A DNA stretch of 62,862 nucleotides, counting the filler, from Klebsormidium nitens (taxonomy: Eukaryota; Plantae; Klebsormidiophyceae), in the NCBI GenBank assembly GCA_000708835.1. It is 7 parts of 7 records of this genome, joined end to end, with 100 filler letters (N's around TTAATTAATTAA, not from the genome) between each part and the next. Parts side by side here need not be neighbours in the genome. Positions count along the whole stretch, not along the records: positions 52,634 to 60,206 come from DF237022.1; 6 more parts are not named here. One strand, written 5' to 3'. The notes below the pieces were generated by a model, which saw only the letters and a program-made list of their open reading frames with translations, had not been told where the DNA came from and did no database searches. Positions within the stretch are counted from its first letter, which is position 1. Every line of letters starts with the position of its first letter. Positions 1 to 62,862 of this stretch are shown one piece after another. The translations under genes and the position numbers were made by a program.

Positions 1-3000
1 CCAGCCACGCAAGCTGTGCAGAGCACAGATAAGCTTGGCTGCATCGAACGGCGAAGCCGAACACAACTTATCCTGAACGGTGACATCGGCTCACTGAAGC
101 CGATCCATCCGGGATATTACGGCGTCTTGCAGACAGCCACGCAGTGCGTCGTTAAGACGTAACCACCGCCGTTTCGCTAACCCGCAGGTCAACGAAATCC
201 TGTCGAGAACGAGGTTAGGCTTAACCAATCGTAATCGTTACAACGGTAATGTGGAGTCAAGGATGTGACAGTAATACGTATCCCAAGTATGTATTACGAT
301 AACCGTCTATAGCAAGTGGATTCTTAATCACGGGCCGGGTCCCACTCACAGTTAAACCTTTCCAAGGGGAAAAAAGAAAGAAAAAAGAGGAAAAAGAGAT
401 GAAAAAGCTAATAAGAGCGTCTTTATAAGACCATATTATACACAGTGGGTGCGTGGTTCCAGCCGGCCGTTCGATTTGATATTCACTGTGGCCGTCCAAT
501 TTCTAGATGAATCCAGAAAGTGACGAGTATATGACGTTGCAATCAAATTCTAATATGAGCGCCTTGGACGCCGGTCCACGAGCGACACGTGGTCTTTCAA
601 GTTGTACACGCGGCAGAATCAAGATGCCGGAATTCATGCCATGTCACGTACTCAGTGAGTGGGACTGAATAGCCGCCGACTCAGTGTAAGGTGTAGCAGA
701 GAAATTTTCGGACTTATGTGACGCCGGGTCCACCAAGCTTAGTAGACAAGTATAGAGTCAAGAAGATGGCCACTTGAAACAATCTATATATATAGTGTGT
801 AAACCTGATTGTTTCAACATTATCCCTTTGATGCTGTGGTGCAACAGGTTAGTGGCTCACGGCGCTGCAAAGGATGAATCACCGAAGGGTGCCTTCTAGG
901 TCGAGACGACGTTGCTAAGAAAGCGGTTTCGTTCACTTGAAGCAATTGAGTAAGCAACACGTGAAGTCGGCGCAAGGATGAAAATCATGTTTCGTCTTAA
1001 GGAGAAGCGGCAATTCGCGATGCAATTAAGCCTATGGTTCTTTCTTGTCAATGAAGTTATTGGTGGGGGCCTTCTGCTTATCAAGGGTGATCAAGTGGCA
1101 GAGAGAGCCTATGGAGAATAAATCCACCTTTGGTTCCGAGAACGAGAGAAAGGGAAAGTAGATCCTAAGATGGCTGACGGATTCAAAGTCCACAAAGACA
1201 AGCTTGGTGTAGATAACCACATCAATTGGAGTCGCAAGATCAAGTTTTTGTTGATATCAAAGGATTTACGAGATTGCCAAAAAGGATTCGGTAGCGTGAC
1301 ATCAAAGGATCTGTGAAGTGGACTGAAGGATCTCGCCGGCGCACGCCACTCACCGTCAATGAGGGCGTTGTCGATCATTGGGCTGAATGTTGACATCCAC
1401 CATTTGGGTCAAATGAGGCGTGCAAGACTGTAAAGGAGGCTTGGAAGTTGGGATCTCCGGGCCTTGAGACGACCTACATGGACCAAGTTCAATGCAAGGA
1501 AAATGCATCTCCGGCAAGAGTTGCATCCCCTCTAGATGAAGTTAGGTGCCACCGTGTACGTGGCTCATCCAAAGGATCTGTTTAGGGACTTGACAGCTAC
1601 TGCTTTCGATTTGAAGCCGGAAGAGCTGGCTTGGAGCGTGCTCGCGCAGGACTGCCGAGCTTGTTAGGCACCCTGAAAACAAAACCAAGAGGCTTTGGAG
1701 GGCGCTTTGAGCTCTGTGGAGGCGCATTTGCCGAAGCTCTTGGTGCATGAGCAGAGGATACCTACTGAAATCCGGTGGTATCTACTGAAATCCGGTGACG
1801 CGAAGTAGTCAGCCGTATTGCTTATCGACGGTTTAGATTGAGTAGGCACAGTAGTTAGTTAGATCCGAGTGTGGTAGAGTGCAGCCTAGAGCTCGACCTG
1901 GACTGTAATTTTGTTGACTAGCCTGTCAACAAGATTCAGACTGGAGACTGGAGACTGTACACTCAAATACAGGCAGCCTTGTTTAAGAGCGAAGAAGGAC
2001 ATTGTGATTGATGTATCATTCTGAGGGGAGTTGTTGGAGGAGAAGGCGCTTGTTGAAGGGCGTTCAACTCGTGTGCAACTCGGAATGTGTTGGCGTGTGG
2101 AACCGGCATGAGAAGCCCGTGGCGGTGATTGATGTGCAAATGCTGTGCATGACTGGGTGAATTTCAACAGTATTTCAAACTCCGCTATGGCTTATGCAGC
2201 TCAGTAAAAAGGGAACAAGGAGATAGGCCACGGCAAATATGAGAGCCGGAGCAAGGGGCCTAAGTGTAATAGTTGCGGAGAGTAGGATCATATTGCCCGA
2301 AAGTGCAGCAAGCACAATAGGTGGGACCTGAATTTGAAGCAAAAGAGGGGAATGAAACCTTTCAAAGGGGTGGTTTTTCGTATGATTGAGGGGGTAGCTG
2401 CCAACGAGTGGCTCTTGATTTGGTAGCTTCCAACACTCAACCGCGGACAAGAGCCTATTTGGCGGAAATGTCTGAGTGTTCATGTTCGGGGACAAACAAC
2501 CTTCTGGGCAGAGAGGAGCGGCTCAGTTGAGCTGCGCTGTTACACCAACTAGCGAAAGTTTGGTCAGATTGTACAAAACGTGATGTATGTCCAGACGGTG
2601 CCAGCAACTCTGATCTCGGTGAGCAAGGCAGCCAAGGTCGCGACAGTTTCGTTCAAGGAGAATAGCTGTGAGCTTGCGATTCGGCAGGGAGGTAGTCCTT
2701 AAAGCTCGGAAAGGGGGGCATCTATGTGGTAGACCAGGCGGAGACGGACAAATGTTTCCTTGTGAGGAAGCCAGAGACGGCAGAGCTGTGGCCGGATGAG
2801 ACATGACGAGCATGAGAACTCGGCGAATAAGATGGTGCAACGGAATCTCGTTGGAAATTTCGAGGTGGAATTGTCGGGATTCGGGCATTTAGTGTGGGCA
2901 ATCTCTTGGGTGACGTCGACAGGGGTTCGACGTTGTTGAAACACAGCTTTGTTGGAAGTGATATTCAATCAATCAACTTCACACAAAGTATATGGAGTGT

Positions 3001-3846
3001 TCCGAGTCACGGCCTAACTGTAGGTCTACACTCTAGCCTAGTGGGCTCAGTGGACCGTCACCTAGTAAGTCCGAAAATCTCACTCTATACCGTACATCTA
3101 CGGCCATTATCGAACCTACACAATATCGACGGTTATCGCCAAGTCATTCGGGTGTAACGCTGTAACCCGCGCGCATTTAACCGTGTAACCGTAACTTCTA
3201 GTTACCGTCGAATTACCGTCGACGTCGTGATCCTAAAACCCTAGAATCACCCTAGAGATTCGGTCCCTAAATGCCCGTATTTCAACAGGACTTCGCAGTG
3301 GCCTATGTTGCCGGGCGAAAAGGGTACGAGAAAGTCCACGTCAAGGATGAGAGCCGGGGCAAAGGGCCAAAGTGCTATAATTTCAGGGAGTTCCTTGCGC
3401 TGCGGTGTGTGTCGGTAGTGTTGGAAAAGGTTGCCTGACGCTGCACGGTGCGTCGGCAGTGGTGATAAGGGTTGCTTGCTAGTGGATTGCGAGGGTTTCC
3501 CGCTTTCTTCATTAAAGTTGCTGCGCCGGTAGCGGGGCAGGTAGCGTAGTTAACGCCGGCGGATAGACAGCATTTATTGGTGAGCATTGCCGCTTGTGAT
3601 CCCCTTCTTGCATGCCTCCACAGACAAGGAACTGTCGCAGAAAGAAGGGAGAAACAACGGACGCGTCCTCTTCGACGCCGCCATACCTTGCAAGGGACAG
3701 ATTCGGAGCTGAGCCTTCGGATAGGTTGAGCCCTGGTGAGCAAGAATCAAAGGCTTCTAAAATATACGGCAAAGTGCCTCTTTAGGCCCTTAGATCAGCT
3801 TGGGATTGCTTCTTCTTTCTTCGTTGACGGCGAAAATCTCTAGACA

Positions 3847-5870
3847 ATGGAGGAGTTTGGTGCGTCGGCAGGGGCTAAGACCCAGTTTGGCAAGTTCAAC
3901 CGGCGCAATGAGACCATGCTCGATTCAAAGTTGAAGATCAAGGTCCAGAACCGCTTGGGTCTCCTCATGACCGGAAGAAGTGCGTCAGCGCCCATTCTGT
4001 CTTCTATGGAGTCGTTTGCGGTCCTGCTAGAATCCTGCGTGAGTGATGCCTATCACGCCCTGCATGATCATTTCCGAGAACGTCTGGAAAAGAACATCAC
4101 GGAGCGCGTCAAGATTGACGAGAAGAACAAGGAGAATGAGCAGAAGCCGGTCAAGGCCTGGCATACCAAGTTGGATGCCGGCCAAGACCCCGATGCGTTC
4201 CACCCAGGTCTCAAAATCATGCCTAAAGAGGACAAGACTTTAATGGATTGAGGCCTGGACTTTCTTGCAGAAGATCTACTCGGAGCAGACTGCCGCCGCG
4301 TTGTGGGACTACCTGCTGTTCTTCTATGACAAGACGGTACCACGCAAGGGATGTTCCATCGCCTTAGAGAACTCATCCGTCTAAACAAGAAGACCGAGAA
4401 TGGTCGGGAAATCGTCGAGAAGGCGGTGTTTGCCATGAAGCCGGAGCTGAGAAGGGCGGTTGAGCGTCAAACCCTCACTTGGGAGGAGGAAGAGCTAACT
4501 CGAACGAAGCTAGAGGCGAGGTGCCGGCAAATCGAAGAAGCCCTCTACACCAGGGAGCCGAGACGCGCGCTGGTAAAGATGGTCAAGGGAGACTTAGCCG
4601 GTAAACTGGGAGGGATGTCACTTTTTGGGGCGTCCTCATCGTGGGGGAACGAGAGGAAGCGGGAGTCAAACGACAGCGGTGAAGCCAAACTCAAGAGCCA
4701 GAGCAAGGGGGAGCGCCGGCGCGAGAAGTAGGAGAAGCAGGCTCTTGCTGCGGGGCCCGCCGGCAGCTTCAAGCTCGGGAGGGGAGTTTTTGGGGGAGTG
4801 CTGGAACTGCGGAAAGTCAGGCCACCGGCGAGTTGACTGCGGAGAAAAACCCAAGGAGGGCAGGGACCGGGGAGCGGAAGGACTTTCACACGGGCCACGA
4901 GTGCTTGGAGAAGTTCCCCTGGAAAAGCGTCCAGACAAGTGGAAGAAGAGGGGTGACAGCGCGCCCAAGCCTGTCGGCAACCCCCCGGGAAAAGACCCAA
5001 GAATGCGTACGTGGCGCAGGACGCTGAGGAGGACTCTCAAGAGGAGGACGATCAGTGAAGCCCCTTTATGGCGTGGTCAGCGACCGTACAGGGAGCGCCG
5101 GCGCATCTCCGAGCTTTGGCGCTCGGCAATGGCAGACGAGGGGCCGCAGCTGCGCCTAGCACGCAGGCGCAGCGAGACACCACCCCTGCCGTGCGCGCGT
5201 CTCGCAAGGCTGAGCGCCTCGCAGCACGAGCCAAAGAGGACCGTCTGCGCAAGGGAGGTCCATCGCCGCCGTTCAAGCTCAAGGGAGAGCGGCCGCCGCC
5301 GGGCACCTGAGACCGAGGGGGAGAAGGAATCTGAGGAAGAAGAGGCGCCGGCAAGAAGAAGGCGGGCTGCGCGGGGGAAAGAACCACAGGCAATCCACGA
5401 GGTTCGCTTTCCCCCTGCTTTCCAGTCCTGAGTCTTCCCCGATGGACTCGCGCTACCAGGGGCTTGAAAGCATGGACCTGGTGGGGGTACGCTTGAAGAG
5501 CTGTTGGAAGGTCTACCCGTGGGTGGGACCTATCACATGTGAGACTGTGAGGCGCCAGGGAGTGGCACCGGAAGCGTCGGCGCCAATTTACTTCGCTGGC
5601 GAAGCAACAGATGGGGGAGCGATGGACCGGAGGGAGAAAAAGAAGCTGAAGGAGTTCTATGAAGCTGCGGCGCAGGCTCAAGAGAAGCAGCTCGTGTGGG
5701 AGGAACTGGATGAAGTATTGCGCGAATCGGACCCGCAAGAGGAGGTGGTGCTCAAGGGGAAGAAGAAGCCGGGGCGCAAGGCGCGGGACCTTCACTTTGA
5801 CATGGTGTTGAAACTCATGGTAGGGAGTTGTAGTGTAGTTGAGTTACTCGTCATCGGGTCTTATCGTGTT
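3847..5870 (+). pseudogene. Decayed LTR-retrotransposon (Copia-like) gag region with CCHC zinc knuckle
   Basis: Consecutive ORF pieces 3847-4251, 4351-4731 and 4625-5431 are broken by stops and frameshifts. An alternate frame near 4268-4370 reads QKIYSEQTAAALWDYLLFFYDK, resembling the TAxxLWxxL motif of Copia gag. The CX2CX4HX4C knuckle CWNCGKSGHRRVDC lies at ~4798-4840. The region is truncated by an assembly gap. Confidence 0.6.
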
Positions 5871-6449
5871 GNNNNNNNNNNNNNNNNNNNNNNNNNNNNN
5901 NNNNNNNNNNNNNNNTTAATTAATTAANNNNNNNNNNNNNNNNNNNNNNNNNNNNNNNNNNNNNNNNNNNNTCATACCGTGGTAGGTAGTACGGTAGGTA
6001 GGTCATACAGGCCTCGAGCGGTCCATTTGTCGAGTCGACCGACGGGACTCACACAGGCCTACCAAAACAAATTGTGCAGACTCCAGAGCAAAGCCGATGC
6101 AATCGAAAATCCTTGTCGAAACGCTGAAGTAATCGGCGGCATACGGTACGGTAGCGATCTCGTAGTACGTGCGAAGAAACTGACATGCGACGACCTAGTA
6201 TGTCGACATGACAAACAGATTTCGCAATCTCTCACCGGTATGATTTGGATGAACCGGTCATGCAGCAAATGATTGGATACCGCCCCGGGGTGCACTGTGT
6301 CCGGCTAGGCCGCGCAGCTAGGCTCCTAGCTGCCGCGCGCGCCGCCACGCGGCATGCGGCTCTTGCCTCTTGCGCCAGTGGCCAGTCGGACCGGGCCCGG
6401 GCGGGCTGGTGCAGTTCGGGGACGAATCCTGCGCTGTGCTGCGTCGTTA

Positions 6450-6552
6450 GTCGGACTTCAGATCCGTAGTCGGACTGACGATCAATGTGGTTGCAGCAAG
6501 TCGGACTAACGGCGCCCCAGAAGCCAGGAACGAGCTTGTGAAGTCCGACTAA
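6450..6552. repeat. Cluster of AGTC[G/C]GACT quasi-palindromic motifs, probable TE subterminal repeats
   Basis: GTCGGACT at 6450, 6469 and 6500, and an inverted copy AGTCCGAC at 6542. Two copies are followed by AAC(G). Confidence 0.45.
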
Positions 6553-9500
6553 CGAGCAGCTAGAGTCGTCCGATCTGATGACATGGCCACAAATTCAGTG
6601 GCTCAGATGCTGGCTCGGATGGAACCGGTCTGAGGGGTTAAACAGGGTTTCAAAGGAAAACCTGAAGGGGGTACGACGAAACCAGCTGCAACTTTTGAAT
6701 TAATGAACGGGCAAAAGTGCCTGCCACGTCATATTAAGTTGACATTCAATTTTTAAAATTCAAACAAAACCTTGCATAGGCTGGTGCTGGAAATAGCACA
6801 ACTGCACAAGTCCTCATGGGCTCAGGAGAAGGTGAGGAAGAAGAAGGCGCTGGCACCTACTTGGCTGCAAAAGGGCTTGCAGCCTCTCGGAAAAGCAATG
6901 CCGTTTGCCTTTGGTGGTGGCAATATTGCTGATGACAAGGGGCAAAGTTCCTGTTGGCAAATGCAACAAGGGGCATGGGCTTGATCGGATTTAGCGGCTA
7001 CGGAATGCTGGAGAGGCCAAGCACATTTTGTGACTTGTGCCTGCCAGACGGTCTGGGCGCGTGAATTGCTGTGCCATGCATTTACAGACTGGTTGGGCGG
7101 TCTTAAAGCGCCTGCATAACTGCAGAGCAAGGACTGCAAATGTATGGATGTGGCAAGGCCACATAACACTCTCTGGCTGTCGAGGTAAGTCGCCATGGCC
7201 TGACTGCAGGTGCATCACCGAAAGATGCATCAGCGCTGATCAATGACGGCAAGGAGCACATTTTGCGACCTGTCCGCCAGAACACAAAGCATTGGAAAGC
7301 TGCAGTTACAGCTTTGTGTTGTGCAGACGAGATGCACGCTTTCTTCAGCAAAGTTATCAACGTTGACAGGATGGCCAAAAGATTGAGTGCTGTCCATTAC
7401 TTTAGCCGTCTAGAGCGTAAAACCAAAACTAATGACGCTGCTCTAGAAAGTGCTGTAACAATAGAACACGCAAGCTTCAGAATTGCACGCACATGCTTTT
7501 TCAAAGATGCAGGCTCCCTTCAAAGTTTGCTTTTTTGAAAAGCACTTTGATATTGAAGCTATGGGATATCATACTGGTTGCTGTGATGGCTGGCTCTAGT
7601 TGCACCTTGCTTGAGCAATCAAATACTGGTGGTATAGTGTCACTGTCCGAGGTTCAAGTCTTGTAGTGAGAATCCGCCGTGCAGAAAGGCCCTGCAGGAT
7701 CTTTAAAAGTAGTGGGTGCAATCTGATCGCTTTCACTTGTGCAGATGTCGTGGCCCAAGCTCTATTGGGTTTGCTGCTGTGATGAAGGAGACCGGCATCA
7801 ATGGTTACCTGGGGTTTATATCTCTAAGCGCCACCAAGCTACCCGCAATTTTCAACTGGAAGGTGACCAGAGTGGCCGCCATCGAGGAGAGCTTACTCAA
7901 TCCCTGCATGCCTGGCTGATCATCGACTGAGAGGTAAGTCCAAGTCTCAATTGGTAAAACAAAGCCATGCTTATACCGAAAGCTCAATCTGATCCACTTC
8001 ATTCTTTAAAAGCAATCTTGCTCGACCACGTCATCGTTGTAAATAAGCAGACACCCATGCTACATTGGGTGCTGGATGCATTCACCCTGTTGCGTCGGGA
8101 CTGGTTGGCGCTCCTGCATCCGTTTTCGTGAGTGTCAAATCTCAACACGTGTCTGATTGGACGGGCCGAGCGGCTATTCAAGTGCAAGTTTCAACTATTC
8201 CAGCTTTCTTTGATGTAGCTGAATTCATCATCAACCCCTGATCAATGTTTCTCGATCTTATTCTGCAAGTCCAATGGACCAAAGTAGGTCTTCAATCAAC
8301 GATGCACTTTGGCAGGGTTCTTTGGTCTTTGAAGCATCTGAGCAGCACTTTAGATGCAAGCCTCCTACCCTAGTTTCTAGCGCCTGGCAGATTGCTCTGT
8401 GTAGTTGCGTGCCGCTTCTCGATGGATGCGCAAGATCTTAAAGCAAAGTTGCATCGTTATTTCTCGGCAGCTGCATGTAACCGTAGCAGTACTCATCTTG
8501 TATATGAGTCGCTGCTTGAACAGCAGAATCAATGCGTCACTCCTTCAAAGGCAAACGCTGATACTGCAAGTGACCTCACAAGATGAAGTGAGGGCACTTT
8601 GTCATGACGTACAGTCTCGGCGCTGTAGCATGTCGATTCCGAGCTCATGCAATGGTTCGAGGCTACATGTAGACACGACAGCCATGTGTGGCGGTTTGCC
8701 CGATTGCTCCTTAGCGGTGACAACCACAAGGGGGGCGACACATGATTCCGACTACAACAAGAACTGCGGCCTACATTACCCCTAGTCTCCATTAGCATAA
8801 TTAGAGCTGTGTAGCTGGGACAACAATTCACTTTTTAGCCTCATTTTGGTATCATCGAACGGTGGTCCGATCGTGATATGTAGGCCTCTACATCAACCGT
8901 CGATTTGGCTTCAATTCGGAATTACCTAAATCTGGGGTTCACGAAATATAGCTAAACCGACCCGAGTTCGATACTCAGTGTTAACCATATAAAACGGTAC
9001 TTTATTGGTTAATACAATGCTTGCCTCATAGCTAGTCCGATCTAGTATGCGGTTAGTTAAGGGTTATCAACATCCATACAACACACATTGCTTGTACTTA
9101 CCCGGTTGTATGCTAGCACTCTTAGAACGCCTTTGCTACAAGAGAGCTTTCAACCAAGTCTTAGGTATCTACTTGCAAGTGACCTTGAAGGAGAGGAAGG
9201 AGCCGCTTCTTTTGGAAGGGCTGCCCATTGAAGTAAAGGTATTGTCTCCGGTGCTTCTTATGTGTTCTCATTGATACATGTGGTTTCTTAGCATGATAGA
9301 TCATTCTCCGGTGACCTTGTCTTAAACCATTGCCTCCGTGCAAATGCATGTCCTGAGAGACCGCCCCGGTAGCCACGAGCCCGGGAGGCTTTCTCCTACG
9401 ACTTGCAAGTAGATCATGCTTTGGTTTGAGCTTGGCTGCATTGCGGAGCTAGTTGGGTTGAGGTGGCATGGATTTTAGACGTTCCGGCACTCCGACTTTT

Positions 9501-9935
9501 ACGTAGGGTTTCCTGTGTGAAAGGAGACCAAAGGCTGATTTCAGGGACAGCGGTACACGTGACACCTTACGGACCAGCAGGGGCACCTCAGCGGGTTGCA
9601 TCTTGTGCGTTGACAGGGCATTGGCCGCGTTGCATGATTTCAGACCTTTGAGTTACGAGGCAGGAAAATTCTGATTTTGGAGCCACGTTACGTCAGGAAG
9701 TGCCGTAAGACAGCCAGGGTTTTGCTTGGTGTTTTACTGCACATTACCGCTTGGATCGGGGCGTTACGGGCTGATTTGCCAATGTTGCATTTTGCTGAGG
9801 GCAGACTTTCAGATCCACGCCGCTGTTCTTGCGCTCCTGTTTGAGCAGCACTTTGACAGCCTTGTGAAGGTGCATGCTTGTGAGGGACAGGCGCACAACT
9901 GCTTAGCATAATGGTGCCTGACTAAGGATGCATAA

Positions 9936-10438
9936 TTGAGCACAGGTCTGAACCCTAGCGCGCAGCGCGCTGTAGCTGACCGTGCGCCATTATGGCAGTC
10001 CTTAGCAATGCAGGATGGTGGTGCCGGAGTGTGGCTTCATGGCTACAACGAGAAGAACGAGCGTAACGCTGAGCCCACCAAGGAGGTGTTTGACGTTGAG
10101 CTTGGTCTCCGCTTCCTCGGCACTCAAGACGAGCTTGAAGGTTTTCGCGAGCGCCAGCGCATCATCAACAAGTCCAAGTCTGACGGCATCTACGTGGCGC
10201 CGCCGGAACAGGAGCGCGGGGTTGAGGACCCCATGCTTGTGGACTCGCGCGCGAGTGCTGCTTCCGGACTTGCCGTTAGTCTTGAGGGAGGAGGGAGTGG
10301 TTTGCATCGTGACGTGCTTGGTGTACCAGGGACAGAGCTTGTGCTCCCACCTGAACCCACTTACAACTCTGCTGCTGCCCAGCAGGCTAAGAAGGACAAG
10401 AAGAAGCGGGCCAAGCAGAACCAGGGAGCTGCAGCACC
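9936..10438 (+). CDS. Uncharacterised ORF fragment running into a gap
   Basis: Open frame of ~165 codons with coding-like composition and a Lys-rich stretch (AKKDKKKRAKQ). No family recognised; it could be TE-derived. Confidence 0.3.
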
Positions 10439-11428
10439 NNNNNNNNNNNNNNNNNNNNNNNNNNNNNNNNNNNNNNNNNNNNTTAATTAATTAANNNNNN
10501 NNNNNNNNNNNNNNNNNNNNNNNNNNNNNNNNNNNNNNGGTCATCCTGAGGTCATCCCTTCGTAGGGCATGGCCCGGGGGCCGCAGAGCATGCTCACAAC
10601 AGTATAGTCCTGCCCGGTAGACCATCATGTGATCGGATGCTATAAGTGCAATGATTGAAAATTCCACCCCGAGTGAATCTCGATTCAAGCGCATCGCGAT
10701 TCGCCGGAACTCGCAACCTAGGATTCGACCCTTGATTGCGGACTTTAGACCTACCAAAAAGCTGCCACGTGTTTTGCAGGCTATGCTTTATGGCGATGCC
10801 TGCAACCATGGCCGAAGAAATTTAGGATAAGAAGCGTCCTTTGCGCGGGAGCACTTGCGACTCGCGAACTCACGGTTCACCTGAAATTCTGCGCCCTTTT
10901 TGCGTTTGAAGAGCTGGTCAACGCTTGGAAGATCTCAAAGTTGGATGAAACTTGGAAGTTCCAGGAACAACCTGAGCACTCGATGTCCGTCAAAGTTGCA
11001 TAGATCTTGTGAACGTCAAATCAAAAACTACCGTGAACTCTTCGAAGATCCAATGACGACGGTCCTAACTTTTGAACTCGTGACTTGCCTGGCGAGTTGC
11101 CTCGAAGTTCCCAGAACGTTCGAACTTCGATGGAAAGGTGGAGCCTCGATCAGAGGCAAGGGCCAGGGCAGCAGGCAAGGGGCATTTTGAGGTTCTAGAA
11201 GGGCCAGTGTATTCATTAAAAGGTACTTCTTAATAGCTTCCTCTAAAGAAGGAGAAGTGGTGTCTGCATGGTTCTTGTGTGCCTTGACTCGGCACTGGCG
11301 AGTCCTCTAGTTGTTCCCAGCAGAATTGGCCCTCCGTACGGAAGCATCGTAACGGCGCTCTTCTCGTAAAACGTTGTGCATATGCGGGCTTGCTAATCGA
11401 GAACCAGGCTCAGCACAGTCGCATCTGC

Positions 11429-14400
11429 ATGGCTCCGTTTTTGGAGGAGTCGCAGGCAGGATCGGCCCTGCGGTTCAAGGTTTCATACCGGGGAAAGCTG
11501 CAAGAGCTACACAGAGAACCTTCCGAGATGCTGGCTGGACTAGCCCACCACTTAGGCGAGGTTACTGGTGCCAATCCAGATACAATCAAGCTGATTCTAC
11601 CAAGGAGCAGGAGAGGGGTTCCTGGAAAACCTGCACCCCCTGCCCTGCAACCCTTGAGTGATGAGTGGAGGGGCTTGACACTGGCGGAGGCTGGCATTAC
11701 TCAGGTTAGCATCTGAAATTGATAACTCCGTAAAGTTGCAGCTGGAGAATCTAGGAGAAGTATTGCAGGTCTTCTTTGGCGTGCTCTCGATAGACGGCTT
11801 GTGACACGGCGCTTGAATCCTTGGTGTTATGCACAACATTTTGCAATCTTCAGAACAATGGTGAAGGCCATGTGAGAAATTCTGCAAAAAGCAAGGAGCC
11901 TGTCATCAGCAGAAGTCTGGTTTTTAAACCGTTTGGCACCGGATCAGAAGTTTCACAGCGTTGCCCTGAGGTGTCACTTCTCTGCCTGTGACCATATTGA
12001 CGCTCTGCCTCTTGAAACATACAAGATCCTTGTTAAACCCCTATATTCGTCGTGTTGCCACCATGACAAGTTTCTACTGCCCCCATTCCTTTTAGTAGCT
12101 CGTCTAGCCCAGAACAAAGAGTGGAGAAGGCTGCATTGAAGAACTCTCACTTCATGGAGCCCCATGCTGAGCAATTGAACTTCTGTATCACAGGACATGA
12201 CCATCCTCATGTCTGGAGCTTCCACCACCGAAGTGGCGGCTGTGAGCAAGACCTCTGCGGCGGGCATCGCTGACTTTGAGTATGAGGAGAAAAGGGCACG
12301 CATGCGCGCGCGCAGGAAACGCGCTCCCCTGGCCCTGCCCACTGGGCCGTATGTGTTTGCGGATTTCAGGACCCTGCAATTGCCTGGCATCTTGGTAAGG
12401 AACCAAGCCCCATGTCTCTGCTGGTGCATGTGCTTGCAACGTGGCACAACCTTGTGTGAGGGTATGTGAGTTTCCATCAAAGTTCTGAGGAGGCTCTTGC
12501 CAAGCAAATCCTGTATGCTCTTTGCCCTTAGCCAATCCTTCCGTTCACCTTTCTGTCGCCTCCCGCGCCCTTGCATATGGTTTGCAGCAGACTTGAGGGT
12601 TGCTAACAATTGCTGTGGTTTTGCAGCTGCATCCGCCAGAGACCAAGGCACTGAAGCTCATGCACAAGCTGGCCAGCGATCCCGGTGTCGTTGCCATAAT
12701 GAACAAGGTGAGCCTACGATCTTGCTAAGAGCCTCAACGACTTGCAATTAACCTATAGTTTCGTCCCTACTTATGCTTGTGACAAGTCTTAGAGAACGCA
12801 GGGTGTTGACCAATATCTCTCTTTGGCTTTGACTTGATAACCGCTTGTTCTGCAGAGACTCAAACGTTCATGGGTGATCTAGAGTCAGCCCTTGAGTTGG
12901 CCGTGCCGATGTGAGTTGTGGATACCAGAACGTTTCGGTTCCATGTTCCTTTCTGATGCCGAGTTCCGCAGCTCGAGAAATTGGTTCGTCCGTTCTGACA
13001 ACCGGTTCTTTGTGGTCCGCAGTACAAGTGGCGCGTGGGCATTATGACCGAGCTGGCCCCCGAGGGCTACGTCGGGGTGAGCCCCGTGTGCCTCCTGGGC
13101 TTCAACCGTAACCGCGGCGCCGAGATCTCGCTCCGCCTGCGCACCGACGACCTCGCCGGGTTCCGCAAGTATGACAGCATCCGGAAGACGCTGCTCCACG
13201 AGCTGACGCACATGGTGCATGATGACCACGACGAGCACTTCAAGGCGCTGAACAGTCTGCTCAACAAGCAAGCAGAGGAACTAGATTGGACGCGGAAGCG
13301 GGCGCACACCCTGGGGGGCAAGGCGGCTACTGAGAGCGATGAGGACGAGTCGGAGAGCAGTGACGAGGAAGTGGGGCGGGTTCTCGGAGGGGGGGGGCAG
13401 AATACACTGGTGATGGACCCCCGGGCAGCAGCAGCTGCTGCAGCGATGAGGCGGGATGCTGAGAAGAGGAGGCGGGAGGCGGAAGGGCAGCCGACTGCTG
13501 ACGTGGCGGATGATGTCATTATGGACGATCCAAGCGTGGGGAGAAGCGGGCTGCCAAGTTCTCCGCTAGTAGGGGGAGTCTCAGGAACGATTGTGGATGT
13601 CGGCAGGGAGAGCTCGTCGGAGGTGGAAATAACTGAAGGAACGACGGGGACAGGCGCGTCACGGGGGGCGCAGGAGAAAGGCCACATCGACGAAAAGGAT
13701 GTGAAAGAAGGGCAGCAGAATGATGATAGCGCTCGGGAAGGTGCAGCGAGGGGGTGCCGACAGTCGAGCGGATGCAAGAGGAGCCGAGCACTGGAGGCGG
13801 GGAGCAGACAAGTGAAACGGGAATCACGGAAGGTGCCTCCATCGGGGCTGCGGGCTCAGTTTCTGAAAGCGGGGATATTCAGCTGCAGAAAGGGGATGAG
13901 GTCACGCCTTCGAGAAGAGAACCCGACCCAGACGATCCTGACGATACCCTTCTGGAACTCAGGCACGATCAGGACGTAGCAAAGAAGCAAGCCGAATTAA
14001 CGTCTCAGCTGAATCGAATGGAAGAAGAGGAAACGGACGGGAGCGAACCGATGACTGTGGACGCACCACTTGCGGCGCCGGCGCCGGGGCCCAGTGAGCA
14101 GGTGCCACGTGGCAGCGACGACGCGGCAGCTGGCGGTTTGGAATGGCAGCGGGCTCAGGAAGCTGCGGCGGAGGCGAGCGGGCGGGTGCAGAAAGCGGTG
14201 GCGGATTTGAGGCAACAGGCCGGACCGGGGGAGGTTACGCTAACCCTGAAAACGCTGGCAACGATTCTTCGCAATGTGATGGAGCACCCGGCCGAGGCGA
14301 AGTACCGGCGGGTGCGCAAGACGAATGCGGCGTTCTTCGAGAGGGTCGGCAGGTTCCAAGGTGAGCTCGGAGGGGCGTACTGTGGTAGGGTTTTCGGATT

Positions 14401-15241
14401 TGGTAGTGGATACTTCAGCGATCTGGGAGGTAATCTGTGGCAAAGTGGCGCGAAATAGGTGACGATTCCAGAGAATGGCAGCACTTTTACGACAGGTCTG
14501 TAAAACGGCGGATTTGTGGATGCTGAAGCACTTCAAACGTGAGCAGGCTCCCTTCTTGACTGTTTAAATTGTGGTTGGGGGTTCCGATTTGTTAGGTCTG
14601 CCTGGCAATCCGGATTAGTTCTGCTGCTTTACCCGTTAGTGTTTGCTTGCCGATCTGGTAAGTTCTCCTGCTTTGACGACTATCGGCCAAATGTTCCCCC
14701 GTTGAAGATATCAGAGGCCAGTCGAGATCTCGTTTACTGACTAGCTCTATAAACGAGGGTCGAGCTTGGTTGTCCCCTTTGGTGTCGCCCAGCAGATAAA
14801 GGGAAATGGCCGTGCTTTTTCGATTGGCGACTTGTGCAGATTTTTGTCGGGTATGATTGGCATTGCAGCGACCTGGACGTTGGTTCGTGTTCTGTCGCTC
14901 ATGGATTAGTAGTGGTGTGGTTTGCAAAATGTGGCCTCGTAAAAGCAAGTTGACGACCGAAAATCTGTGGCGTGGCTCGTGTGGCATTAAGGCAAGGCTG
15001 CTGCATCGAAGCTTGTCGGCGTCTAGACCTGTTATCCTGTCAACATGCCGTTTGATTGGAATGGTTTCCCTTTGATTGGAAGGTTGCTGATGGTGTGCGT
15101 ATCGTGTCTGCAGCGGCACTGGAGGTCCTCCACGCGGCGGGCTTCAGAGAAGACGGAGCTTCCGACAGCATGGTGCTTCAGCGAGACGATCCAGGCTTGC
15201 TGTGGCTGACCTGCTCGTTCGTAGAGGGGAGTCTTGCATAA
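11429..15241 (+). CDS. WLM (Wss1-like) zinc metalloprotease with N-terminal ubiquitin-like domain and C-terminal PUB/PUG domain
   Basis: Exons 11429-11704, 12194-12394, 12627-12707, 13023-14360 and 15114-15241 have phase-consistent GT-AG junctions. WLM motif is GFNRNRGAEISLRLRTDD...LLHELTHMVH (HExxH). PUB motif is LATILRNVMEHPAEAKYRRVR...AGF...DPGLLWL. One apparent -1 frameshift at the G run near 13750-13754. Confidence 0.9.
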
Positions 15242-17781
15242 GCGCAACGAAAAGAGACAAATTCATCACCTTTTGCGTCAGAAGCCCTTGCGGAGAGGTT
15301 CAGCAATCACCTATTTGACGAGCCGAGGGTCAAGTCTCTAGCCGTGTACAATCTGAGGCCTCGTAACTTGGAGCTGGAAAAACGACCGAGGTCAAGTACA
15401 TTACACATAGTCCCCTTCTCTTTGTGTAAAGTGCCTTCGCGACCGTGTCAAATATCAGGACTTAACACTAAGGTTATCAGATATGAAAGGTTGCTGCTGT
15501 ACAGGCACTGGCAGGTGCAAATATTCTTAAATGCGCATGTGAATGCAGTGCAGGACAGGGCCAGAGCGACGATTGAATTGGATCGTTCAGGAGTAGGTTC
15601 CGAAGCGTCGTGGTCGACGACCTCGCTTATCAAAGAATCGCCAAGGGGGTTCTTTCTTGTGATCGGAATTTGTTGTTTGATGCATTGGCCGCAGATTTTT
15701 TTCCATTCTTCTTAATTAAAGATTGTTATGCATGCATGATGCCATGGCTTATGCATGCCACTGGCAGCACTTCTTACAATTAATTAGCGTTGAAGAATTT
15801 TGCCAGCTCAACGCGCGTACGCTTATTAGGTATTGCATCCGCGCTGGCTTCCCTGACTGCATGAGTCGATCCTTAATTAAGTTTCGGATCAGCTAGTCGC
15901 AGTCGGTTTCTGGCTTGTATTATGTAACTTACATGTAGGATGGCAGCATCGAGTGGTTGGAAATGGAGATGTTACAGAACGTCCGCACATAGCTGCCTGT
16001 TTTCATTGCGAAATTCTAGCTCGCATAATCCAAGTTAGCATGTTCCAGGGATGATGTACGAGTTCTAATATGCCATCCTCAGCTATACTTATTAAATTAG
16101 TTACATTGCGGCAGCTGGCTGACGCCAATTGAGTGGGAAAATAACAATCTACGTTGTGCGAAGTAATCAAGCCCTAGCTAGATAATCTTCCACCATTTCA
16201 CGCATGTGGATGATCGGAATCGCGATCCAATCAATCGCATGCACGTACTGCCCGCACACGTCTATCTTGTCCTCTCAAATTGCTTGCAATTTGCAGCGGC
16301 TGGGTTGTTGTTCACAGGGGTAACACACATATCGGTGGTAGACAGCCAACTGATCCTCGACCAAGGACGAATTCGGCCGTCTGCCCACATGTTGTTTTAC
16401 CGCGCTTTCAACTGATCTTTCCAGTGAGTTCTGTTGTGTTCACAATCGCAGTTCTCAAAAGCCGCCTCAAACTTGTCTCCTTGACAGAAGGAGGACAGAA
16501 GCTGGGTGTATACAATCGGTAAAAGACGAGGAAAGTGCGGAATTACGAAGTGTTCAAAGTGGTCACTCGAAGATCTCCAGCAGGCAAACTTGCAGCTTGT
16601 TTGGACGGAGCTGTTGGCGTTAATATGAGTACGTCTTCGTCAGAAGATCGAAGACGAGCAAGTATGAAGTCGAAGATCCCGAAGCAGCGTTCTCAGGGTT
16701 TTGTCGGTCGGAGATTGTCTCACATGACAACGAAGGGTATAGTCACTCGAGCTTCCTCCAAACAAAAGCGCCGTAGCTTATGATGCACTTTTCACATCGG
16801 TGTCGTAAGTCGTATTCCGCTCAGTACCTCTTGAAGAGGCTCCTTATGGCAAGATACACACATTTCAAAAAAAAAATGCAGTCCTCAAAAGATCGTAAAG
16901 TAACTGTGGCAAGCAAGGGATGGAGATCACTTCTGGGTCTCAGACAGAGTGGTGACTGGAAGACCATTATGCGGGAGTAATTGCTTGAGCGACTGTGCAC
17001 GTCGCTTTCCCGGTCGACGAAGGCAGCCGTTGCTAACGGCACCCCGCGAACTGAGGTTTCTTTTCTGAACTCCGACAGAGAGGGGATCGAAGAACTTCAG
17101 GCGGGAGCGACCGCCAGAGCGAATGTCTGGCTTTCCCGGTCAGCGGAGGGCAGCCGTTGCCGGCGGCCGGGCAGCAGAGGAAGACGAGATCTGTATCCGA
17201 CTTCTAGACTTGAGCAGCCTAAGGCATTAACAACAGATGCCTGATACCATGTTCAGGGGTTTGCCAGGCCGTAGTACAACGCGTGCAATTGCCGGGCAAT
17301 ACGTCGTGCTAACTCAGTGTACATATAAGTGCATAAGTAAGGCTACGATGTTTCACCCATGCGCCAGAGCACGCTGATGGAGATTGAAAGTTCATGGGCA
17401 TCAACCCGAGGCCGAACCAGGTCCTGCCGTTTTGCTGGGCCGGCCGACTGAATGGTCTGCTCGAAACTATATCTTTTTATGCCTTAAGTGTATGGACGAG
17501 AGCAAGCTTTTCGATTTGGCAGGCTTTATAGCAATCTTTATTCCGCGCTGGACTGCATACGCTGGACATTCCAAGCAATCCTTTACGATGCACTTCGACA
17601 GATCGCCGAAGGGGTCGGTCAGTCCTCCGGACGACGTCTTGTTTTCTTTTAACAAAGAATGAACCTCTCCGAAGTACTTCCTCTTTGTTGAAGAGCCATG
17701 TCCAGTAGATTTTCCCAGCGTCCTGGCAACGCATCGCCCAAGAATGCGCAATCCATAGCGACAGTGGGCGACTTCACGTGT

Positions 17782-20700
17782 TCAGCAGCCGCTGGCCGGC
17801 GCGGTCCCGCAGTTGGGCAGGCACACCCCCTTTGCTCCGATACGGACCGCGCCGCAGCTGCCAGCACAGTTGTACCCGGCGAGGCAGTCTGAGTCCACGG
17901 TACAGCTCCTTTTGCACGCGGCGCACAGGACGTTTGCCTGGCAGACAGTCGGGCTGGGAACACTTCCTCCCACGTAATCGCCACACGCGCAATGGGCTTC
18001 GCCGGGGCCGAACGGCGTCGGGATGTCGGCGCACTCGGTGTTGGTTCCGAAACCGAGGTTGCGACACGCCAGTGCTACGGTTCCTGCCAGTTATCAAGGT
18101 CCTGAGATCCAGTCAACATTTCGATCCAGTAAGATTTCAAGACATGATTCAGCAGCCTAGTGCAAACGCAGACGTTTCTCTTGAAAGGCCGATCGTGAGG
18201 GCGATCGTCATCCAGGACAAATCAGGGAAAGCGAGACGCAAACTCGTGAAATCAGATTAGCTGGCGGCCAGACATGGAGCAACTGCAACCTCTCGTTCTA
18301 TCTGCTACCTTTCGTTCTATCTGCTGATTGTTATGAACCCGATGGGAGCAGGGTATCAATTCGCGTCACAACCGCCGACTTCAACAAACGGGTCCTCTTC
18401 GCTGAGGTTGTCCAGACAGCTTCAACGAGAATACGAACAGGACCTTATATGGACAAATGATATCCACAGCGCCAATAGAAATCAAGGGCATAAAAGGCAC
18501 ACGAGGCGTCGTCTCTGTAAGTTTCGTGGGCTCTTACGCTGACGAAATTTCCTGTCTTCCGCAGAACACGCCTATTTTCAGCCGTTAGACTGAACGGTTT
18601 TCGACCAAATCTGAAGTGCCAACGGGGGCAATCAGTGCGTTTACCTGGCAAGGGAGTCGGCACGAGAGTGGTCGGCAGAGGGAGAGTCGGCAGGGGAACG
18701 GTTGGAAGAGGGAGAGTTGGCAGAGGAGTGGTCGGTAAAGGGGTAGTGGGGAGAGGAGTGGTCGGTAAAGGAGTGGTCGGTAGAGGAGTAGTCGGCAGAG
18801 AAGTAGTTGGCGGAGAAGAAGTTGGCAGAGGAGTGGTCGTTAGAGGGAGAGTCGGCAGAGGAGTGCTGGGCACAGGAAGAGTCGGAATAGGAGTGCCGGT
18901 CGGTGACATCGCCGATGGACAGTTGCGACTGCAGGCTCCCGGACAGCACACCCAATCATAGACTGACGAGGCCCCCACTTGCACGACGTCGCAGAGGGTG
19001 TTGTCCGGAGGGCAAGTGAGGCCTACGTCAGGAAATGCTTCAGCTTGTCAGCGAACTGAGTCTCCGAAGCTCCAATTAGAAGGTTGGCAAGGTGCGGCTT
19101 CCGAATCGAGGTTTGCCAAGGGTTAGGAGACCCCTCCAGCGTCTTTAAGGCACCGTCGCCTTCAAAGCAGATCCGCAGGAGTCAACAAGGGGTACGAGGT
19201 TTCTAGGCCCGCCATTGCGGTGAAATGGAGTCAAACAGAAACTCCATAAATCTTAGCAAAGAACATTCGACTCTGACCTGGTAATGATCACTGATCGGTG
19301 AAGTTTCTACTTCATCAGACCATTGATGCAGACGGTTGAAGAATCTGTCGTACTACGAAGCAGATTTCTAGTTCGGCTCTGAGTTGCACGATTCAAGACT
19401 CTTGGAAACTGTGTCAAAGGAGAAAAAAACAGTCAGGCTTAGTTTGTCGTCGAGCTGGCGATATGTTGGGAGTCAAGTCAAGCTGGCTGAGCGCGCGTCT
19501 TACCACGAGCATCAACGAAGGGAACTTGATTGGTTGGGGAAGCGACGTTGTTGCATCCAATCAAAGTCATGGGGCATGGCGTGTCAGGGTATCCAGCGTT
19601 GGGGCAGCAGCCCGCAAAGGGGGCGTTGACAAAGATTGGCAAGGGGAGAGGGCAGAGCAGGTTTTGGGGCGGCGCACACACCGGCGTGGAAGTATAACCT
19701 GCAAAAGAAGAATAAGTCTGGCTGAAGCCGATGTAGTTGTCGGGCCATTCAGAGTGATTTGCGCAAAGTGGAGAAGCAGTTCATTAGACTTCGCTTCGAA
19801 AATCAAGGTAGACGTCAGCTCAAATGAGAGAGTAAGTCAATGAGACCTTTCCTGCAAGAAGCGTGCAGCATTCTAAGAGGCCGCTTTGCGGAGCTTTGCT
19901 CTCTTTTGCTTTGCTTTACTCGCCCTAGCTTAGACAAGAGAAGTACTCGCAGAACCGCTAGCGGTCATCTGAGGCACACCCACAAAGATTGATCTACATA
20001 TTGGTCTATGTGTCTGTGGGTGCCAATACATAGATCAACTCAGGCACTAGTCGAGATTGCTGACGGTAGGACGGTTCATCTTCGAGATGATTTAATCTCT
20101 TGCGAGTCGAACGTTTGACGAGACGACAAGGTATTGAGAGTACAGCATGATCAAAACAGACAACGGCCGACTCTTTTCAAGTCAAAGAAGTCACGTACGT
20201 TTCCGTTAATCATCTGCTCTGATGAGAGATTGCGTAGATGGAATGTCCCGAAGCACAGATATCATGTGCACAGACTGCATGACAAGCACCCAGTCAGACT
20301 TACTCGGGAATGCCTTCCGGAGTACTGTGTCAAACACGGCCTGCATTCAGCAATCAGAAAGTTTCACAGCCCTGATCGAGAAACTGCAAGGCTCCCGCAA
20401 TCTCCAAGGCTCCCGCAATCAACCCTGCTGTGAAAAAAAAGATGGTCATTATAATTATGCTTCTCCAGAGCAACACGGTAGCACTAGTCTTTGACATCTC
20501 ACGCTTCTTCAAAGCTCGAGACGCAGCTGATTGTACTCCACTGGCTATCTGCGGCCGGTATACCTGGTTGGAGAGCAATATGCAACTTCGAGCCAAAAAA
20601 ATACAGATGTCTCTCTTTAAAGTGGCCTGAGCTAAAGGGTATGTTGAGGTCTGCATTCTAACCATTACTAGGCATATGCGATGAGGGAAGAAGGTAAAAG

Positions 20701-20865
20701 CACGGTTGTTGCATGCTTCAAACACTTCCACGTTCTTATGCTGCAAGCGAAATCTCCAAAGTTATTCTGCCCGATCGCATCTTTGCTTACCTGGCAAGTC
20801 GTACAGAATAGGAGCAACAGGATCATTCTGACGAAGAAGACAAAATTTCTCTTGGCTGACGTCAT
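17782..20865 (-). CDS. Putative secreted Cys-rich protein with Thr/Pro (TTPLP)n linker
   Basis: Phase-1-consistent exons 19698-19504, 19022-18643 and 18083-17782 give Cys-rich modules flanking TTPLP repeats and end in ...CKRSCTVDSDCLAGYNCAGSCG...CLPNCGTAPASGC*. A candidate signal-peptide exon 20865-20791 (MTSAKRNFVFFVRMILLLLFCTTCQ|GT) is less certain and would need an intervening exon. Confidence 0.6.
18655..18890 (-). repeat. 15-bp coding minisatellite encoding (T[T/L]PLP)n
   Basis: About 12 imperfect copies of GGTCGGYAGAGGAGT-like units on the + strand. Confidence 0.85.
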
Positions 20866-22601
20866 GGTTTGCTGCTTCTGAGCTCTTCGAAAAGCTGTTC
20901 AAAGAATGATTTCGCAAGCTTTGCTACCCTCCGAATGATCTGCGCTGTGGTTGGCTCGAAACGGTGATCAACAATAGGCGCGTAACCTTGAGAAGAGAAC
21001 AGTGCTAGGAAGCGGAAGAAGAGCAATGGAATAGCTGGCTTCATGAAGTCTGGTCTTATAGACGGAATGCTTTCAGTCAAGTGCTTTCCCATAGTGCAAG
21101 CTGACTGCTTAGTAAAGTAACGCCGCTTTACAACTGCTGTAGCAAAATTCGGGCCACTGTGGTTCCTGGTTACATATTCCAACGAGACGCATGCCGCTCA
21201 ATTTTGCACAATTTCCCTGCGCACCGTGACAGCAGGGAGAAGATCAGCTCAGGTATAGGGTCGAGGCGGCGTTTCCCGCCGCTGGCCCTCGAGGTGTGAG
21301 CTTGCTATCGATTACGAGGATGTTTCTCCAGAAAGAATTGTCTACGATGGAGAGAACGCAATTGGAAGATAACAAGGGTGCTCTCAGACAATCACACAGG
21401 CGGTCACACTATCCATATGTGTGCTCTCAATCCATGCGGTCTCGACCTGTCAAAGTACGTGAAATCGAGGCGATCAATCTTGTGGGCGTCCGACGACGTC
21501 TTTCCGACGCTCCCTCATCTTAGCAACCGACGTGTAATTCCGAGGATTGCTTCTTCCACTGCACTGACAGACTATGCACGAGGATCGAACGAGAGGTCTT
21601 AAATATTGAATCAAGAAAGTATACACATCTATGTATGGCTAGCTTGCTTGAGGACCAAATGTATGCACAGCCGATGAGGAGGAGACCCTAGAGCGATTAC
21701 TACGAAACCTGATCAAGCTGTATTCAGCGTTGCATTCTGCATTGATATCTACTCCGTCGATCAATTTGTGATTCTGTTCCTGTGGTGAGAATGGAGAGTT
21801 TAACGGATGCAGTGCACTACAGCCTGAAGTCTACTCAGTACTGGCATCCACAAAGTGAAACCTGATCGTGCTCGCAAATATGATCATGTTTGACTGCGGC
21901 CTCCATGTTGCTGACAGATCCCGTCAGCTGCAACTGCATGTCCGATCTGCTGTGGCAAGCGTGCATGGATTGAAGATTGCATGATCGAGACTCGATGCCT
22001 GCACGTACTGAGTTTGATCCGATCCAATGATCCGACATGTTTATTACTAAAGACTTCAACAATTATTGCGCATAATGAAGGGTTTTGATTGAAGCTAAGC
22101 TCGGCGCATATGTGCATAGGCTCGGATGTTACACAACATACACGTGATTGTGTGCACGCGAGATTTGTCCGGCACTGAGTACCGTTCCAGAGCAAGAGCC
22201 GAAGCTGATGGATCAACATGATTGTGCACGCAATATGGGTCGCAGCAAGGCATGCATGTGGCTCGAACCAAATCTCCAAGCATTCCGCTGGATTAGATAA
22301 CGCGGGTGACAAGAAGGTTTCACTTCTACATAATTTCGGTGCAATCCCACATTAATCAGCTGCAACCATAACATGCTCGTGTATGTCAAACAGATGCTGC
22401 CTCGCTCATGCATAATGCAACCGTATCCTGTTTGTGAACAGCAACAAGAATGCATTCCATTTGAAGCAAGGCTTGCTGAAGTGGACCTTGCTTTTACTTT
22501 GACAGAAACCTTCGTCGAGGCATACAACTACCGAAAGTTGCACTTGGTCTAACTCTCCAATCAAGCATCCTCAGTTCGCTGCACACCTCAGCAGTACATG
22601 C

Positions 22602-25600
22602 TTATGTAATCCCCATGGACGCCATCAGCTTATCATACTCTTCCGCCAGCTTCTTGTCAGTCTCGCCAGGAGGCCGAGGCATCATCTGCGGCCGAGGCTG
22701 AAAACCAAATTGCGGGGGAGGGCCTTGCTGCCAGGGTGGCATTTGAGGAGGGGGAGCCTGGCCCATCTGCGGAGCTGGGGGCCTCTGCTGGCCCCATGGG
22801 GGGTTTGCGGGACCAGGCATCTGGGGGTTCTGCGCCCAGGGGGGAAGAGACGAAGTTTGCTGAGCGGGGTACATTTGGAATGGACGGGGCCCGCTAGTTG
22901 ACGGCTCCGGCGCCTTGTTGGCCAGCCAGGGGGGCAGTTTGTTCTCGGCCTGTGGGGGCGGCCCCTGGAAACCCTGAGGAAGGGGTGCACCGAACCGAGG
23001 GGGGGGCACGGACATGTAGTTGCCGGGCGGCCGGTTCATGGGGGGCTGGAACTGGGGCGGGGGACCCCCCTGGAAAATTGGCGGAGGGCCCTGGGCAGGA
23101 GGCGGCGTCGGCCGGGGCGCAGGGCCCCCCCTGCCCGACAGAATCGCTTCAATGTCCAGCGGGCTCATGCCAGCAAACGCCTTTGACGCGTGCAGGGCCG
23201 AGTTGTCGGGGCGGGGCAGCGCAGGATTCTCCATCGGGGGGGGTGGCCGGAAGTCGGGGGGAGGTGCAGGTCGAGCGTAGCCCAGGCCAGGCCGGATGTT
23301 GTTTCTTGCAAAAGGTGGCCGCATACTTGGAGCGGCCGCTGTTTGCGCTGCCGGGGTGGCTGCAGCTGCGGGGGCTGCGCCTCCTAGGCCAGTACCGAGC
23401 TCCTGAAGGAAGTTCTGGAACTCGTTGTCCATGTTCTGACCCTGCACAGCGAAATGAGCAAAGGGTTTGAGTCCAGAGAGATTGCTCAGCCCAGTTTGTA
23501 TCGCTGGGGAGAGTTGACTTAGAGCGGCCATTCTGACAAAGTTGCCTTTGGATCTCCAGCCAATGGGAACAAGCCACCTTTTTGCAACACGAACTGAAAA
23601 AACCTGAAGCCCTGGGTCGAAAATCACTCCAGTATTGTCCTTCGCCCGCTGCTCTGAAGAAACAATGTCAAATACAACGGCAACGAAACCCATTTCTCCA
23701 TCGTAGTGGATCAACGTCCAACCAGCTGGATCTGCACGGGTCGATCCGAACTTCGGCATCTGCCTGGTCTTTGAAACTTTGACGAAAACAAGCCCAAGAG
23801 TGCTCCTCCATTTTTGCTACCGGACGAGGCAAACATCCGGCTCCCCAAAACAAACGGGCCAATCAGCAGCGACACAAAGGATTCAGTATTGAGGGACGCA
23901 AAGAGCAGCCATCCTGCAAGAAGAATAGCAAAGGCTGAATGAGTTGGAAAAAGTCGGGTGCAGGGGTAAAACTCACCATGCCTTTCCTGGGACAGTCCAC
24001 TGTGGGATGCCCCCCATCCCCGCAGATGCTGCACGTAACCTTGGCCAGGAACGTGGTCAGCTGCTGCTTCGGGCACTTCCAGTCGGGGTGCCCCGGCTCC
24101 CCGCAGTTGCGGCACAGCCGATCAAACGCGCGCACCGTTCCGTTCATCTCCGCAAGCTCCATCAGCTGCTTGCGCTTGTGGGCGTTGTGGTGCTCCTGGA
24201 ATCAGAAAAGAGAAAGTCATGCATGAGTGAGGAATTGAGCACGGTGCCAAGGCCCCTGAAGAAGGAATGTGTGGCCAATCCGAAAAGAAGTACGTGGACA
24301 GATTTCTGATGAAATGAGCCCTCATGATCTGCCTTACATACTTCACTGGGAGCCTAGTCTGTTCTCGAGATGGTAGTCTACATTTTCCAATACACGGGAG
24401 CTTACGGGCCTCAGCCTGACGAAAGATGCCGCACTTACAGTGCATGGGAAACAAACCGATAGCATGGACAAAGTCTGATAAAAAGTCAACCTTGTTGATG
24501 CTCCTGAACTTCCTTTTAAGACTATGCAGGCCACCTCCGACACGATGTGTCTACAGCGGGAGACTTTAGCTTGACCTCAAGATTCGTCCACGGGAATCTG
24601 CTTGCCACTTATTCAATGAGAGCATGCATATTCCACAGATCTCATCCAAGCACTCACATCCAGCGGCGTCAGCAGCGGCTCGATCAGCGCCACCGCCTTG
24701 TCCACTTTGTCCAGCGAGTCTGCGCTGATGTGCACGTGCAGCTCCTCATCCCAGCCCTCCGGCATCTTCCCATTCTTCATCTTGAACTTGCCGTCCTTTT
24801 CCGACCCCTTTCCCCGAATCGCAATCTTGCACCCCGTCTCTGTCTCTAGCCGCTTTTGCGTGTTACCTCTGGGCCCCAGAATGAGGCCGATGAAGTTGTA
24901 CCCAGGGTACTGCTTGACCTGTGAGCGGATTTGCAGGAGGTTCGGATTGACGCCGCGTTGTCGGAGAGGGGAGGAACGCAGGAAGCAACAGCGAGGGGGG
25001 AGGCACAGGGGAGAGCAAACGTGTTAGAATTGGTCCGTGAACGTAGTCAAGTAGCATGCATAAAACATAGCTTGGCAGTGTTCCGGCGAGGAAGTCGAGG
25101 AAAGGAGGAGACAATTACCCGAGGGCTGTGTGTTGCGGTGGGGGGGAGTCAGCTCGCGCCCGCAGAGCAACCCCGAAACTTTGGGAATCCAAAGCTCACA
25201 CTGGACAGGTGATCCACCTTGCCAACTGATAGTAAAGGAGGGGGGCGGGTTTCGCGTTTTAATACTGTCCTAACCAGGCCCGAATGTTCAGCGACTCAAT
25301 CGAACTATCAATTAACCGATTCCCCACTCTGCTCCGCGTTTCATTCTGCCAAAGTCAAAGCTGGAGTGAAGTTAGTCTTTGAATTCTACCAGGAGCGACC
25401 AACAGTACCGTCGCTTGGATAAAATGTTGGCGATGCGCGCTATTTTTAACGCGCTATACAGGGCATACTTTGTCCCCAAAACAAAAAGTATTTGTTGCCC
25501 TGTTCGTACATAGCATCAGGGTATTACAAGAATGCAATCAAGCTACTAAGAACCCCCCCTTGCAAAGTATCAGAAGCTCAGCAAAAGAGTCCGCAGGCGA

Positions 25601-26701
25601 CCTACCGGTATGAACAGCTTGGCTTCCTCCAAGACAGGCCGCCACCCGGTTGGCGGCTTGAAGTATGGGTTCAGCTGCACAACTTCCCCAATCGCCTTCC
25701 TTCTTTCCAACTCTAGTTGCTCCTTAACTCTCCCCTGCAGATGTAGCATTTCACGCACGTAAGCCCCCACCAACTGATAAAAGACCTGCTTGAAGATGCA
25801 TTCAGCATCGAATCCACGCCAAACCCTAATGCATCAATTGTTTCTTTGTGATCGGTGTAAACCATCAGGACGTACTTGAATGCACCCAACAAACAAACAG
25901 ACAAGATCATGACACTCAGCGCTGCATATTTGATCACCGAAGTGATGCCATATGCAGATGTATTGACCCCCCAGCGTCTTAGGGCAAGCACAAGACCTTC
26001 CTCTCACCTCTCGAGTGTTGACTCGCTGCCCCATCTCATTGTACACGGGCGGAGGGGACGGCGAGCGGTAACCATCGTCCTCCACTTCAAACCGCTGCTC
26101 CTCTAGTTGTGCCTGAATCTGCTCGGCACGACGCTGCAAGCCAGGCATTTGAAATAGTTGAAGAGCTGACATTTCCACTTCGCAAGCTTGGCACCTTAGT
26201 GTGGCACACAAAATTTGCAAAATATCATGTAACATTTGTCTCCTCCTGCCAAAGCTCGTAAAGTGCAGAGGTAATAGAGCCTTCCTGCTTCGAAAGAGCA
26301 GAATCTGCAACAGATATTGCGAACAACAATGAGAGCTGTACCTGTAGCGCTAGCGCGCGGCTCTTCTTCACAGCCTCATCTTGCAGGGGGTCAGGCCCCC
26401 ACTTTGTGTTCCTGGGAGGCCTTGGTGGCTCATCCGACTTTGGGTCTACCGACTGCCACTTCACCCCCTGTCCAGCGATCGGCACTAGGGCGCCGGATAG
26501 CTTATTCTTAGGAATGACAAAGCTGATTGTCGACTTTCCTGGGACTTGAGACGCTGCTGCTGCTGTATCCTGTTCGGCATCCGGGTTGAGCCCCTTGTGG
26601 GCCGCCATGAGGCTGTAAGCCATCTTCTGCGCCGCAGCCCTGGCAGCCTCAATGTCGATGATTCCCCCCGCCCCCATTGGGATTATGCCTGTTTCTGCCA
26701 T
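22602..26701 (-). CDS. SF1: Splicing factor 1 / branchpoint-bridging protein-like (SF1 helix-hairpin, KH-QUA2, two CCHC zinc knuckles, Pro-rich tail)
   Basis: Six phase-0 exons, each a multiple of 3: 26701-26342, 26133-26008, 25734-25606, 24918-24658, 24195-23977 and 23441-22602. Motifs are [58 protein letters not shown], and knuckles [14 protein letters not shown] and [14 protein letters not shown]. Confidence 0.9.
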
Positions 26702-26780
26702 CTTTAAAAGATGTTTCTGGTCCCTCCTCCGACCCTCACTTCATTCAGGCAATCAGCAAGGAGCTCCGCCAAGACAAACT

Positions 26781-26815
26781 CTGAGTACCCTGAGTACCCT
26801 GACTACTCTGAGTGA
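26781..26815. repeat. 9-bp tandem repeat (CTGAGTACC)x~4 in the divergent promoter region
   Basis: CTGAGTACC CTGAGTACC CTGACTACT CTGAGTGA, ~80 bp upstream of the SF1-like ATG. Confidence 0.7.
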
Positions 26816-28275
26816 GGTATTGTGAACACGAAACAAGGACACATAACCAAGCGCTGAGCGCCCCTGAGGCTGCCGCATTCAACTTCAAGGGCATATTCAG
26901 ACCGAACCTTNNNNNNNNNNNNNNNNNNNNNNNNNNNNNNNNNNNNNNNNNNNNNNNNNNNNNNNNNNNNNNNNNNNNNNNNNNNNNNNNNNNNNNNNNN
27001 NNNNNNNNNNNNNNNNNNNNNNNNNNNNNNNNNNNNNNNNNNNNNNNNNNNNNNNNNNNNNNNNNNNNNNNNNNNNNNNNNNNNNNNNNNNNNNNNNNNN
27101 NNNNNNNNNNNNNNNNNNNNNNNNNNNNNNNNNNNNNNNNNNNNNNNNNNNNNNNNNNNNNNNNNNNNNNNNNNNNNNNNNNNNNNNNNNNNNNNNNNNN
27201 NNNNNNNNNNNNNNNNNNNNNNNNNNNNNNNNNNNNNNNNNNNNNNNNNNNNNNNNNNNNNNNNNNNNNNNNNNNNNNNNNNNNNNNNNNNNNNNNNNNN
27301 NNNNNNNNNNNNNNNNNNNNNNNNNNNNNNNNNNNNNNNNNNNNNNNNNNNNNNNNNNNNNNNNNNNNNNNNNNNNNNNNNNNNNNNNNNNNNNNNNNNN
27401 NNNNNNNNNNNNNNNNNNNNNNNNNNNNNNNNNNNNNNNNNNNNNNNNNNNNNNNNNNNNNNNNNNNNNNNNNNNNNNNNNNNNNNNNNNNNNNNNNNNN
27501 NNNNNNNNNNNNNNNNNNNNNNNNNNNNNNNNNNNNNNNNNNNNNNNNNNNNNNNNNNNNNNNNNNNNNNNNNNNNNNNNNNNNNNNNNNNNNNNNNNNN
27601 NNNNNNNNNNNNNNNNNNNNNNNNNNNNNNNNNNNNNNNNNNNNNNNNNNNNNNNNNNNNNNNNNNNNNNNNNNNNNNNNNNNNNNAAGAGCCGCTGCGT
27701 TGATCCTTCTCCTGGCGCCAGCCTCTCCTCAGGCTCTACTCTGCCTGCCTGCCGTAATCGTGTGGGTAGCCCGGCAACTAGACAGGCGGAAGTCCTTAGG
27801 AAGCTCCTTGACCAGCCTGCCAGTGCATACATCGACGGTGTGGATAGCTTTGGAATATCGACGGTCTACCGTTCTTCACATCCAGAATTATAGCATCGAC
27901 GGTGAATCATCCACAGACTTTCTATAGAGCTACCTGTTTGCCAGGCACAGGCTGTCATGCATAGCTAGTTCGAGAAGGATCATGGCGCCTCCAGTCGTTA
28001 GGCTTCACGTTGCTTCCTCACGTTGCCCGATCTCGGAAAATTCGTCAGGGCAACATTGAGAGACGTTCTCTCGAGTCTTGCGTTTCTTTCTCTGACCCCA
28101 TGATCTGACCAGGGCCTTCTCAGCCTTGTCCATCATCAGCACCTTGGACCCTTTTCAGGACTTTGAAAGTGGAAGGGCGCAGACAATTGTGCAGGAGGAA
28201 AAACCTCCTGTCACACCACTTCAGTGACTTATTTTCTGACATATCCTGACATTGAGTCAAAGGTAGAAGTGCATC

Positions 28276-31200
28276 ATGGACTATGAGATCAAAGCTGCCG
28301 CTAAGAAGTTGGAGGCAGAGCAGAAAGCTCGCCTGGAGAGAACACGGAGAAGACTGGAACAAGAGAGGAAAGCGAAAGATGAAGCCAAGCGAAGGCAGGT
28401 GAGACTCGTTTTAGCTGCACAAATATCTTCTGTGGTTTGCTAGCATCAGAAAGAGTGTGCAAGAGTTTATTTCCTGCTATGATGCTGACAGTTGGTCGCC
28501 TGCTATGATGCTGACAGTTGGTCGCGCATTTTTCAACTTCCTGATGTGCAGACTTTTCAAAATGCAAATAGACATGTGCCCGCTCAACGTTTGAAAGGTT
28601 CCTCTGGGGTTTCAAGTCACACCACCTTTTCACAAGGGTTTTCTTTGAGAATAATATGGGATCTCAATATGAGTTCTTAAGGAGCACGTTGTACCAAAAC
28701 TTCCATATCCAGGCAGTCTTGTAAGAGCCGCGCCAAAGCGGATCAGGCACAATGTTGGCCTTCGCTGACGTTGGGAAAAGTCATGTCAGAACAGGACAAG
28801 AAAGTAATTTCAGGATCAGGCAACAATTTGCCCTTGTTCTCTGTCAGACCGCTGAGCTTAGAAATCATGGGTTTAGAGGAGGACACTGGTTGGACGCATT
28901 ACTCCATCCTCTTTTCATTGTTGTTGTTTACTCCTTCCTTTGCACCACTGATTGTATTGGCTATACTGATCAAACCATATTGGAAAGTCCTAATAAAAGG
29001 CTTAGCCACCTTTCTGCCCCCTCACTGATCAAAAGTCGGGGCTTGAACTCTGTTCACTTTACCCTTGTACAGGAAGCATTTGAGGAGGAGCACCGCAAGC
29101 GTCGCCTCGCTGATGCAGTCGCCGCAGAGGCCGCACGCAAGAAGCTGGAAGACGAGATCTCCGCCGGACAGGGCATCCGCTTCACTCGCAGGCTCCGCAC
29201 TTCCCTCCTGCCTGGGCATAACGTAACTAGCAGCGGCGACAAGATCACTTTGCCCCAGTCTGTCCTGGCGGACTTGCAGATGCAGGGGGCGCTCGACAAA
29301 GGCCCCATATTCTTTGAGATCGTCACGTCCGAGGTGGCAGCTAGGAGAGAGGCGCAGACCGCAGCTGAGGCAGCGGCAGCCTTAATAGGGCCTGGGGACA
29401 GAGTCGCTGATTCCCAGGAAGAAGCAACGGGGCGGACACACGCAGGGGTGCTGGAGTTCACCAGTGAAGAGGGCTTCGTGGGGCTCCCCAGACATGTGGC
29501 TAATTGTCTTTGGGGGCAGGATCTGGGGGAATTAGGCTGGGAGGGGCGGGACGTGGTGGTTAAGTACGTGCGCCTGTCGAAAGGGACGTATGCAAAGCTA
29601 CAGCCGGCGGGGAACACCGAATTTGCTGACGTGGCAAACCACAAGGCGGCGCTGGAGACGGCGCTAAGAACGCATGCGACGCTGACTGTGGGGGATGTGC
29701 TAGTGGTGCGCCATGGGGGGGTGGACTACGAGCTGAGAGTGGTGGAACTGAGGCCGGCGCCTCAGGTGAGAGGCCACTTCTTCCCTTCTGGTTCTTGTTA
29801 AGGAAGGTCGCCACTGCGAATTGAACCATTGACGTCAAGGGCGTGAGTCCTTCGATGATATGACAATTTCTTTCTTGGGGTGATTAATGCAACAAGTGGA
29901 TGGTTGATGGAAGGTACGCTGGGATCGTGGTTCGAAACTCCTCTTAGTCTAAGACGTCGTTTGCTTCTCTCTTTGAAGAAACCTTTTCTGTCATTTTCTC
30001 AAATCTCCTTAAGTACAGATATGGCCGCTGCTTTGCCATGATGACGCATCACAGAAAAGATTTCTATCCACGGAATCTCCCTGATGATACACTGGAATAT
30101 TTCCTTCCATACACGAAAGTAGCCTGAGATGCTCGCTTGCCCTTGCACTCGATGTACGGTACAGTCACGTTTTCAACACCAGCGTATCAGAAGTCAACCC
30201 CTGAGAGCTCATTAATTTGGAGGCCGATGTCAGTTGTTCAGAGGCACGACGTCATTGCTTGAGCCTTGCTTTCCTGTGCTATTGAGCTGACTCATACTCA
30301 GAATTAGTGCTTTTCTAATATGTATCTGATTGAGCTCGACACAGATTTGCTTCCCACTCTCCTTCCCACTGCAACGTTGATCTGCTTTGAGCTCGCTTGA
30401 GCTTCGTTGGTTCCAAAAGTTTGAAGTACTTTCATCTTTTGTTCAGATCTCGAACAAGACGCGCTAATCTGACAAAGGCCGCTGACTTTTTGCTGTTTCG
30501 ACTTTCCGCAGGTCACTGTCATCGACACCGACATGGAGGTCGACATCGAGCCGACCGTTGAGCGTGCGGAGGTGCTCAAGCGGAGTGAGCTCAAGATCGG
30601 CGCCGCGCCTGTTTCTGGCGAAATCTCCGAAGGCAACACCCGCTTCTTCCGCTTTCCCCTAGACTCCGCATCTGCAAGCGCGATTACTGAGGGAACGAGC
30701 AATCTCGTGATTACGCTAGAGGGTAGCGGGGAAGGAGCAGACGCCGATTTGTACGTTGCAGCGCACCCTAATTTGCACCCCAACCCCCACAGCCACCAGT
30801 TTTCGAGCCACGACGTGGGAACCAAAACCGTCATTATTTCGGGGGACGCTCTCAGAACCCTTTCTCCGACCGACGGGCAGCTCAGTTTCGGCGTCGGAGT
30901 CCACGGTTACAAAGGCACCACGAAGTTCCGCCTGTCAGTAACACTGAAAGAGCAGGAAACGAAGGGTCAGAAGCTCGGAGGAAGTGGCGCCGCGGAGGCC
31001 CTGCCGGGAGCGGGGTACACTAGCTGCCCTAATTGCGGGCAGACCATTCCGGCTGCGTCGGCGGTCCTTCACGGGGCCTACTGCCGCCGGCACAACGCGG
31101 TGTGCCCCTTCCCGGGGTGCGGGCTCGTTCTGCGGAGAGACGAGATGAAGAACCACGTGCACTGCGAGCAGTGCGGGAAGGGTCTTGCGGCGGGGGGGGA

Positions 31201-32331
31201 GCTGGAGAAGCACGTCCGGGTCCATCACACCCCCCTGAAATGCGAGTGTGGGGCGGAGCTGGTGATGGAAGATATGGTGCGGCACAAGGCGGAGGACTGC
31301 CCACTGCGGTCCATCATGTGCAGGTGGGTCCTGTTCTAAGTTGTGTCACGGCTTTGCCGCTTTTAAGGATCCAGGTCTTTGATGTCCTGCTTTATGTCCT
31401 CTTGGGTTTCTGTGTTTCAAGAGAGCGGACTCGGACTGTCCTCCAGTCCCTTCGAGTTGACGTCGGCTAACATTTCCTTGCTTCGATTCATTTGCCCCTC
31501 TTTACACAAGATCGTGGTCCAAACAGGGCGTTCGAGAACAATTCTTCCGAACTGGTCCGTGTGTTCCGTAATCTCTTGCCGAAGCTGTGATGTGACGTTG
31601 TTCGAATTGGTAGACGAGCAGTTCGCCGGGTAGAGTTCCGCGGTTTCTTCCTTTCGTTTGGGTTTGGCCACATTCCTTAGCAACTGCGTAGCAAAGATGC
31701 TCTTCAAGATTGAGGAATTTTGACCGGTAAGTATTCACACGTGCTCTTGACAACTGGCAGGTTCTGTGGAGACCTCGTCCCTGCCGGAGGTGTTCCCGAC
31801 GACTACCGGGACCGGATACAAGGGCTTTCGGCCCACGAAGCATCCTGTGGCTCTCGTACTGCCACGTGTGAGGACTGCGGGCGCTCCATCATGCTGAAGA
31901 ACTTTGACGTGCACCGAGCTGCGGTGCACGGGCAGAGCACCAAGGGTTCCCTCCTGCCGCAACTACCCGTCGAAACCCCTATAGCTTCCCGTGAGGCTGG
32001 GACGGCTGCTTCTAGCGGTCCAGCTTCCGTAGAGTGTCCCGTGTGCGGTAGAAGTTTCTCGGGTTCGGACGCTCAGATGGTTCTCAATCGGCATCTAGAC
32101 GAGCACTTCAATCCTGCCCCAAGCGAAGAAAAGCCGACCACTGCTGTGGAGGGGGGCCGCAACGGGGCGAGCACGTCGGAGGATGTAGAGATGCTTGACC
32201 CACCAGTAGTTCCGCCAATCAGCGTGCCAAATGATGCGCTGCGGAGGAGATTAGACGTCGAGTGTCCGATATGTGGGGAGTCGGTGCATAGCGAGCGCGA
32301 CCTTAGCATGCACATAGACGCAGTGCACTAA
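28276..32331 (+). CDS. UFD1-domain protein with PPC-like insert and TRAF/C2H2/UBZ-like zinc fingers (plant UFD1-family long form)
   Basis: Phase-consistent exons 28276-28398, 29073-29765, 30512-31323 and 31761-32331. UFD1 motifs are GDKITLPQSVL, THAGVLEFTSEEGFVGLP, KGTYAKLQP, HKAALETALRTHATLTVGD and VIDTDMEVDI. Many C-x2-C/H fingers lie downstream. Confidence 0.9.
28474..28525. repeat. Exact ~26-bp tandem duplication in intron
   Basis: CTGCTATGATGCTGACAGTTGGTCGC occurs twice head to tail. Confidence 0.8.
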
Positions 32332-32890
32332 TGACATAGTGGCATGCTGTTCTAATTGATCAAGTGTACAAAGTTTGCAGACTCGTCAGATTCTGGTCCC
32401 TCTAGCCTCAAGGGATTGCGTAGGGCCAATTGCTATGAGCCGCGTGTACCTTGGACGGGGTGTAATCTGACAAGCTTATTGACGAAATGTGTACTTTGGA
32501 CAGCTCTAAGGTGACTCGTGAACCCAAGATAATTTTGAGATTGGTCTCTGCATGGCCTCGTACTGCGGCATCCTTCTCAGGCTTTGCATGAGCCATTTCA
32601 ACGTGTAGCAGGATTGTGATACCTGGGTTTGCACACCAAATTCGTTGACTATAATATTTCCCCGAATTGCAGGGAACTAGTGTTATTTCTGTCAATGTGT
32701 CGCGATCCTATCTGAGGATCTCTCTCTAAACCCAGCTGAGCCAGGCACCATGAAGCATGTCAACGCTATACAATCATGTCACACTCTGTCNNNNNNNNNN
32801 NNNNNNNNNNNNNNNNNNNNNNNNNNNNNNNNNNTTAATTAATTAANNNNNNNNNNNNNNNNNNNNNNNNNNNNNNNNNNNNNNNNNNNN

Positions 32891-34747
32891 GACGACATCC
32901 TTGGTTCGCCGGCAACGTGGTCTCAGGTTGTGACGAAGGCGAAGGAGATTTGCGAGAAGTTGCTGGCCGGCCAAGAATGGAAGCAGAGTCGAGTGGGCCC
33001 CTTCCTGAGCAAAACCTTCACCGCCGGAAACCTTCCCCCTCCTTGTGACGGAAACGGAGACGGAGAGGTGTCCGGAAAGAGAAACCTTTGGGAAAACGAG
33101 GCGGTTGCCGGGAAGAAGTGTGACGGGACGGTGCAAGCGCCGCAGCATTCTCTGGTCGGCGAGGCACGCAATGGAGACGGGCAAAAGCGTGCGGGCGCTG
33201 GCAGGACGCGTGCCGCCGCAGGGAAAGCCAGTGCTGAGCTTGCACGCGGCGGGCAGCGAGAGGGGGGTTCTAGTAGGCCTGCGCCTAGAGAGGAGTGCTC
33301 GGGGAAGCAGCAGCAAGAAGAACGGAAGCGGCGATGACAGCTCCGAGGAGGCGAAGAGAGAAGCGAAGAGCGAGAGGGTTGCAGACAAGGGTTGGGTTTG
33401 GTATAACGCGGGGTTTCAGGAGAGTGGTGGGGTTGAGGAAGTTGAAGCAGATGATCGCGGCGTTTCGATTGGAGCAGCCGGGAATTCGGCCGAGGAGGGG
33501 ATCCCTGCGGTTCCTGAGGACACGGGAGAAGCTGATGCCAAGGAGATCGCGCACATTCTGCAGGGCGTCTCGCCCCTGGCGGAAGCGCTTGAGACCGACG
33601 AGCTGGTGAACGGCACGGGCGAAAGCGTACTGGGTCCAGAAGCAGAGGTCTCGAGCCGCTTCTTGGGCGCTAACGGCAGCAGCAAACCTGGGGCTGGCAC
33701 CATGGGAAAAGGGAGCAAAGTGACCAGTGACACGGCGCACGAAAAGTGCAAACTAGACCGGGCGGCAAAAAGTGCGGACGACGGAGCGGCGGAGCCGAAT
33801 GCCATCGGAGCGGCTGAACAGCCGGGACTTGACACCGCGGTGCATGAAGAGCTCGTCGAAGAGACCCCGGCTGAAGCCAAGCCGGCTGAGGGGAGCAGAA
33901 GGACGGGGCAGTCGGGGAGTTTCACCGGGCAGAGCGGCCTGTGCAACGAGGACCTGGCAGACATGGAGTGGACACATGGTCCCTCGTACGCAGAGTTGAA
34001 CAGCGAAGACGGACGGCGTGACTCGGCCTGGGACCGTGAGATGGCCGATATTGATGCCAGTATGTATACGGAGCTCCCCCCCAAAGACGAGTCGGAATCA
34101 CGCAAGAGCTCTGCGAAGATCCTTGGGACGCCCGGCCGAGCTCTCCCCACATCGAGACCGCCCACCGGCCCCGCAAGCCGCTGTACGTCGATACGCTAGA
34201 TGATTTCCCGCAGTCAGCGCTTAACGTCCAGCCCAACCCGCCCAGCGAACAGCCGGTGAGAGGGGCCTCCAGGAACGCTGCAGTGGGGGGGGTGACCCGC
34301 GGCGGGAAGCAAGAGGGGGCCCGCGAAATGCCCATTCCAGCAGGGGGTGCGTCAGCCGGCGAAAACAAGTCCGGGCTGGTGAAGCCGTCTGCGGCTAGGG
34401 CGGGCACGGTGGGAAGGCTGATGGTTGGTGTGACCAAGAAAGGTGCGGAGGGGGCCCGGGGGAGTGGTATCGGGCGGTTCAGAAGCACGGCTAAAGCTAC
34501 CGAGGGCGGGGCGTCGGTCGGGGGTACGAGACCTGTCTCGGGAAAGGAAGCTGCGGAGGCGGGAAGTGTGGCCGGGAGAGGCAAGCCGGGGCCGGTGAAG
34601 AAAACGGCGGGAACCGAAGCGGCAGCTGAGGACAAGAAGGGCCCGGGCGGCACGCAAGGCGGCGGGAAGGGGGTCGGGAAGCCGCCGAAGGGCGCGGAAA
34701 GAGGACCGTCAGCCTCGGGCGGAAATGGACCCGTCTGGAAAGCGTGA
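32891..34747 (+). CDS. 3' part of a large low-complexity, probably disordered protein (5' end lost in gap)
   Basis: ORFs 32930-33337, 33045-34199 and ~34080-34747 join into one frame if single-base indels at the G run (~33262) and C run (~34076-34082) are corrected. It is G/A/E/K-rich with no recognised domain. Confidence 0.5.
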
Positions 34748-37700
34748 TGACAGGTAAACTTGCAGTTCGCTTGTCTAGCTCTGGCGGGAACCCTTGGGAA
34801 ACTGGTTGCGCATCTCCGCTTCAACGAACGAGCTGTTGCATTCAGTTGCCGTCCGGTGGGCTATTGCTGAGCCGATTTAAGTCTTTTGAAGAGCTTGACT
34901 CATGGCGTTTATCGCGTCTGACTCCACGAGTGTATTGAGCAACCTGTAAAGAAGACGATTCGGGCCTGCGCTTGAGCTATGAGGATATGATTCAAAGACC
35001 GATGAGCTATGCTAAAGTCTCCTTCCTTCCCTCGTACGTCTCTATCGCCTCGAACTGCCCAAAGAGAGGGGAAGTGCATCTTTTTGGGTCAAGTTTCCAG
35101 CTCGTCCTTCGTAGTGGTGGTCGTATCTGAAGACCGCCGTAATGAGTGTTGCATGTATTTCACAGGTACGGGTGGCAGCGGCGACAAGTATCGACAACTA
35201 CAGCTTGTAACATGAACATACTATACTTCAACTGTCGGGACTGGATGTAAAATGGAGAACAGGTTACGAAGGTGAGTTTGTGACGTACATACTTGATCTG
35301 GATGCTGAGCGAGGCAATGCTTTCAAGAAGCGGGAACCTATCAAACGAGCGCTAAAAAATGTACCGTCAGAGTAGACCCTGGATTCGGTAGGCTATATTT
35401 CTGATCTGAGAAGGGCTGTTCGCTCCCGTCATCGCAAGGATTCCGCACGGTTGGAGTACGTTCCTGGCGATGTACGTAGGCATAGACTTTGAGTCATGAG
35501 TAGCAAACATTCAAAGCAGACGTTGGAAACCTCGGAATCAGTATTATAGAGTGGTTGAAGTGGTTGAATCAAAAGGAGGAGCCAAGTAGTACTATGAGTG
35601 TTAGAGCTCTTGCTTTAGGGCGGGACATTATCAGCGCTCGAACACTTCATGGCAACAGATCTGACACTACGGTCTCAAATAGAGCTCTCATGCTTGAACC
35701 CTGTTTGAATTATGACAAATATTATGTGGGACATCCCTGTGTGCACCTGACCATCCTCGGAATGTCAGCAGCGCGCGGAACGCCGCGCCTGTATTAGGCC
35801 GATCCGCCACCCATCTCTGTGCGTGGCCCCATGGCCTTCCCCCCGCGCACTCTCGTCCGTTAATCAGTGCTTGTGACGCTCGAGCTCCTTTCCGGTGTCC
35901 ATTCCCGGCGCCTGCCGTGACATTGGTCGCCGAAACCAGACATTTGCAGACTCATAAGTGCACATCTTTGTCGATCCTTTCGAACCCAATCGAGACAGAG
36001 GACTACCCGCGCTTTGGAGCGGGGAAGGCGCCTCTCATGGCTTAACCAGGTAATATCATAGAGAACGAGAAACTAGCTTACTTCCACACTTTTACCGCGG
36101 ACTAAATCCTTTACGAAGACATTCAACGCAGCGAATGCAGATGGCGGGTAAAGCGCCGGGCCTCGACCCAGACTCTTGCAAACGTCAAGCCTTGACAAGC
36201 TGCGCCGAGGCTCGCGCTGTACGTACACATTGGATTTGCTTGGGAAATACGCACCCGCTCTTACAACTGAAGCGCAAACACCATGGCAGAATTCCACACG
36301 TAGCTCCACATGACTGCATCCCAGACCCGAGAAGATGGCGGTGTTTGAAGAGTCGGCGGCACAGCGGGAAGTAATGACAACCTGTATGTGGTGTGATTCA
36401 TAGATTCATAGCTGTTTGGCTGTTCACAACAGTTCACTCCTTTCATGGATTTTGAAGGTATCAACTTCAAGAAGGGGAGTTCGATATGCTTTTTCGACCT
36501 GCCAGCCTCAGTACGATCAGATTTACAAAACCTTGCAAATGAAAGAGACCGTCCACATAGAGATGTTCCAAGGAGCTGCATGAGCAACCTTAGCCAGGCC
36601 ATTCGATCTGCGTTGTTTTACTGGTTTTACATGCAAGCTTTGGTTGTTTACTGCAACGAAACACTTGATTGAAAGACACAANNNNNNNNNNNNNNNNNNN
36701 NNNNNNNNNNNNNNNNNNNNNNNNNTTAATTAATTAANNNNNNNNNNNNNNNNNNNNNNNNNNNNNNNNNNNNNNNNNNNNAGACTCCAGACATGAGCAA
36801 TCTGTCACCGGCTTGAGCCGGCCGGCGCCTCGGCGGCCGAGTGGCAATCCCGTCAGCTAGGACTAACGCGAAGTTGCTCGTGTCGAACAGCATCAATGTA
36901 ACCTTGAAGGGCTGCCGACAGTGTTAAAATAGAGAACAGGTACACAATTTGTCCCGGATAACCGGAGCGAAGTTCGGGCTGCTGATGATCATTGGGTAAA
37001 GGGAGTTCTCCCCGCTCGGATATTCTGCTCGGGAACGAGCATGCGAGACGGGTGAGTGCAATGCTGGACATTGACCACCATTAGAGTTTCCAAACGTCTC
37101 AATGTGGACTTTATTAACGGGCGACGTCGGAACATGGCCCTGAAGAATGCCTAAAGGCAGAACCATCAAGTCTTTGAAATCCTCAAGCAGGCAGCATGAT
37201 GCGAAGGGACAGCCTAGCTGGCCAAAGATGGCAGGCACAGCTGGTAATATTGTTGCAACTGTTCTTGTTGGGCATCACCATCCGGGGAAGCAAAGAAGAG
37301 GGTGAGTGGTTGTCTATCATTTGAGCATGCCATGTGAGCATCTCTGTCCTGCATGTTGTGTCAAGGCTGCATGGTGACGTGCTGCTCGAAATGCGGAGCA
37401 AGAGTGCTTTTCCTAGTCTATGCAGCTTTCAAGGTTCAGCTCTGCTGTTTGTTATGGTCATGCATGATGCTCAACTCCGTCCAAAGCTGAAGTTTTTCTG
37501 TCTCTATTTTAGGTTGGCAATGGTGTGTGTACTCTGAAGCTGGTCAGCAGCAGTGCAAGGTGCTGGCCAGGGCCGCAAGCACATGGGGAACTCATGGATC
37601 GAATTTACAATGGTGAGACCATCAAGAGACAAAAACGTTGCGACCTCCAAGGCCTGTGACTTCCGCCACAGCCCTGTCTCGAGGAGTGTGTCTGCCTTGC

Positions 37701-39072
37701 TGGATGCCCTTGCATATTCATCAAGTATGCGTCATCTTGAAGATGACAAGGCTTCCATTGTGTTCCTGGTAACTTGAATGAGACGTGCACACTGTGACCT
37801 GCTGTCATCGCTTGTTTTGACTCAGGGTGCAGGTAGAAAATTGTTCAAGTCTGGTTGGATATCATTCATGTGCTACCTTTCTGGCACCAGAACTCAGTAT
37901 GTCTGCAGTCCGTGTTCCCGTCCTGTCAATCTGCAAGAGGCCTCCTCTTATCTGACACATATTATTCCATCATGCAGCGTTAACATGCTGGACTTTGCTG
38001 CGTGCCTCGCTTCTCTCTCGGAGGGCAGCGTTGATCTGACAATGGCCCCACCTGGACCCCAGCTAGAGCTGCTTAGGGGGCTGGCTCTAGTGGACATGTA
38101 TCATGGGGAGCTGCAGAGTCGAGGGTTTGTAGGGTCCGGTCAAAAGTAGACCATGGTTGGAACCAAAGACCTTTGCCAAGGAAGGTTAACACCAACGTCT
38201 GTGGTAGAAGACCGTGTTACAGTCTGCCAAAGCATGGACTGTCTGGAAGGGCTTTCTGAGGAGGTTGCGCTTGTCCCTTTCTCCATGCTGGAGGGCCTGA
38301 GCGGTGACCTTGAGAGCAGATTCAGGTGATGGGATGGCACGTGGCTTTGAGTGTCCCAGCGTCTCAACCACATTAACATTGTTTCACTTGCTTTTCACTT
38401 GCAAGTAAAAAGCAAGTGAAACGTGTTTTACCTCTACACAGATAGGCAATGCCATTAGAAGTTCAACATGGTCTGGTCATTTGGTGGATGGCCAGTAGAA
38501 TGTTAAGCAGCCCATGCAGGGTTGCGGCGGGAAGTCTATGAAGTACTGTTGGCAACAGTGTGAACCCAGTGGCGATGCTCAGGATCATGATGCGAAGCCC
38601 ACGAAAAACTCAAATGTGGTGTTCTCATATCATGTAGCTCAAGCTGTGTGAAGAATAGCATATGACAATCACCAAACTCAAGCTGTGTCAAGAGAAGCAT
38701 ATGACAATCTGCATGACAGGACTGGTTGCTGGAAGAGGTTGTCAAACCCATTTGCCGCTGTTTTGCAGATTGGTGTGCCCACATGTGGGCTGTCAGCCAG
38801 TTCAAGGGGAGCCATGCTGGTGAGTTGACTTTCTGTGCTAGACACAATGAAAGAGTTCCGTAGTTTGCAACAATATGCAAGGACATACATGTACACTGCT
38901 CAAGCGAGATTTGGCAACATGATAGAGGCTCTTCATGCATCTCTTGCAGAACTCCATGCTCGTGAATATTTGGGCAAAAGTAGGCAACAGAGGTGTATTC
39001 GTCCAGCATATGAACCACTTATAAAATGACACTTTCACCTCACTTTGTCCCCCTCGATCTGCTCGCAGGCAC

Positions 39073-42000
39073 TTGCAAGCTCCACCACGCACAGCCATAG
39101 TATCAGTGGGTTCTGAGCAGGCCCTTCCGTTGATGGAAATGGCACGCGAGCTTGACAGGTTGGAAGCCGTTTCTTTGTTCGAACGAATGCTGGCACAGAA
39201 CAGACTGCATGGGAAGCCCTTCTGGGACGGTCCTGTGACGGGACCTTCCCAGTTGGTGCAAGCTGCAACCCGGCGCTTGCTACAAGGCCCAACTTCAAGC
39301 CCCACCAGTGAACCAGCCACTTCGGTTTCCATCACGAATCCGACTCCAATTACACCCACCTCCGGCGACCCCCCTAACGCCCCTCCTGCCCAGCCGCCGA
39401 CTCCTCCTTCCCTGACGCCGGCCCCTCCCGCCCCTGACACTCCAAGACCAACACCAGGTCCCCCTACATTTACTCCAGCTCCTCCTCTCCCTGACCCCCT
39501 TGTTCCAACAGCAAGTCCCCCTCTACCAACCGAGCTGACTCCTTCTCCAGTACAAACGCTAAAGACCCCCGACATCACTAAAGCCCCTGATGCCCCTCCC
39601 CCACCGACTCTACCGCCCCTACCGACTCTAGAGGAACAACCAATCACTAAAGCCCCTCTGGCCCTGCCCCTACCACTACCCCTATTTCGTCACCAGCTCA
39701 ACCTGTGTTCACTCCAGCCCCCCCAACCCCTGCCCCTACTGCCATGCAAGCACCAGTAATTCCCGCACCCACAGTAACTCTACCTGCTACACTTCAAGCC
39801 ACGCCTGCACCCGCGAATCCGCTTCCCACGCAGCCCCCGGCAATTGCTGCCCCAACAAACGTAGCCATACCGGTTCCAACGCAGCCCCTCTCGACAGCGG
39901 CCGCAAGCACCTCCCCTCCCACAAAAACGTCCACGCCAGCTGCGCCTCTACTGTCGGCACCCACCCCCGCCGCGACACTGGTCACCACCCCAGGTATACC
40001 AACGCTCGCCCCCACAGTTGCACCCATTGTTGCTTCCACTGTTGCACCCCGTTCCGCCACCGCCACGCCCCCCCCCACACCAGCAGGTACGTTAGCACCC
40101 CCCACAACGCCGTTTGGCACTCCTATTAGCACCACTCCGCTTGTTGCGCAAGCGCAGTCGCTGGCTCCGACACTCGCTACCGTCCCTCCAGGTACGTTGC
40201 AAATGCCCACTGCTCACTTCCGCTCCTCCTTTTCCCTTCTTTTCGAGTGCCGTACCCGTGACTTTTGCACCGGTAGTCACCCCCAGGTAAAATGCTCGCT
40301 CCACCCATTGCAACAGGTACTTCACGACTCTCCCCTCGTTTTCCCTTTGATTTCCTAACTCTTGGTTCGCCTTTCCGCTCGCTAGTCCTTGAAGTAGCAC
40401 AGGCGCCTCTTGCAGTACAGAAAGTTCGACGCATCCGCTCCGCCTAGCCCCAATAACTTTGCCAAAATGCCCAGTACCAAGCCTTTTTGCTACCTTTTAC
40501 GTTTCCACTTTAGCTTCCACGACGCTCGGGCCATCCAATTAATGCAACAGGTATGTCACCGCTCTCACCCGTTGTCTAAAGTCGGCCCTTAATATACCGA
40601 GGCCCCACCTCAGTTCGCGGCGGCTATATCGCAGGCGCTACACTAGGACCCCCCCCTATAGGTACGTCCTCCACCTCAGCTCCGCCAACTCGTACAGCTT
40701 GAAGTATACCGAGTCTGCCGAGCCGCACGCCCTCTTTTACGCTGTTTTTTCGAGCCCGCCCCAATGCACGCTTCGGCGGCCCCTTGCAACAGGTATGTTA
40801 AAGCTCCTCACTGCCACGCGAAGGTGTTACTTTAGCTCTTGATTCGCCGAGCTCCATCCCAGTCTCGGCGATAACGCAGGCGCCACAAGCCCCCCCGGCA
40901 GGTACCTCATTATTCCCATTTCTTTGAGATCCCGGAGATCCTCACTTTCTAGGTACCGCGCTGCATGCCTAAAGTGCAAAGAAAGCGCAAGTTTCAACAA
41001 TTCTCACAAACGGCCAAACCAGATGTGTTTCCCCTCTTTGAATGCAGCTTTGGTAACCACTATTGGGCCTTCTCTCCTTGGCACACTCGTTATTTCGACG
41101 AGCCCTCCTTGATACTGCAAGACGTAATGGTCTCACAGGTGTCTTCTTTTCAGTTCGACTCTGCTAGAGCGCCCGTTCTGCTGAGCAGCACGGACGGACG
41201 GCTTTGACCAGCTCTCTGATGATGCCCTCTGCCGCTTCGGAAACCGTGACGCAGCCAGGCACATTGGAGTCGCTTGTCTCCACTTCTGGTGACCTTTCAC
41301 CCACCTGGCTAAGCAGATCAGGGTCTGGACTAACCAATCCGTCGCCGACACTTCGGTGCGCCGCCCCCACCCGTGCACCCCAACTAAAGAATTCCTGTCA
41401 TCAATGCGACTCTCCCTAACGCTTTCATCGGTTCATATCTAACTAGTCTTGAGTGCCGCACTACAGGGATCAGCGGGCTCCTCAACACGAGTGCGCCCGT
41501 CAATACAAGCTTGCCCCTCAGTAGTTCACCACTGGGCGTCAACCTAAGCAATAGCCCCTTGCTCACGCCCTTCCAGAACCTTTCTCAGCTGAACGGGACG
41601 TTTGCGCTGGCAGCGCCGCCGCTCACCTTCCCTTCCCCTCCTCCTTCCGGAAAAAGTGGGTTGCGGTTCCCCCCTTTTCTATACCCATTCTTCCCGCTTG
41701 CTTACCTCTGCTTGCTGAGAGGTCTGGTGGAAAACTGTCGGAGTGTTGACGTCTGAGCTAAATGCTTGTGTAGGACTTGTCTCTTCAAGGTCAGCCTACG
41801 AGGCTCAAAAATTCGGGCTCAGCAAGGGGCTCGCCTCGGCCCTGTATTCCAGTCAATGCAAGCCCTTCAGTTGAAGTGCGACTCTTTCAATTAGGCGAGG
41901 CATGGCTATTCAAAGTTTGTCCTCATCTTGCCAAGCATTTGACTGAACTCGTATTTCGTGAACAGAACGATTCCAAAATAAATAGAGTCCGTGCAGAGTC

Positions 42001-45000
42001 AGATCGATGAAACGGCACAGACCAGACAGCACACATCACCCTTCTCAGATGCATCGTCACTTTTCGCCTGCTTTCGCAGACTGTCCGAACGCCTGCCCTC
42101 TGGGCACCGCTCTGCGGCCGGCCGACTTAACCTGCGACTGCGTCCTGCCTACGATTGTGGAGCTGGCCTTCCGGCGATTCGCTCAGCAGTTTTTGCCCAA
42201 CGTTCCCGAGTTCGTCCTTGAGGTCGCCGATGGCCTTAACCTGACCGCCGCTCAGGTTTCGGTACGCCTTTGCTTGCCTCGTCCCTCATTGTGCACCTTT
42301 GCATCCTCTGTTGGAGGTTTGGGTCTCGTGTTCGACCGGGCTGCTGCGCAAGTGCTGGATAGCTGGGACTGTTCTGCCTTTCTCGTGTTGTTTCCGGACG
42401 TGTCCTGTTTCAAAAAGCCGTGTGCTTTGCCTGTGCAGCCATGCTGCCAGAGTTGTTAGGGGCAAGAGGGTCGTTTTCTTCAGCATTTTTCCGGGTCATC
42501 GAGTAAAGCTTCTCGATTGTTCCAACACTAACATCCGTAGAGATTGTCTTGACGGTCTTTACTTCCCGATCCTTGACGTCGCTCTTGCCATGAATCAAAT
42601 AGAACCGTCTGTAATTTCAAACGTAGCAAGTCGCTCCTACTACATGATTCAGTTCCAGCCGCTGGTTTATTTTGGCGATCGAATGGATGTTTCCAGCATC
42701 TCGGACTCTGAGGAACTAAGCTTTGAGGTTAGGAAGATCTGCTCAGCCGCTGAAATTCATTCTACACATTCAAGACCGTGAAAGTGTTCGTTTTACCAGA
42801 CAAGGCGATTGGTGCTTCTCGACTAAAAGCGGTGTTCGTGGAATCCACGCTGTTTCGAACCCCCGGCCCTTTCCACCTCATCACAGGTTCATATATATGA
42901 TTACCACATCAGCAAATACTAACAACTCCTGGCAGGCGCCTGGCAGGCTTTGCTTCAAGAAGCACTATATCTGTTCAAACTTGAACTAGGAGTCTTGCTA
43001 ATTGCCCGGCTTCTGACTCCAGGTCCAAGGCTTCTGCTCGGTTCTGCACAGCGGCCGCCGATTGCTCCAATCACAAGTCCATGACCTTATCGTGACGACT
43101 TGGCTGCTGCCAATCGCCTCTCCAGCGGATCCTGCCCCGATGCAGCTCTCCAACAATCAGACAGCAGCAATCACAGAGCTGTTCGTGAGCAAGCAGATGA
43201 GGTTGAATCAGACTCTGTTTGGAGACTACTCGGTGATCCAGATTCTGCCCCCCGGTACGTGGCTGGTCGACGTGGCTCGCTGCTGCGTGCTGTAAAAGAA
43301 TTGGGACTATACGCCATCCGTTGCATGTGTCGACTTACGCAAGTTCGTTATGATCATTGAACCAGTGAACTCAGCGTTGCGCTGAATCTCGAGCCCTAAA
43401 TTGGGTCCCGACGAGGATCAGGATTGGAGCTTACCGTCAAAGGAACCAAAGCTAAATTGTGTATTTTGCTTCTTTGTTTACCAGGGTCGACCAAGTAATT
43501 TGAAGGCAGGTTGCAGGTAACCTCGGATTCCGACATGTCCCGATACGTGTCCAACCAAGCTGGACCCTTTCCTTCTAGCCCCACGCACGGGTTTCGGTAA
43601 CACACCTGGCCCTTTCTGCGCCTAGCTGATACTATGCCAACCTATGCTCTTGTAGGAGTGAGACCTTCTCCCCCGGCCAACTGCACAGCGCCCGTCGCAG
43701 CCGCCACAATGGGAACCGGAAGTGGCGTACCCATCGTAGCCCCTAAAGTGGGGGCCGTAAGTGGCAGCCCCAGCCTCGGCACTCCTCCCAACGCTTCGCC
43801 AAGCAGCAGCTCAAGTGACTCAGGTTCCCTGAGCGTCGGGGTCGTCGCTGGAATTGTGGCGGGCGCGATTTTCGGCATCGGCGGGCTCCTGTTCTTTGTG
43901 TCGTTTGCCTCTGTGGTCCGGCGGCGGCGTTTGCAACAGTCGGCAAACAGGACCGGGGGGTGGAGCAAAGACGAGGGCTCTCCAGATGCCCCCGTGCGTG
44001 GTGCTGTGAGCTCAATCTCCACAGTTCGTTCGCGCTCTCGTGACTTTGCCCCTCTCCGATCTATGCACTTATCACACGCCCTAGTTACCCGCTCCCCATG
44101 TGCATCTTCTCTGTCGGTTTGCTTAAAGACGAGACCCTGAGATCATTGTTTTGGCGTGTTCCAACCTGTTTGCAACAGCATAATGTGCACAAGATATAAA
44201 CGATTTTGTAAAATCTGCCTTGGAGGATCTTACCAGTACCGGACTGTTACCAGAGTTCGCTAATACTACGGCTTTTGAGCGGAGGCACTCTGTAATCCAC
44301 GCATTCGGTTTTTGTCTGGGCGTGTTCAGAGCGGAGTCGGGGGGCTCACAGCAGGATGAGCCTTCCGGATGATCAACCCGATCCAAGGGTACGTTCACAA
44401 GACGCACTTCATTCTCGTCTGGCTTTCGGGTAAAGAAAGAGACATTAGCAAAGAATGCGGGGTTGATCCTTGCACGTACCAGATTCGGTGGCGTCGTCAA
44501 TCATTCCAAGTTCCGGTCGCCCTTCTTCACGGCTGAAAGATGTTCTTACAAACAATTGAACAATGAATAAGTCAATGGACAGCCACCCCGGCCTGCTTCG
44601 ATCCCTCCTTCCTCCCTCTTCGCACAGGAACGTGCCCCTGCGCTTGGGGCCGGCCTGGCCGCCGCTGAGGGGCTTGACTCATGGGGCTCCCCCGCCTTCG
44701 CCCCACTGCGGGGCCCTACGATCCCCCCGACTTCCGCAGCCTCCAATGCCGTCACCCATGTTCCTCCCGCTGGATTTCTCCCGGTGAATTCACTCGGGCC
44801 CCCGTCCGTTGGATCAACCAGCTGGCAGGATCCTCCTGCCCGGATCGGGTCGTACGGAGCCACAACGGCCACGCGACCAGGCCAGTTTCCTGTAAGCACT
44901 GTGGATTCCACCGGTTTGGCGCCCGGGCTGAATTACAGCAGCGAGTTGGAGTATTACAGTCCGGAACAGCCAGGTTCGAAAGGCCATAATTTGAAGTGGG

Positions 45001-45014
45001 CCAGGAAAAGGTAG
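39073..45014 (+). CDS. Single-pass membrane protein: Pro/Thr/Ala-rich extensin/AGP-like stalk, ALE2-like ectodomain, TM helix, short non-kinase tail
   Basis: An RRLLQ motif is followed by a long P/T-rich exon (39073-~40190, frameshift near 39660). Phase-consistent exons 42080-42255 (DCPNAC...TCDCVLPTIVEL...EVADGLNLTAAQ), 43023-43254 (...LFGDYSVIQILPPG) and 43656 onward (TM GVVAGIVAGAIFGIGGLLFFVSFASVV then RRRR) follow. The tail exon is ~44627-45014. The middle exons (40200-41700) are not fully resolved. Confidence 0.6.
40084..40910 (+). repeat. Degenerate ~110-130 bp (paired ~240 bp) tandem repeat carrying AG|GTA motifs
   Basis: (C/T)AGGTA at 40084, 40189, 40314, 40548, 40659, 40790 and 40899. 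Units 40615-40670 and 40858-40910 align, as do 40490-40560 and 40730-40800. Confidence 0.55.
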
Positions 45015-46565
45015 GCAGTCAAGTTGGTCTGGTTCTCTTAGAAGATGAGAGATCTCAGGCCGGGCCGTTCGCATAGGCTATGCTTGAAAGTATGGCTTGG
45101 TGAAGAGAACGTTGTAGCAGCGGTTGGCACTATCCTTGTTAGATTGACGTGTGTAGATGATGGCACACAGCTTGACAAAATGAGGCAGTCTTCTTGGCAC
45201 TATCATGCATCAGGTCATCAGCCTTAGTGCCAAGTTATCTGGCGGAAGGTTGTTGTTGACATAGGAAACCGTCCGTAAGCCCAACTTTAGCGTGCTGAGT
45301 TACGAAGTCCTCACTGAGTCAGCGGACTAGACGTCTGCACCTCGTCTGATTGACATTGAAAGATGGAACAATCTCAGGTAGGACACGAACGCCGTAAAGT
45401 CTTGTTGGACCTTAAAGGACGTTCTTTGTTTGGCAATCCTGCCAGCTTTCGAGGGTTAGCAAACAAGCACATGACTCACCGGACCTTCACACCAGTTCAG
45501 TTGTGTTATCAGTGAAGTTATTTTCAATCGACGACACTGGTTTTCTCAAACATTTTCGATCGAGCTAGTATCATGCCAGGGCCGCGGCTTCTCGGACTGT
45601 GAGACTGAAGTTGGACCCGGCCATGCATGCACAATATAGCTTTGAATGCTTCAAGTAGGATTTTTGTACTTAATACCTTGTCGGCTTCATGCATCATTGC
45701 ATTCAATCCCCAGGCTCGCTTTATTCATGCATTCGCCTTGCTTAAGTCATTCATTCATCTTGGCCTCCGACGGTCCATACCCAATGATCAGTTATAGTAC
45801 CATTCATGCATTCCGTAGCATGATGCACCTGCTTTTACTGCATGAGTCAATCATTCTATATTGCGCTTCGCACGTACTGCTATTTCGAATTAAGGTCAAG
45901 CTGATAATCTCAGTCCGATCTTGATACATCATTCACGTCAAGGTTGCACAGTAGCGATGGTTCGTATGATATCGGTGACTGCTTCAACCAAACCTGCAAA
46001 GTTTAGCTCCCCTCGACTCCGCACCAGTCCACCCAGGTGATTGCCTCATGGCGCTAACACAACTTCCAAGATCTGTGCATGATTGGCACACGTGCCTGGA
46101 CGTTTGTACGATACAGTTAGGATTTCGTGTAAGTTGATTATAGGGTTACATGTATGGGAACCCACATATGTACATCATTGAATCTTGACTGGACGTTGTT
46201 GGATCCCTCGTTAAAGGTTGCACTGCACTCTAGCCGTCCTGAAATGTACGGTAGGAGATTGGTCGTCCTTCGAGTCCGACGGTGACGGTCACTAGTCATC
46301 CTTCAGTGCTCAAGCTCGAGTGATTGGCATGATTGCAAAAGTAATCGGAGCCTCTGGCCCGTTGCGCCTTCCCAGAGTCCAGACGGAGCTAAACTTCAGA
46401 GAGCTCGAAAAAAGTATTTACCCATTCGCGGAAGGACGCACCGGGACCCGGATCGGGCAGTATGGGGAGCACACTCTTGTAATTCTCACGTTATTACTAA
46501 AATACACAGCCACCGACATACAAGAGTTACATTCATGATCAGTAGATCAGTAACCTCTTTAAGCG

Positions 46566-49500
46566 CTAAAAGGTATAAGCGGACCTGACGGGGTTCTCCA
46601 CACCCGCATCTCTAAGGATTCCCTCGTCCTCACTCCTATCTAACGCTGCCCTAGTAAAGAGGAAAGGCTGGCCAGCAATCTTTTGGAAGCGTCCCACGAG
46701 CACACCCACTAACGACTCACCCTCATAAACTGCTTCCCACAGCACATTGCAATACTGTGCCGATAGGCTCGTTAATGACACCACGATGGACTGAACAAAG
46801 ATCTGCTCGTCGATGTAGATTCTCGTTGCCCTTGAACTTCCCACGACATACAACCCGGTCTGGAACACCACTTGAGGGAGAGCCTCGAGCAGCATCTCAA
46901 CGGACACCCGAGCGTCGTGATACCGCTCAAAGCTGACAACTTCCTCCCCCCAAGCGAGGTGAAACCCAAACTTTCCCACGACAGCAAGCACGTCCTGGAC
47001 AAGCACGCCTACTACGCCGAAGGGCAGTAGCACAAGGGCAAGAAGCCAACGGTGCGGGGCCCTCGCATTCCTAGCCGGGTGACTATCTGGAGAAAACTCC
47101 GAGGGCGGAGGCCAGAGCCATATGAAGCGCATTCCGCTCCATCTAAGCGCCGGACGCGTTATGGAAGTCCAAGTCAAGGTGACTGCATATGCCCCAACGA
47201 TGAAGGGCGCGCATATGGACGCCAAAACCACCCACATCGGCCACGCCCCCACCACCTCTTTCAAAACGAAGAGGTCCGTGACTAGATCGACGACAGGCAG
47301 TACGCCCAATGCCGCTCCCCAAACGTAGAGTCCGGCATATTTCCAGCTGCAATTCGGAATGACAACATTTACAGGACGTTTCGCTGACAGCAATGAGGTT
47401 CGTTCTAAAAAGGTCAAGGTCGGGCAGTCCTTTAGTAAGCAGCCACTACACGCCTCAGTCAGCAGCAGGTGTTCCCTAAAGGTCAACAGCAAGCTTCCGT
47501 TCGAGGACTTGCCAGACCAAGCCAGTAGTGGGTAGTCTTAGTGACGTCTCCAGATGGATTGCACAGTACCCGGGACCTTACGAACGCAAAGTCCTACTGC
47601 CCCGTCCTTTAAGGGATTGCAAGCGCCAAGGCATCTACTACGGTAGTGAAAGACCCAGATCAAGGGACCGACTCTGGCAAGCTGATGCTCTGAAAAGCCG
47701 CTTTGCTTTCACCCTTCACCCAGCTTGCAGTGTCTAATCCAGACCTACGAGGACTAGATAGGACACATTTTGGAAGGCCTCCGAACAATCTTGCGACTTC
47801 AGCCAGTGTCCACCAAACGCGGCTGATGCTTTGAGCATCCTATGGTTGAACAAGCCAGGGTGTGCGAATGCCGGCCTCCCTGCAAGCTGCTGCTTAAGCT
47901 GACAGACCCTCAGCTGAAACGCTGGGCCGTTTTGGAGGCCATACCCAACACAAAACGCGCTCTCACCAGTCTCGACTCGTCGACAGGCCTGTGAATTGAG
48001 ACAGGCACCCGCGAGAAGGTGGGGTGAGCTGGCTGATTGAGATGGAGTTAGGTGCCAAGCGCGTGAACATTTTGGTTGAGGATCTAGCTGAAGTGCCTGG
48101 GTAGCTCGTATCTCACTCGTATATCACTGACCTGGCACGCGTCCGTCGGGTTACGTAAGCGTCATCAGTATAAAGTGGAAGCACATTCAACCTACCTGCG
48201 AGAGTCTTGCTCCTCTTGAAGATCGCCGTTTGGCCGCTTCTGACGCCGCCATCGTGCCACCAAAATAATGGCGCGCGTCGCCAGCAGCAAACCGACTGCA
48301 AACGACCCGAAGACGATTGCAGCGACCCTCTTGGCTTCGGGGTTACCGCACAGGTTGCCCGCCTGAACCCGCGTGAAACCCACCCCGGTATACGCTCTCC
48401 CGTCCGGGCCCAGATCGATGTAGTCCACGAAGTTGGGATCCGTCAAATCATAGGTCCCCTTGTTGTTCTTCAGAGCGTTTGTGAAACGCTGATTGTCATC
48501 ATAAACGGGTTCGGGAAGGTCCCCGTCCAAGAATACGGAGATCTTGTGCAGGCAGATATGACGCCTTGTGCTACGCAATAACCTGGCCCCCGTGCCCCGC
48601 AAGCTCACAACGCAGCCCGTGTTGCACGCATCCCAGAAACGGATGCGCTTGAGACGCGGGTTTGGGTCCGTCAGATTGACAATCTTGCAGGAGCTAGGCA
48701 ACGAAGAAAGATCCAAAGCCTCCGTGGTTTGATCGCCTAAGCCCAGCTGGAGGAGGTAGATATTGGTCTGCTTTGCAGAACGGGGCGGCTGGCAGGGAAG
48801 TCCCAGCGACCTGAGCTGCTGAAAGCGAGACAGGTTGACCCTTTCGCACGATGTCATGGTAGAGGACAAGTCGAGGTCTAGGAGGCCAGTCAGACTGCCG
48901 AGCTCGGAAGGAATGGGACCAGAAAGGTCGTTGCCGTTAAGGGTAAGGGTTTCGAGGCTCGTAAGTTGGCCGAGTTCGTGGGGAATACTGCCTGAGAAGC
49001 TGTTGTTGTCAAGGTACAGGTCTTTTAACTTAGCAAGGTTGCCTAGCTGGGAAGGAATGTTGCCGGATAGATTGTTAAAGGACAGCCAGAGGACGGTGAG
49101 GTTTCCCATTTGGCTAAATTCAGGGGGCAGGGTGAAGAAAAACTTGTTGTCGTGGAGCCAAAAGTCGGTGAGGCTAACAAGCTGGCCGAGCTTGGCCGGG
49201 AGGACGTCTGAAAGACCGTTGGTGGAGATATCGAAGGTTTGGAGGCTTGTAAGTTGGCCAAGCTCGGGGGGAATGGCACCCGTAAGGTTATTGTTGTAGA
49301 GGTAGAGGTGGCGGAGACTCGACATATTGCCGAGCTCAGAAGGGATTGTGCCAGAAAGACTATTGTTCTTGAGGACAAGGTAATCAAGGTTTGCGAGGTT
49401 GCCAAGCTCGGGGGGAATCAGGCCGTGAAAGTTGTTGTCTTGGAGATAAAGGTATCTGAGTCTGGACAATTTCCCCAGCGGAGCAGGAGTTGCACCGGAG

Positions 49501-50012
49501 AGGTGGTTGTTGTACAGGTAGAGGTGTTCAAGGCCTGTGAGCTGGCCAAGCTCGGGAGGCATGACACCCCAAAGACGATTATTGTCAAGGGAGAGTCTAT
49601 TCAGCTGGGCAAGCTGGCCAAGCTTAGGAGGGATGGGGCTGGAGAGACCGTTGTAAGAGAGGTCCAGGTTTTCTAGGCTCTCGAGTTGGCCAAGCTCGAT
49701 TGGGATGGCTCCAGAGAGGCTATTGTTGTGAAGGTCGAGGACTTTGAGATTGACAAGCTGGCCAAGCAGGGGAGGGATCGAGCCGGTCAAGTGGTTGTTG
49801 GAAAGATCGAGGGCAGTGAGGTTTGTTAAGAGCCCTAATTCAGAAGGAATGGGCCCGGTAAACCCCATACCACTTAGACCGATGGTGGAACGCTCTGAAA
49901 GGCCTCCTCCCACCAGCATGCTGATCTCATCGATGGTCACACACCGCACTATACACATCCATACCCACCCGGAGACGAGGAAAAGAAGAAACTCCTTGCC
50001 GGTAAAGGCCAT
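46566..50012 (-). CDS. LRR receptor-like protein fused to an XK-related-like multi-pass membrane domain
   Basis: Exon 50012-48196 encodes a signal-like N-terminus (MAFTGKEFLLFLVSGWVWMCIV), ~14 plant-type 24-aa extracellular LRRs (LxxLxxLxLxxNxLsGxIPxELGx) and a TM helix. A phase-2 GT-AG intron 48195-47347 joins it in frame (DSR-S-WKYAG) to exon 47346-46566, which contains VDLVTDLFVL, EMLLEALPQVVFQTGLY and SIVVSLTSL. Confidence 0.75.
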
Positions 50013-51686
50013 GTTGAGCCGCACGCCTGCAGACAAACACATGAAAGTGTCAATGACCACCATCCATGCTTAAACGGTGGCTAGCAAGACAATCAAAGAA
50101 TAATTTGTAATGCAATTATCATCACATCCAGGTTTTCAAAACAGCTCAGTCCCGACTAGCTACAAGTCCCTCCAAGCGAGGGCTCCGCATGATACGGGCA
50201 ACTATCAAACTCAATGAGCTTAGATTCCAAAGTCAAATTTTGATAGGAAAATGCTTTTGGCCAAGAGAAGCAGGAGTCGGACCAATCAAACAGAGGGTGA
50301 GACATACAGGAGTCCTCAAGAAGAGCTAGCATGACGCCAACCACCAATGGTATGCCCGCATGTGAAATGCGCATAGAGCTGACATGTGCCTGTCCTGCCA
50401 CTTGCAAGTGATCTTTTTGTAATAGATCACTGAAGAGTGCTAGTAATATTAATCATTGTGAAATTCTGCCAAAGGCCCGAAGAAGGTATGACCCCAGGAC
50501 AGAAACAGTGGAACGGGGGGGTCGGAAAGAGTATCAGCTAGACAGCTGAAGCAAGCTGTGCAATTTCCCCCCGATGTCGCTGCATGACAGGTCTTAGTTG
50601 GACTCTTAGGAAGTGGGCTTCCAAGAGGGTTCCCCCTAAAAGAGGGGACCAAGCGGGCAACTTCTGCATGTTCAAACCAGCTGGACTTTCTGGTCGCCGG
50701 CCATATCCTTCCCCAGTCTTGGCACCAATGCAGAGCGCAACATTGCAGGCCAGCTCCATCCAAGGTCAGAACAGCATATTCCAGCACGTTAAGAACAAGC
50801 GTAAGCCCTTTCAAGAGTCACCAACGCGCCGGCCTCTGCCCCCCTATTCCGACTTGACGGTGTTCGGCAAGCAGGTCCTGAATCTAGCAGGGCCTAAGTG
50901 GTCCAGAGGCTTGGGGTGCACGCCCCATGAACGGTCTCAAATGCGAGGGGCTACCAGGCGATAATTTACAGCGGTCCGTATAATAAGAATTCCAAGCTTC
51001 CAAGTCCTCGCTTTAGAGAGTCAGCTCAGGCTACTACCTAAAGTACAGGACCACAAGCTTCAACACATTGCAAGCTGCAAGTTGCTGCAGGCCGTCGGAA
51101 AGGCCGCCTTGTTCTCAAGGCCTCTTGTCATCTCGTCCTCATGCACCACCCTGTGAAAGAATCAGGATTCAGCAGTGAGCACTGTGTGGCAGCTGTTCTT
51201 TGGTCAGCTAGCTGTTCAAGTTGGGTTTCAATTTCTGCCTGGCCGGGAGACTTTTGGCAGGTTGACCACCAATTTAATACGGTACTTTTGACGTCATGCC
51301 GTAAAACTAGGCTCTAGGTAGTAGGCACTCCCTTTTACAAGTTTTAGCAGTGATCGAGTCTGTTTGAGTCTGTGCTGCCATTTGATACCGGAAGTTTGGC
51401 CGGGCTGTTTGCGCAAACAACTTCCTCGTCAGGCCGCCGGCGCCTGCTCCGGGAGTCCAGTCCCGGCGGGCCCACGTGCTTAACGCCTAGTCTAGTCTAG
51501 GTAGGTAGTACCGTAGTAGGCCCTGCAGTAGCCCCTGGCCCCTGGCCCCTGGGCCTGGGCCTCAGGCTGGCGGCGCCTGGCCCCAGGTCTGCACAGTGCA
51601 CACTGCAATCGTGCCTACTACCGTACCGTACCTCGAAGTCCGGAAGTTCCCAGTACCGAGGATGAATATCGACATCTTGTTCCGCA

Positions 51687-52320
51687 CAGGGGTTCTAGCA
51701 GGATTTTGCCCGGAGGTGCTGTGGCGCCCCTGGGCTTCGCCCCGGGGCGCGGACCAGCCTCCCTGGGGCGCCCAAGCCCCGGCGCCAGCGCCCGGTGCAA
51801 TGGGTATTCCGTCGAAAGCTGTGTTTAACCGAGCCGAATTCGTGCATACCGGTCCTGGGCTTTTGTCTACGGTACAAGCAGTCGGCAGTGGGCACAAAGT
51901 CAAATAAATACGTGCCCCCCTATCCAAAGCAAGTATCGTACCTACTACCGGAACAATTGCTCTTATTGAAGCAATGTTTTGCAGACGAATGGTTAAAGTA
52001 TGAGACTCGGCTACCTGTATGTGTAGAGGGCTCGACTTGGAATCCGTCGCGTTTTCAGTCAATTGTGAGTGCTTATCCCCAAATCGTGGAACTATAAGGG
52101 CTTCTTTAAGTCCTGATTATATCTGCAGGCAATGCTCTGATAATCTGTACTTTAAGAGATCATTTCAGAGTTCCCGGTTGAGGCGGCCTGGATCTAACTT
52201 TCCAAAAGTAGGCGGGACCTGCGGCCCAGGGCGCTCTGGCGCCCCGGGCTTCCGCCCGGGGGCGCCAGTATTTGCCCCGGGGCGCTCTGCGCCCCGTTTG
52301 GCGCCCCGCCAGAACCCCTG
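51687..52320. mobile_element. 634-bp non-autonomous hAT-type MITE
   Basis: Terminal inverted repeats CAGGGGTTCT(A/G)GC(A/G)GG at 51687 and, reverse-complemented, ending at 52320. Flanking 8-mers are GTTCCGCA (51679-51686) and CTTCCGCA (52321-52328), a 7/8 match. GC-rich GGCGCCCC/GCCCGGGG subterminal motifs occur in both arms. Confidence 0.8.
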
Positions 52321-52633
52321 CTTCCGCAGATTCATCAGCAGCTGCCAATTGTCATGCTCGTAGCCTTCAAGTTGTAGCATGCCCATTGCGCCGGTGCGGG
52401 CCCCGGGGCCCGGCGTGAATAACCGGTAGCACGCCAAAGTACCTGGCACTTGGTGCAATGATGGCGCTGAAGGGCCGCGGCAGCGCGGCCGCGGGCCCCC
52501 CGGGCCCCGTGTGCGACGTAACGGTTTTTTTTTNNNNNNNNNNNNNNNNNNNNNNNNNNNNNNNNNNNNNNNNNNNNTTAATTAATTAANNNNNNNNNNN
52601 NNNNNNNNNNNNNNNNNNNNNNNNNNNNNNNNN

Positions 52634-52928
52634 GGTGGCATGGCTGCTGACGTCATCAAGGGGGCCGCTCTCAAAAGGTACGTGAAAACCTCGGACACTC
52701 GGACACCTTGGTTCCGTCAATTACAGTAGATTATTGGTGGCAAGGTTGCTGTCATTAGAGAGACCGTCTGTCAATTGAAGGTGCTCCCAGAACTCGGACA
52801 CTAGGACACCTTCGAGCCGTTGGTTACAATAGATTATTGGTGGCATGGTTGCTGACGTCATCACGGGAACCGCTCTTAAAAGGTTCGTGAGAAACTCAAA
52901 CACTCGGACACCTTCGTGCCATCTGTTC
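52634..52928. repeat. Three degenerate ~102-bp tandem repeats
   Basis: Units start at 52634, 52736 and 52839. Each begins GGTGGCA(T/A)GG(C/T)TGCTG and contains ACACT(C/A)GGACACCTT; the first two end TAGATTATT. The array may extend into the gap. Confidence 0.85.
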
Positions 52929-52997
52929 AAGTGTGTCCGTTGTTTATGTACTTAGGGCTAGTGCTTGGACCAAACAAGATCATATTCCGACCTTGCA

Positions 52998-53750
52998 ATG
53001 GAGCAACTCTCTGATGGTCATACGCTATGCCGAGCCGTTGGGGTGACCTTCAAGAATAGACAAGCTGCGGTTCGCAACCTGAGGATCGGCCAAGAGCTTG
53101 TGCTTCTTAAGCACTTGGGGAACGGCTTCGACTCATATGCAATTGATATCTTCCAGTTGGCAGATTGCAGCATGCCACTCGGCTTTATTGGACGCGATGA
53201 TAAGCACCACAAGGTTTTTGAGCATGTTTGTGCGGGTTCGGGGTTGCCAGCAAGAGTCGATCGTATCAACCGAGGTAGGGGCGGTCGCGGGCCATGGGGT
53301 TTCACAATAGCGATCGCAGACTCTGCAGACTGCAGCAAGATGGCTCCTCCTCTAAATCTTACAAACGTTTGCCAAATTGTGATTAAGAGACCAGAAGAAG
53401 TACGGGGCTTGAAAGAAAAATGAGCAAGCGTGTGACACCTCTTTTGCCGAACGTATTGTAGCCACACGATGGACGCAATCTTGGGCTATCGTCCTCCAAC
53501 CATGTTTGCAGTCGAGCAGATGGATCGAGCCGTTCTTGAGAGTGCCAAGACCGCAATAGTGAGATCGTACAGAGAGTTTGGGATGCTTGAAACGATTTTT
53601 GATCCAGCAGCCCTAGCGGGAATTCGCGCCCTGGCAAAACCGTTCAATCTGCGTCACATCACTAGAGCGCTTGTGCGATCCCCAATGCTGAAGGCTTCCA
53701 CTCTTACTGGGATTGAAGCGGCATGCATGGACCATTTGCTGTCAAAGTGA
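52998..53750 (+). pseudogene. HIRAN-domain protein interrupted by two in-frame TGA codons
   Basis: AVGVTFKNRQAAVRNLRIGQELVLLKHLGNGFDSYAIDIF...LGFIGR matches the HIRAN pattern (VG.F..RQ...G..L.L..E..N.YD..AI...LG(F/Y)). ORF 53469-53750 is in the same frame after GAA AAA TGA GCA AGC GTG TGA. Confidence 0.65.
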
Positions 53751-54287
53751 GCTGGCGGGTTGCCCTTAAAAACGCGTCTCGGGCTCAACGTCAACCAAAG
53801 AAGCTGCGGTTGAAAGAACTACGGCTCACGGCTCCCTCTCACAAAGGAGAGTCGATTTCTCCCATCGGTCATACAAGTATCAAAGCCCGTTCTCCATCGA
53901 GTCCCGGATATGCCCCTAGTATGGTGTGGAGTGATGCGCCAATCTTGGATTTAGAGGCGCTTGCAAATTCCAACAAGGTTCGCCATGCTACCGAATCTTT
54001 GCGGGAATCCTCTCCCAGATAATTGAACCTCTGAAAAGGCACCGTTCTAGAAATTATGTACACTCATATTCAGGTATCTGGCAATACTCTGTTATCGGCC
54101 GATAAAAGAGGGGCGTTAAGGCCCCCAAGCCGGATTGTAGAAGCTTTCGCGCGTGAGATAACCATGAAAAGCTCCTAGGCGCACCAAAACTGTGAAAGGA
54201 AAGATAAACACGAAGATTCGGTATCTGAGCACTCCGCGGCTAGATGCCGTTCATCTTTTTTTTCTCAGTATCTAGATACCCCAGGGC

Positions 54288-55340
54288 ATGGCAGCTTCGG
54301 ATGCAACCACAAAGGTTATAAGAACCTCGACGTCAGCCGAACGACTGCTTCACAATATCTTTGATGACTCGACACGAAAGCCGTACACGGTCGAGCAATA
54401 TTGTGCACGGGTGATGCGCCTCTTCAAGAGCATGCATGCTCCAAAGGAGGATTTCGAGAATCTCGATTGGGTCAGATCTACGAATGAGATCATTGCGTTT
54501 CTTGGCAATGCTTATGGCAACAAACTACCAACTCAAGCAACGAGCATAAGCCCTCTCCTCGTCATAGCTCGGAAACTATGGCCCAGTGATCAACGGACCT
54601 ACGAGGCACTTTTAAAGAGATACACTGCCGTTAGAAAGGCCATGGAAGATGCTCGGCCCGCCCAACATATGTCAGAGCGAGAGGCAAAGAACTGGAAGTC
54701 GTTGGACGATATCAATCAACGCCGCGTCGAACTTCAACGGAAGATCAATCGATCCATCGCGCCCAAAAAGCCGGAAGAGGTCACGGTTGCGGATAAAGTA
54801 ACGCTTTGTCGCTACCTCGTGCTATGTTTATACACCCAGATGCCTGCGATCCGTAACGACTGGAGCAATCTTCCCATTGTGCGCTTTGAAGAGATTGGGA
54901 GCACCGCCGCACGTGAGCTGATGTCCGGATCCCGCAACTACCTTCTGGAATATGCAAAAGGAAGCTATAGGCTCCATCTCAAGTCGTACAAAACCGACAA
55001 GACACACGGACCACATGTTCTTGACATACCGGTCCGGCTTGGCAACGTGATTGCGGAGAGTCTCGCTATCTTCCCGCGAAAGTACCTGCTCAGCCGAATG
55101 AGGACACCAGATGCTCCGATGGGATCAGGATACTTGACGAAGTTCTTGGCTGCCATTTATCCAGATTCGAATTTGGGTTCGTGCCTTTTAAGAAAAATCA
55201 CAGTCAGCAATGCTATGAAAGATGCCCCTAGCCTCTATGAAAGGGACCAGCTGGCAAAGTCAATGTTGCATACGGCACCAATAGCGATGCGCCACTATGA
55301 GCTGAAGTACAGACCGGACGGGTCTCGGATTCAATTTTGA
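54288..55340 (+). CDS. Tyrosine recombinase/integrase (350 aa)
   Basis: Catalytic residues appear in order: R (MPAIRND), K (SYKTDKTHG), R of a variant HxxR (GSCLLRK), H (AKSMLHT) and Y (AMRHYE). Intronless. Confidence 0.75.
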   Translation: MAASDATTKVIRTSTSAERLLHNIFDDSTRKPYTVEQYCARVMRLFKSMHAPKEDFENLDWVRSTNEIIAFLGNAYGNKLPTQATSISPLLVIARKLWPSDQRTYEALLKRYTAVRKAMEDARPAQHMSEREAKNWKSLDDINQRRVELQRKINRSIAPKKPEEVTVADKVTLCRYLVLCLYTQMPAIRNDWSNLPIVRFEEIGSTAARELMSGSRNYLLEYAKGSYRLHLKSYKTDKTHGPHVLDIPVRLGNVIAESLAIFPRKYLLSRMRTPDAPMGSGYLTKFLAAIYPDSNLGSCLLRKITVSNAMKDAPSLYERDQLAKSMLHTAPIAMRHYELKYRPDGSRIQF

Positions 55341-55429
55341 GCGGTTTCACTCCGTCCACTTGCCACTTGAAAGCTCGTTTAGGACACTTCGATACCTGCT
55401 GTGAACAAACTCATTGGAACGGTTGGTTT

Positions 55430-55735
55430 TCAGGAATCATCCAGCATGTTCAAAGAGGCCGTTTGAGGCATGTCAAAGCCAGCATCGATCAGTCGTTGAG
55501 TTGTAGTCTTATGAAGCTTCTTTGTTCGACCACTCACGTACCTCTGATACGCCTTGCGTATCAAAATTGCTTCGTGATGTCGATAATAATATGCCCTCAT
55601 GTTAGCATTGTGCTGCTCCGAATGAGTTTTTGCGTATTCCCTGTGCTTTTGGCAAGCTTGACACGGGCATGGAGCATGCATATCAGAGGTCCTGTCAGAG
55701 GCATTTGAAAATCTCTCGTGCATTTGATGGACCAT
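55430..55735 (-). CDS. Small basic hypothetical protein, divergent from the primase
   Basis: ATG at 55735 (alternative 55681) gives CPCQAC...NMRAYYYRHHEAILIRKAYQRYVSGRTKKLH. It fits between the YR and primase genes without overlap. Confidence 0.5.
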   Translation of the reverse strand: MVHQMHERFSNASDRTSDMHAPCPCQACQKHREYAKTHSEQHNANMRAYYYRHHEAILIRKAYQRYVSGRTKKLHKTTTQRLIDAGFDMPQTASLNMLDDS

Positions 55736-55844
55736 CTCGAAGTCCTGCTGATATGTGAGATTATTTTTTGCTGTGCCTTGACCGCGGTCCGGATTTGAAG
55801 TGCGTTTGATTGACGCACTTTTTCTTCTTGCGTTACACAAGAAC

Positions 55845-58607
55845 ATGTCTGCACCAGACATGGAACAAAACAGCGCCCCAGAACCTCGGGCCACAAGAGA
55901 CTCCAGAGCCCTAGGGCCGAAAGCCATCAGAGATGAGATCCAACGACTGTGTGAGGTCGGCTTATTTGCTATACCGATACGCATGTACTGGGATTCTGGC
56001 AAGGACAAAAAAGATGCCGAGGGGAAGATAGTCAAACCCGCAAAAGCCAAAAAAGCTGCTCAATTTCCAACCTGGGCGCATATCACGACGCGGGAGTCGT
56101 GGGAGACGGCCATCAATGAAATAATGCAAGATTTTCGAGGTGCGAATGGAATTGCGATATTGACAGAGGCTAGCGGCATCATGGGAATTGACATTGATGT
56201 CACCGGCGATAACACAAAGAATCCGGGAACCGAACTTTGGAATCGAGTTGTTGCCATCCATGGAGAACCAGTTACACTGAAAGCAAAGAGTGGATCAGAT
56301 GGACTCCATTACTATTTCAAGGCAAATTCGCCGGGCCTTAAACGCACACGTAACTTTTCTACTATGAAGGTTGATGGAAGGGTTTTTGGGGTGGATGGTC
56401 GTGGCGTAGGAGGGGTGATGTTCGCGCAACCATCAAGCTACGTTAATGGCCAAGGTGAGCTCAAGACGTACCAGTGGCTTAACGGCCCGCCAAGCTACGA
56501 CGCATGCCAAGATATGCCTCAATGGCTCGCCGAATTGGTAAACAACAACGCCGGCGAGTGCGCTGTTGCGAGTGGCAAAGGAGAAGAACATGCACTTCAC
56601 GAATCTTTGGTGGAGCGCAATAGCACTGGCACCAACTCTCTACCGGCAACTTCGGTAGTTGGCGAGTCCCATGAAAGATCAACAGCTGTCAAAGAGGTAC
56701 AAATCCTGCTTCAAACAAAAACAAGGGAAGATGGCAGCGCGCGCTTTGGAGGCTTGACAATGCTTCCAGAGGGCAATCGTTGCTTCCAATTTCGTGTGAA
56801 CGGCCCGAGGACTTGCTATCTTGGAAAAGAGCACAATGGATCAAACAACTTCACGGTGATTCAAGGATGTGCAGGAGACCTACGGAATGTATACTACCAC
56901 TGTTTTGGCACGGCTTGTCAAGATGACAACACGAGACTCCTTGGAGAATTGAGCATCTCGGCTGCTCTTGAGCAGGCATCCGTGGACGAGTTTGGGATTC
57001 AAGATCACATGATTACTTGCGAGCGCAATCTCGAAGCACGATTGTCGACGGCGTTCATGAAGAGCATGGTGTGCCGAAGTGACTATGGTGCCGCCTCAAT
57101 CTTTGTCAGGTTGTTCCAGCACGACAGACGAATCGTGTATGACGCGGGAAGCTTCTGGATTTGGGATGGAAGAACGTGGATTGCGTGCGATTCGGAAGCG
57201 ACTCTGATAAAGAGCGCATTCATGTGCCACATGGGGAAAGTGAAAGCCTTTTGGATGAAGCGCATTGCAAATGAAGGTCGTGAGAAGATTCTTGAGGCAG
57301 AACGCACACGAGACGCCAGCTTGGCACAGCTCCTCGGTGCGAAGATGGACAGCCGATCGAAAAGGACCGCCGAGACGGCCATCATGAGAACTTTCAAAGC
57401 TTCAGAGAAGGACGCCGATCAATGCGCAAGATGGCCGGGACCTGACGTTGAATCGGTGCCAATTGCGACCCGATGCTTGACTCCTTTTAAATCTATGTTG
57501 AAGCTTGATGGCTTTGCCAAAGAGCTCAATGCGAGTCGCGACTATCTAAATACCACCTCTGGCGCAATCCATTTACCAACAGGCAAGCTCATACCACATC
57601 ATCCAAGCAACATGCTCTCGAGAGAGACCGACACAGAGTATGTCGGACCCAACTATCCGTCACCGTTAATCGATGAATACATGTTGCAGATTCAAACTCC
57701 GGAAATCATTGAGGTCCTACAAATGACGCTTGGCTACGGCATCACCGGACATTCAAGAGAGAAGCAGTTTGTCATCTGCTATGGGCCTTCGAATTCTAGC
57801 AAGACAAAACTTCTTGCTCTTACAAAGGCAGCAATTCAATCGTATTTCTGCACAATGGATCGCGACTGCGTGATTGGGGTTGGTGTGAGGTCAGAAGGGG
57901 CCGCCACACCACATCTCTTGAAGCTTGAGGGTGCGCACATTGCCGTTTTAGAAGAGACAAAGCTAGAAGATGTCTACAACGGTTCCAACGTCAAGTCCAT
58001 TGCGTCCGGTGAAGGAGGTATGAGCGTACGAGGGCTGCACAAGCAACCCGTAGAGATCACGTGCCGTTGTTTGCCAATCATTTGCACAAATTCGCTTCCG
58101 AGATTTGACGTCAAGGATAGCGGCACACTGAAGAAGCTTCGCGTGTTTCCTTTCAAGCGAGAGTTTGTCGAGCGGCCGAAGCCCAATACAAACGAGCGAT
58201 TGATTGACTATCAGCTTTCTGAGAAGATTGAAAGTCCGGAATGGAGGAAGCAAATGCTTGCGTGGCTTGTGCGAGGGAGCATGGCGTGGTACAAGAAGGG
58301 GAGTTTGCCGCTGGTTGAAGAGCTACCTCAGGACATGCAAGATGCTCTCAAGGGCTACGTGGAAGCCAATGATCATCTCAACAACTTCATTGCCGATCAT
58401 TGTATTAAAGGTGAATATAAGGTGGCCCATGTGGATGTTCTCAAGCAAGCGTTTGAGAATTACATCGGAAGACGAGATCGTCCTATGATGGTAACCGAGT
58501 TCAAAGTGCTAATGGATGGCGTCAAAGACACCACATTTGTAAAACAAATCAAGATTCGCGGGCGTAACACGACCGGATATCGAGGAATTAGTTTGAGGCG
58601 ATGCTAA
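55845..58607 (+). CDS. Bifunctional primase-polymerase (Prim-Pol) fused to D5/P4-family SF3 helicase
   Basis: 920-aa intronless ORF. Prim-Pol motifs are GIAILT...GIDIDV, SGSDGLHYYFK and DGRGVGG..FAQPS. A Cys/His zinc-binding segment (C..HNGSNN..YYHCF..C) follows, then D5_N (FWIWDGRTW, LNTTSGAIHLPTG). SF3 motifs are Walker A YGPSNSSKT, Walker B IAVLEE and motif C IICTN. Confidence 0.9.
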   Translation: MSAPDMEQNSAPEPRATRDSRALGPKAIRDEIQRLCEVGLFAIPIRMYWDSGKDKKDAEGKIVKPAKAKKAAQFPTWAHITTRESWETAINEIMQDFRGANGIAILTEASGIMGIDIDVTGDNTKNPGTELWNRVVAIHGEPVTLKAKSGSDGLHYYFKANSPGLKRTRNFSTMKVDGRVFGVDGRGVGGVMFAQPSSYVNGQGELKTYQWLNGPPSYDACQDMPQWLAELVNNNAGECAVASGKGEEHALHESLVERNSTGTNSLPATSVVGESHERSTAVKEVQILLQTKTREDGSARFGGLTMLPEGNRCFQFRVNGPRTCYLGKEHNGSNNFTVIQGCAGDLRNVYYHCFGTACQDDNTRLLGELSISAALEQASVDEFGIQDHMITCERNLEARLSTAFMKSMVCRSDYGAASIFVRLFQHDRRIVYDAGSFWIWDGRTWIACDSEATLIKSAFMCHMGKVKAFWMKRIANEGREKILEAERTRDASLAQLLGAKMDSRSKRTAETAIMRTFKASEKDADQCARWPGPDVESVPIATRCLTPFKSMLKLDGFAKELNASRDYLNTTSGAIHLPTGKLIPHHPSNMLSRETDTEYVGPNYPSPLIDEYMLQIQTPEIIEVLQMTLGYGITGHSREKQFVICYGPSNSSKTKLLALTKAAIQSYFCTMDRDCVIGVGVRSEGAATPHLLKLEGAHIAVLEETKLEDVYNGSNVKSIASGEGGMSVRGLHKQPVEITCRCLPIICTNSLPRFDVKDSGTLKKLRVFPFKREFVERPKPNTNERLIDYQLSEKIESPEWRKQMLAWLVRGSMAWYKKGSLPLVEELPQDMQDALKGYVEANDHLNNFIADHCIKGEYKVAHVDVLKQAFENYIGRRDRPMMVTEFKVLMDGVKDTTFVKQIKIRGRNTTGYRGISLRRC

Positions 58608-58681
58608 TCTAGTGGTTCGTTCAAGTTAGCAAAGGCCGCAGAGAAGTCCAAACGTAGCTCCGACGTATTTGAGCAAGTGGT

Positions 58682-58921
58682 GGGGGGGGAGGTAGGTGAG
58701 GTAGGTGGAGGTAGGTGCTTAAAAATTGTTCGTTTTAGGTTTACTTTATGCTTATAATATAATAAAGGTAGGTAGGTATGTATTATAATATACACTATAG
58801 CAAATGTTATTTTTGTGCCATTGAAAGCACAAAAAGTTTGTCTTTGGCCAACAAAAAAGCCGTCTACCACCTACCTACCTACCTCAAAAGCGTTTCTACC
58901 GATCACCTAGCCCCCCCCCCC
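58682..58921. promoter_or_regulatory. Putative replication origin: inverted AGGT/ACCT iteron arms around an AT-rich core
   Basis: G8 followed by AGGTAGGT x3 (58690, 58699, 58709) and AGGTAGGTAGGTA (58766). AT-rich core ~58720-58860. Inverted arm CTACCACCTACCTACCTACCT (58864-58884) then C11 (58911-58921). Starts 75 bp after the helicase stop. Confidence 0.5.
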
Positions 58922-59033
58922 AAATTGCTGATCGTCTACCAGACTTTTCCACGCCATCTACCAGTACGTTGCTTTTCAAAGTAAGGATCAAAAACGCGCC
59001 GCCATCCTGTTGGCTCTTTGCAAGACACCTACC

Positions 59034-60206
59034 CTATCCTTGCAATAATACGGCGCGCATTTCAATTGTCCACAAGGCCGCCGCAACCGCGATGCTAAGC
59101 TTCGCGTCGTCGACTCGTCTCAAAGAGCTATTGTAGCCGCCGAGCAGCAGAGGCAAGATCACCATGAAGCTCTCAAGCCCTGAATACCACCCCAAACTCC
59201 TAAACCCCTTTAGGAAGCTGTTGACTGACTCCACGGCCGACGTATTGACCCAGTGAAGGGCTGCGTAACTCTCCGGGCAATTCGAGGGGCCGCACTTGTG
59301 CACTTCGGATCCAGCCTTCGCGTAGTGGAACCTGTGCATGGAAAGGTGTACATCAGTCTTTATTCGTAGAATAAGAGTTCATGTACACGTTTCGATCCAA
59401 GGATCACAACTCTCAGATCCGGCGCAACTGCAAATGAGTTTCAGTGTACACGCAACATTTAGATCGATGACTAAAGGCTCCACACAACAAAGACTGCAAA
59501 TACGTCCCAATGTACACGAATAGTTCAAGCCCCATTCCAGCATTTGATCGGGCAACTTCTTACCTGTCGACAATAAATCTAACGTTGGCAAAGTGGGCCG
59601 GTGCTCGTCGCAGGCAGTAGTTGCGCAGCGCACATGCGTTGTTGTACACGAGGTACTGGGGCAAATCCTCGCGTTTCATCCGCGTGTAGAGCACGACGAA
59701 CGCGTCCCTGGGGCTCTCCCCGCGCAGCATCGTGTGGAACCCGTATATCACTCTGTGGGGGCAACAAAACACAAAGACCCCCCGACTCCTATTCGGCCGC
59801 TTGCTCGCGTTTCCCTTCTTCCGTGAGAGCTTTCCGGCGCCCTTGATCAGCCCAAGTACGTTATCGGCGTCCCACTCCGTCATTGACTTTCCGGTGGCGC
59901 ATTTGAACTCTTCCGAGCTTCTGCTCCGGCCGTCCAGGTGCTCGAAGCTGCTATAGTGCGGCAAGCCCCGCTTCTGCTCCCAACCAGGAAGGCTGTAGCA
60001 CGCCAGGGCGTCCTGCTCGGCCCGGAAGCGATGCCCTGACGGAAGCGGATGCAGCTCGCCCCCCTCCTCGTCTTGCCCAAGCCTCTCTCTCAGAAGCGAG
60101 CGCTCGTGATCGCTCATGGCCTCCCATTGCTCCGCGCTCGGCTCTAACCTCTCGACCCCTGGGAGCAGCTCGTTCGCCAACCCTCGAGCCTCGTCTAGCC
60201 CTCGGC
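59034..60206 (-). mobile_element. KDZ (Kyakuja-Dileera-Zisupton)-type transposase, 3' part
   Basis: Exons >60206-59564 and 59331-59034 are joined by a phase-2 GT-AG intron. They read GVFVFCCPHRVIYGFHTMLRGESPRDAF...YNNAC...FIVDR|FHY...HKC...VNTSAVESVNSFL, the motif order of KDZ-type transposases. The 5' end is lost in a gap. Confidence 0.7.
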
Positions 60207-60306
60207 NNNNNNNNNNNNNNNNNNNNNNNNNNNNNNNNNNNNNNNNNNNNTTAATTAATTAANNNNNNNNNNNNNNNNNNNNNNNNNNNNNNNNNNNNNN
60301 NNNNNN

Positions 60307-60927
60307 CCATCGTGACGCGATTGTCATTCGCACCTGCACTGGAGCTCTGACTGAGAAACTCGACCAGACCAAAGAGCCAGTCAACTTCGTGCTAAACCCA
60401 GGGACCGCCGATGAACTTACCGTCAGAGCGCACGTGGTGATTGTCAACCAAAACGTGCCTGACACTTTGATTGGCATGAGTGTCATGGGACCAGCTGAGC
60501 TCACGCCTGACATGCGCAAGAAACGCGTCAAATACTACGTCGAGGATGACCAGATTACGCGCAAGTCCTTCTTGCCGTGCAAGTTTCCCATCGACTACGC
60601 CAGGTCGCCACTGCAGGCGTACCAGGCGCTTAACGCTTACACGGGATTCATCGTTCCCGTTGTAAAGAGCCCGCGCAATGCGGAGGATGTCGCAGTGACG
60701 CGCGCGCGCCTTGCTGACCATCAGACGAAGCTGCTCCCTGAGATGACTGAAATCTTCGATCGCAGCATTCGGGCCCTGGCTACACCAGAACGAAAGCCGC
60801 CTGTGATTAGCGACCCAGCTTACCGGCACTTGAAGCCGTTAAACACGTCGTTCGTCGACAAGAAAGACGTGCTGGCCACACCTGGCCCAGGCATGGTGGT
60901 CAGCCAAGAGGTTGCCCACTTCGTGCA
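60307..60927 (+). mobile_element. Retroelement polyprotein fragment (aspartic-protease-like region), DNMT-less copy
   Basis: Open frame containing VIVNQNVPDTLIG, which resembles the C-terminal DxLIG part of retropepsins. It is paralogous to 61250-61683 with mostly synonymous differences, then jumps to VSQEVAHFV, matching 62724 onward. Confidence 0.6.
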
Positions 60928-61249
60928 NNNNNNNNNNNNNNNNNNNNNNNNNNNNNNNNNNNNNNNNNNNNNNNNNNNNNNNNNNNNNNNNNNNNNNNNN
61001 NNNNNNNNNNNNNNNNNNNNNNNNNNNNNNNNNNNNNNNNNNNNNNNNNNNNNNNNNNNNNNNNNNNNNNNNNNNNNNNNNNNNNNNNNNNNNNNNNNNN
61101 NNNNNNNNNNNNNNNNNNNNNNNNNNNNNNNNNNNNNNNNNNNNNNNNNNNNNNNNNNNNNNNNNNNNNNNNNNNNNNNNNNNNNNNNNNNNNNNNNNNN
61201 NNNNNNNNNNNNNNNNNNNNNNNNNNNNNNNNNNNNNNNNNNNNNNNNN

Positions 61250-62675
61250 CACTCTGATCGGTATGAGTGTCATAGGACCGGCCGAGCTCACTCCCGATAT
61301 GCGCAAGAAACGCGTCAAATACTACATCGAGGAGGACCAGACGGTGCGCAAGTGCTTCTTGCCGTGCCAGTTTCCCATCGACTATGCCAGGTCGCCGCTG
61401 CAGGCATACCAGGCACTTAACGCTTACACGGGATTCATCGTACCCGTTGTAAAGAGCCCGCGCAATGCGGAGGACGTCGCAGTGGCGCTTGCGCGCCTTG
61501 CTGACCATCAGACAAAGCTGCTAACTGAGATTACTGAGATCTTTGACCGCAGCATTCGGGCACTGGCTATTCCAGAACGAAAGCCGCCCGTGATCAGCAA
61601 CCCAGCTTACCGGCACTTGAAGCCGTTGAACACGTCATTCGTTGACAAGAAGGACGTGCTGGCCACACCTGGCCCAGGCATCGTAGTCGTTGAGTTGTTT
61701 TCTGGCCTCATGGCCACTACCGAGGCGTTGCTTCGGCAGGGAGTTACCGTCAGAAAGGTGTATGCCTGCGAGATTGACGCCAAGACCCGCAAAATCGCTG
61801 CTAAGCGTCTGGCCGTCTTGCACACCTTATTCCCACAGCTCCTGAGCGCAGACGCTATTAGAGACTGTCATGACCACTTGGGAGACGACGTCAGCAAAAT
61901 CAACAGAGGCCACATGGCCCAGCTGGAACGTCCTGACCTTGTGGTGGCCGGATTCCCGTGTCAGGGATTCTCACGAGCCGCAGAGTACGCCCTAGGCTTG
62001 CGCGATTCGCGAACCAGGCTCTTCGACGATGCCATCCGAATCGTGCACCTCATCAACAACATTTGGGGCGGCTCTGTGGGCTACCTGTTTGAAAACGTTG
62101 ACGCCAGCGATCACCCGCAGGCAGACGTACGGGCAGAGTTTAACACCGTGGTGAAGGGAGTGCTCGGACACGGCTTCGCATTTGATGCCGTGGCCGTTGG
62201 CTCTTACGCGCATCGCCAGCGCCATTGGTGGACCAACCTGGCCCCAAGCGCCCTCATGTGCGAAATGGTTGAGAAGAAGTTCAAGCACCGCAAGCCGGAT
62301 CAGATTGTCCAGAACATTCTGCAACACGGCCACCGGGCTCAGAACGCTCAGCACGCCCGCGCACCTGGAAAGGTCTCGGTCAACGTGCGCGGCCAGCCGC
62401 TTCGCGCTCTGTCCACGTTTGTCACGGTGCGCGGCTCTCACGCCTATCACCCTGGACAGCAGAGCATGATCCAGCAAGCCAACGGATTCTGGGATGAGCC
62501 TACGGCTCTGGAGCGCGAGCGCGCTCTGGGATTCATGGACGATACCACAAAGGTTTGCCCCTCTATTTCAGAGGCTGACCGCAGAAGAATCCTGGGAAGC
62601 ACCATGGACATGCACGCCCTGCAGTTCATCATTGGCAGCATCCAGTGCTTCCAGTTCGCCTTTTTCACCGATTGA
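61250..62675 (+). CDS. Retrotransposon-encoded DNMT3-like C5 cytosine methyltransferase fused behind a protease-like region
   Basis: Motif I VELFSG, II ACEID, IV VAGFPCQ, VI LFENV, VIII RQRHWWTN and C-terminal ERERALGF...LG.TM. Intronless, with the 5' end in a gap. The frame stays open after the single TGA to the window end. Confidence 0.88.
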
Positions 62676-62681
62676 CAATTA
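62673..62681 (+). promoter_or_regulatory. Stop-codon readthrough signal TGA-CAA-TTA
   Basis: The stop is followed exactly by CAR-YYA (CAA TTA), and the same frame continues for ~62 codons (QLARRNAP...PGMVTSQEVAQFVQ...) to the window end. Confidence 0.7.
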
Positions 62682-62862
62682 GCCCGGCGCAACGCTCCAG
62701 TCCAGGAGAGTTGTGACCGGATACCTGGCATGGTGACCAGCCAAGAGGTTGCCCAGTTCGTGCAGAGCGGACTTCTGCGCTGCCGCACCCTTCGCTCCCA
62801 GCCACAGGACCCCAGCACCGTGTTGGGACAGCCACCTGAGCTGGGGGGGGGGGGAAGTCAGG

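Follow-up and report, generated by a model that had tools for sequence, protein, structure and literature searches.

A family of green-algal LRR receptor-like proteins with a putative half-XK membrane domain in the place of the kinase

In a 62,862-nucleotide stretch of Klebsormidium nitens DNA, hereafter the window, we identified a minus-strand gene that joins the ectodomain and transmembrane (TM) helix of a plant-type LRR receptor to a multi-pass membrane domain (C-domain), which is likely a homolog of the N-terminal repeat of the XK-related proteins, that is, a half-XK domain. The protein is part of an expanded protein family of green algae, with this domain standing where LRR receptor kinases (LRR-RLKs) have their kinase. 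On balance, we favor the reading that it is a type-I receptor; more tentatively, paired copies would rebuild an XK-like unit and exert a ligand-gated effect on the bilayer. Signalling by LRR receptors of plants and algae is attributed to kinases or kinase partners, and this design suggests a kinase-free conversion of extracellular recognition into a membrane-lipid signal. No description of an LRR and half-XK receptor was found in the literature searched, and a query for Xkr/XK-related together with Klebsormidium, algae or LRR returned nothing from a limited literature collection; the sequences themselves were already public but unrecognised.

Gene structure and splicing

The ORF list and the translation of the joined exons define a two-exon gene coding for an 865-aa product without an internal stop (Table 1). 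Exon 1 is contained in the ORF at 48192-50063, the 3' end of which reads ...CGC AG/GTAGGT, and the frame is kept when 48196 is joined to 47346 at the acceptor TTGCAG/C. Read unspliced, this ORF runs into an in-frame TAG at 48192-48194, directly after the donor. The start codon is likely the one at 50012 rather than that at 50063, judging from the similarity to a relative's contig, which starts near 50027. A tblastn search detected no second family member in the same piece of the window.

Table 1. Coordinates of the gene features, listed from the 5' end of the gene (positions in the window)
Feature	Position	Strand	Remarks
Exon 1 CDS	48196..50012	(-)	aa 1-605 + 2 bases of codon 606; ORF list, Pfam, hydropathy; everything from the signal peptide to the basic stop-transfer
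Probable start codon and signal peptide MAFTGKEFLLFLVSGWVWMCIVRC	49941..50012	(-)	hydrophobic peak 2.04
~14 plant-type 24-residue LRRs	48861..49901	(-)	Pfam; perfect 24-residue register
Cys-containing extracellular juxtamembrane module	48333..48860	(-)	aa 385-560; …FWDACNTGC…ICLHKISVFLDGD…YTGVGFTRVQAGNLCGNPEA
Single TM helix VAAIVFGSFAVGLLLATRAIILVA	48255-48326	(-)	hydropathy 2.17
Basic stretch RWRRQKR after TM helix	48234-48254	(-)	sequence
Intron	47347..48195	(-)	849 nt, GT..AG, phase 2; donor CAG/GTAGGT, acceptor TTGCAG/C
Exon 2 CDS	46566..47346	(-)	259-aa putative half-XK domain + cytosolic tail; stop 46566-46568
Helix 1 (putative XK TM1)	47256..47342	(-)	model helix 2-30; D20-L-V-T-D24 (DLVTD) at 47274-47288
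Helix 2 (putative XK TM2), WPMWVVLASICAPF…	47163..47243	(-)	model helix 35-61
Hydrophobic helix 3 (putative XK IH1, partly inserted)	46971..47057	(-)	model helices 97-125; preceded by long Arg-rich cytosolic loop
Polar helix 4 (putative XK TM3)	46842..46928	(-)	E150MLLE154ALP157Q158VVFQ162; motif EMLLEALPQVVFQ at 46860-46898
Loop GSSRATRIYID joining helices 4 and 5	46809..46841	(-)	extracellular side from predicted topology
Helix 5 (putative XK TM4) with SIVVSLTS	46722..46808	(-)	model helix 180-208
Cytosolic tail, AGQP motif + acidic stretch	46569..46721	(-)	lower pLDDT

Splicing of the two exons was seen in a 3250-nt contig (run X2, record 9) that derives from a ~93%-identical relative, not from the window organism, in a run presumed to be RNA. 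The contig aligns to 46615-47346 and 48196-50027, and its joint links 48196 to 47346, omitting exactly the 849 nt of the intron with their GT..AG ends. The ORF of a Klebsormidium subtile Trinity transcript (P0038) carries LRRs and C-domain together. In K. nitens itself, P0006 joins the same juxtamembrane and TM region to the C-domain, and its locus contains LRR, TM and domain in this order, with an intron identical in position and phase to that of the window gene. Because the relative's contig skips the intron, the K. subtile transcript carries both parts and the long relatives possess LRRs (about 25 of the 27 tested, at the N terminus), we consider the fusion real, and a single spliced gene very probable. 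These results bear out the in-frame splicing proposed in the first-pass annotation and go against two outcomes that it had considered, namely transcripts that end at the TAG, given the spliced form in the relative, and two separate genes, given the N-terminal LRRs of the long family members.

Separate use of the two ORFs, with an LRR receptor-like protein ending at the TAG and exon 2 forming a separate small membrane protein or being unused, appears very unlikely. It would be consistent with the in-frame stop after the donor, with five database homologs that end at the donor point, with several stand-alone domain models of 230-300 aa, and with a search for an RNA run of the exact organism, which found none. 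However, the short models fit intron-blind gene callers, the spliced form occurs in the relative and in the Trinity transcript, the position and phase of the intron are conserved, and the similarity in exon 2 sets in exactly at the acceptor, with no separate conserved start.

The receptor part and the distribution of the family

The exon 1 ORF matched the Pfam families LRR_1 (E 6.6e-47), LRR_8 and LRR_14 and contained 13 full and 2 partial LRRs (aa 38-384), perfectly phased at 24 residues, with the consensus LxxLxxLxLxxNxLSGxIPxELGx and no island domain. The signal peptide, the plant-type LRR ectodomain and the single TM helix are those of an LRR-RLK; Pkinase was absent from the window protein in the Pfam search. 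All of these elements and the Cys-containing juxtamembrane region were found where the first-pass annotation had placed them. The juxtamembrane module had no match in a Pfam search. Its 19 homologs are all of Klebsormidium type, and 14 of them carry the C-domain and none a kinase, suggesting that the module is specific to the LRR/half-XK family. The part of the protein C-terminal to the TM helix and RWRRQKR is predicted to lie in the cytosol according to the positive-inside rule.

With a cutoff of E<=1e-3, 78 cluster representatives proved homologous to exon 2, and 27 of these were still matched at E<=1e-30. The named members come from K. nitens, K. subtile and Trebouxia, and many paralogs are present in Klebsormidium. 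None of the long family members tested contained a kinase, and a Pfam search of ~30 long relatives found no Pkinase. P0015 carries cytosolic Sel1 repeats, and P0082 has a weak match to ankyrin. The iterated family HMM describes a single unit of ~220 positions. An internal repeat, or a two-repeat protein, had been suggested by double matches in distant members and was rejected, as each such pair became a single full-length domain once the HMM had been iterated.

The motifs DxxTD, E(x)2LEALPQ(x)3Q and SxxxSLxS, which the first-pass annotation had pointed out, are present as DLVTD, EMLLEALPQVVFQ and SIVVSLTS and are conserved in the family. Among 40 family members, D20 is kept in 26 and D24 in 30 (helix 1), and in helix 4 P157 is kept in 37, Q158 in 28, Q162 in 31 and E154 in 14. 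Conserved residues of helix 2 include W35, P36 and L41, and those of helix 5 include F183, S186 and S190. The loop GSSRATRIYID is invariant in 19/19 sequences of the alignment of close homologs (A1) and surpasses every other stretch of these proteins in conservation; G225 and P227 of the tail are invariant in the same alignment. The 78 homologous representatives and the family-conserved motifs indicate that the C-domain is not a chance ORF.

Relationship of the C-terminal domain to XK-related proteins

Pfam searches gave matches to XK-related (PF09815) that are below threshold. The window domain itself had no match to this family at E<=1. XK-related was the only Pfam family to recur, being matched by 3 of the 40 members with E 2.1e-4 at best, and the best member, P0052, reached 18.9 bits (E 7.9e-4), below the gathering threshold of 24.8 bits; the match spans residues 274-473 of P0052 and covers profile positions 3-174 of 337. 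When three members were compared by language-model features, each pointed to the same XK-related-containing cluster. PDB sequence searches with a 19-sequence profile, a 40-sequence profile and P0052 alone matched no XKR chain; their only match, to NCX_Mj, was insignificant (E 0.06) and was discarded. A word-indexed profile search for canonical XK proteins returned family members only.

An AlphaFold (AF2) model was built from a 40-sequence alignment (pLDDT 84.4, pTM 0.78) and superseded an earlier one from 19 close sequences, which was too poor (pLDDT 58.8). The model contains five long helices. When it was compared with 48,161 chains by VIA-align, XKR9 (Z 10.4), XKR4 (Z 9.1) and XKR8 (Z 7.9) occupied ranks 1-3, scores to be read with VIA-align's own note that helical bundles can reach Z near 10 by chance and that Z below ~13 is common. 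The XKR9 match extended over 150 aa (rmsd 3.5; chain residues 4-190). In a second structural comparison with 727 chains, XKR9 (Z 10.6) and XKR8 (Z 9.4) were at ranks 1-2 and the next chain was at 6.5; coverage of XKR9 was limited to chain residues 4-190/196. Foldseek against the PDB and an Atlas shape search found no match.

The top structural ranks agree with the fold of the XK N-terminal repeat. In XKR9, the helices follow the order TM1-TM2-IH1-TM3-TM4, and a conserved PQL motif marks the kink of TM3 (PMC8298096). Helix 3 of the model would correspond to IH1, an assignment made from helix order and fold match rather than from residue-level superposition. The full XK fold comprises eight TM helices and two partly inserted helices in two repeats (ND, CD), of which the algal domain has the N-terminal one only. 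Since the Pfam match (positions 3-174) and the structural match both cover the N-terminal repeat alone, the C-domain is likely a single-repeat, half-XK domain homologous to that repeat. The TM helix with RWRRQKR and the Arg-rich TM2-IH1 loop are consistent with a cytosolic start of the domain in the predicted topology. The XK/Xkr scramblase-like domain of the first-pass annotation is thus upheld in its fold, by VIA-align of the AlphaFold model though not by Foldseek, which was blank, and is narrowed to an N-terminal half with scores below the Pfam threshold.

The acidic "stairway" residues described for this family include Xkr4 D125/D129, equivalent to Xkr8 D26/D30, in TM1 and Xkr4 E313 in TM3, which is kinked at P316 (PMC12334663). 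The DxxxD (D20/D24) and E-x-x-P-Q (E154-x-x-P157-Q158) motifs of the algal domain have the same spacings as Xkr4 D125/D129 and E313/P316, a correspondence of spacing and not of superposed residues.

It is improbable that the match is a generic one, in which an unrelated algal membrane domain of four or five helices had converged on this shape and the XK label would be functionally uninformative. Every sequence signal is sub-threshold, the Foldseek and Atlas searches were blank, and the Z scores fall in the range that VIA-align itself flags for helical bundles. Against this, three independent lines (Pfam profile, language-model features and structure) agree, the XK chains stand at ranks 1-3 of 48,161 and, in the second comparison, 3-4 Z above the next unrelated chains, Pfam and structure both match exactly the N-terminal repeat, and the published motif spacings are reproduced. 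An LRR-gated channel, in which four-TM subunits would form an oligomeric pore as in pannexins, connexins or LRRC8, is less probable still. Pannexin-2 (Z 7.1), pannexin-1 (Z 7.0), connexins (Z 5-6) and LRRC8A (Z 5.3) were among the VIA-align matches, but these have rmsd values of 6-8 A, rank under all XK chains and come with no sequence or motif support.

Candidate mechanism and comparison with known systems

Half-XK homology leads to a candidate mechanism. Because one repeat is present versus the two parallel, pseudo-symmetric repeats of a normal XK fold, we propose that the receptor probably forms pairs within the membrane, which would rebuild an XK-like unit. Ligand on the ectodomains would alter the packing of the two halves, the repacking would open the acidic vestibule and thin or scramble the bilayer, and the output could be the exposure of phosphatidylserine or a membrane signal of a similar kind, perhaps serving non-self recognition or cell death. 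This combination of scrambling and dimerisation is tentative. In Xkr4, the scrambling-relevant vestibule lies entirely within the N-terminal repeat (PMC12334663). The acidic pair of TM1 and the Glu-x-x-Pro-Gln kink of TM3, features that Xkr4 and Xkr8 need for scrambling, appear from their spacing to be kept in the algal domain, for which scrambling activity is a prediction.

A somewhat less probable reading is that the homologous half-XK domain transports no lipid and serves as a membrane scaffold or adaptor, signalling through recruited partners such as a VPS13-type lipid transfer protein, a co-receptor kinase or a separate subunit resembling the second repeat. Purified Xkr8 and Xkr9 showed no scrambling when alone, and XK acts with VPS13A (PMC12334663). 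A role of this kind would also fit the single repeat, the variation of E154 in the wider family and the protein-binding modules of some members (the Sel1 repeats of P0015 and the weak ankyrin match of P0082), but the scrambling-linked acidic pair of TM1 and the P-Q kink of TM3 appear to be retained here and in most members.

A wider proposal is more speculative and, in our view, unlikely as a whole: that two half-XK domains come together as a working scramblase when a ligand pairs their LRR ectodomains, so that recognition (of a pathogen, a mate, or self versus non-self) would lead directly and without a kinase to lost lipid asymmetry, with a flip signal of the phosphatidylserine type or cell death, and that the single repeat could correspond to an ancestral unit whose duplication gave rise to the two-repeat XK fold of animals.

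XK-related proteins (PF09815: XK, Xkr4, Xkr8, Xkr9, CED-8) are caspase- or partner-activated lipid scramblases of animals. The algal domain resembles them in the fold and helix order of the N-terminal repeat, the predicted cytosolic start, and the spacing of the DxxxD in its putative TM1 and of the Glu-x-x-Pro-Gln in its putative TM3. It differs in having one repeat (~210 aa versus ~330 or more), in being preceded by an LRR ectodomain plus an additional TM helix, in occurring in green algae instead of animals, in its lack of known caspase-site logic, and in a scramblase function that is only predicted. As in the Xkr8-basigin/neuroplastin complexes (PDB 7dce, 8xej), an XK-type domain is combined with a single-pass ectodomain protein, here in one chain. 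Unlike basigin, which is a separate Ig-domain protein, the algal ectodomain is an LRR solenoid attached covalently at the N terminus. Basigin is a chaperone or subunit and is not known to act as a ligand sensor.

Plant LRR receptor kinases and LRR receptor-like proteins (RLPs), such as FLS2, share with the algal protein the signal peptide, the 24-residue LRRs, the single TM helix and the basic stop-transfer, and the algal family resembles families of immune receptors in its expansion and divergence. In contrast to LRR-RLKs, no member tested has a kinase, and the multi-pass XK-like domain is found instead. The spliced product also differs from an LRR-RLP in running 259 aa past the TM region rather than ending in a short tail, and would be an RLP only if unspliced. 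A further difference is the family-specific Cys module between LRRs and TM helix. LRRC8/VRAC, to our knowledge the one well-known fusion of LRRs to a multi-pass membrane effector, is similar in this respect and gave the weak fold echo noted above for LRRC8A. Its LRRs are C-terminal and cytosolic and its membrane domain is pannexin-like, whereas the algal protein has extracellular LRRs at its N terminus and an XK-like membrane domain.

The activation mechanism of XK/Xkr proteins is disputed. As a natural half protein, the algal receptor would allow a test of whether the N-terminal repeat with its acidic vestibule suffices for scrambling and whether dimerisation activates it. XK/Xkr scramblases have been regarded as proteins of animals, 'from nematodes to humans' (PMC12334663), and the homology proposed here would extend the XK fold to the green lineage.

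In public databases, the family proteins are present as hypothetical or mis-named FLS2-like entries. One of them, K. nitens GAQ78274.1, bears the name of an FLS2-like kinase yet contains no kinase, and this name should be corrected.

Gene structure and the LRR/C-domain junction

ORF listing gave two long ORFs on the minus strand, 48192-50063 (623 aa) and 46566-47492 (308 aa). Translation of the former, which probably starts at 50012, yielded the signal peptide, leucine-rich repeats (LRRs), Cys-containing region and TM helix reported by the first-pass annotation (table), and Pfam also detected the LRRs (LRR_1, E 6.6e-47; LRR_14, 2.3e-35; LRR_8, 1.1e-34). No kinase domain was found in this ORF by Pfam search. 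Its 3' end carries a splice donor (CGC AG/GTAGGT), and an acceptor (TTGCAG/C) lies inside the second ORF at 47347/47346. Joining 48196 to 47346 is in frame (AG+C = Ser) and gives an 865-aa product without a stop, so that the proposed splice, with its consensus ends, holds. The second exon encodes a hydrophobic domain of 259 aa (C-domain, in which residues are numbered below) that contains all three motifs named earlier: DLVTD, EMLLEALPQVVFQ and SIVVSLTS.

Features of the fused LRR receptor gene
Feature	Position	Strand	Remarks
Signal peptide	N-terminal, from start 50012	minus	hydrophobic; read in translation
LRRs	aa 38-384	minus	plant-type, 24-residue, perfect register; 13 complete and two partial
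Cys-containing juxtamembrane module	48333-48860	minus	176 aa; predicted extracellular; between LRRs and TM helix
TM helix	48255-48326	minus	VAAIVFGSFAVGLLLATRAIILVA, then RWRRQKR; after Cys-containing module
Intron	between 48196 and 47346	minus	849 nt, GT..AG, phase 2

Contigs of public runs were compared with window 46300-50300. A 3250-nt contig from X2, a run of a ~93%-identical relative, matches 46615-47346 and continues straight onto 48196-50027, and the joint omits exactly 849 nt with GT..AG ends on the coding strand. That X2 is an RNA run is only a guess, but if it were DNA, the contig would still be a continuous fused ORF. The contig is flanked on each side by ~300-375 nt of unlike, UTR-like sequence, as would be expected of an orthologue or close paralogue. 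A Klebsormidium subtile transcriptome assembled with Trinity likewise contains an ORF (P0038) with LRRs and the C-domain. In the K. nitens homolog P0006 (KFL_000650330), the same juxtamembrane/TM sequence is joined to the C-domain; its LRR, TM and domain ORFs are consecutive, and its intron matches that of the window gene in residue and phase (GG/GTAAGT … CAG/C). A profile compared with 1.84 billion representatives returned 78 matches, 27 of them at E<=1e-30. In nearly every long member (533-1127 aa) the LRRs are N-terminal and the C-domain C-terminal, which argues for one gene rather than two, and Pfam found no kinase in these proteins. From these four independent lines, namely the X2 contig, the P0038 transcript ORF, the P0006 gene model and the family-wide architecture, we conclude that the fusion is real. 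Separate use of the two ORFs is highly unlikely. An unspliced isoform ending at the TAG at 48192 may still exist in the window's organism, of which no RNA run was found.

The juxtamembrane module has 19 homologs, 14 of which carry the C-domain and none of which has a Pfam kinase domain. The other five end directly after TM+RWRRQ, as would the product of an intron-blind gene caller; these five aside, the module was seen solely together with the half-XK C-domain in this search. It matches no Pfam family, and its motifs are FWDAC..GC, VCL.RISVFLDGD and YTGVGF.RVQ.GNLCGNPEA.

Likeness of the C-domain to one XK repeat

An AlphaFold model of the C-domain from a 40-sequence alignment was confident (pLDDT 84.4, pTM 0.78), and an earlier run with 19 sequences was poor. 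Foldseek gave no match with the model. In an exhaustive VIA-align comparison with 48,161 representative chains, the best match was rXKR9 (7p16_A; Z 10.4, rmsd 3.5 over 150 residues; model 3-208 against chain 4-190), followed by hXKR4 (9boj_B, Z 9.1) and hXKR8 (8xej_X, Z 7.9). A second look gave Z 10.6 for full-length rXKR9 and 9.4 for hXKR8 (7dce_X), the next chain being TTYH2 (6.5). Pannexins came next after the XKR chains in the exhaustive comparison (Z ~7), and a pannexin-like pore is very improbable. By itself, a Z of about 10 counts as modest among helical bundles. We consider generic fold convergence improbable, and a chance match would be hard to accept, because the XK family fills the top three of 48,161 ranks and the Pfam signal covers that half of the fold as well. 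The modeled structure is the clearest signal for XK likeness.

By sequence, Pfam found no XK-related match in the window C-domain at E<=1, PDB sequence searches missed the XKR chains, and on this basis the C-domain is not a Pfam member. XK-related (PF09815) is the only Pfam family recurring among members (1/19 and 3/40, best E 2.1e-4); in the homolog P0052, residues 274-473 align with positions 3-174 of 337 at 18.9 bits (cutoff 24.8). By language-model features, three divergent members led to one small group of shared clusters, among them a cluster that is 25% PF09815; these are leads only. The shared ESM Atlas clusters are short (200-270 aa) and eukaryotic and include Mucoromycota, Foraminifera and Mollusca; as a lead only, they suggest that XK-like proteins made of one free-standing repeat could be common across eukaryotes.

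XKR9 is built from two related repeats of four TM helices and one partly inserted helix apiece, and its polar TM3 has a kink at a PQL motif that is conserved (PMC8298096). The N-terminal repeat alone is covered, both in the structural alignment (chain 4-190) and in the Pfam one (3-174 of 337). The five long helices of the model are tentatively assigned as TM1 (2-30), TM2 (35-61), IH1 (97-125), TM3 (140-168) and TM4 (180-208). HMM iteration found one domain per protein, ruling out two. Residues linked to scrambling in hXkr4 are TM1 D125 and D129 and TM3 E313, which neighbors P316; they are equivalent to D26, D30 and E141 of Xkr8, and all sit in a vestibule within the N-terminal repeat (PMC12334663). 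Helix 1 of the algal protein carries D20-x-x-x-D24 and helix 4 carries E154-x-x-P157-Q158, with the spacings seen in hXkr4; structural equivalence of the single residues is putative. Among 40 members, P157 is conserved in 37, D24 in 30, Q158 in 28, D20 in 26, E150 in 24 and E154 in only 14. The XK-like reading of the first-pass annotation stands for the fold, and falls short in the Pfam score and the single repeat. Since it lies below the Pfam threshold and lacks the two-repeat architecture, the protein should be called a single-repeat relative of the XK-related family, not a plain member.

Predicted topology and possible mechanism

The signal peptide and LRRs are predicted to be extracellular, and the TM helix with RWRRQKR would make the XK-like domain begin on the cytosolic side, like XK proteins. 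Of the parts that follow, the long Arg-rich loop, IH1 and the tail with its conserved AGQP would be inside, and the short TM1-TM2 loop would be outside, as would the GSSRATRIYID loop, which is invariant in the alignment of the close family and would adjoin the ectodomain. An Arg, replaced by Thr or Ile in close relatives, lies within the receptor's one TM helix (…LLLATRAIILVA) and might form a pair with an acidic residue in the XK-like domain.

In XK proteins the two repeats run parallel, with a pseudo-two-fold axis relating them (PMC12334663), and a pair of receptor chains could therefore reconstitute an XK-like unit. A bound ligand could shift the packing of this pair and lay open the acidic vestibule; thinning of the membrane or lipid scrambling would result. 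We regard this mechanism as a whole as tentative. The main rival, that the C-domain is a non-catalytic scaffold recruiting partners, has a precedent in XK acting with its partner VPS13A (PMC12334663) and seems somewhat less likely still.

Known systems, family distribution and neighboring loci

Here one XK N-terminal-repeat-like domain is covalently attached to an LRR ectodomain, and the family with this design is expanded, divergent and kinase-free. The window protein is not an LRR-RLK, which has a kinase, nor, once spliced, an LRR-RLP. The closest functional parallel is the complex of Xkr8 with basigin, in which an XK domain partners a single-pass protein that has an ectodomain; in the window protein both are fused in cis. 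LRRC8, the other known LRR and multi-pass fusion, differs in its cytosolic LRRs and pannexin fold. The literature searched contained nothing linking Xkr or XK-related to Klebsormidium, algae or LRR.

K. nitens has at least a dozen loci of the family (e.g. GAQ78274.1, GAQ78110.1, GAQ93027.1, GAQ81742.1, GAQ84842.1, GAQ81339.1). The family is also present in K. subtile and, more distantly and again with LRRs, in Trebouxia (KAL3154985.1, DBA95257.1). It is large and divergent, as the window protein's nearest relatives are only 53-64% identical. No land-plant names occurred among 30 clusters looked up, which does not prove absence from land plants. The family proteins are already public, yet unannotated or mis-named: GAQ78274.1 (P0027) is labeled "LRR receptor-like serine/threonine-protein kinase FLS2", a mis-annotation there and in P0044, since both have LRRs and the half-XK domain without a kinase domain. 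In P0015 the C-domain is followed by cytosolic C-terminal Sel1 repeats, and P0082 possibly adds ankyrin, with a weak match. P0121 (905 aa) has a central C-domain followed by a new LRR block and is probably two tandem paralogs fused in one gene model.

On the plus strand of the window, a neighboring gene at 39073-44140 looks like a proline/threonine-rich receptor, with PT-rich ORFs (39073-40358; GC skew down to -0.58), an ALE2_N domain (PF23180, E 4.6e-7; 42007-42456) and a Ser-rich stretch, TM helix and RRRR (43634-44140). A 123-aa ORF at 37778-38146, also on the plus strand, has a borderline Barwin-family match (PF00967, E 3.8e-4, 20.8 bits, cutoff 21).

Follow-up and report, generated by a model that had tools for sequence, protein, structure and literature searches.

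A KDZ transposase gene beside a tyrosine recombinase, a primase-helicase and an origin-like site in a multi-copy element family of Klebsormidium nitens

Genes and features of the locus

The window, namely the whole 62.9-kb stretch of Klebsormidium nitens DNA that was analysed, includes a 7.6-kb contig that carries a cassette of four genes, a repeat array, an origin-like site and part of a transposase gene. The first-pass annotation had described a self-contained, intronless module of 6.3 kb between 52634 and 58921, with a tyrosine recombinase (YR) as its integrase. All four open reading frames (ORFs) of the cassette (52998–53423, 54288–55340, 55430–55984 on the reverse strand and 55845–58607) were indeed open and free of introns. 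The borders were revised: position 52634 only marks where an N gap stops, and the unit runs past 58921 into a spliced CxC4-KDZ transposase gene, which starts 113 bp beyond the proposed right border. The module is not self-contained, since the element also includes this KDZ DDE transposase, which had been omitted. Both ends of the element fall in N gaps. By its gene content and closest relatives, the element belongs to a multi-copy Klebsormidium family, and no CpG depletion was detected in it (o/e ~1.0).

The left side starts at the N gap with a tandem array (52634–52932, forward strand), of which about 2.9 units of 102–103 bp are seen. The array, reported earlier with units of ~102 bp, was recovered by repeat analysis and is longer in other copies; its summed depth is ~40x the single-copy level, and tandem joints were found in read contigs (52923>52640). 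It is likely a subterminal repeat of the element. A stand-alone HIRAN-domain gene of 141 aa follows (52998–53423, forward), and its earlier assignment was supported by ESM Atlas (score 0.93, HIRAN in 25 of 30 matches) at a recognition value of 2268, slightly below the 2300 mark; Pfam gave no match for this ORF. The protein is predicted to bind 3′ DNA ends or forks, and depth identifies the gene as a low-copy accessory. ORF calls and depth delimited two short overlapping candidate ORFs of 93 and 99 aa (53469–54022, forward) in a high-copy stretch where single-base indels differ between copies. Upstream of the YR gene, a sequence scan located a perfect 14-bp palindrome (54092–54105), the 12-bp core of which reappears in loose ends of diverged copies (loose ends before 54113); a role as a protein-binding site is possible.

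The YR (54288–55340, forward, 350 aa) retains the catalytic R-K-R-H-Y set. R189, K235, R302, H328 and Y337 were conserved across an alignment of 115 sequences, thereby confirming the initial assignment. The YR profile matched the PDB integrase 3NKH (E 5e-6), and a predicted model built on the 115-sequence alignment reached a pLDDT of 95, with Cre as the top PDB match (a 19-sequence version gave 54). Judged by its sequence, the YR is of the type of Polinton-like viruses (PLVs) and giant viruses (OLV11-type). It appears to be under purifying selection, because R-K-R-H-Y is kept in 14 of the 19 relatives that span all five sites and all seven variants listed fall at third codon positions. A tree, run in its quick version only, placed the YRs of the family in a single clade separate from 11 sampled viral-contig YRs. 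No match to the YR was found among 50,697 phage records, and scans of viral contigs yielded no close relative (YRs just 22–32% and primases 21–23% identical) and no relative of the KDZ transposase. Scans of metagenome contigs with the YR and KDZ alignments gave no matches, and one relative, without the locus, was found in the scan of prokaryote genomes.

A small ORF on the reverse strand (55430–55984, 184 aa counted from the first ATG) carries a Cys-Pro-Cys-x-x-Cys motif and shares 140 bp with the start of the primase gene; its true start is probably later than the first ATG. The ORF is open as first described, but neither Pfam nor ESM Atlas placed it in a family (best score 0.82, a lead only). 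The primase-helicase (55845–58607, forward, 920 aa) combines Prim-Pol, D5_N and an SF3-type helicase. Pfam agreed with this earlier assignment (Prim-Pol 1e-11, D5_N 2e-12), and the motifs include DxD at 116/118, His155 and, at 647, a Walker A variant (GPSNSSKT). The identity to phage and plasmid primases is only 20–26%. The primases are mosaic, as in the relative P0028, with a Prim-Pol part 82% and a helicase part 27% identical, and depth indicated that the primase and HIRAN genes are present in a minority of copies.

Directly 3′ of the primase stop lies an origin-like site (58680–58921) of convergent AGGTAGGT repeats with an AT-rich core, edged by a G-run and a C-run. The ori-like structure noted earlier was corroborated by repeat counts: eight of the 11 AGGTAGGT sites in the 62.9-kb window lie at 58690–58884, five forward and three reverse, around the 100 bp with the highest AT content in the window. 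The motif GGTAGG occurs nine times in the 426-bp intergenic stretch, compared with at most two times in 1132 other intervals of the same size. The site is kept beside the primase, and its layout matches that of SaPI origins (PMC9371898); it is likely a replication origin.

The KDZ transposase and its linkage to the cassette genes

The KDZ transposase gene lies on the reverse strand, with its last exon at 59034–59331, a GT-AG intron of 232 bp at 59332–59563 and its second-last exon at 59564–60206, which is open to the N gap. The window exon matched Pfam KDZ at E 1e-3, and among 19 relatives 14 matched KDZ and 14 matched CxC4; all these scores, including that of the window exon, are below the curated cut-offs. 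The relatives are full-length proteins of 1100–1330 aa with CxC4 and KDZ matches, some of which are named SWIM-type in UniRef. The family is dispersed (of 54 matches, 26 are annotated K. nitens genes, spread over different scaffolds), and its summed depth is 9–20x the single-copy level. The window copy is without the 5′ 800–1000 codons and has Asn at a column where 44 of 45 relatives have Asp, which we take to be catalytic. It probably cannot transpose autonomously, because its transposase is incomplete and mutated. This also weakens the earlier suggestion of recent activity, which was based on intact YR and primase ORFs, both of which are open. In a paralogous copy, an unrelated and shorter stretch takes the place of the KDZ intron (joint 59336>59562). 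Beyond the KDZ stop, on its immediate 3′ side (58927, 58971), depth drops to the single-copy level, and it recovers at the origin (58827); a conserved KDZ terminus is thus not apparent between the KDZ stop and the origin.

KDZ genes were linked to cassette genes at other loci. A paralogous contig (X3 record 17, 78–84% identical) carries the 3′ part of the primase and then the two KDZ exons, with order, orientation and spacing all preserved (879 versus 839 nt) and a diverged intron, and another contig (X1 record 5) joins the primase to KDZ in a different orientation. KDZ adjoins two of the six annotated K. nitens primases (KFL_010800030 beside KFL_010800040, and KFL_003750020 beside KFL_003750030; chance P ~2e-4 to 8e-4). 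In metagenomes, a shared contig was deduced from records of equal contig size, a proxy for the contigs themselves. By this matching, KDZ is apparently on the contig of 4/17 YRs and 1/12 primases (chance matches expected, 0.01–0.02), contigs of 11.5 and 12.5 kb apparently carry both YR and KDZ, and KDZ is on three of the seven YR contigs under 25 kb (P <=2e-3 even with 300 KDZ copies per genome). All five KDZ matches were at least 60% identical to the closest full-length relative (5/17 versus 0/40, P 0.0015 by the same proxy; the 60% cut is one of three tried, and the others give P 0.03–0.13), and more distant KDZ subfamilies were without linkage to YR or primase. No KDZ was among the matches listed for 11/12 primase contigs, 13/17 YR contigs and 4/6 K. 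nitens primase scaffolds. Divergence of cargo and KDZ was correlated, not significantly (Mantel, 14/120 and 6/24 permutations). Run X8 was excluded because its differences, mainly C>T and G>A, resemble those of a bisulfite library.

KDZ is thus linked to the primase and, as equal-size contigs indicate, apparently also to the YR, so the cassette is likely the interior of a large KDZ transposon. The YR and primase differ to some extent in distribution, and unrelated distributions had been named as an argument against the original proposal: no other gene reaches the summed depth of the YR, which is several-fold above that of the primase, and size matching found no contig common to the 17 YR and 12 primase metagenomic contigs.

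Comparison with known systems

Cryptons have a YR as their sole known enzyme and are not known to carry replication genes; in the window, a primase-helicase and a DDE transposase are linked to the YR. PICI, SaPI and P4 satellites have prokaryotic hosts, att sites and packaging by helper phages. The window shares with them the combination of an integrase, a primase-helicase and a downstream iteron origin. In SaPIs and PICIs, a fused primase-SF3 helicase is directly followed by 6–12 short iterons in opposite directions round an AT-rich core (PMC9371898). These elements are prokaryotic, helper-phage packaged and att-bounded, whereas the window comes from a eukaryotic host with spliced genes, its cassette is linked to a spliced DDE transposase, and no att site was found. 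PLVs share an OLV11-type YR and a D5-type primase-helicase as a module (PMC4642659; the accessible part of PMC11296320), but these genes are accessory in PLVs, which are defined by a major capsid protein, a minor capsid protein and a packaging ATPase and have terminal inverted repeats (PMC4642659). As had been reported, no capsid or packaging ATPase ORF was seen within the sequenced part at 50063–62862, where two N gaps bound the contig.

KDZ transposons (Kyakuja, Dileera, Zisupton and the giant 31.7-kb Zisupton-3_cRei of Chlamydomonas) share an intron-bearing CxC/KDZ transposase, a multi-copy family and a capacity for accessory genes (TET/JBP in fungi), according to the portions of PMC12730594 and PMC9977147 consulted. 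The window has, as accessories, a viral-type YR, a primase-helicase, HIRAN and an origin-like site; for KDZ elements, those portions were not found to mention any of these. The upstream CxC of the relatives and the dispersed family agree with a KDZ element, and the window copy has Asn in place of the presumed catalytic Asp. Plavaka giant repeats of Amoebidium (PMC11244446, in part) and Bostrychia (bioRxiv 10.1101/2025.02.11.637652, in part) are likewise large, DDE-transposase-flanked repeats with intron-poor accessory genes, including tyrosine recombinases in Amoebidium and tandem repeat arrays in Bostrychia. The Plavaka transposase is EnSpm-related and not KDZ (PMC12730594, in part), whereas the window transposase matches KDZ and CxC4, not Plavaka, and the text consulted on Plavaka repeats did not mention a primase-helicase or origin. 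Polintons/Mavericks and Teratorn also join a DDE transposase or integrase to viral replication genes, but the sections of PMC6431247 seen describe elements that encode capsids and use either a PolB with protein priming or the full gene set of a herpesvirus, in contrast to the Prim-Pol/helicase, YR and origin found here. We found no description in the literature of a KDZ DDE transposase arranged with a YR, a primase-helicase and an origin.

Interpretation of the element

The reading we favour, at roughly even confidence, is a large Klebsormidium KDZ transposon with a virus-derived replication and recombination module that likely amplifies the element. An intact KDZ transposase from another copy would excise and insert the element and duplicate 7–8 bp of the target, as Kyakuja, Dileera and Zisupton do. 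The primase-helicase would bind the AGGTAGGT repeats, open the AT-rich core and prime synthesis for extension by host polymerases, so that an excised or in-place copy would be amplified outside normal S-phase licensing. The YR would serve as a resolvase of dimers or cointegrates, or as a circle closer, and not as the main integrase. HIRAN and the primase-origin block would be optional modules, probably acquired from the Polinton-like or giant viruses of which K. nitens is also a host. The earlier proposal of an undescribed integrative element stands in so far as a charophyte alga harbours a multi-copy mobile element that combines a PLV-type YR and a primase-helicase with a SaPI-like origin layout, with no capsid gene in view, and is not supported as a YR module complete without KDZ.

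An extended form of that proposal, which we consider fairly unlikely, is a capsid-less plasmid- or satellite-like element that the YR integrates and excises as a circle, that replicates from the origin and that inherits KDZ as a passenger or old nested insertion. The order of integrase, small ORF, primase-helicase and iteron origin is that of SaPIs, the YR here has stayed intact, unlike the mutated and incomplete KDZ, and the top summed depth of the YR and the single YR clade apart from the viral-contig YRs also favour it; at 80% identity the YR is commoner than KDZ in read-contig depth, which also fits a YR-driven element. However, the KDZ exons were kept while the intron diverged in the paralogue and full-length KDZs persist, which suggests that KDZ is still selected for transposition, and YR and primase occurred together at no second locus examined. 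No att-like inverted repeat (arms >=11, spacer 4–10) was found in 52650–59020, and no tRNA gene in the 62.9-kb window; the left and right regions of the element had no 12-mer in common. The available sequence and read contigs, in which the ends are unassembled, yielded no terminal inverted repeat, target duplication, att site or circle junction.

Passive cargo, by which KDZ transposons caught viral DNA fragments or repeats piled up regionally, and primase, origin and YR have no role in spread, is unlikely in our estimate. It would account for the minority of copies with primase and HIRAN, the mosaic primases and the other elements on either side, but long intact ORFs, conserved catalytic residues, third-position bias, the origin-like site kept beside the primase and the unlinked distant KDZ subfamilies argue against it. 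Somewhat less likely still is an ordinary endogenous PLV or giant-virus fragment with capsid and ATPase genes in the gaps and a KDZ transposon inserted alongside. YR and primase-helicase form a known PLV end module (PMC11296320, in part), related YRs occur in virus contigs (e.g. L001, with an A32 ATPase), and K. nitens has seven PLV capsid loci as well as giant-virus inserts (PMC5294986 for the latter); moreover, the 100-N gaps may be of any true size, and several kb of KDZ must be concealed or replaced at the right one. On the other side, none of the ORFs at 23 viral loci except YR and primase match the window, host single-copy DNA returns 950 bp left of the left gap, and the 11.5- and 12.5-kb contigs appear to carry YR and KDZ. 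Reported capsid contigs are 12.9–60.6 kb, against 7.6 kb for the cassette contig, and YR depth suggests more copies than the only seven PLV capsid loci of K. nitens (PMC10120064 Tables S4, S5).

Eukaryotic cut-and-paste transposons rely on host replication for copy gain. To our knowledge, those that do carry replication genes, Polintons and Teratorn, have proved to be viruses with capsids. A KDZ transposon of the favoured kind, if real, would combine a DDE transposase with a primase-helicase, an origin and a resolvase, would have no capsid and, in the lineage that is sister to land plants, would bridge transposons, plasmids and viruses. It is possible, though doubtful, that the element represents a new class of capsid-less hybrids, in which the KDZ DDE transposase integrates, the primase-helicase and iteron origin amplify and the YR resolves, as a eukaryotic counterpart of replicative transposon-plasmid hybrids, and belongs to a broader, so far unexplored clade of YR elements of cells. 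A review, in the part consulted, anticipated that primase-based replication with an integrase could yield new large elements (PMC6431247). The compact origin and its cognate helicase could also provide algae or plants with a small replicon.

Other elements lie on both sides of the cassette within the window. The multi-copy stretch 51687–52320 was rejected as the left end of the element, as it has its own inverted termini and an 8-bp duplication, and contig cover is little or none at 52329–52533 (last bin 0). A neighbouring methyltransferase element was considered as DIRS and rejected, since PMC5890265 describes such an element as Gypsy.

Composition of the cassette and its setting

The cassette contig (52634–60206; 7,573 bp) is part of a window of eukaryotic scaffold DNA in which host genes are spliced and eight N gaps occur. 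A 100-base placeholder gap, which need not reflect the true gap length, adjoins the contig at either end. Among named sequences, the element's proteins come closest to gene models of Klebsormidium nitens, which makes Klebsormidium the very likely host. All of the cassette open reading frames (ORFs) claimed in the first-pass annotation were present in the sequence. The 350-aa tyrosine recombinase (YR; 54288–55340) had no significant Pfam match when searched as a single sequence. A profile search recovered 2,408 relatives at E values up to 0.001, 15 of the 115 aligned members matched Phage_integrase in Pfam, and the profile matched the PDB integrase 3NKH. The predicted model (pLDDT 95) found Cre as its best match among solved structures, and among viral models it best matched giant-virus proteins (algal and amoebal) and a virophage protein. 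All five catalytic residues (R189, K235, R302, H328 and Y337) are intact.

Prim-Pol and D5_N domains were detected by Pfam in the 920-aa protein (55845–58607), confirming it as a Prim-Pol/D5 primase-helicase, and viral and phage primase-helicases were distant matches only. Its Walker A motif lacks the usual Gly before Lys; this variant is not clear damage because several relatives carry Ala at that site. No C-terminal origin-binding domain was detected by Pfam. The primases are mosaic between subfamilies: in the relatives P0028 and P0031, the Prim-Pol part is 82–91% identical to the window protein and the helicase part 27–31%, a pattern pointing to domain swapping between subfamilies. The 141-aa ORF (52998–53423) is probably a HIRAN domain, in agreement with its earlier annotation. 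The repeats of the origin-like site (58680–58921) are far above chance expectation. According to PMC9371898, SaPI origins comprise short iterons directly 3′ of the rep gene, in opposite orientations with an AT-rich centre between them, and the site in the window matches this layout.

Linkage of the KDZ transposase gene to the cassette

The first-pass annotation had closed the module at 58921, overlooking a CxC4-KDZ transposase gene that runs from 59034 to the right-hand gap (59034–60206, minus strand) with one GT-AG intron. Its relatives include full-length proteins of 1100–1330 aa with weak CxC4 and KDZ matches in Pfam; only the last ~310 residues of this copy lie in the window, and at one alignment position where Asp is found in 44 of 45 relatives it has Asn.

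Linkage of this gene to the cassette rests on three sets of observations. In public runs of one sample (X1, X2 and X3), record 17 of X3 contained the 3′ part of the primase and both KDZ exons, collinear with the window; the same locus was seen in X1 and X2, and it represents another locus because it is 78–84% identical to the window. A second contig had primase and KDZ joined in the other orientation. KDZ is also the next locus tag beside two of the six annotated K. nitens primases, and one of these pairs shows just 46% and 51% identity to the window. Among contigs of JGI proteins, with identical length taken as a proxy for identity, at least 4 of 17 YR contigs and at least 1 of 12 primase contigs equalled one of 57 KDZ contigs, where 0.01–0.02 chance length matches were expected and the probabilities calculated for random placement were likewise low; these contigs came from length-limited searches in which 6 of 15 multi-member KDZ clusters and four primase clusters were expanded.

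Other results fit a single unit less well. Most primase contigs and most YR contigs had no KDZ among the matches listed, no YR contig equalled a primase contig among those listed (17 versus 12), and no contig listed from the public runs bridged YR and primase at another locus. Cargo and KDZ distances were correlated, not significantly. All five length-matched pairs involved the KDZ subfamily nearest the window, which argues against simple clustering of repeats, with an outcome that varies with the identity cut. We regard co-inheritance of KDZ and cassette as one unit as quite probable.

Summed contig depth in X1, which is not equal to copy number, was 200–620 for YR, 60–215 for primase, 135–305 for KDZ, ~615 for the repeat array (tandem 102–103-bp units, 52634–52932) and ~75 for HIRAN, relative to ~15 for unique DNA. 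The lower depth of primase and HIRAN suggests that they are optional parts of the element. Depth is single-copy just 3′ of the KDZ stop, so a conserved KDZ terminus is unlikely there, and mainly for this reason the cassette was placed inside the KDZ element. Searches for terminal repeats, att sites, tRNA targets and circle junctions in the sequenced region and in contigs of the public runs were negative.

Beyond the left-hand gap, host DNA is unique up to 51686; a separate multi-copy non-coding element (51687–52320, 634 bp) and 200 poorly covered bases follow. This element has inverted termini beginning CAGGGGTTCT and a near-perfect flanking 8-bp duplication (7/8 match), and it resembles a hAT-type MITE, although 8-bp duplications are also made by Zisupton and Dileera. 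Further left, a leucine-rich-repeat protein is encoded by one long ORF (48192–50063, minus strand) with hydrophobic segments at both termini, no kinase within the ORF; the genome contains further paralogues of it. Past the right-hand gap is a retroelement fragment (60307–62862) that includes a C5 cytosine methyltransferase ORF (61263–62675) and has a partial duplicate, at 89% identity, on the other side of a gap; judged by description, it fits KnitGypsy-Dnmt3 of PMC5890265.

Proposed mechanism and viral relatives

The element is real, multi-copy and composite, and its composition, family and linkage are shown by the data. KDZ would mobilise the element, since transposases of this kind survive only by moving surrounding DNA and are known to carry accessory genes. 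By analogy with SaPIs, the primase-helicase and origin-like site may act as a replicon. Tn3-family and plasmid systems offer precedent for a resolvase, a role that YR could fill. We hold the chances of this three-part scheme to be even. KDZ-type elements with accessory genes reach 31.7 kb (PMC12730594; PMC9977147), and the element is best filed, provisionally while its ends are unassembled, as a variant of giant cargo-carrying KDZ transposons. There is a fair chance that it represents a self-replicating, capsid-less class, a name equally provisional. The composite is apparently undescribed: in the full-text literature searched (Repbase and most subscription papers excluded), neither a KDZ element bearing a primase-helicase or a YR nor the Klebsormidium family was described.

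A viral origin was weighed against this KDZ reading. The sequenced region encodes no capsid, as originally reported, and comparison of all ORFs of at least 100 aa from 23 viral loci with the window returned YRs and primases only; capsid labels in these loci are our own assignments, made from size, context and resemblance to one another, and the only Pfam confirmation was for the A32 ATPase of L001. This virus contig carries that ATPase, capsid-like ORFs and a primase-helicase followed directly by a small ORF and YR, placing the two enzymes of the cassette in a viral setting, and its YR is 25% identical to the Klebsormidium family. Seven PgVV-cluster capsid loci are listed for K. nitens in PMC10120064 (Tables S1, S4 and S5); the alga thus has resident PLVs that could serve as donors or helpers, but the reported loci are fewer than expected from the YR depth. 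A quick tree was built from 45 YRs, comprising 34 of the 115 aligned sequences and 11 from viral loci; in it, the 14 family members formed one clade inside a group of 14 unassigned proteins, separate from the 11 viral-contig YRs.

Sister YRs (P0038, P0039, P0041–P0043, P0046, P0047, P0051 and P0054) grouped with the Klebsormidium family, apart from viral-contig YRs, and may belong to additional capsid-less elements of other eukaryotes. Several of them are on long contigs (38–260 kb).

Follow-up and report, generated by a model that had tools for sequence, protein, structure and literature searches.

A probable iteron-type replication origin, by descent, behind the primase-helicase gene of a multicopy PLV-type module in the nuclear genome of Klebsormidium nitens

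The window, by which we mean the whole stretch of 62,862 nucleotides from Klebsormidium nitens (assembly GCA_000708835.1) that was analysed, carries eukaryotic genes in its left two thirds (WLM-PUB, UFD1 and splicing factor 1 (SF1) fragments), and the host DNA is eukaryotic nuclear. Two gaps (52534-52633 and 60207-60306) bound an element of which 7.6 kb lie between them. From left to right these hold a 102-bp array, a HIRAN-like ORF, a 93-aa ORF, a recombinase, a 206-aa antisense ORF, a primase-helicase, a set of repeats and a KDZ transposase gene. Just to the left of the element the minus strand encodes an LRR protein that looks intronless and has a hydrophobic segment at its C-terminus (48192-50063), and a 308-aa multi-pass membrane ORF (46566-47492); these may be host genes or cargo. 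Past the right gap lies a C5 cytosine methyltransferase ORF (60389-62675; PF00145, 6e-9), which we take to resemble the methyltransferase-carrying retrotransposons known from Klebsormidium; in its region a piece of 439 bp is duplicated (90%), and a repeat of 41 bp stands at 60887/62724. Near the start of the window, three GGTAGGT stand beside a gap at 5981-6003, downstream of a zinc-knuckle ORF (4598-5428), and a second polarised repeat set is found at 6276-6700 (four TCGGAC, two GTCCGA, a 36-bp spacer, 42% AT). The repeats in 5981-6700 are perhaps the end of a retroelement.

The array that adjoins the left gap (52634..52923, no strand assigned) consists of three multicopy units of about 102 bp, 71-85% by self-BLAST. 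It contains GGACAC repeats and, in two of its three units, a TGACGTCA box, presumably of the bZIP/CRE type. Many variant units were found in sequencing run X1, with joints going back 102, 194 or 284. Possibly it forms the element's left part, as a regulatory or subterminal array. It is followed on the plus strand by a 152-aa ORF (52965..53423), HIRAN-like by a weak match (E 0.29) to PDB 3k2y, which we take to be a HIRAN structure, and with weak PHROG matches besides, and then by the 93-aa ORF (53469..53750, plus strand). The 206-aa ORF on the minus strand (55430..56050) overlaps the helicase start and had no match in Pfam, PHROG or NCBIfam.

The 350-aa ORF at 54288..55340 (plus strand), which belongs to a multicopy family, resembles the tyrosine recombinases of PLVs, virophages and giant viruses and is taken here as one of PLV/virophage type. 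The residues R189, K235, R302, H328 and Y337 are kept in 16-18 of the 19 alignment rows, and 22 homologs were found. The only Pfam match was a weak one to the integrase SAM domain (E 0.075). From a poor structure model (pLDDT 57) the top ten rows in the PDB were all Cre-type (best E 0.014), and Foldseek returned giant-virus proteins from the viral library at E 1.7e-5 to 1.4e-2, among which two bear the name integrase or Tyr recombinase; the Atlas result gave Preplasmiviricota clusters at 0.98. VIA-align of the same weak model gave nothing above Z 7, and the alignment search gave no viral locus, phage record or PDB sequence and no ORF among 247 loci. In one pair of clusters, P0032 and P0039, the longest contigs have the same length (38027), which is only a hint that recombinase and helicase are located together.

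Beyond the repeats, and convergent on them, is the 3' part of a KDZ transposase gene (59034..60206, minus strand; PF18758 at E 0.001, below cut-off). A GT-AG intron of 232 nt is predicted in it at 59332-59563, and the spliced frame is open. As Asn stands in this copy in place of what we take to be the usual Asp of the motif, the copy may be inactive.

The primase-helicase gene (55845..58607, plus strand) is an intronless open frame of 920 aa, or 935 aa if the GTG at 55800 is used. Its domain order is Prim-Pol, a putative Zn-binding segment, D5_N, an SF3 helicase and a predicted winged helix, and it matches PF09250 (1e-11) and PF08706 (2e-12) in Pfam and PHROG 1156 (2e-62), and scores above the cut-off of TIGR01613 (P4-family primase). 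The AlphaFold2 model of the last 391 residues, made from an 89-row alignment, has a mean pLDDT of 91 and ends in the order helix-strand-helix-helix-strand-strand, which is the winged-helix order. The predicted winged helix comprises residues 315-388 of the model (58374..58595, plus strand) and is the likely iteron-binding part. By Foldseek the model matches SaPI5 PriRep (7ola) with E 1.6e-16 and TM 0.64, and viral D5-type primase-helicases as well.

The algal helicase keeps the Walker A Lys, the Walker B Glu and the sensor Asn, all invariant across the alignment. At the arginine finger it has Lys, whereas 74 of 74 prokaryotic relatives have Arg, and a Ser precedes the Walker A Lys, as in two of these 74. 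The Lys finger is an evolved variant, because it is common to six of ten algal paralogs, but from the sequence the ATPase activity is in doubt. These paralogs (P0002, P0004, P0005, P0007, P0034 and P0046, down to 58% identity) make up a Lys-finger subclade with the Walker A form G-P-[TS]-N-x-[AGS]-K, and a second algal subclade keeps Arg. A further relative of the primase-helicase, P0089, is fused behind RNA-polymerase Rpb1/Rpb2-like segments. The named homologs are K. nitens proteins and reach 81% for the primase-helicase and 94% for the 350-aa ORF. In a FastTree tree of 86 helicase domains (377 columns; those of the listed matches as far as P0105 that had enough coverage, and 25 loci), midpoint-rooted and with weak deep branches, the clade in which the algal helicases fall, as at least two groups, lies apart from the phage loci and consists of Prim-Pol-D5 proteins, mostly unnamed. 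The CpG observed/expected ratio is 0.99 for the helicase and 1.08 for the recombinase, so that no clear decay by region is seen.

The repeat structure occupies 240 bp (58682-58921), and its G8 run begins 74 bases past the primase-helicase TAA (58605-58607); the distance of 75 bp given in the original prediction was thus right within one base. The layout which that prediction had described, a G8 run and repeats, an AT-rich core, and repeats closed by a C11 run, is read directly in the sequence. The G8 run (58682..58689, no strand), whose length varies between copies, marks the outer edge of the left arm and is followed by the left iteron set (58690..58717, plus strand), three AGGTAGGT that start at 58690, 58699 and 58709 and are thus spaced 9-10 bp apart, about one helical turn. 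Then comes a first AT-rich segment (58718..58765, 81% AT), a candidate melting site, and within the AT-rich core two inner, overlapping AGGTAGGT in forward orientation (58766..58777, starts 58766 and 58770). The original prediction had not noted this overlapping pair. A second AT-rich segment (58778..58863, 70% AT), which includes a small 9-bp hairpin at 58810-58835, separates the opposed iteron sets. The right set (58864..58909, minus strand) is in reverse orientation, with CTACC at 58864, 58871, 58875, 58879 and 58896 and CACCTA at 58904; three overlapping ACCTACCT starting at 58869, 58873 and 58877 here form a (CTAC)4 run. The C11 run (58911..58921, no strand) closes the right arm.

The arrangement is real and non-random. 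Within the 426 bp between the convergent stops, all five GGTAG lie left of 58776 and all eight CTACC lie right of 58863, five of these within 58691-58900 and three further at 58936-59029. Eight of the 11 AGGTAGGT/ACCTACCT sites of the whole 62.9 kb sit in the 240-bp structure. The AT content is 72% over 58718-58863, and the top 100-bp window in the core, with 76% AT, is the maximum of 6029 such windows (mean 47%, sd 7.5%). The score for opposed hexamers, that is for polarised repeats, is 6 at the structure; none of 3000 dinucleotide shuffles reached 6 and 33 reached 4-5. In the window a score of 6 occurred in nine of 2340 sliding windows, four at the structure and five at one site near 6300-6700 that is not AT-rich. 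The left set has a periodicity of 9-10 bp over 3.1 repeats, with the right set opposite in orientation, which does not fit a simple microsatellite, meaning a pure head-to-tail repeat in one orientation. The arms of the inverted repeat are 16-18 nt long with a complementarity of 89-94%. Folded as single-stranded DNA the structure has z = -7.5, and none of 200 shuffles was equally stable, but a low fold energy is to be expected wherever repeats are opposed. Rfam gave no matches in 50000-62862, and a promoter and terminator scan gave no signal above chance level.

Further we compared the locus with Logan contigs from the sequencing runs X1 (possibly the source sample), X5, X6, X7 and X8, with a finer comparison over 58520-59080. 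The full 7.6 kb is represented in contigs of X1, X5, X6 and X7, many of them diverged pieces, hence the module is multicopy. X1 contains exact contigs of the structure along with diverged ones. Among the latter, record 3 (26 differences and 2 gap bases in 236 nt) runs from the helicase end, of which it has 46 nt, through the left set to the inner iterons. The core and the right set are found in record 5 (8 differences), and record 8 (19 differences, 3 gap bases) joins 45 nt of the right arm to 41 nt of the KDZ end. The paralogous contigs meet at 58774-58797, and it should be noted that records 3, 5 and 8 may all represent one second copy. Record 7 fits 58849-58889 only and has flanks unlike those of the locus on both sides, which makes it a more distant copy that has retained the right repeats. 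In X6, from another study under the same species label, we find the same variants as in the diverged X1 contigs, and X5, from another study under another label, holds three low-depth pieces of the structure region. X8 had no contig matching 58520-59080, with 72% of the run covered. The conservation in other copies that the original prediction had asked for is therefore seen for the linkage of helicase end and repeats (record 3) and not for the lengths of the homopolymers: G8 is 2 bases shorter (at 58681) in a paralogous contig, and C11 is broken by substitutions or insertions at 58910, 58914, 58916, 58917 and 58919. None of the 19 variable sites listed in 58682-58921 falls in the 52 iteron bases, where 4.1 are expected (p 0.008), a count which rests on 40 of 84 variant rows with contig ends excluded and is to be read as a hint. 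Taken together the paralogous contigs make it less likely that the structure is a free microsatellite, that the element terminates at C11 or that the homopolymers have a role. Among the joints listed, which come from contigs only, there was no extrachromosomal or empty-site joint. On 52634-60206, C>T and G>A occur at 394 and 408 places in X6, three times the 127 and 119 for A>G and T>C, with 311 and 322 against 258 and 257 in X1; the excess in X6 may reflect methylation-driven decay or library damage.

To see how the layout behaves behind other D5 genes we scored the interval -100..+250 around each D5 stop for opposed hexamer sets and took other windows from those loci as controls, with detector thresholds chosen after the algal locus had been seen. 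In a first set of 76 loci (111, less 11 without a C-terminal match or with a short flank and 24 duplicates), opposed sets were present at 38 of the dereplicated stops against 69 of 1179 control windows, and at 31 against 12 of 1179 when an AT-enriched spacer was required; these values are biased upward, the set having been seeded with loci whose repeats had already been seen by eye. Relatedness to the algal protein was the basis of the second set, which comprised 98 loci (136, less 9 without a match, 3 without a C-terminus, 2 at a contig end and 24 duplicates). Here 23 loci were positive against 242 of 3796 control windows (Fisher p 8e-8), and 16 against 53 of 3796 with the AT-enriched spacer (Fisher p 5e-12). 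In both sets together the layout was found at 61 of 174 D5 stops, with control windows at about 6%, and half to three quarters of the D5 loci score 0 with the detector.

Nine positive loci were checked for their gene content, of which seven carry terminase or portal genes, one an integrase, and one had no match in 29 ORFs; the checked positives with such genes are therefore prokaryotic viruses or satellites. The four viral D5 proteins that score best against the algal profile (L112, L113, L114 and L122) are on giant-virus-type, AT-rich contigs; three of them score 0 and L112 gives a weak match without AT enrichment. The repeat word changes from lineage to lineage, as a co-evolving pair of binder and site would give. 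The opposed AGGTAGGTAGGT pattern had no matches in viral contigs and the left-arm pattern none in 247 loci, hence the algal word is specific to the algal family. When the algal alignment was used for scans, the metagenome matches were all distant D5 loci (21 loci, 21-29%), the viral scan gave three loci and GTDB none. Several D5 genes on phage-type contigs (L001, L003, L107, L072, L075, L195, L148 and others) are directly followed by unannotated candidate origins whose opposed repeats are clear, and the word differs from one lineage to another.

The repeats might serve mainly as a recombination (att) site or element end read by the tyrosine recombinase, with an origin role that is secondary or absent. 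We regard this as improbable. The order of recombinase, primase-helicase and inverted repeat is that of the elements in PMC11296320, where the accessible text proposes a double role for the repeats, and the arms, at 16-18 nt and 89-94% complementarity, are of a kind that would suit such a site. What one would normally expect of a recombinase site is a core of 6-8 bp with a short arm on either side, whereas here multi-copy repeats surround about 150 bp of AT-rich DNA; the same layout also lies behind the D5 genes of tailed phages, and the diverged copy of record 8 runs unbroken past the right arm and into the KDZ end, as far as 59074, with like pieces in X6. The element terminus that the original prediction offered beside the origin is hence not borne out, and the structure is probably not the end of the element. 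Rather less credible is that the structure is the terminal or subterminal region of a KDZ transposon inserted beside the helicase gene. The KDZ stop is only 112 bp from C11, three more CTACC follow at 58936-59029, and a diverged contig joins the right arm to the KDZ end, but in another one (record 3) the helicase end and the left arm are joined just as well. Paralogous contigs have no break at the repeat, and self-BLAST found no partner repeat elsewhere in the window, though the other, 5' end of the KDZ gene is lost in the gap. In X1 the summed contig depth is 205-630 at 59119-59202 against one contig (depth 19) over 58919-59070, which hints weakly that the repeat flank is missing from most KDZ copies; contig depth is not copy number, and a record filter was applied. 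As to known KDZ ends, the part of PMC12730594 available to us describes TIRs in Zisupton, CA..TG ends without TIRs in Kyakuja, and a 7-8 bp target duplication.

A chance origin, with (GGTA)n microsatellites and G/C runs arising in the AT-rich 3' ends of convergent genes, that is in a terminator or polyadenylation region, is only a slim prospect in our view. The structure does lie between two stop codons, its right arm holds the microsatellite-like (CTAC)4, an unrelated (GGTA)n repeat in X5 (record 10) matches 18 bp of it, and GGTAGGT occurs three times at 5981-6003 as well. This is hard to bring together with the perfect polarity of the five and eight copies and the 3000 shuffles that fell short, with left copies that are 9-10 bp apart instead of in pure tandem, with record 7, which keeps the repeats while its flanks diverge, or with the recurrence of the layout at distant D5 stops. 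The suggestion that the G-rich arm acts as a G-quadruplex, or the whole as a cruciform signal, in place of protein-binding iterons, has the G8 run, the GG-containing repeats and the fold z of -7.5 in its favour, and we give it next to no weight. The canonical pattern of four G3 tracts was not found in the structure, which has a G2-type run only; other copies have a shorter G8 and an interrupted C11; and opposed repeats would give a low fold energy anyway. The quadruplex part of the original prediction is therefore unsupported.

With a probability of roughly 70%, we suggest that the 240-bp structure is by descent the cognate iteron-type origin for a PLV-type module of recombinase and primase-helicase that is multicopy in an algal nuclear genome. 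It stands directly behind the stop codon, has opposed penta- and hexanucleotide iterons with at least two per side and an AT-rich centre, and these features of a SaPI origin, along with the predicted winged helix, the recurrence at distant D5 genes and the linkage of gene and repeats, favour the cognate SaPI/P4-type origin put forward in the original prediction. From SaPI biochemistry we infer that the C-terminal winged helices of the helicase hexamer would read the GGTAG repeats, with one hexamer loaded per side and no loader needed. Melting of the AT-rich segments would follow, the fused Prim-Pol would lay a primer, and a host or helper polymerase, which would be needed because none is encoded between the gaps, would elongate it. 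Excision and integration of the element would fall to the tyrosine recombinase. That the origin in this algal copy still fires is a possibility against which we lean.

More tentatively, and with the odds in our opinion clearly against it, we speculate that streptophyte algae harbour capsid-less self-replicating nuclear elements in which the PLV-type recombinase, the Prim-Pol-D5 initiator-helicase with its iteron origin, and the KDZ gene form one unit. Such a unit would excise, amplify from the iteron origin by means of a self-loading initiator-helicase, and re-integrate. If true, phage-satellite replicons would have a eukaryotic counterpart in it, and primase-helicase modules of PLV type would have their first origin defined by sequence.

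Many PLVs and virophages have a primase-helicase in place of a protein-primed polymerase, and the locus gives a short, concrete candidate site with SaPI-origin anatomy for modules of this type. On how replication starts in them, the searches turned up one paper, in preprint and journal form, which goes no further than proposing the inverted repeats as origin (PMC11296320). If the origin reading is right, initiation without a loader by an SF3 helicase that reads iterons, as in phage satellites, operates or has operated on eukaryotic chromosomes too, and opposed repeats at the D5 stop would be a simple origin marker for thousands of endogenous PLVs. In the literature searched, which did not extend to subscription journals and bioRxiv supplements, we found no iteron-type origin described on such a eukaryotic element and no paper combining Klebsormidium, tyrosine recombinase, primase and helicase. 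The word 'iteron' was absent from the PLV and virophage papers among the matches listed, and in the search on eukaryotes and D5 it occurred in a geminivirus review only.

Among known systems the SaPI origin offers the closest anatomy. As described in the available portion of PMC9371898, it has 6-12 penta- or hexanucleotide iterons directly behind rep, at least two per side and opposed, with an AT-rich centre; the Rep winged helix binds the iterons, the hexamer loads without a loader, and SaPI Reps bind and melt their origins without ATP. A cryo-EM preprint, as far as its accessible text goes, places winged helices on successive iterons with distortion at AT-rich spacers (bioRxiv 10.64898/2026.10.17.759575). 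The algal structure resembles the SaPI/PICI origins with a PriRep5-type protein in standing behind the rep stop, in its opposed short iterons and AT centre and in its size of about 240-300 bp, and its protein, like SaPI5 PriRep, is a primase fused to an SF3 helicase with a predicted winged-helix end. It differs in the eukaryotic nuclear host, the intron-bearing neighbours, the iteron word GGTAG/AGGTAGGT, the Prim-Pol primase, the PLV-type recombinase and the Lys finger, and we saw no phage-interference genes. A SaPI or other phage-inducible chromosomal island is out by the eukaryotic genes, the spliceosomal-type intron and the K. nitens homologs at 81-94%. Thus the phage-satellite frame of the original prediction gives way to a PLV-type module, the host being eukaryotic and the recombinase of PLV/virophage type.

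The P4-family phage and plasmid primase-helicase loci (TIGR01613), as carried by tailed phages and satellites, share the protein family and the layout at the stop, but the helicase part is only 19-25% identical, and the algal proteins fall in the separate, mostly unnamed Prim-Pol-D5 clade. With the Plavaka giant repeats of Amoebidium (PMC11244446, seen in part) the element has in common a eukaryotic host and intron-poor repeated clusters in which tyrosine recombinases accompany a DDE-type transposase; the transposase there is Plavaka and in the alga KDZ, and the accessible part of that paper mentions no primase-helicase or origin. As regards NCLDVs, none of their core genes besides D5 was present among 45 long ORFs, and the best viral D5 relatives are on giant-virus-type contigs; in the NCLDV-marker table for K. 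flaccidum, as it appears in the converted text of PMC5294986, the D5 cell is apparently empty, and symbols may have been lost in conversion.

Endogenous PLVs often carry recombinase and primase-helicase together, according to the accessible part of PMC10120064, whose supplement file 2 includes seven endogenous PLV capsid-gene matches for K. nitens. The algal element, which may belong to the PLVs, has the genes expected of one, namely an integrase (YR or rve) with either pPolB or, as here, a primase-helicase. A PLV capsid, packaging ATPase or protease was found in none of the 45 ORFs of at least 165 aa, in a Pfam search that is weak for PLV capsids and on an element bounded by gaps, and self-BLAST of 44000-62862 against the window gave no long inverted pair, with 7.6 kb between the gaps against a PLV length of 15-30 kb. 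The PLV/virophage end module, for example in the entomopoxvirus-associated PLVs and Gezel-14T, consists of a tyrosine recombinase, a primase-helicase and inverted repeats, the last proposed without a test as both origin and integration site, as given in the part of PMC11296320 at hand. The primase described there is a D5-like AEP, whereas the algal one scores as Prim-Pol (PF09250), and the algal repeat is made of iterons and an AT core, appears internal and has a linked KDZ gene next to it. In its gene order, and in a recombinase nearest to Preplasmiviricota clusters, the algal element is like this end module and is closest to it. The SaPI origin and the PLV end module are each already known; their union in an algal nucleus would give primase-helicase PLV modules a defined origin.

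What the first reader, a model, noticed from the sequence alone, without database searches (positions are those of the whole stretch)
60307..62770. Side-by-side DNMT-plus and DNMT-minus element copies define a precise 1050-bp in-frame methyltransferase cassette
Seen: copy 1 reads ...ATPGPGMV-VSQEVAHFV (60875-60927). Copy 2 reads ...ATPGPGIV-[DNMT, stop, linker]-RIPGMV-TSQEVAQFV. The cassette is bounded by near-direct repeats CCAGGCATCGT (61674) and CCTGGCATGGT (62724), exactly 1050 bp (350 codons) apart. Removing it deletes both the DNMT and the leaky stop and fuses the protease region to downstream pol in frame. The shared parts differ mostly at synonymous sites, so copy 1 is not a simple assembly duplicate. 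Inference: either microhomology-mediated loss of the DNMT, giving a 'cheater' lineage, or a snapshot of the pre-capture state showing the insertion point.
Basis: partly seen in the sequence, partly recalled or inferred. Interest (0 to 1): 0.8.

Follow-up and report, generated by a model that had tools for sequence, protein, structure and literature searches.

The report
Methyltransferase-less deletion copy of algal retrotransposon
Two diverged fragments of a known Klebsormidium-type Gypsy retrotransposon that carries a DNA methyltransferase lie on one scaffold; one has lost the methyltransferase and the stop codon behind it through a single in-frame deletion, which is ordinary decay, not a snapshot of the state before capture.

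Summary
The piece is two contigs joined by 322 N. Contig A (copy 1) and the left of contig B (copy 2) share 435 nt at 89.7% identity, mostly synonymous changes. Copy 1 then continues with what in copy 2 follows the methyltransferase (DNMT) and its stop, exactly 1050 bp further on and in frame.

The element belongs to the published KnitGypsy-Dnmt3 family of Klebsormidium: Gag, protease, linker, Dnmt3-like DNMT, conserved UGA, then RT/RNase H/integrase in the same frame.

Every detectable relative of the shared region, down to about 26% identity, carries the DNMT. Copy 1 nests beside DNMT-plus copies and keeps the first residues of the DNMT fold. On each side of its junction it is identical to the two DNMT boundaries of a DNMT-plus relative (L001). 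So it is a secondary deletion at a short chance repeat, and the pre-capture reading is rejected.

No second copy with this junction was found, so a 'cheater' lineage is unsupported. The two contigs overlap in homology and are not collinear, so adjacency across the gap is unproven. Contig A ends just past the junction, so a chimeric read cannot be excluded.

By-product: the UGA after the DNMT is ancient and sits in known leaky-stop contexts.

The parts
60307..60927 (+). Contig A = copy 1. Fragment of the element's polyprotein gene: C-terminal half of the aspartic protease, the roughly 135-aa linker, and the first codons of the region that in relatives follows the DNMT stop. Broken once, by one in-frame deletion that removes the DNMT and the ORF1 stop. 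No stops or frameshifts within the fragment.
   Evidence: Open frame. 89.7% identical to copy 2 and 92% to L001. Protease assignment comes from relatives P0016, P0075 and P0084. Copy-1-specific changes are 11 synonymous to 3 non-synonymous, P = 2.7e-5 against neutrality.
60928..61249 (.). Assembly gap, 322 N of estimated length. It joins two contig ends that are homologous to each other rather than consecutive.
   Evidence: ORFs drawn across it are artefacts.
61250..61679 (+). Copy 2: the last roughly 12 codons of the protease, followed by the linker. The linker has no Pfam family. Its last roughly 75 residues are modelled with high confidence. In every relative checked that extends past it, the linker is followed by the DNMT.
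61680..62672 (+). Copy 2: intact Dnmt3-like C5 cytosine methyltransferase domain, the C-terminal domain of ORF1.
   Evidence: PF00145 at 37.5 bits. Best PDB sequence matches are DNMT3C/3A, E about 3e-5. Fold match to DNMT3A/3B/3C catalytic domains, E 1e-12, target TM 0.72-0.76. dN/dS is 0.05 against L001. The catalytic motif columns are nearly invariant in 38 relatives.
62673..62681 (+). Conserved ORF1 stop (UGA) with its two downstream codons. This is the natural end of ORF1, not a break, and a candidate programmed read-through site.
   Evidence: The same stop and the same six following bases occur in L001. A UGA at the homologous place occurs in L002, L003 and L004. About 25 of 77 protein clusters end at this position. 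The contexts match published leaky motifs (PMC3159437).
62676..62862 (+). Copy 2: in-frame coding region after the stop, the N-terminal pre-RT part of Pol. It is cut off by the end of the piece, just after a run of G.
   Evidence: Open frame. The peptide is conserved in frame directly after the stop in K. nitens L002: 58% identity over 59 aa, E 5e-15. In L004 the in-frame continuation carries RVT_1, RNase H and integrase.

Best explanation
The scaffold holds two fragments of different copies (about 10% diverged) of a DNMT-carrying Ty3/Gypsy retrotransposon of the KnitGypsy-Dnmt3 family, from a Klebsormidium-like streptophyte alga.

The family's plan is shown by relatives. ORF1 is Gag (zinc knuckle), aspartic protease, linker and a Dnmt3-like methyltransferase, ending in a conserved UGA. 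Pol (RT, RNase H, integrase) follows in the same frame and is, by inference, made by stop-codon read-through.

Copy 2 shows this plan intact over the part present. Copy 1 descends from a DNMT-plus element close to L001. It has lost, in one event, 1050 bp that hold nearly all of the DNMT, the ORF1 stop and the first codons behind it. The loss occurred by recombination between two short, imperfect, same-frame direct repeats. The likely mechanism (inferred) is either template switching by reverse transcriptase during copying or microhomology-mediated repair of the integrated DNA. The result fuses protease-linker to Pol without DNMT or stop.

It is a deletion derivative, not an ancestral form. Whether it is a single dead copy or has spread is unknown, and its position next to copy 2 is unproven.
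For: Family and host. Best hits are Klebsormidium nitens proteins (84% identity) and an ENA contig (99% identical DNMT protein). The family is described in PMC5890265.

Architecture. L004 and P0084 show the zinc knuckle, protease, DNMT, then an in-frame ORF with RT, RNase H and integrase. L002 shows the same order.

Loss rather than absence.
- All relatives of the shared region that extend past it run into DNMT motif I, down to about 26% identity.
- An exhaustive profile search of 1.84 billion representatives gave only 37 hits and no DNMT-less relative. The two long non-DNMT hits are spurious.
- In an NJ tree, copy 1 is sister to L001, then copy 2, deep inside DNMT-plus elements.
- dS in the shared region: copy 1 to L001 is 0.197, less than copy 2 to L001 at 0.266.
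- Copy 1 keeps the first three residues of the Pfam DNMT model, which are the first half of the first strand of the fold.
- The stretch of copy 1 around the junction is 27/27 and 26/26 identical to the left and right DNMT boundaries of L001, with no filler.
- L001 carries a 12-nt repeat with one mismatch at spacing 1050.
- The right-hand repeat is missing from the K. nitens copies.

Other decayed copies carry other internal DNMT deletions (P0041, P0082, P0012), so such losses recur in this family.
Against: Contig A ends 26 nt past the junction, at an assembly gap, so the junction may rest on few reads. No raw reads could be examined.

No second sequence with this junction exists in the protein collections or in the JGI metagenome contigs. 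Those collections do not appear to hold this organism, since the window's own proteins are not in them.

Only 9 codons are visible past the junction, so the in-frame fusion to Pol is seen only at its very beginning.

The copies are mosaic. Copy 2 against L001 drops from 11.3% to 4.2% divergence close to the DNMT start. The sister relation of copy 1 and L001 therefore holds only for the shared region.
Confidence: 0.7

Rival explanations
1. The junction is not genomic. It could be a chimeric read or contig tip, for example from template switching during library or whole-genome amplification, joining the left and right DNMT boundaries of one L001-like DNMT-plus copy at their microhomology.
For: The junction lies 26 nt from a contig end that abuts an N gap. 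Each side is 100% identical to the boundaries of a DNMT-plus relative. No other occurrence was found. The scaffold order is not collinear with the element.
Against: The exact shared stretch is only 9 nt (12 nt with one mismatch). That is too short to mis-join contigs in k-mer or overlap assemblers, so actual reads must carry the junction. A contig that stops a k-mer length past a unique junction is also what a real junction entering a repeated sequence would produce (inference).
Confidence: 0.2
2. Copy 1 belongs to an established DNMT-less sublineage that has multiplied after the deletion, using proteins of DNMT-plus elements or its own fused polyprotein.
For: Copy-1-specific substitutions are strongly biased towards synonymous sites (11:3, P = 2.7e-5). 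Its frame is open throughout. So it left an active lineage recently.
Against: That bias is equally expected if the deletion arose in the very last copying event. No second copy with the junction was found. The deletion also removes the conserved ORF1 stop, which would abolish the presumed Gag-to-Pol dosage control.
Confidence: 0.08
3. Copy 1 shows the ancestral, pre-capture element, and the repeats mark where the DNMT was inserted.
Against: The DNMT is present in all relatives, far more diverged than copy 1 is from copy 2. Copy 1 retains DNMT residues. The right repeat is lineage-specific. The repeat is within chance expectation. The ORF1 stop at the DNMT's end is ancient.
Confidence: 0.02
4. 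The 1050 bp are an intron of the element's RNA, and copy 1 is a reverse-transcribed spliced RNA.
For: A K. nitens gene model (P0012) splices across the stop. Spliced retroelement RNAs exist (general knowledge).
Against: In neither register allowed by the junction does the missing segment have GT...AG ends (read). The P0012 model is an automatic annotation.
Confidence: 0.01

Closest known systems
KnitGypsy-Dnmt3, the DNMT3-carrying LTR Gypsy retrotransposon of Klebsormidium nitens (de Mendoza et al. 2018, PMC5890265)
   Same: The nearest named relatives are K. nitens proteins, at 84% (DNMT) and 80% (protease part) identity. Both have an intronless Dnmt3-type DNMT with unrearranged motifs inside a Gypsy-type polyprotein. 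The DNMT is under strong purifying selection, 0.05 here against below 0.2 in the paper.
   Different: The window is not the annotated NIES-2285 copy set, since the best K. nitens identity is 84%. A 92-94% identical contig comes from an ENA metagenome. The sections of the paper that I read place the DNMT 'into the Pol polyprotein ORF'. Here and in 4 relatives the DNMT is the last domain of ORF1, ahead of a conserved UGA. Those sections do not mention a copy that has cleanly lost the DNMT and the stop.
SymbioLINE-Dnmt / SymbioDIRS-Dnmt3 of Symbiodinium (same paper)
   Same: These are retrotransposons with a captured DNMT, co-existing with copies whose DNMT is mutated or absent.
   Different: They are different element classes with an independent capture. 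There, DNMT-less LINE and DIRS elements are read as ancestral forms. Here no DNMT-less relative was found and the one DNMT-less copy is derived.
Programmed stop-codon read-through sites of types I and II (Beier and Grimm classes, as reviewed in PMC3159437), and the UGA between gag and pol in the retrotransposon Tca2 (PMC2194720)
   Same: An in-frame UGA separates the upstream polyprotein from Pol. The codons after it are of the published leaky kinds: CAA-UUA in the window and L001, a near-match in L004, and CGG in L002 and L003.
   Different: Read-through has not been shown here. A 3' stem is only weakly indicated (z = -2.0; a 6-bp consensus stem from 5 sequences). The protease and a methyltransferase lie upstream of the stop.
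Internally deleted, non-autonomous derivatives of LTR retrotransposons arising at short direct repeats
   Same: One copy of a short repeat is left at the junction, there is no filler, and the parent-like sequence is known.
   Different: The deletion happens to be in frame and removes exactly one accessory domain plus the recoding stop. That gives it the look of a module boundary.

Membership tests
KnitGypsy-Dnmt3 family (DNMT-bearing Ty3/Gypsy element of Klebsormidium) | Dnmt3-type C5-methyltransferase domain with motifs in the ordinary, unrearranged order | tested here: met
   PF00145 at 37.5 bits. Best PDB matches are DNMT3C/3A. Fold match to DNMT3A/3B/3C, E 1e-12. Motif I, IV and VI columns are nearly invariant.
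KnitGypsy-Dnmt3 family (DNMT-bearing Ty3/Gypsy element of Klebsormidium) | DNMT embedded in the element's coding region between protease and RT, in Gypsy order PR-RT-RH-INT | tested here: met
   In the window, the protease end and linker lie upstream and an in-frame pre-RT region lies downstream. The full order is seen in relatives L004 and L002. The RT itself lies outside the piece.
KnitGypsy-Dnmt3 family (DNMT-bearing Ty3/Gypsy element of Klebsormidium) | Closest sequence relatives are the K. nitens copies | tested here: met
   KFL_017580010 at 84%, KFL_015140010 at 80%, and others.
KnitGypsy-Dnmt3 family (DNMT-bearing Ty3/Gypsy element of Klebsormidium) | Purifying selection on the DNMT between copies (Ka/Ks below 0.2) | tested here: met
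   Copy 2 against L001: 33 synonymous and 6 non-synonymous changes, dN/dS 0.05. The control frames give values above 2.
KnitGypsy-Dnmt3 family (DNMT-bearing Ty3/Gypsy element of Klebsormidium) | Terminal repeat structure (LTRs, DIRS-like arrangement) | not tested
   The piece holds no element ends. I did not analyse the ends of L002 or L004.
Programmed stop-codon read-through | In-frame stop between two coding regions, conserved among diverged relatives, with coding conservation directly after it | tested here: met
   A UGA at the same place in the window and in L001-L004. About 25 of 77 clusters end there. The post-stop peptide is conserved in frame. dN/dS after the stop is 0.31, from few changes.
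Programmed stop-codon read-through | Stop context of a known leaky type | tested here: met
   UGA followed by CAA-UUA or by CGG, compared with the motifs listed in PMC3159437.
Programmed stop-codon read-through | Conserved 3' RNA structure | tested here: inconclusive
   Single-sequence fold z = -2.0. A 6-bp consensus stem from 5 sequences has little covariation. Rfam gave no match.
Programmed stop-codon read-through | A read-through protein is actually made | not testable with these tools
   This needs ribosome profiling or proteomics.
Microhomology-mediated (or template-switch) deletion | Short direct repeat at both ends of the lost segment in a parent-like sequence, one hybrid copy at the junction, no filler | tested here: met
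   (L001 family D6, spacing 1050).
Microhomology-mediated (or template-switch) deletion | The junction is present in the genome (read support) | not testable with these tools
   No reads were available, and contig A ends just past the junction.
Retrocopy of a spliced element RNA | Canonical GT...AG ends of the missing segment | tested here: not met
   Read from the boundary alignment.

The most novel reading that the evidence does not exclude
The DNMT-less form is a real, transmissible sublineage. In that reading a one-step, in-frame loss of the DNMT and the ORF1 stop created an element that spreads without making its own methyltransferase. Together with the divergence change point near the DNMT start in DNMT-plus copies, it would mean that the DNMT's 5' boundary is a recurrent recombination point at which the DNMT module is exchanged or dropped among family members.
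Probability: 0.08. Interest if true: 0.55.

Novelty: new member of a known kind. Interest (0 to 1): 0.3.

Why it matters
The value is modest. The family is published, and internally deleted copies are the normal fate of retrotransposons.

Two things are useful. First, a natural copy lacking exactly the DNMT gives a descriptive contrast. Existing methylome and RNA-seq data could be used to compare methylation and expression of DNMT-plus and DNMT-less copies, which bears on the open question of what the element's DNMT is for.

Second, the comparison shows that in this family the DNMT is the C-terminal domain of ORF1, upstream of an ancient UGA in known leaky contexts. The DNMT would then be made in Gag-like amounts, not Pol-like amounts. 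I did not find this point in the sections of the 2018 paper that I read.

Tried and rejected
1. A scan of JGI metagenome contigs with an alignment of the shared region gave 339 pattern matches, none a relative. A scan for the back-translated junction peptide gave 0 matches.
2. A word search with copy 1's 206 aa gave 8 hits, none DNMT-less. Its length filter (113-360 aa) would miss long fused polyproteins, so I ran the exhaustive profile search. Its two long non-DNMT hits, P0107 and P0111, are a coiled-coil protein and an AAA ATPase, and are spurious.
3. Intron hypothesis: rejected, because the missing segment has no GT...AG ends.
4. Read-through-stimulating RNA structure: inconclusive. Rfam found nothing.
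5. Pfam on the window's own protease part found nothing. The protease assignment comes from relatives.
6. The viral, bacterial-genome, phage, plasmid and E. coli collections were not searched, because they are irrelevant to an algal retrotransposon.
It was repeated without that entry.
8. As required, I did not remove the DNMT segment from copy 2 to compare it with copy 1. The pieces were compared apart.

Slips, stated as required; nothing was deleted.
I noticed this at write-up, recorded it in entry 4, and do not repeat those coordinates here.
- Only the paper's statement is used.
Full report
**1. What the piece is**

Places 60307-62862 are two contigs: A (60307-60927) and B (61250-62862), joined by 322 N.

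I tested the gap first, as asked. Contig A's end is homologous to about 62764 of contig B, and contig B's start is homologous to about 60463 of contig A. The two sides are therefore overlapping homologues, two copies of one repeat family, and not successive parts of one gene. For them to be true neighbours about 322 bp apart, copy 1 would have to be cut off shortly after its junction and copy 2 would have to be 5'-truncated inside the protease.

As written, the frames are one base out of register, which is meaningless for an estimated gap. Both contig ends at the gap lie inside the repeat, and contig B starts in the most conserved protease motif. That is what repeat-induced contig breaks look like (inference). 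'Side by side' is thus unproven. The ORFs that run through the N are artefacts.

**2. The observation**

It is confirmed.
- The shared 435 nt align without indels at 89.7% identity. Of 45 differences, 33 are at third codon positions, and dN/dS is 0.14.
- Copy 1 is open throughout.
- After the shared part, copy 1 continues with the sequence that in copy 2 lies behind the methyltransferase and its stop.
- Copy 2 reads linker, DNMT, TGA, and then stays open in the same frame.

There are two corrections. The repeat is no more than chance gives: 8-10 direct-repeat families of 9 nt or more occur per 1.7 kb, and in copy 2 this one is below the detection seed. Most of the shared part is not protease but a roughly 135-aa linker with no known family.

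**3. What the element is**

The DNMT hits Pfam PF00145. The best protein relatives are Klebsormidium nitens proteins, up to 84% identity, plus a 99% identical DNMT on ENA metagenome contig L001.

This is the KnitGypsy-Dnmt3 family described by de Mendoza et al. 2018 (PMC5890265): an intronless Dnmt3-type DNMT inside an LTR Gypsy element of the charophyte K. nitens.

Relatives give the full plan.
- In K. nitens DF238327.1 (L004), ORF1 (P0084, 1160 aa) holds a zinc knuckle, an aspartic protease (residues 598-691), the linker and the DNMT (833-1160).
- After a UGA, the same frame continues with RT, RNase H and integrase.
- L002 shows the same order, with a decayed DNMT.

The solved structures closest in sequence are the DNMT3C/3A catalytic domains. 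An AlphaFold model of copy 2's ORF (pLDDT 77.7, pTM 0.79) matches DNMT3A/3B/3C catalytic domains at E 1e-12 and target TM 0.72-0.76.

**4. Gain or loss**

All evidence points to loss.
- (a) Every relative of the shared region that extends beyond it runs straight into DNMT motif I, down to about 26% identity.
- (b) An exhaustive profile search of 1.84 billion representative proteins found only 37 relatives and no DNMT-less one. The two long non-DNMT hits are spurious.
- (c) In an NJ tree of the shared 145 aa, copy 1 is sister to L001, then copy 2, and this trio is nested deep among DNMT-plus elements. dS agrees: copy 1 to L001 is 0.197, copy 2 to L001 is 0.266, and copy 1 to copy 2 is 0.353.
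- (d) Copy 1 still has the first three residues of the Pfam DNMT model, which form the first half of the first strand of the modelled fold. So the left edge of the loss lies inside the DNMT, not at a module boundary.
- (e) The stretch of copy 1 around its junction is identical, 27 of 27 and 26 of 26 bases, to the left and right DNMT boundaries of L001, with no filler. L001 has a 12-nt repeat with one mismatch at exactly that spacing.
- (f) The right-hand repeat is absent from the K. nitens copies L002 and L004. It cannot be a relic of the original capture.
- (g) The last roughly 75 residues of the linker are modelled confidently next to the DNMT, and the linker is found only in DNMT-bearing proteins.

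Other decayed copies carry different internal DNMT deletions (P0041, P0082, P0012). Loss of DNMT sequence recurs in this family; this case is simply complete and in frame.

**5. How the deletion arose (inferred)**

It arose by recombination between two short same-frame direct repeats. This happened either by reverse transcriptase switching template during copying or by microhomology-mediated repair in the host genome. The sequence cannot tell the two apart.

It is in frame because both repeats encode the same short peptide in the same frame. It is not an intron, because the missing segment lacks GT...AG ends in either possible register.

**6. Is there a DNMT-less lineage?**

Changes specific to copy 1 are 11 synonymous to 3 non-synonymous (P = 2.7e-5 against neutrality). 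So copy 1 left an actively selected lineage recently. That would be equally true if the deletion happened in the last copying event.

No other sequence with the junction was found. However, the public collections searched do not seem to contain this organism. The deletion also removes the ORF1 stop. The 'cheater' idea is therefore open and unsupported.

**7. The stop**

The UGA behind the DNMT is conserved in the window, L001, L002, L003 and L004. About 25 of 77 protein clusters of the family end at the homologous position. The peptide directly after it is conserved in frame between the window and K. nitens, at 58% over 59 aa.

The downstream codons are CAA-UUA (window, L001), CAA-UUC (L004) or CGG (L002, L003). 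PMC3159437 lists stop-CAR-YYA, UGA-CGG and UGA-CUA as the classic leaky contexts. A 3' stem is only weakly indicated.

I infer that Pol is made by read-through, and that the DNMT is therefore produced with Gag and protease in the larger amount. This is inference, not shown.

**8. Breaks, counted without places**

- Within the piece, copy 2 has none.
- Copy 1 has one in-frame deletion and no stops or frameshifts.
- L001: ORF1 upstream of the DNMT has at least one frameshift and one premature stop. Its DNMT ORF is intact.
- L002: the DNMT is internally disrupted.
- L003: at least one extra stop lies behind the ORF1 stop.

**9. Verdict**

This is a real and correctly described sequence relation in a known family. 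The 'cheater' reading and the adjacency of the two copies are untested. A chimeric read remains possible, at about 0.2. Novelty: a new member, and a decay form, of a known kind.

**10. Slips, stated as required**

A short read-through motif was recalled from memory in my reasoning before I found it in a paper. The report does not repeat those places and uses only the paper's wording.

Noticed in passing
window 61250-62862 against L001:3319-4931: Divergence between copy 2 and L001 drops from 11.3% to 4.2% at a change point close to the start of the DNMT (max chi-square 25.5). Third-position differences fall from about 19% to about 9%. This suggests mosaic ancestry, meaning recombination between family members near the DNMT's 5' boundary, or an unusual constraint on synonymous sites in the DNMT.
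   Followed up: partly
L001:966-4744: In this ENA metagenome contig the Gag-protease-linker reading frame is broken by at least one frameshift and one premature stop, and its own-branch changes look neutral (4 synonymous to 10 non-synonymous). The DNMT ORF, however, is intact, starts at its own ATG, and is 99% identical in protein to copy 2 (dN/dS 0.05). The DNMT may be under selection independently of the rest of the element, or the contig may be a recent recombinant.
   Followed up: partly
window 61450-61679 (copy 2), with the homologous part of copy 1 inside 60307-60927: The linker between protease and DNMT has no Pfam family. Its last roughly 75 residues (a 34-residue helix plus a structured segment) are modelled with pLDDT 83-93. 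The linker occurs only in proteins that also carry the DNMT, so it is possibly an N-terminal extension of the methyltransferase module.
   Followed up: partly
window 62673-62681; L002:13669-13677; L003 about 11717-11725; L004:4894-4902: The ORF1 stop is always UGA followed by C. The next codons fall into the two published leaky-stop classes in different sublineages, a switch between contexts with the stop retained.
   Followed up: yes
window 62846-62856: A run of about ten G lies a few bases before the end of the piece. L001 aligns through it without a gap, so it is part of the element, though it probably contributed to the contig break.
   Followed up: no
P0012 (KFL_000540020) and the L002/L004 gene models: The automatic K. 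nitens gene models put introns into these intronless element genes. One model splices across the ORF1 stop to join DNMT and RT. The models are annotation artefacts and should not be read as evidence of splicing.
   Followed up: partly
L003:2483-6460: In a JGI metagenome contig, a 1325-aa TIR plus TPR (NLR-like) gene lies about 2.6 kb upstream of a family member. It is unrelated to the finding.
   Followed up: no

What the first reader, a model, noticed from the sequence alone, without database searches (positions are those of the whole stretch)
62660..62862. Programmed stop-codon readthrough (UGA-CAA-UUA) right after the retroelement DNMT domain
Seen: the protease-DNMT ORF ends TTC ACC GAT TGA CAA TTA GCC and the same frame stays open to the window end. 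Known: stop-CAR-YYA is the TMV-type leaky-stop context, also reported for SIRE-type plant retroelements. Inference: the element makes abundant Gag/PR-DNMT and a minor readthrough product into downstream pol, so the methyltransferase sits in the high-abundance product. I am not aware of this having been noted for DNMT-bearing retrotransposons.
Basis: partly seen in the sequence, partly recalled or inferred. Interest (0 to 1): 0.85.

Follow-up and report, generated by a model that had tools for sequence, protein, structure and literature searches.

The report
Leaky stop after retrotransposon DNA methyltransferase
In a family of algal (Klebsormidium-type) Gypsy retrotransposons that carry their own DNA methyltransferase, a conserved leaky-looking TGA stop and an RNA hairpin sit right after the methyltransferase, so reverse transcriptase and integrase are probably made only when ribosomes read through the stop: a familiar viral trick in a new place.

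Summary
TGA at 62673-62675 ends the protease-tail/DNMT reading frame, is followed by CAA TTA GCC, and the frame stays open for 62 codons to the piece's end. That alone is weak (P about 0.2 by composition). The comparative evidence is strong.

The element belongs to the KnitGypsy-Dnmt3 family (Klebsormidium; de Mendoza 2018).
- Of 18 distinct related loci, down to about 45% protein identity, 15 have TGA at exactly this codon. The other three have TGG (two) or CGA (one), each a single-base change, and they are nested within stop-bearing clades.
- Every TGA is followed by C, and the next codon is only CAA (then TTA or CTA) or CGG. These are the two classical readthrough contexts.
- A hairpin starts 7-11 nt after the stop in the different clades, with different sequences. 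It is absent in the two TGG copies.
- In the better-preserved copies the same frame runs on without another stop into reverse transcriptase, RNase H and integrase.

Readthrough itself is inferred, not measured. Stop-codon readthrough in retroelements is well known, so this is a new member of a known kind. It was apparently not described for these elements.

A neighbouring copy in the piece has lost DNMT, stop and hairpin together as one exact 1050-nt in-frame unit.

The parts
60307..60927 (+). Copy A: C-terminal half of the retropepsin plus linker, joined directly in frame to the post-stop spacer (…ATPGPGMVVSQEVAHFV). It has no DNMT, no stop and no hairpin. It ends at the N gap.
   Evidence: About 90% nt identity to copy B upstream. 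The junction equals the left 15-nt repeat followed by the right flank.
60928..61249 (.). Run of N (scaffold gap) between the two copies
61251..61685 (+). Copy B: protease tail (LIGMSV motif at 61254-61271) and the linker leading into the DNMT
   Evidence: By homology to L019, where Pfam gag-asp_proteas ends at this motif.
61686..62672 (+). Dnmt3-type C5 cytosine methyltransferase domain (329 codons). Motifs: I ELFSG 61692-61706, IV GFPCQG 61950-61967, VI FENV 62088-62099, IX 62514-62534, X-like 62592-62609.
   Evidence: Pfam PF00145, E 6e-9. Best PDB hits are DNMT3A/3C. 99% identical to P0001 and 84% to K. nitens KFL_017580010.
61677..62726 (+). The 1050-nt in-frame cassette (DNMT + TGA + context + hairpin) that is absent from copy A. 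It is flanked by imperfect 15-nt direct repeats at 61674-61688 and 62724-62738.
62673..62675 (+). In-frame TGA stop at the native C-terminus of the DNMT
   Evidence: Conserved in 15 of 18 distinct loci. Ancestral on the tree.
62676..62681 (+). CAA TTA hexanucleotide (CAR-YYA, type I readthrough context). C at +4 is invariant after every TGA in the family.
   Evidence: literature
62684..62720 (+). Predicted RNA hairpin: 10-bp outer stem with one bulge, and a 4-bp inner stem. It starts 8 nt after the stop.
   Evidence: z -3.06 for the first 66 nt; positional minimum across loci
62676..62861 (+). Same-frame open continuation (62 codons) = N-terminal part of the spacer that leads into RT in relatives. 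It is cut off by the end of the piece.
   Evidence: dN/dS 0.26-0.81 in this frame.
62843..62854 (+). G12 homopolymer encoding the conserved Gly-Gly-Gly motif of the spacer. The piece ends just after it.

Best explanation
The piece is part of a KnitGypsy-Dnmt3-type Ty3/gypsy LTR retrotransposon of a Klebsormidium-like alga. Its genomic RNA encodes Gag (zinc knuckle), protease and DNMT in one frame, then a UGA, then in the same frame a spacer of about 100-130 residues followed by RT, RNase H and integrase (with a PHD finger in some copies). Most ribosomes stop at the UGA and make Gag-PR-DNMT. A minority decode the UGA with a near-cognate tRNA, helped by the C at +4, by the CAA-UUA (or in most relatives CGG) codon context, and by a hairpin about 8 nt downstream. 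Those ribosomes make the full Gag-PR-DNMT-Pol fusion. The methyltransferase is therefore produced in the same amount as Gag, and Pol in a much smaller amount. Shown here: conservation of the stop, its context, the position of the hairpin, and the in-frame pol downstream. Inferred: that readthrough actually occurs, its efficiency, and which amino acid is inserted.
For: Stop conservation: TGA at the homologous codon in 15 of 18 distinct loci. 24 of 29 predicted proteins end exactly 6 residues after the conserved FQ motif, and the 5 that read on have W (4) or R (1) there, each one base from TGA. On the DNMT tree the sense variants arise 3 times, nested inside stop-bearing clades.
Context: all 16 TGA loci have C at +4. 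The next codon is CGG in 11 and CAA in 5; CAA is followed by TTA or CTA. These are the type II and type I motifs of Beier and Grimm as summarised by Firth 2011.
Hairpin: it starts at +10 to +14 in all clades, with unrelated sequences. Sliding 48-nt folding over -360..+180 has its deepest minimum at windows starting +0..+12 (mean z -1.77). With dinucleotide-shuffle control the minimum is again at +6 (mean z -2.17; clade-averaged -1.57 against background -0.24 +/- 0.47). The two TGG copies lack it (z +0.85 and +1.1).
Downstream coding: frame 0 leads into RVT_1, RNase H and integrase. Spacer lengths differ only by multiples of 3. dN/dS in the first 60 codons after the stop is below 1. There is no conserved downstream AUG.
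TGA is not a general sense codon: L019 has a single TGA in 1902 in-frame codons.
Against: There is no expression, Ribo-seq or proteomic evidence. None of the retrieved copies is fully intact: there are frameshifts in L005, L011 and L012, and a TAA nonsense mutation in L019. So activity of any single copy is unproven. Within the window's own clade the hairpin has only one compensatory change among 4 sequences, which is not significant. Its arms also encode conserved residues (ARRN, CDRI), so RNA and protein constraint cannot be separated there. Hairpin z-scores are weak in some loci (L013, L019, L021, L022). Precedent for caution: in Tca2 a gag UGA plus a predicted pseudoknot did not drive readthrough in a yeast reporter (PMC2194720). 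One sub-lineage apparently spread after TGA became TGG, so the stop is not indispensable.
Confidence: 0.78

Rival explanations
1. The TGA is a true terminator and pol is expressed by another route. Candidates are a spliced RNA that removes the stop, an internal promoter or initiation site in the junction (as found for the Tca2 junction in yeast), or supply of pol in trans from other elements.
For: The K. nitens gene model P0012 bridges the stop with a predicted intron (…HALTFL joined to TQPPG…). The Tca2 junction contains a cryptic promoter and does not direct readthrough in yeast. Copy A shows that an element without the stop region exists.
Against: The predicted intron is an ab initio model with no RNA evidence here. 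The DNMT tail up to the stop is under strong purifying selection (dN/dS 0.04-0.34). The sequence right after the stop keeps frame 0 with only 3n indels and dN/dS below 1, which is not expected of an intron. There is no conserved in-frame AUG after the stop. The invariant C at +4, the CAA/CGG restriction and the positioned hairpin have no role in these alternatives.
Confidence: 0.14
2. The stop is a shared defect of dead copies: a nonsense mutation in a master copy, inherited passively, with no function.
For: All retrieved copies carry at least one other lesion. De Mendoza 2018 reports that copies are methylated and silent.
Against: The stop is present in every major clade of a family whose members have diverged to about 45% protein identity, while DNMT and pol stayed under purifying selection. 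The other lesions are at different, copy-specific places, whereas this codon is shared. Its context is restricted to two readthrough motifs.
Confidence: 0.04
3. UGA is decoded as an amino acid here by reassignment or as selenocysteine.
For: Sense variants at this codon are W and R, the usual near-cognate readings of UGA.
Against: Only one in-frame TGA occurs in 1902 codons of L019 and in 832 codons of L005, so TGA is not a general sense codon. No SECIS search was done. Streptophyte nuclear genes use the standard code (general knowledge).
Confidence: 0.02

Closest known systems
KnitGypsy-Dnmt3 (Klebsormidium nitens Gypsy retrotransposons carrying a Dnmt3-type DNMT; de Mendoza et al. 2018, PMC5890265)
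   Same: A Dnmt3-type DNMT with the catalytic motifs, placed between protease and RT of a Ty3/gypsy element. 83-84% protein identity to K. nitens gene products. One K. nitens genomic copy (L012, DF237340.1) has the same TGA at the same codon.
   Different: The paper describes the DNMT as part of the Pol polyprotein ORF and does not mention a stop or readthrough. Here the DNMT is seen to end the upstream ORF. The window is not identical to the NIES-2285 assembly; its closest match (99%) is an ENA metagenome contig.
Type II readthrough signals of alphaviruses, tobraviruses, furoviruses and coltiviruses: UGA-CGG or UGA-CUA plus a 3' stem-loop (Firth et al. 2011, PMC3159437)
   Same: UGA, C at +4 and CGG as the next codon in 11 of 16 relatives. 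A stem begins 7-11 nt after the stop, the same spacer range (7-12 nt) as reported for these viruses.
   Different: The hairpins here are compact (about 35-50 nt) rather than long-range stems enclosing 100-150 nt loops. The window's own copy has CAA UUA rather than CGG. Function is untested.
Type I (TMV-type) readthrough: UAG-CAR-YYA. SIRE1 is a retroelement that uses stop-codon suppression.
   Same: The hexanucleotide CAA TTA (window, L011, L001) or CAA CTA (L016) fits CAR-YYA. SIRE1 is a plant LTR retroelement reported to use stop suppression (Havecker and Voytas 2003, as cited in PMC2194720 and PMC2829016).
   Different: The stop is UGA, not UAG. A hairpin accompanies it, whereas tobamovirus-type sites generally show no extended structure. 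SIRE1's stop separates pol from an env-like ORF in a Ty1/copia element. The SIRE1 paper itself could not be read, so its context motif was not checked.
Gag/Pol in-frame stops of retroviruses and Ty3/gypsy elements (MuLV UAG + pseudoknot; fission-yeast Tj1, Tosmo1-3 and Tcry1 with conserved GAA-TGA-CT)
   Same: An in-frame stop sets the ratio of structural to enzymatic products. In the yeast elements it is also TGA followed by C. In MuLV the 3' structure has an 8-nt spacer.
   Different: There the stop follows Gag and precedes PR. Here PR and a captured host-type enzyme lie upstream of the stop, so both belong to the abundant product.

Membership tests
KnitGypsy-Dnmt3 retrotransposons | Dnmt3-type C5-DNMT with conserved catalytic motifs (I, IV PCQ, VI ENV, IX) | tested here: met
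   Pfam PF00145. Motifs located. Best solved-structure hits are DNMT3A/3C.
KnitGypsy-Dnmt3 retrotransposons | DNMT embedded in a Ty3/gypsy coding region between protease and RT-RNaseH-integrase | tested here: met
   Upstream protease tail in the window. PR-DNMT | RVT_1 | RNaseH-rve-PHD in L019, RVT_1-RNaseH-integrase in L005, and gag zinc knuckle upstream in L011 and L012. The window itself ends before RT.
KnitGypsy-Dnmt3 retrotransposons | Close sequence relationship to the K. nitens copies | tested here: met
   83-84% identity to KFL_017580010 and KFL_003910030 products
KnitGypsy-Dnmt3 retrotransposons | Terminal repeat arrangement (described as DIRS-like repeats in the 2018 paper) | not tested
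   The piece holds no element ends. The loci were not examined for LTRs.
Programmed stop-codon readthrough, type I (stop-CAR-YYA) | In-frame stop followed by CAR-YYA | tested here: met
   TGA CAA TTA at 62673-62681. The same in L011 and L001; CAA CTA in L016. The stop is UGA rather than the typical UAG.
Programmed stop-codon readthrough, type II (UGA-CGG/CUA + 3' stem-loop) | UGA followed by CGG or CUA | tested here: not met
   The window has CAA. 11 of the 16 TGA-bearing loci (window included) have CGG.
Programmed stop-codon readthrough, type II (UGA-CGG/CUA + 3' stem-loop) | Stable RNA stem starting about 7-12 nt 3' of the stop, conserved in position | tested here: met
   Window hairpin 62684-62720, z -3.06. 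Positional minimum across loci. Covariation within the window's clade is not significant.
Programmed stop-codon readthrough (any type) | Stop and downstream frame conserved, with an essential domain encoded downstream in frame | tested here: met
Programmed stop-codon readthrough (any type) | Measured readthrough product or efficiency above background | not testable with these tools
   Needs a reporter assay, Ribo-seq or proteomics
Selenocysteine recoding | SECIS element and Sec at the UGA | not tested
   Considered unlikely. Sense variants are W or R, not C. No SECIS scan was done.

The most novel reading that the evidence does not exclude
The TGA is the captured host Dnmt3 gene's own terminator. 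It would have entered the element together with the DNMT and a short 3' segment that forms the hairpin, making one module. That module was then kept as the switch that sets the Gag-PR-DNMT to Pol ratio, so a gene capture would have created a recoding site. Three observations fit. The stop lies within about 3 residues of where DNMT3A/3C end. Stop, context and hairpin all lie inside the 1050-nt cassette that copy A lacks as an exact in-frame unit. Where the stop was lost (TGG copies) the context and hairpin are gone too.
Probability: 0.35. Interest if true: 0.6.

Novelty: new member of a known kind. Interest (0 to 1): 0.45.

Why it matters
It changes how DNMT-carrying retrotransposons are read. 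The methyltransferase is not just one more domain of a low-abundance Pol polyprotein. It is the C-terminal end of the abundant Gag-PR product, made in structural-protein amounts. That bears on what the enzyme is for, for example self-methylation, host manipulation, or packaging into particles. It also explains why genome annotations of Klebsormidium split or 'splice' these genes. It provides a compact, naturally varied readthrough cassette: UGA-CGG or UGA-CAA-UUA plus a hairpin, with natural TGG and CGA controls, from a streptophyte alga that could be tested directly. The mechanism itself is textbook for retroviruses and plant viruses, so the advance is incremental.

Tried and rejected
- Pfam on the 62 residues after the stop and on copy A gave nothing. 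Their identity comes only from relatives.
All 12 exact-protein look-ups were then spent to reach 19 loci.
- No complete census of K. nitens copies was possible, because genome contigs holds only prokaryotes.
- A search with copy A for other DNMT-less copies found none. Copy A is best read as a one-off deletion between the 15-nt repeats rather than an ancestral empty site. Its flanks are only about 10% diverged from copy B, whereas DNMT-bearing clades are far older.
- Within-clade covariation of the hairpin (4 sequences) was not significant. Whole 128-nt fold z-scores were mixed. The case for structure rests on the positional scan across clades.
- I considered a programmed frameshift at the G-run because L012 changes frame there. 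I rejected it because L011 and all better copies stay in frame 0 through the homologous Gly-Gly-Gly motif.
- The second in-frame stop of L019 is a TAA replacing a conserved Tyr, an ordinary nonsense mutation.
- The SIRE1 primary paper is not held.
- No structure prediction was run; it would not bear on the question.

Full report
**What is in the piece.**
The usable stretch is 60307-62862. It holds two partial copies of the same element, separated by 322 N.
- Copy A (60307-60927) encodes the C-terminal half of a retropepsin and a linker, ending …ATPGPGMVVSQEVAHFV.
- Copy B (61250-62862) starts at the last protease motif (LIGMSV). It runs through the same linker into a 329-codon C5 cytosine methyltransferase (Pfam PF00145; motifs I, IV PCQ, VI ENV and IX located).
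- Copy B then ends at TGA 62673-62675. The next codons are CAA TTA GCC, and the frame stays open for 62 codons to the end of the piece.
- By composition that open stretch has P about 0.2, so it is not informative alone.

The sequence after the stop (from …IPGMVTSQEVAQFV) is the same sequence that follows the linker directly, and in frame, in copy A. The DNMT, the TGA and the following 17 codons therefore form an exact 1050-nt in-frame cassette (61677-62726). Copy B has it and copy A lacks it.

**Identity.**
The ORF finds 76 relatives.
- The best is 99% identical (an ENA metagenome contig, L011).
- Klebsormidium nitens proteins follow at 83-84%.
- Many metagenome proteins, chiefly from JGI samples including soil, go down to about 40-45%.
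- This is the KnitGypsy-Dnmt3 family of de Mendoza et al. 2018 (PMC5890265). [quoted passage not shown] They do not mention a stop or readthrough in the text or in the held supplement. No other paper in the library uses the family name.
- It is an algal retrotransposon. It is not human and not a virus of animals or crops.

**Is the stop conserved?**
Among 29 predicted proteins that cover the DNMT C-terminus, 24 end exactly six residues after a conserved FQ motif. Five read on: four with W and one with R at that position, both one base away from TGA.

I fetched DNA for 19 loci, 18 of them distinct. I projected the codon that follows the last DNMT residue.
- It is TGA in 16 loci (15 distinct), TGG in 2 and CGA in 1.
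- Every TGA is followed by C.
- The next codon is CGG in 11 loci and CAA in 5.
- CAA is followed by TTA (window, L011, L001) or CTA (L016/L017), which fits CAR-YYA.
- CGG is followed by TTT, TTA, CTA, GGC or CGC.

On a maximum-likelihood tree of the DNMT domain, the stop is present in all major clades. The sense variants arise three times, nested within stop-bearing clades. TGA is not a general sense codon: L019 has one TGA in 1902 in-frame codons.

**Does the frame lead into pol?**
- In L005 the frame after TGA CGG stays open for 831 codons to the contig end. It contains RVT_1, RNase H and the integrase zinc domain.
- In L019 one frame holds PR-DNMT, then TGA, then 428 codons with RVT_1, then a TAA, then RNaseH-integrase-PHD. 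The TAA replaces a conserved Tyr, so it is an ordinary nonsense mutation.
- The RT start is in frame 0 with no other stop in L003, L004, L005, L015, L016/17 and L019. It is in frame 0 with one extra stop in L018. It is frame-shifted only in visibly decayed copies (L012, L013, L020, L021).
- Spacer lengths differ among clades only by multiples of three.
- dN/dS in the first 60 codons after the stop is 0.26-0.81, against 0.04-0.34 in the last 100 DNMT codons. This is a weakly constrained but coding linker.
- There is no conserved in-frame AUG after the stop.
- Upstream, gag (zinc knuckle), PR and most of the DNMT lie in one 995-codon ORF in the K. nitens copy L012.

**RNA structure.**
Folding the first 66 nt from the stop gives a hairpin whose 5' arm starts at +10 to +14 in essentially every TGA copy. 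The sequences differ between clades:
- an outer stem CCGGCGCAAC/GUUGUGACCGG in the window clade;
- GGGACCG/CGGUCCC in the L003 clade;
- a C-rich/G-rich stem in L005/L022;
- others in L004, L016, L019 and L021.

A sliding 48-nt scan from -360 to +180 in 17 loci has its deepest minimum at windows starting +0 to +12 (mean z -1.77). With dinucleotide-shuffle z-scores the minimum is again at +6 (-2.17). Averaged per clade it is -1.57, against a background of -0.24 +/- 0.47. The two TGG copies have no such hairpin, and one has also lost about 8 codons there. The CGA copy, a recent change, still has it.

Within the window's clade, 91% of cells pair and both outer-stem substitutions keep pairing. With four sequences the covariation is not significant.

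The arrangement (UGA, C at +4, CGG or CAA-UYA, and a stem after a 7-11 nt spacer) matches the readthrough signals reviewed by Firth et al. 2011.

**Mechanism proposed.**
Termination at UGA yields abundant Gag-PR-DNMT. Occasional near-cognate decoding yields Gag-PR-DNMT-RT-RH-IN. This is inference from sequence. A caution is Tca2, where a gag UGA with a predicted pseudoknot did not drive readthrough in a yeast reporter.

**Rivals.**
- Splicing over the stop is suggested only by an ab initio K. nitens gene model that jumps the stop. It fits poorly with coding constraint on both sides of the stop.
- A passive inherited defect fits poorly with conservation across the whole family while other lesions are copy-specific.
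- Reassignment of UGA or selenocysteine is unlikely.

**Origin of the stop (speculative).**
The DNMT tail aligns to DNMT3A/3C catalytic-domain chains, with 12 residues left in the element and 9-10 in the chains. The TGA therefore sits at the natural Dnmt3 C-terminus and may be the captured gene's own terminator.

Stop, context and hairpin all lie inside the cassette missing from copy A. Copy A's junction equals the left 15-nt repeat (as in L011, CCAGGCATGGTGGTC) followed by the right flank. The right repeat is CCTGGCATGGTGACC. Copy A's flanks are only about 10% diverged from copy B, so copy A is most simply a secondary deletion by recombination or template switching between these repeats.

**Comparison and novelty.**
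In-frame stops that set the Gag to Pol ratio are known in several retroelements:
- MuLV;
- Ty3/gypsy elements of fission yeasts, with a conserved TGA-C;
- Tca2;
- SIRE1, where the stop separates pol from an env-like ORF.

The DNMT-bearing family is also known. What appears new is that in this family the recoding site lies after PR and the captured DNMT, so the methyltransferase belongs to the abundant product. It is also new that the family alternates between the two classical contexts while keeping a positioned hairpin. I rate it a new member of a known kind, of moderate interest.

**Limits.**
- Only 19 loci were sampled, many from two JGI samples.
- No fully intact copy was seen.
- No expression data were available.
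- The piece ends 187 nt after the stop.

Noticed in passing
window 60307-60927 versus 61250-62862; repeats at 61674-61688 and 62724-62738: The copy before the N gap lacks the DNMT, the TGA and the hairpin as one exact 1050-nt in-frame unit. Its junction looks like a deletion between two imperfect 15-nt direct repeats (12 of 15 identical, 9-nt exact core GGCATGGTG). No other DNMT-less copy was found in the protein database search.
   Followed up: partly
window 62843-62854; L012 about 13840-13850: A G12 homopolymer encodes a Gly-Gly-Gly motif that is conserved in the spacer of all clades. The piece ends right after it. The K. nitens genome copy L012 (G7) changes frame exactly there, either a real indel or a homopolymer assembly error.
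   Followed up: partly
window 60928-61249: A 322-N scaffold gap joins two partial copies whose order (junction of one, then protease tail of the next) cannot be a normal tandem of full elements. A scaffolding artefact among repeats is likely.
   Followed up: no
P0012 (KFL_000540020) and P0041 (KFL_003910030); L012 10001-13671: K. nitens gene models step over the in-frame stop and over frameshifts with predicted introns (for example …HALTFL joined to TQPPG…). Public annotations therefore hide the stop.
   Followed up: partly
L011 4742-5332; L014 8330-9290: In two copies the spacer after the stop is joined almost directly to the LRAFLGTAGYYRRY motif at the RT/RNase H boundary. The RT core is missing, which may indicate RT-deleted non-autonomous derivatives that keep DNMT.
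   Followed up: no
L019 5860-6010; L018 10991-12016; L021 10819-11649: The integrase of these elements ends in a PHD finger rather than the chromodomain usual for chromoviruses. A neighbouring unrelated element in L014 has SH3_Tf2-1 plus Chromo.
   Followed up: no
about 48-66 nt upstream of the stop in the 13 TGA loci (window about 62607-62672): The shuffle-controlled folding scan shows a second, weaker dip (mean z -1.5 at offset -48) inside the DNMT tail coding region.
   Followed up: no
L013 2483-6460: The long JGI contigs that carry many diverged family members also carry a TIR/TPR NLR-like gene. This is consistent with a eukaryotic (algal) genome inside a 'metagenome' sample (3300060284/85).
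   Followed up: no
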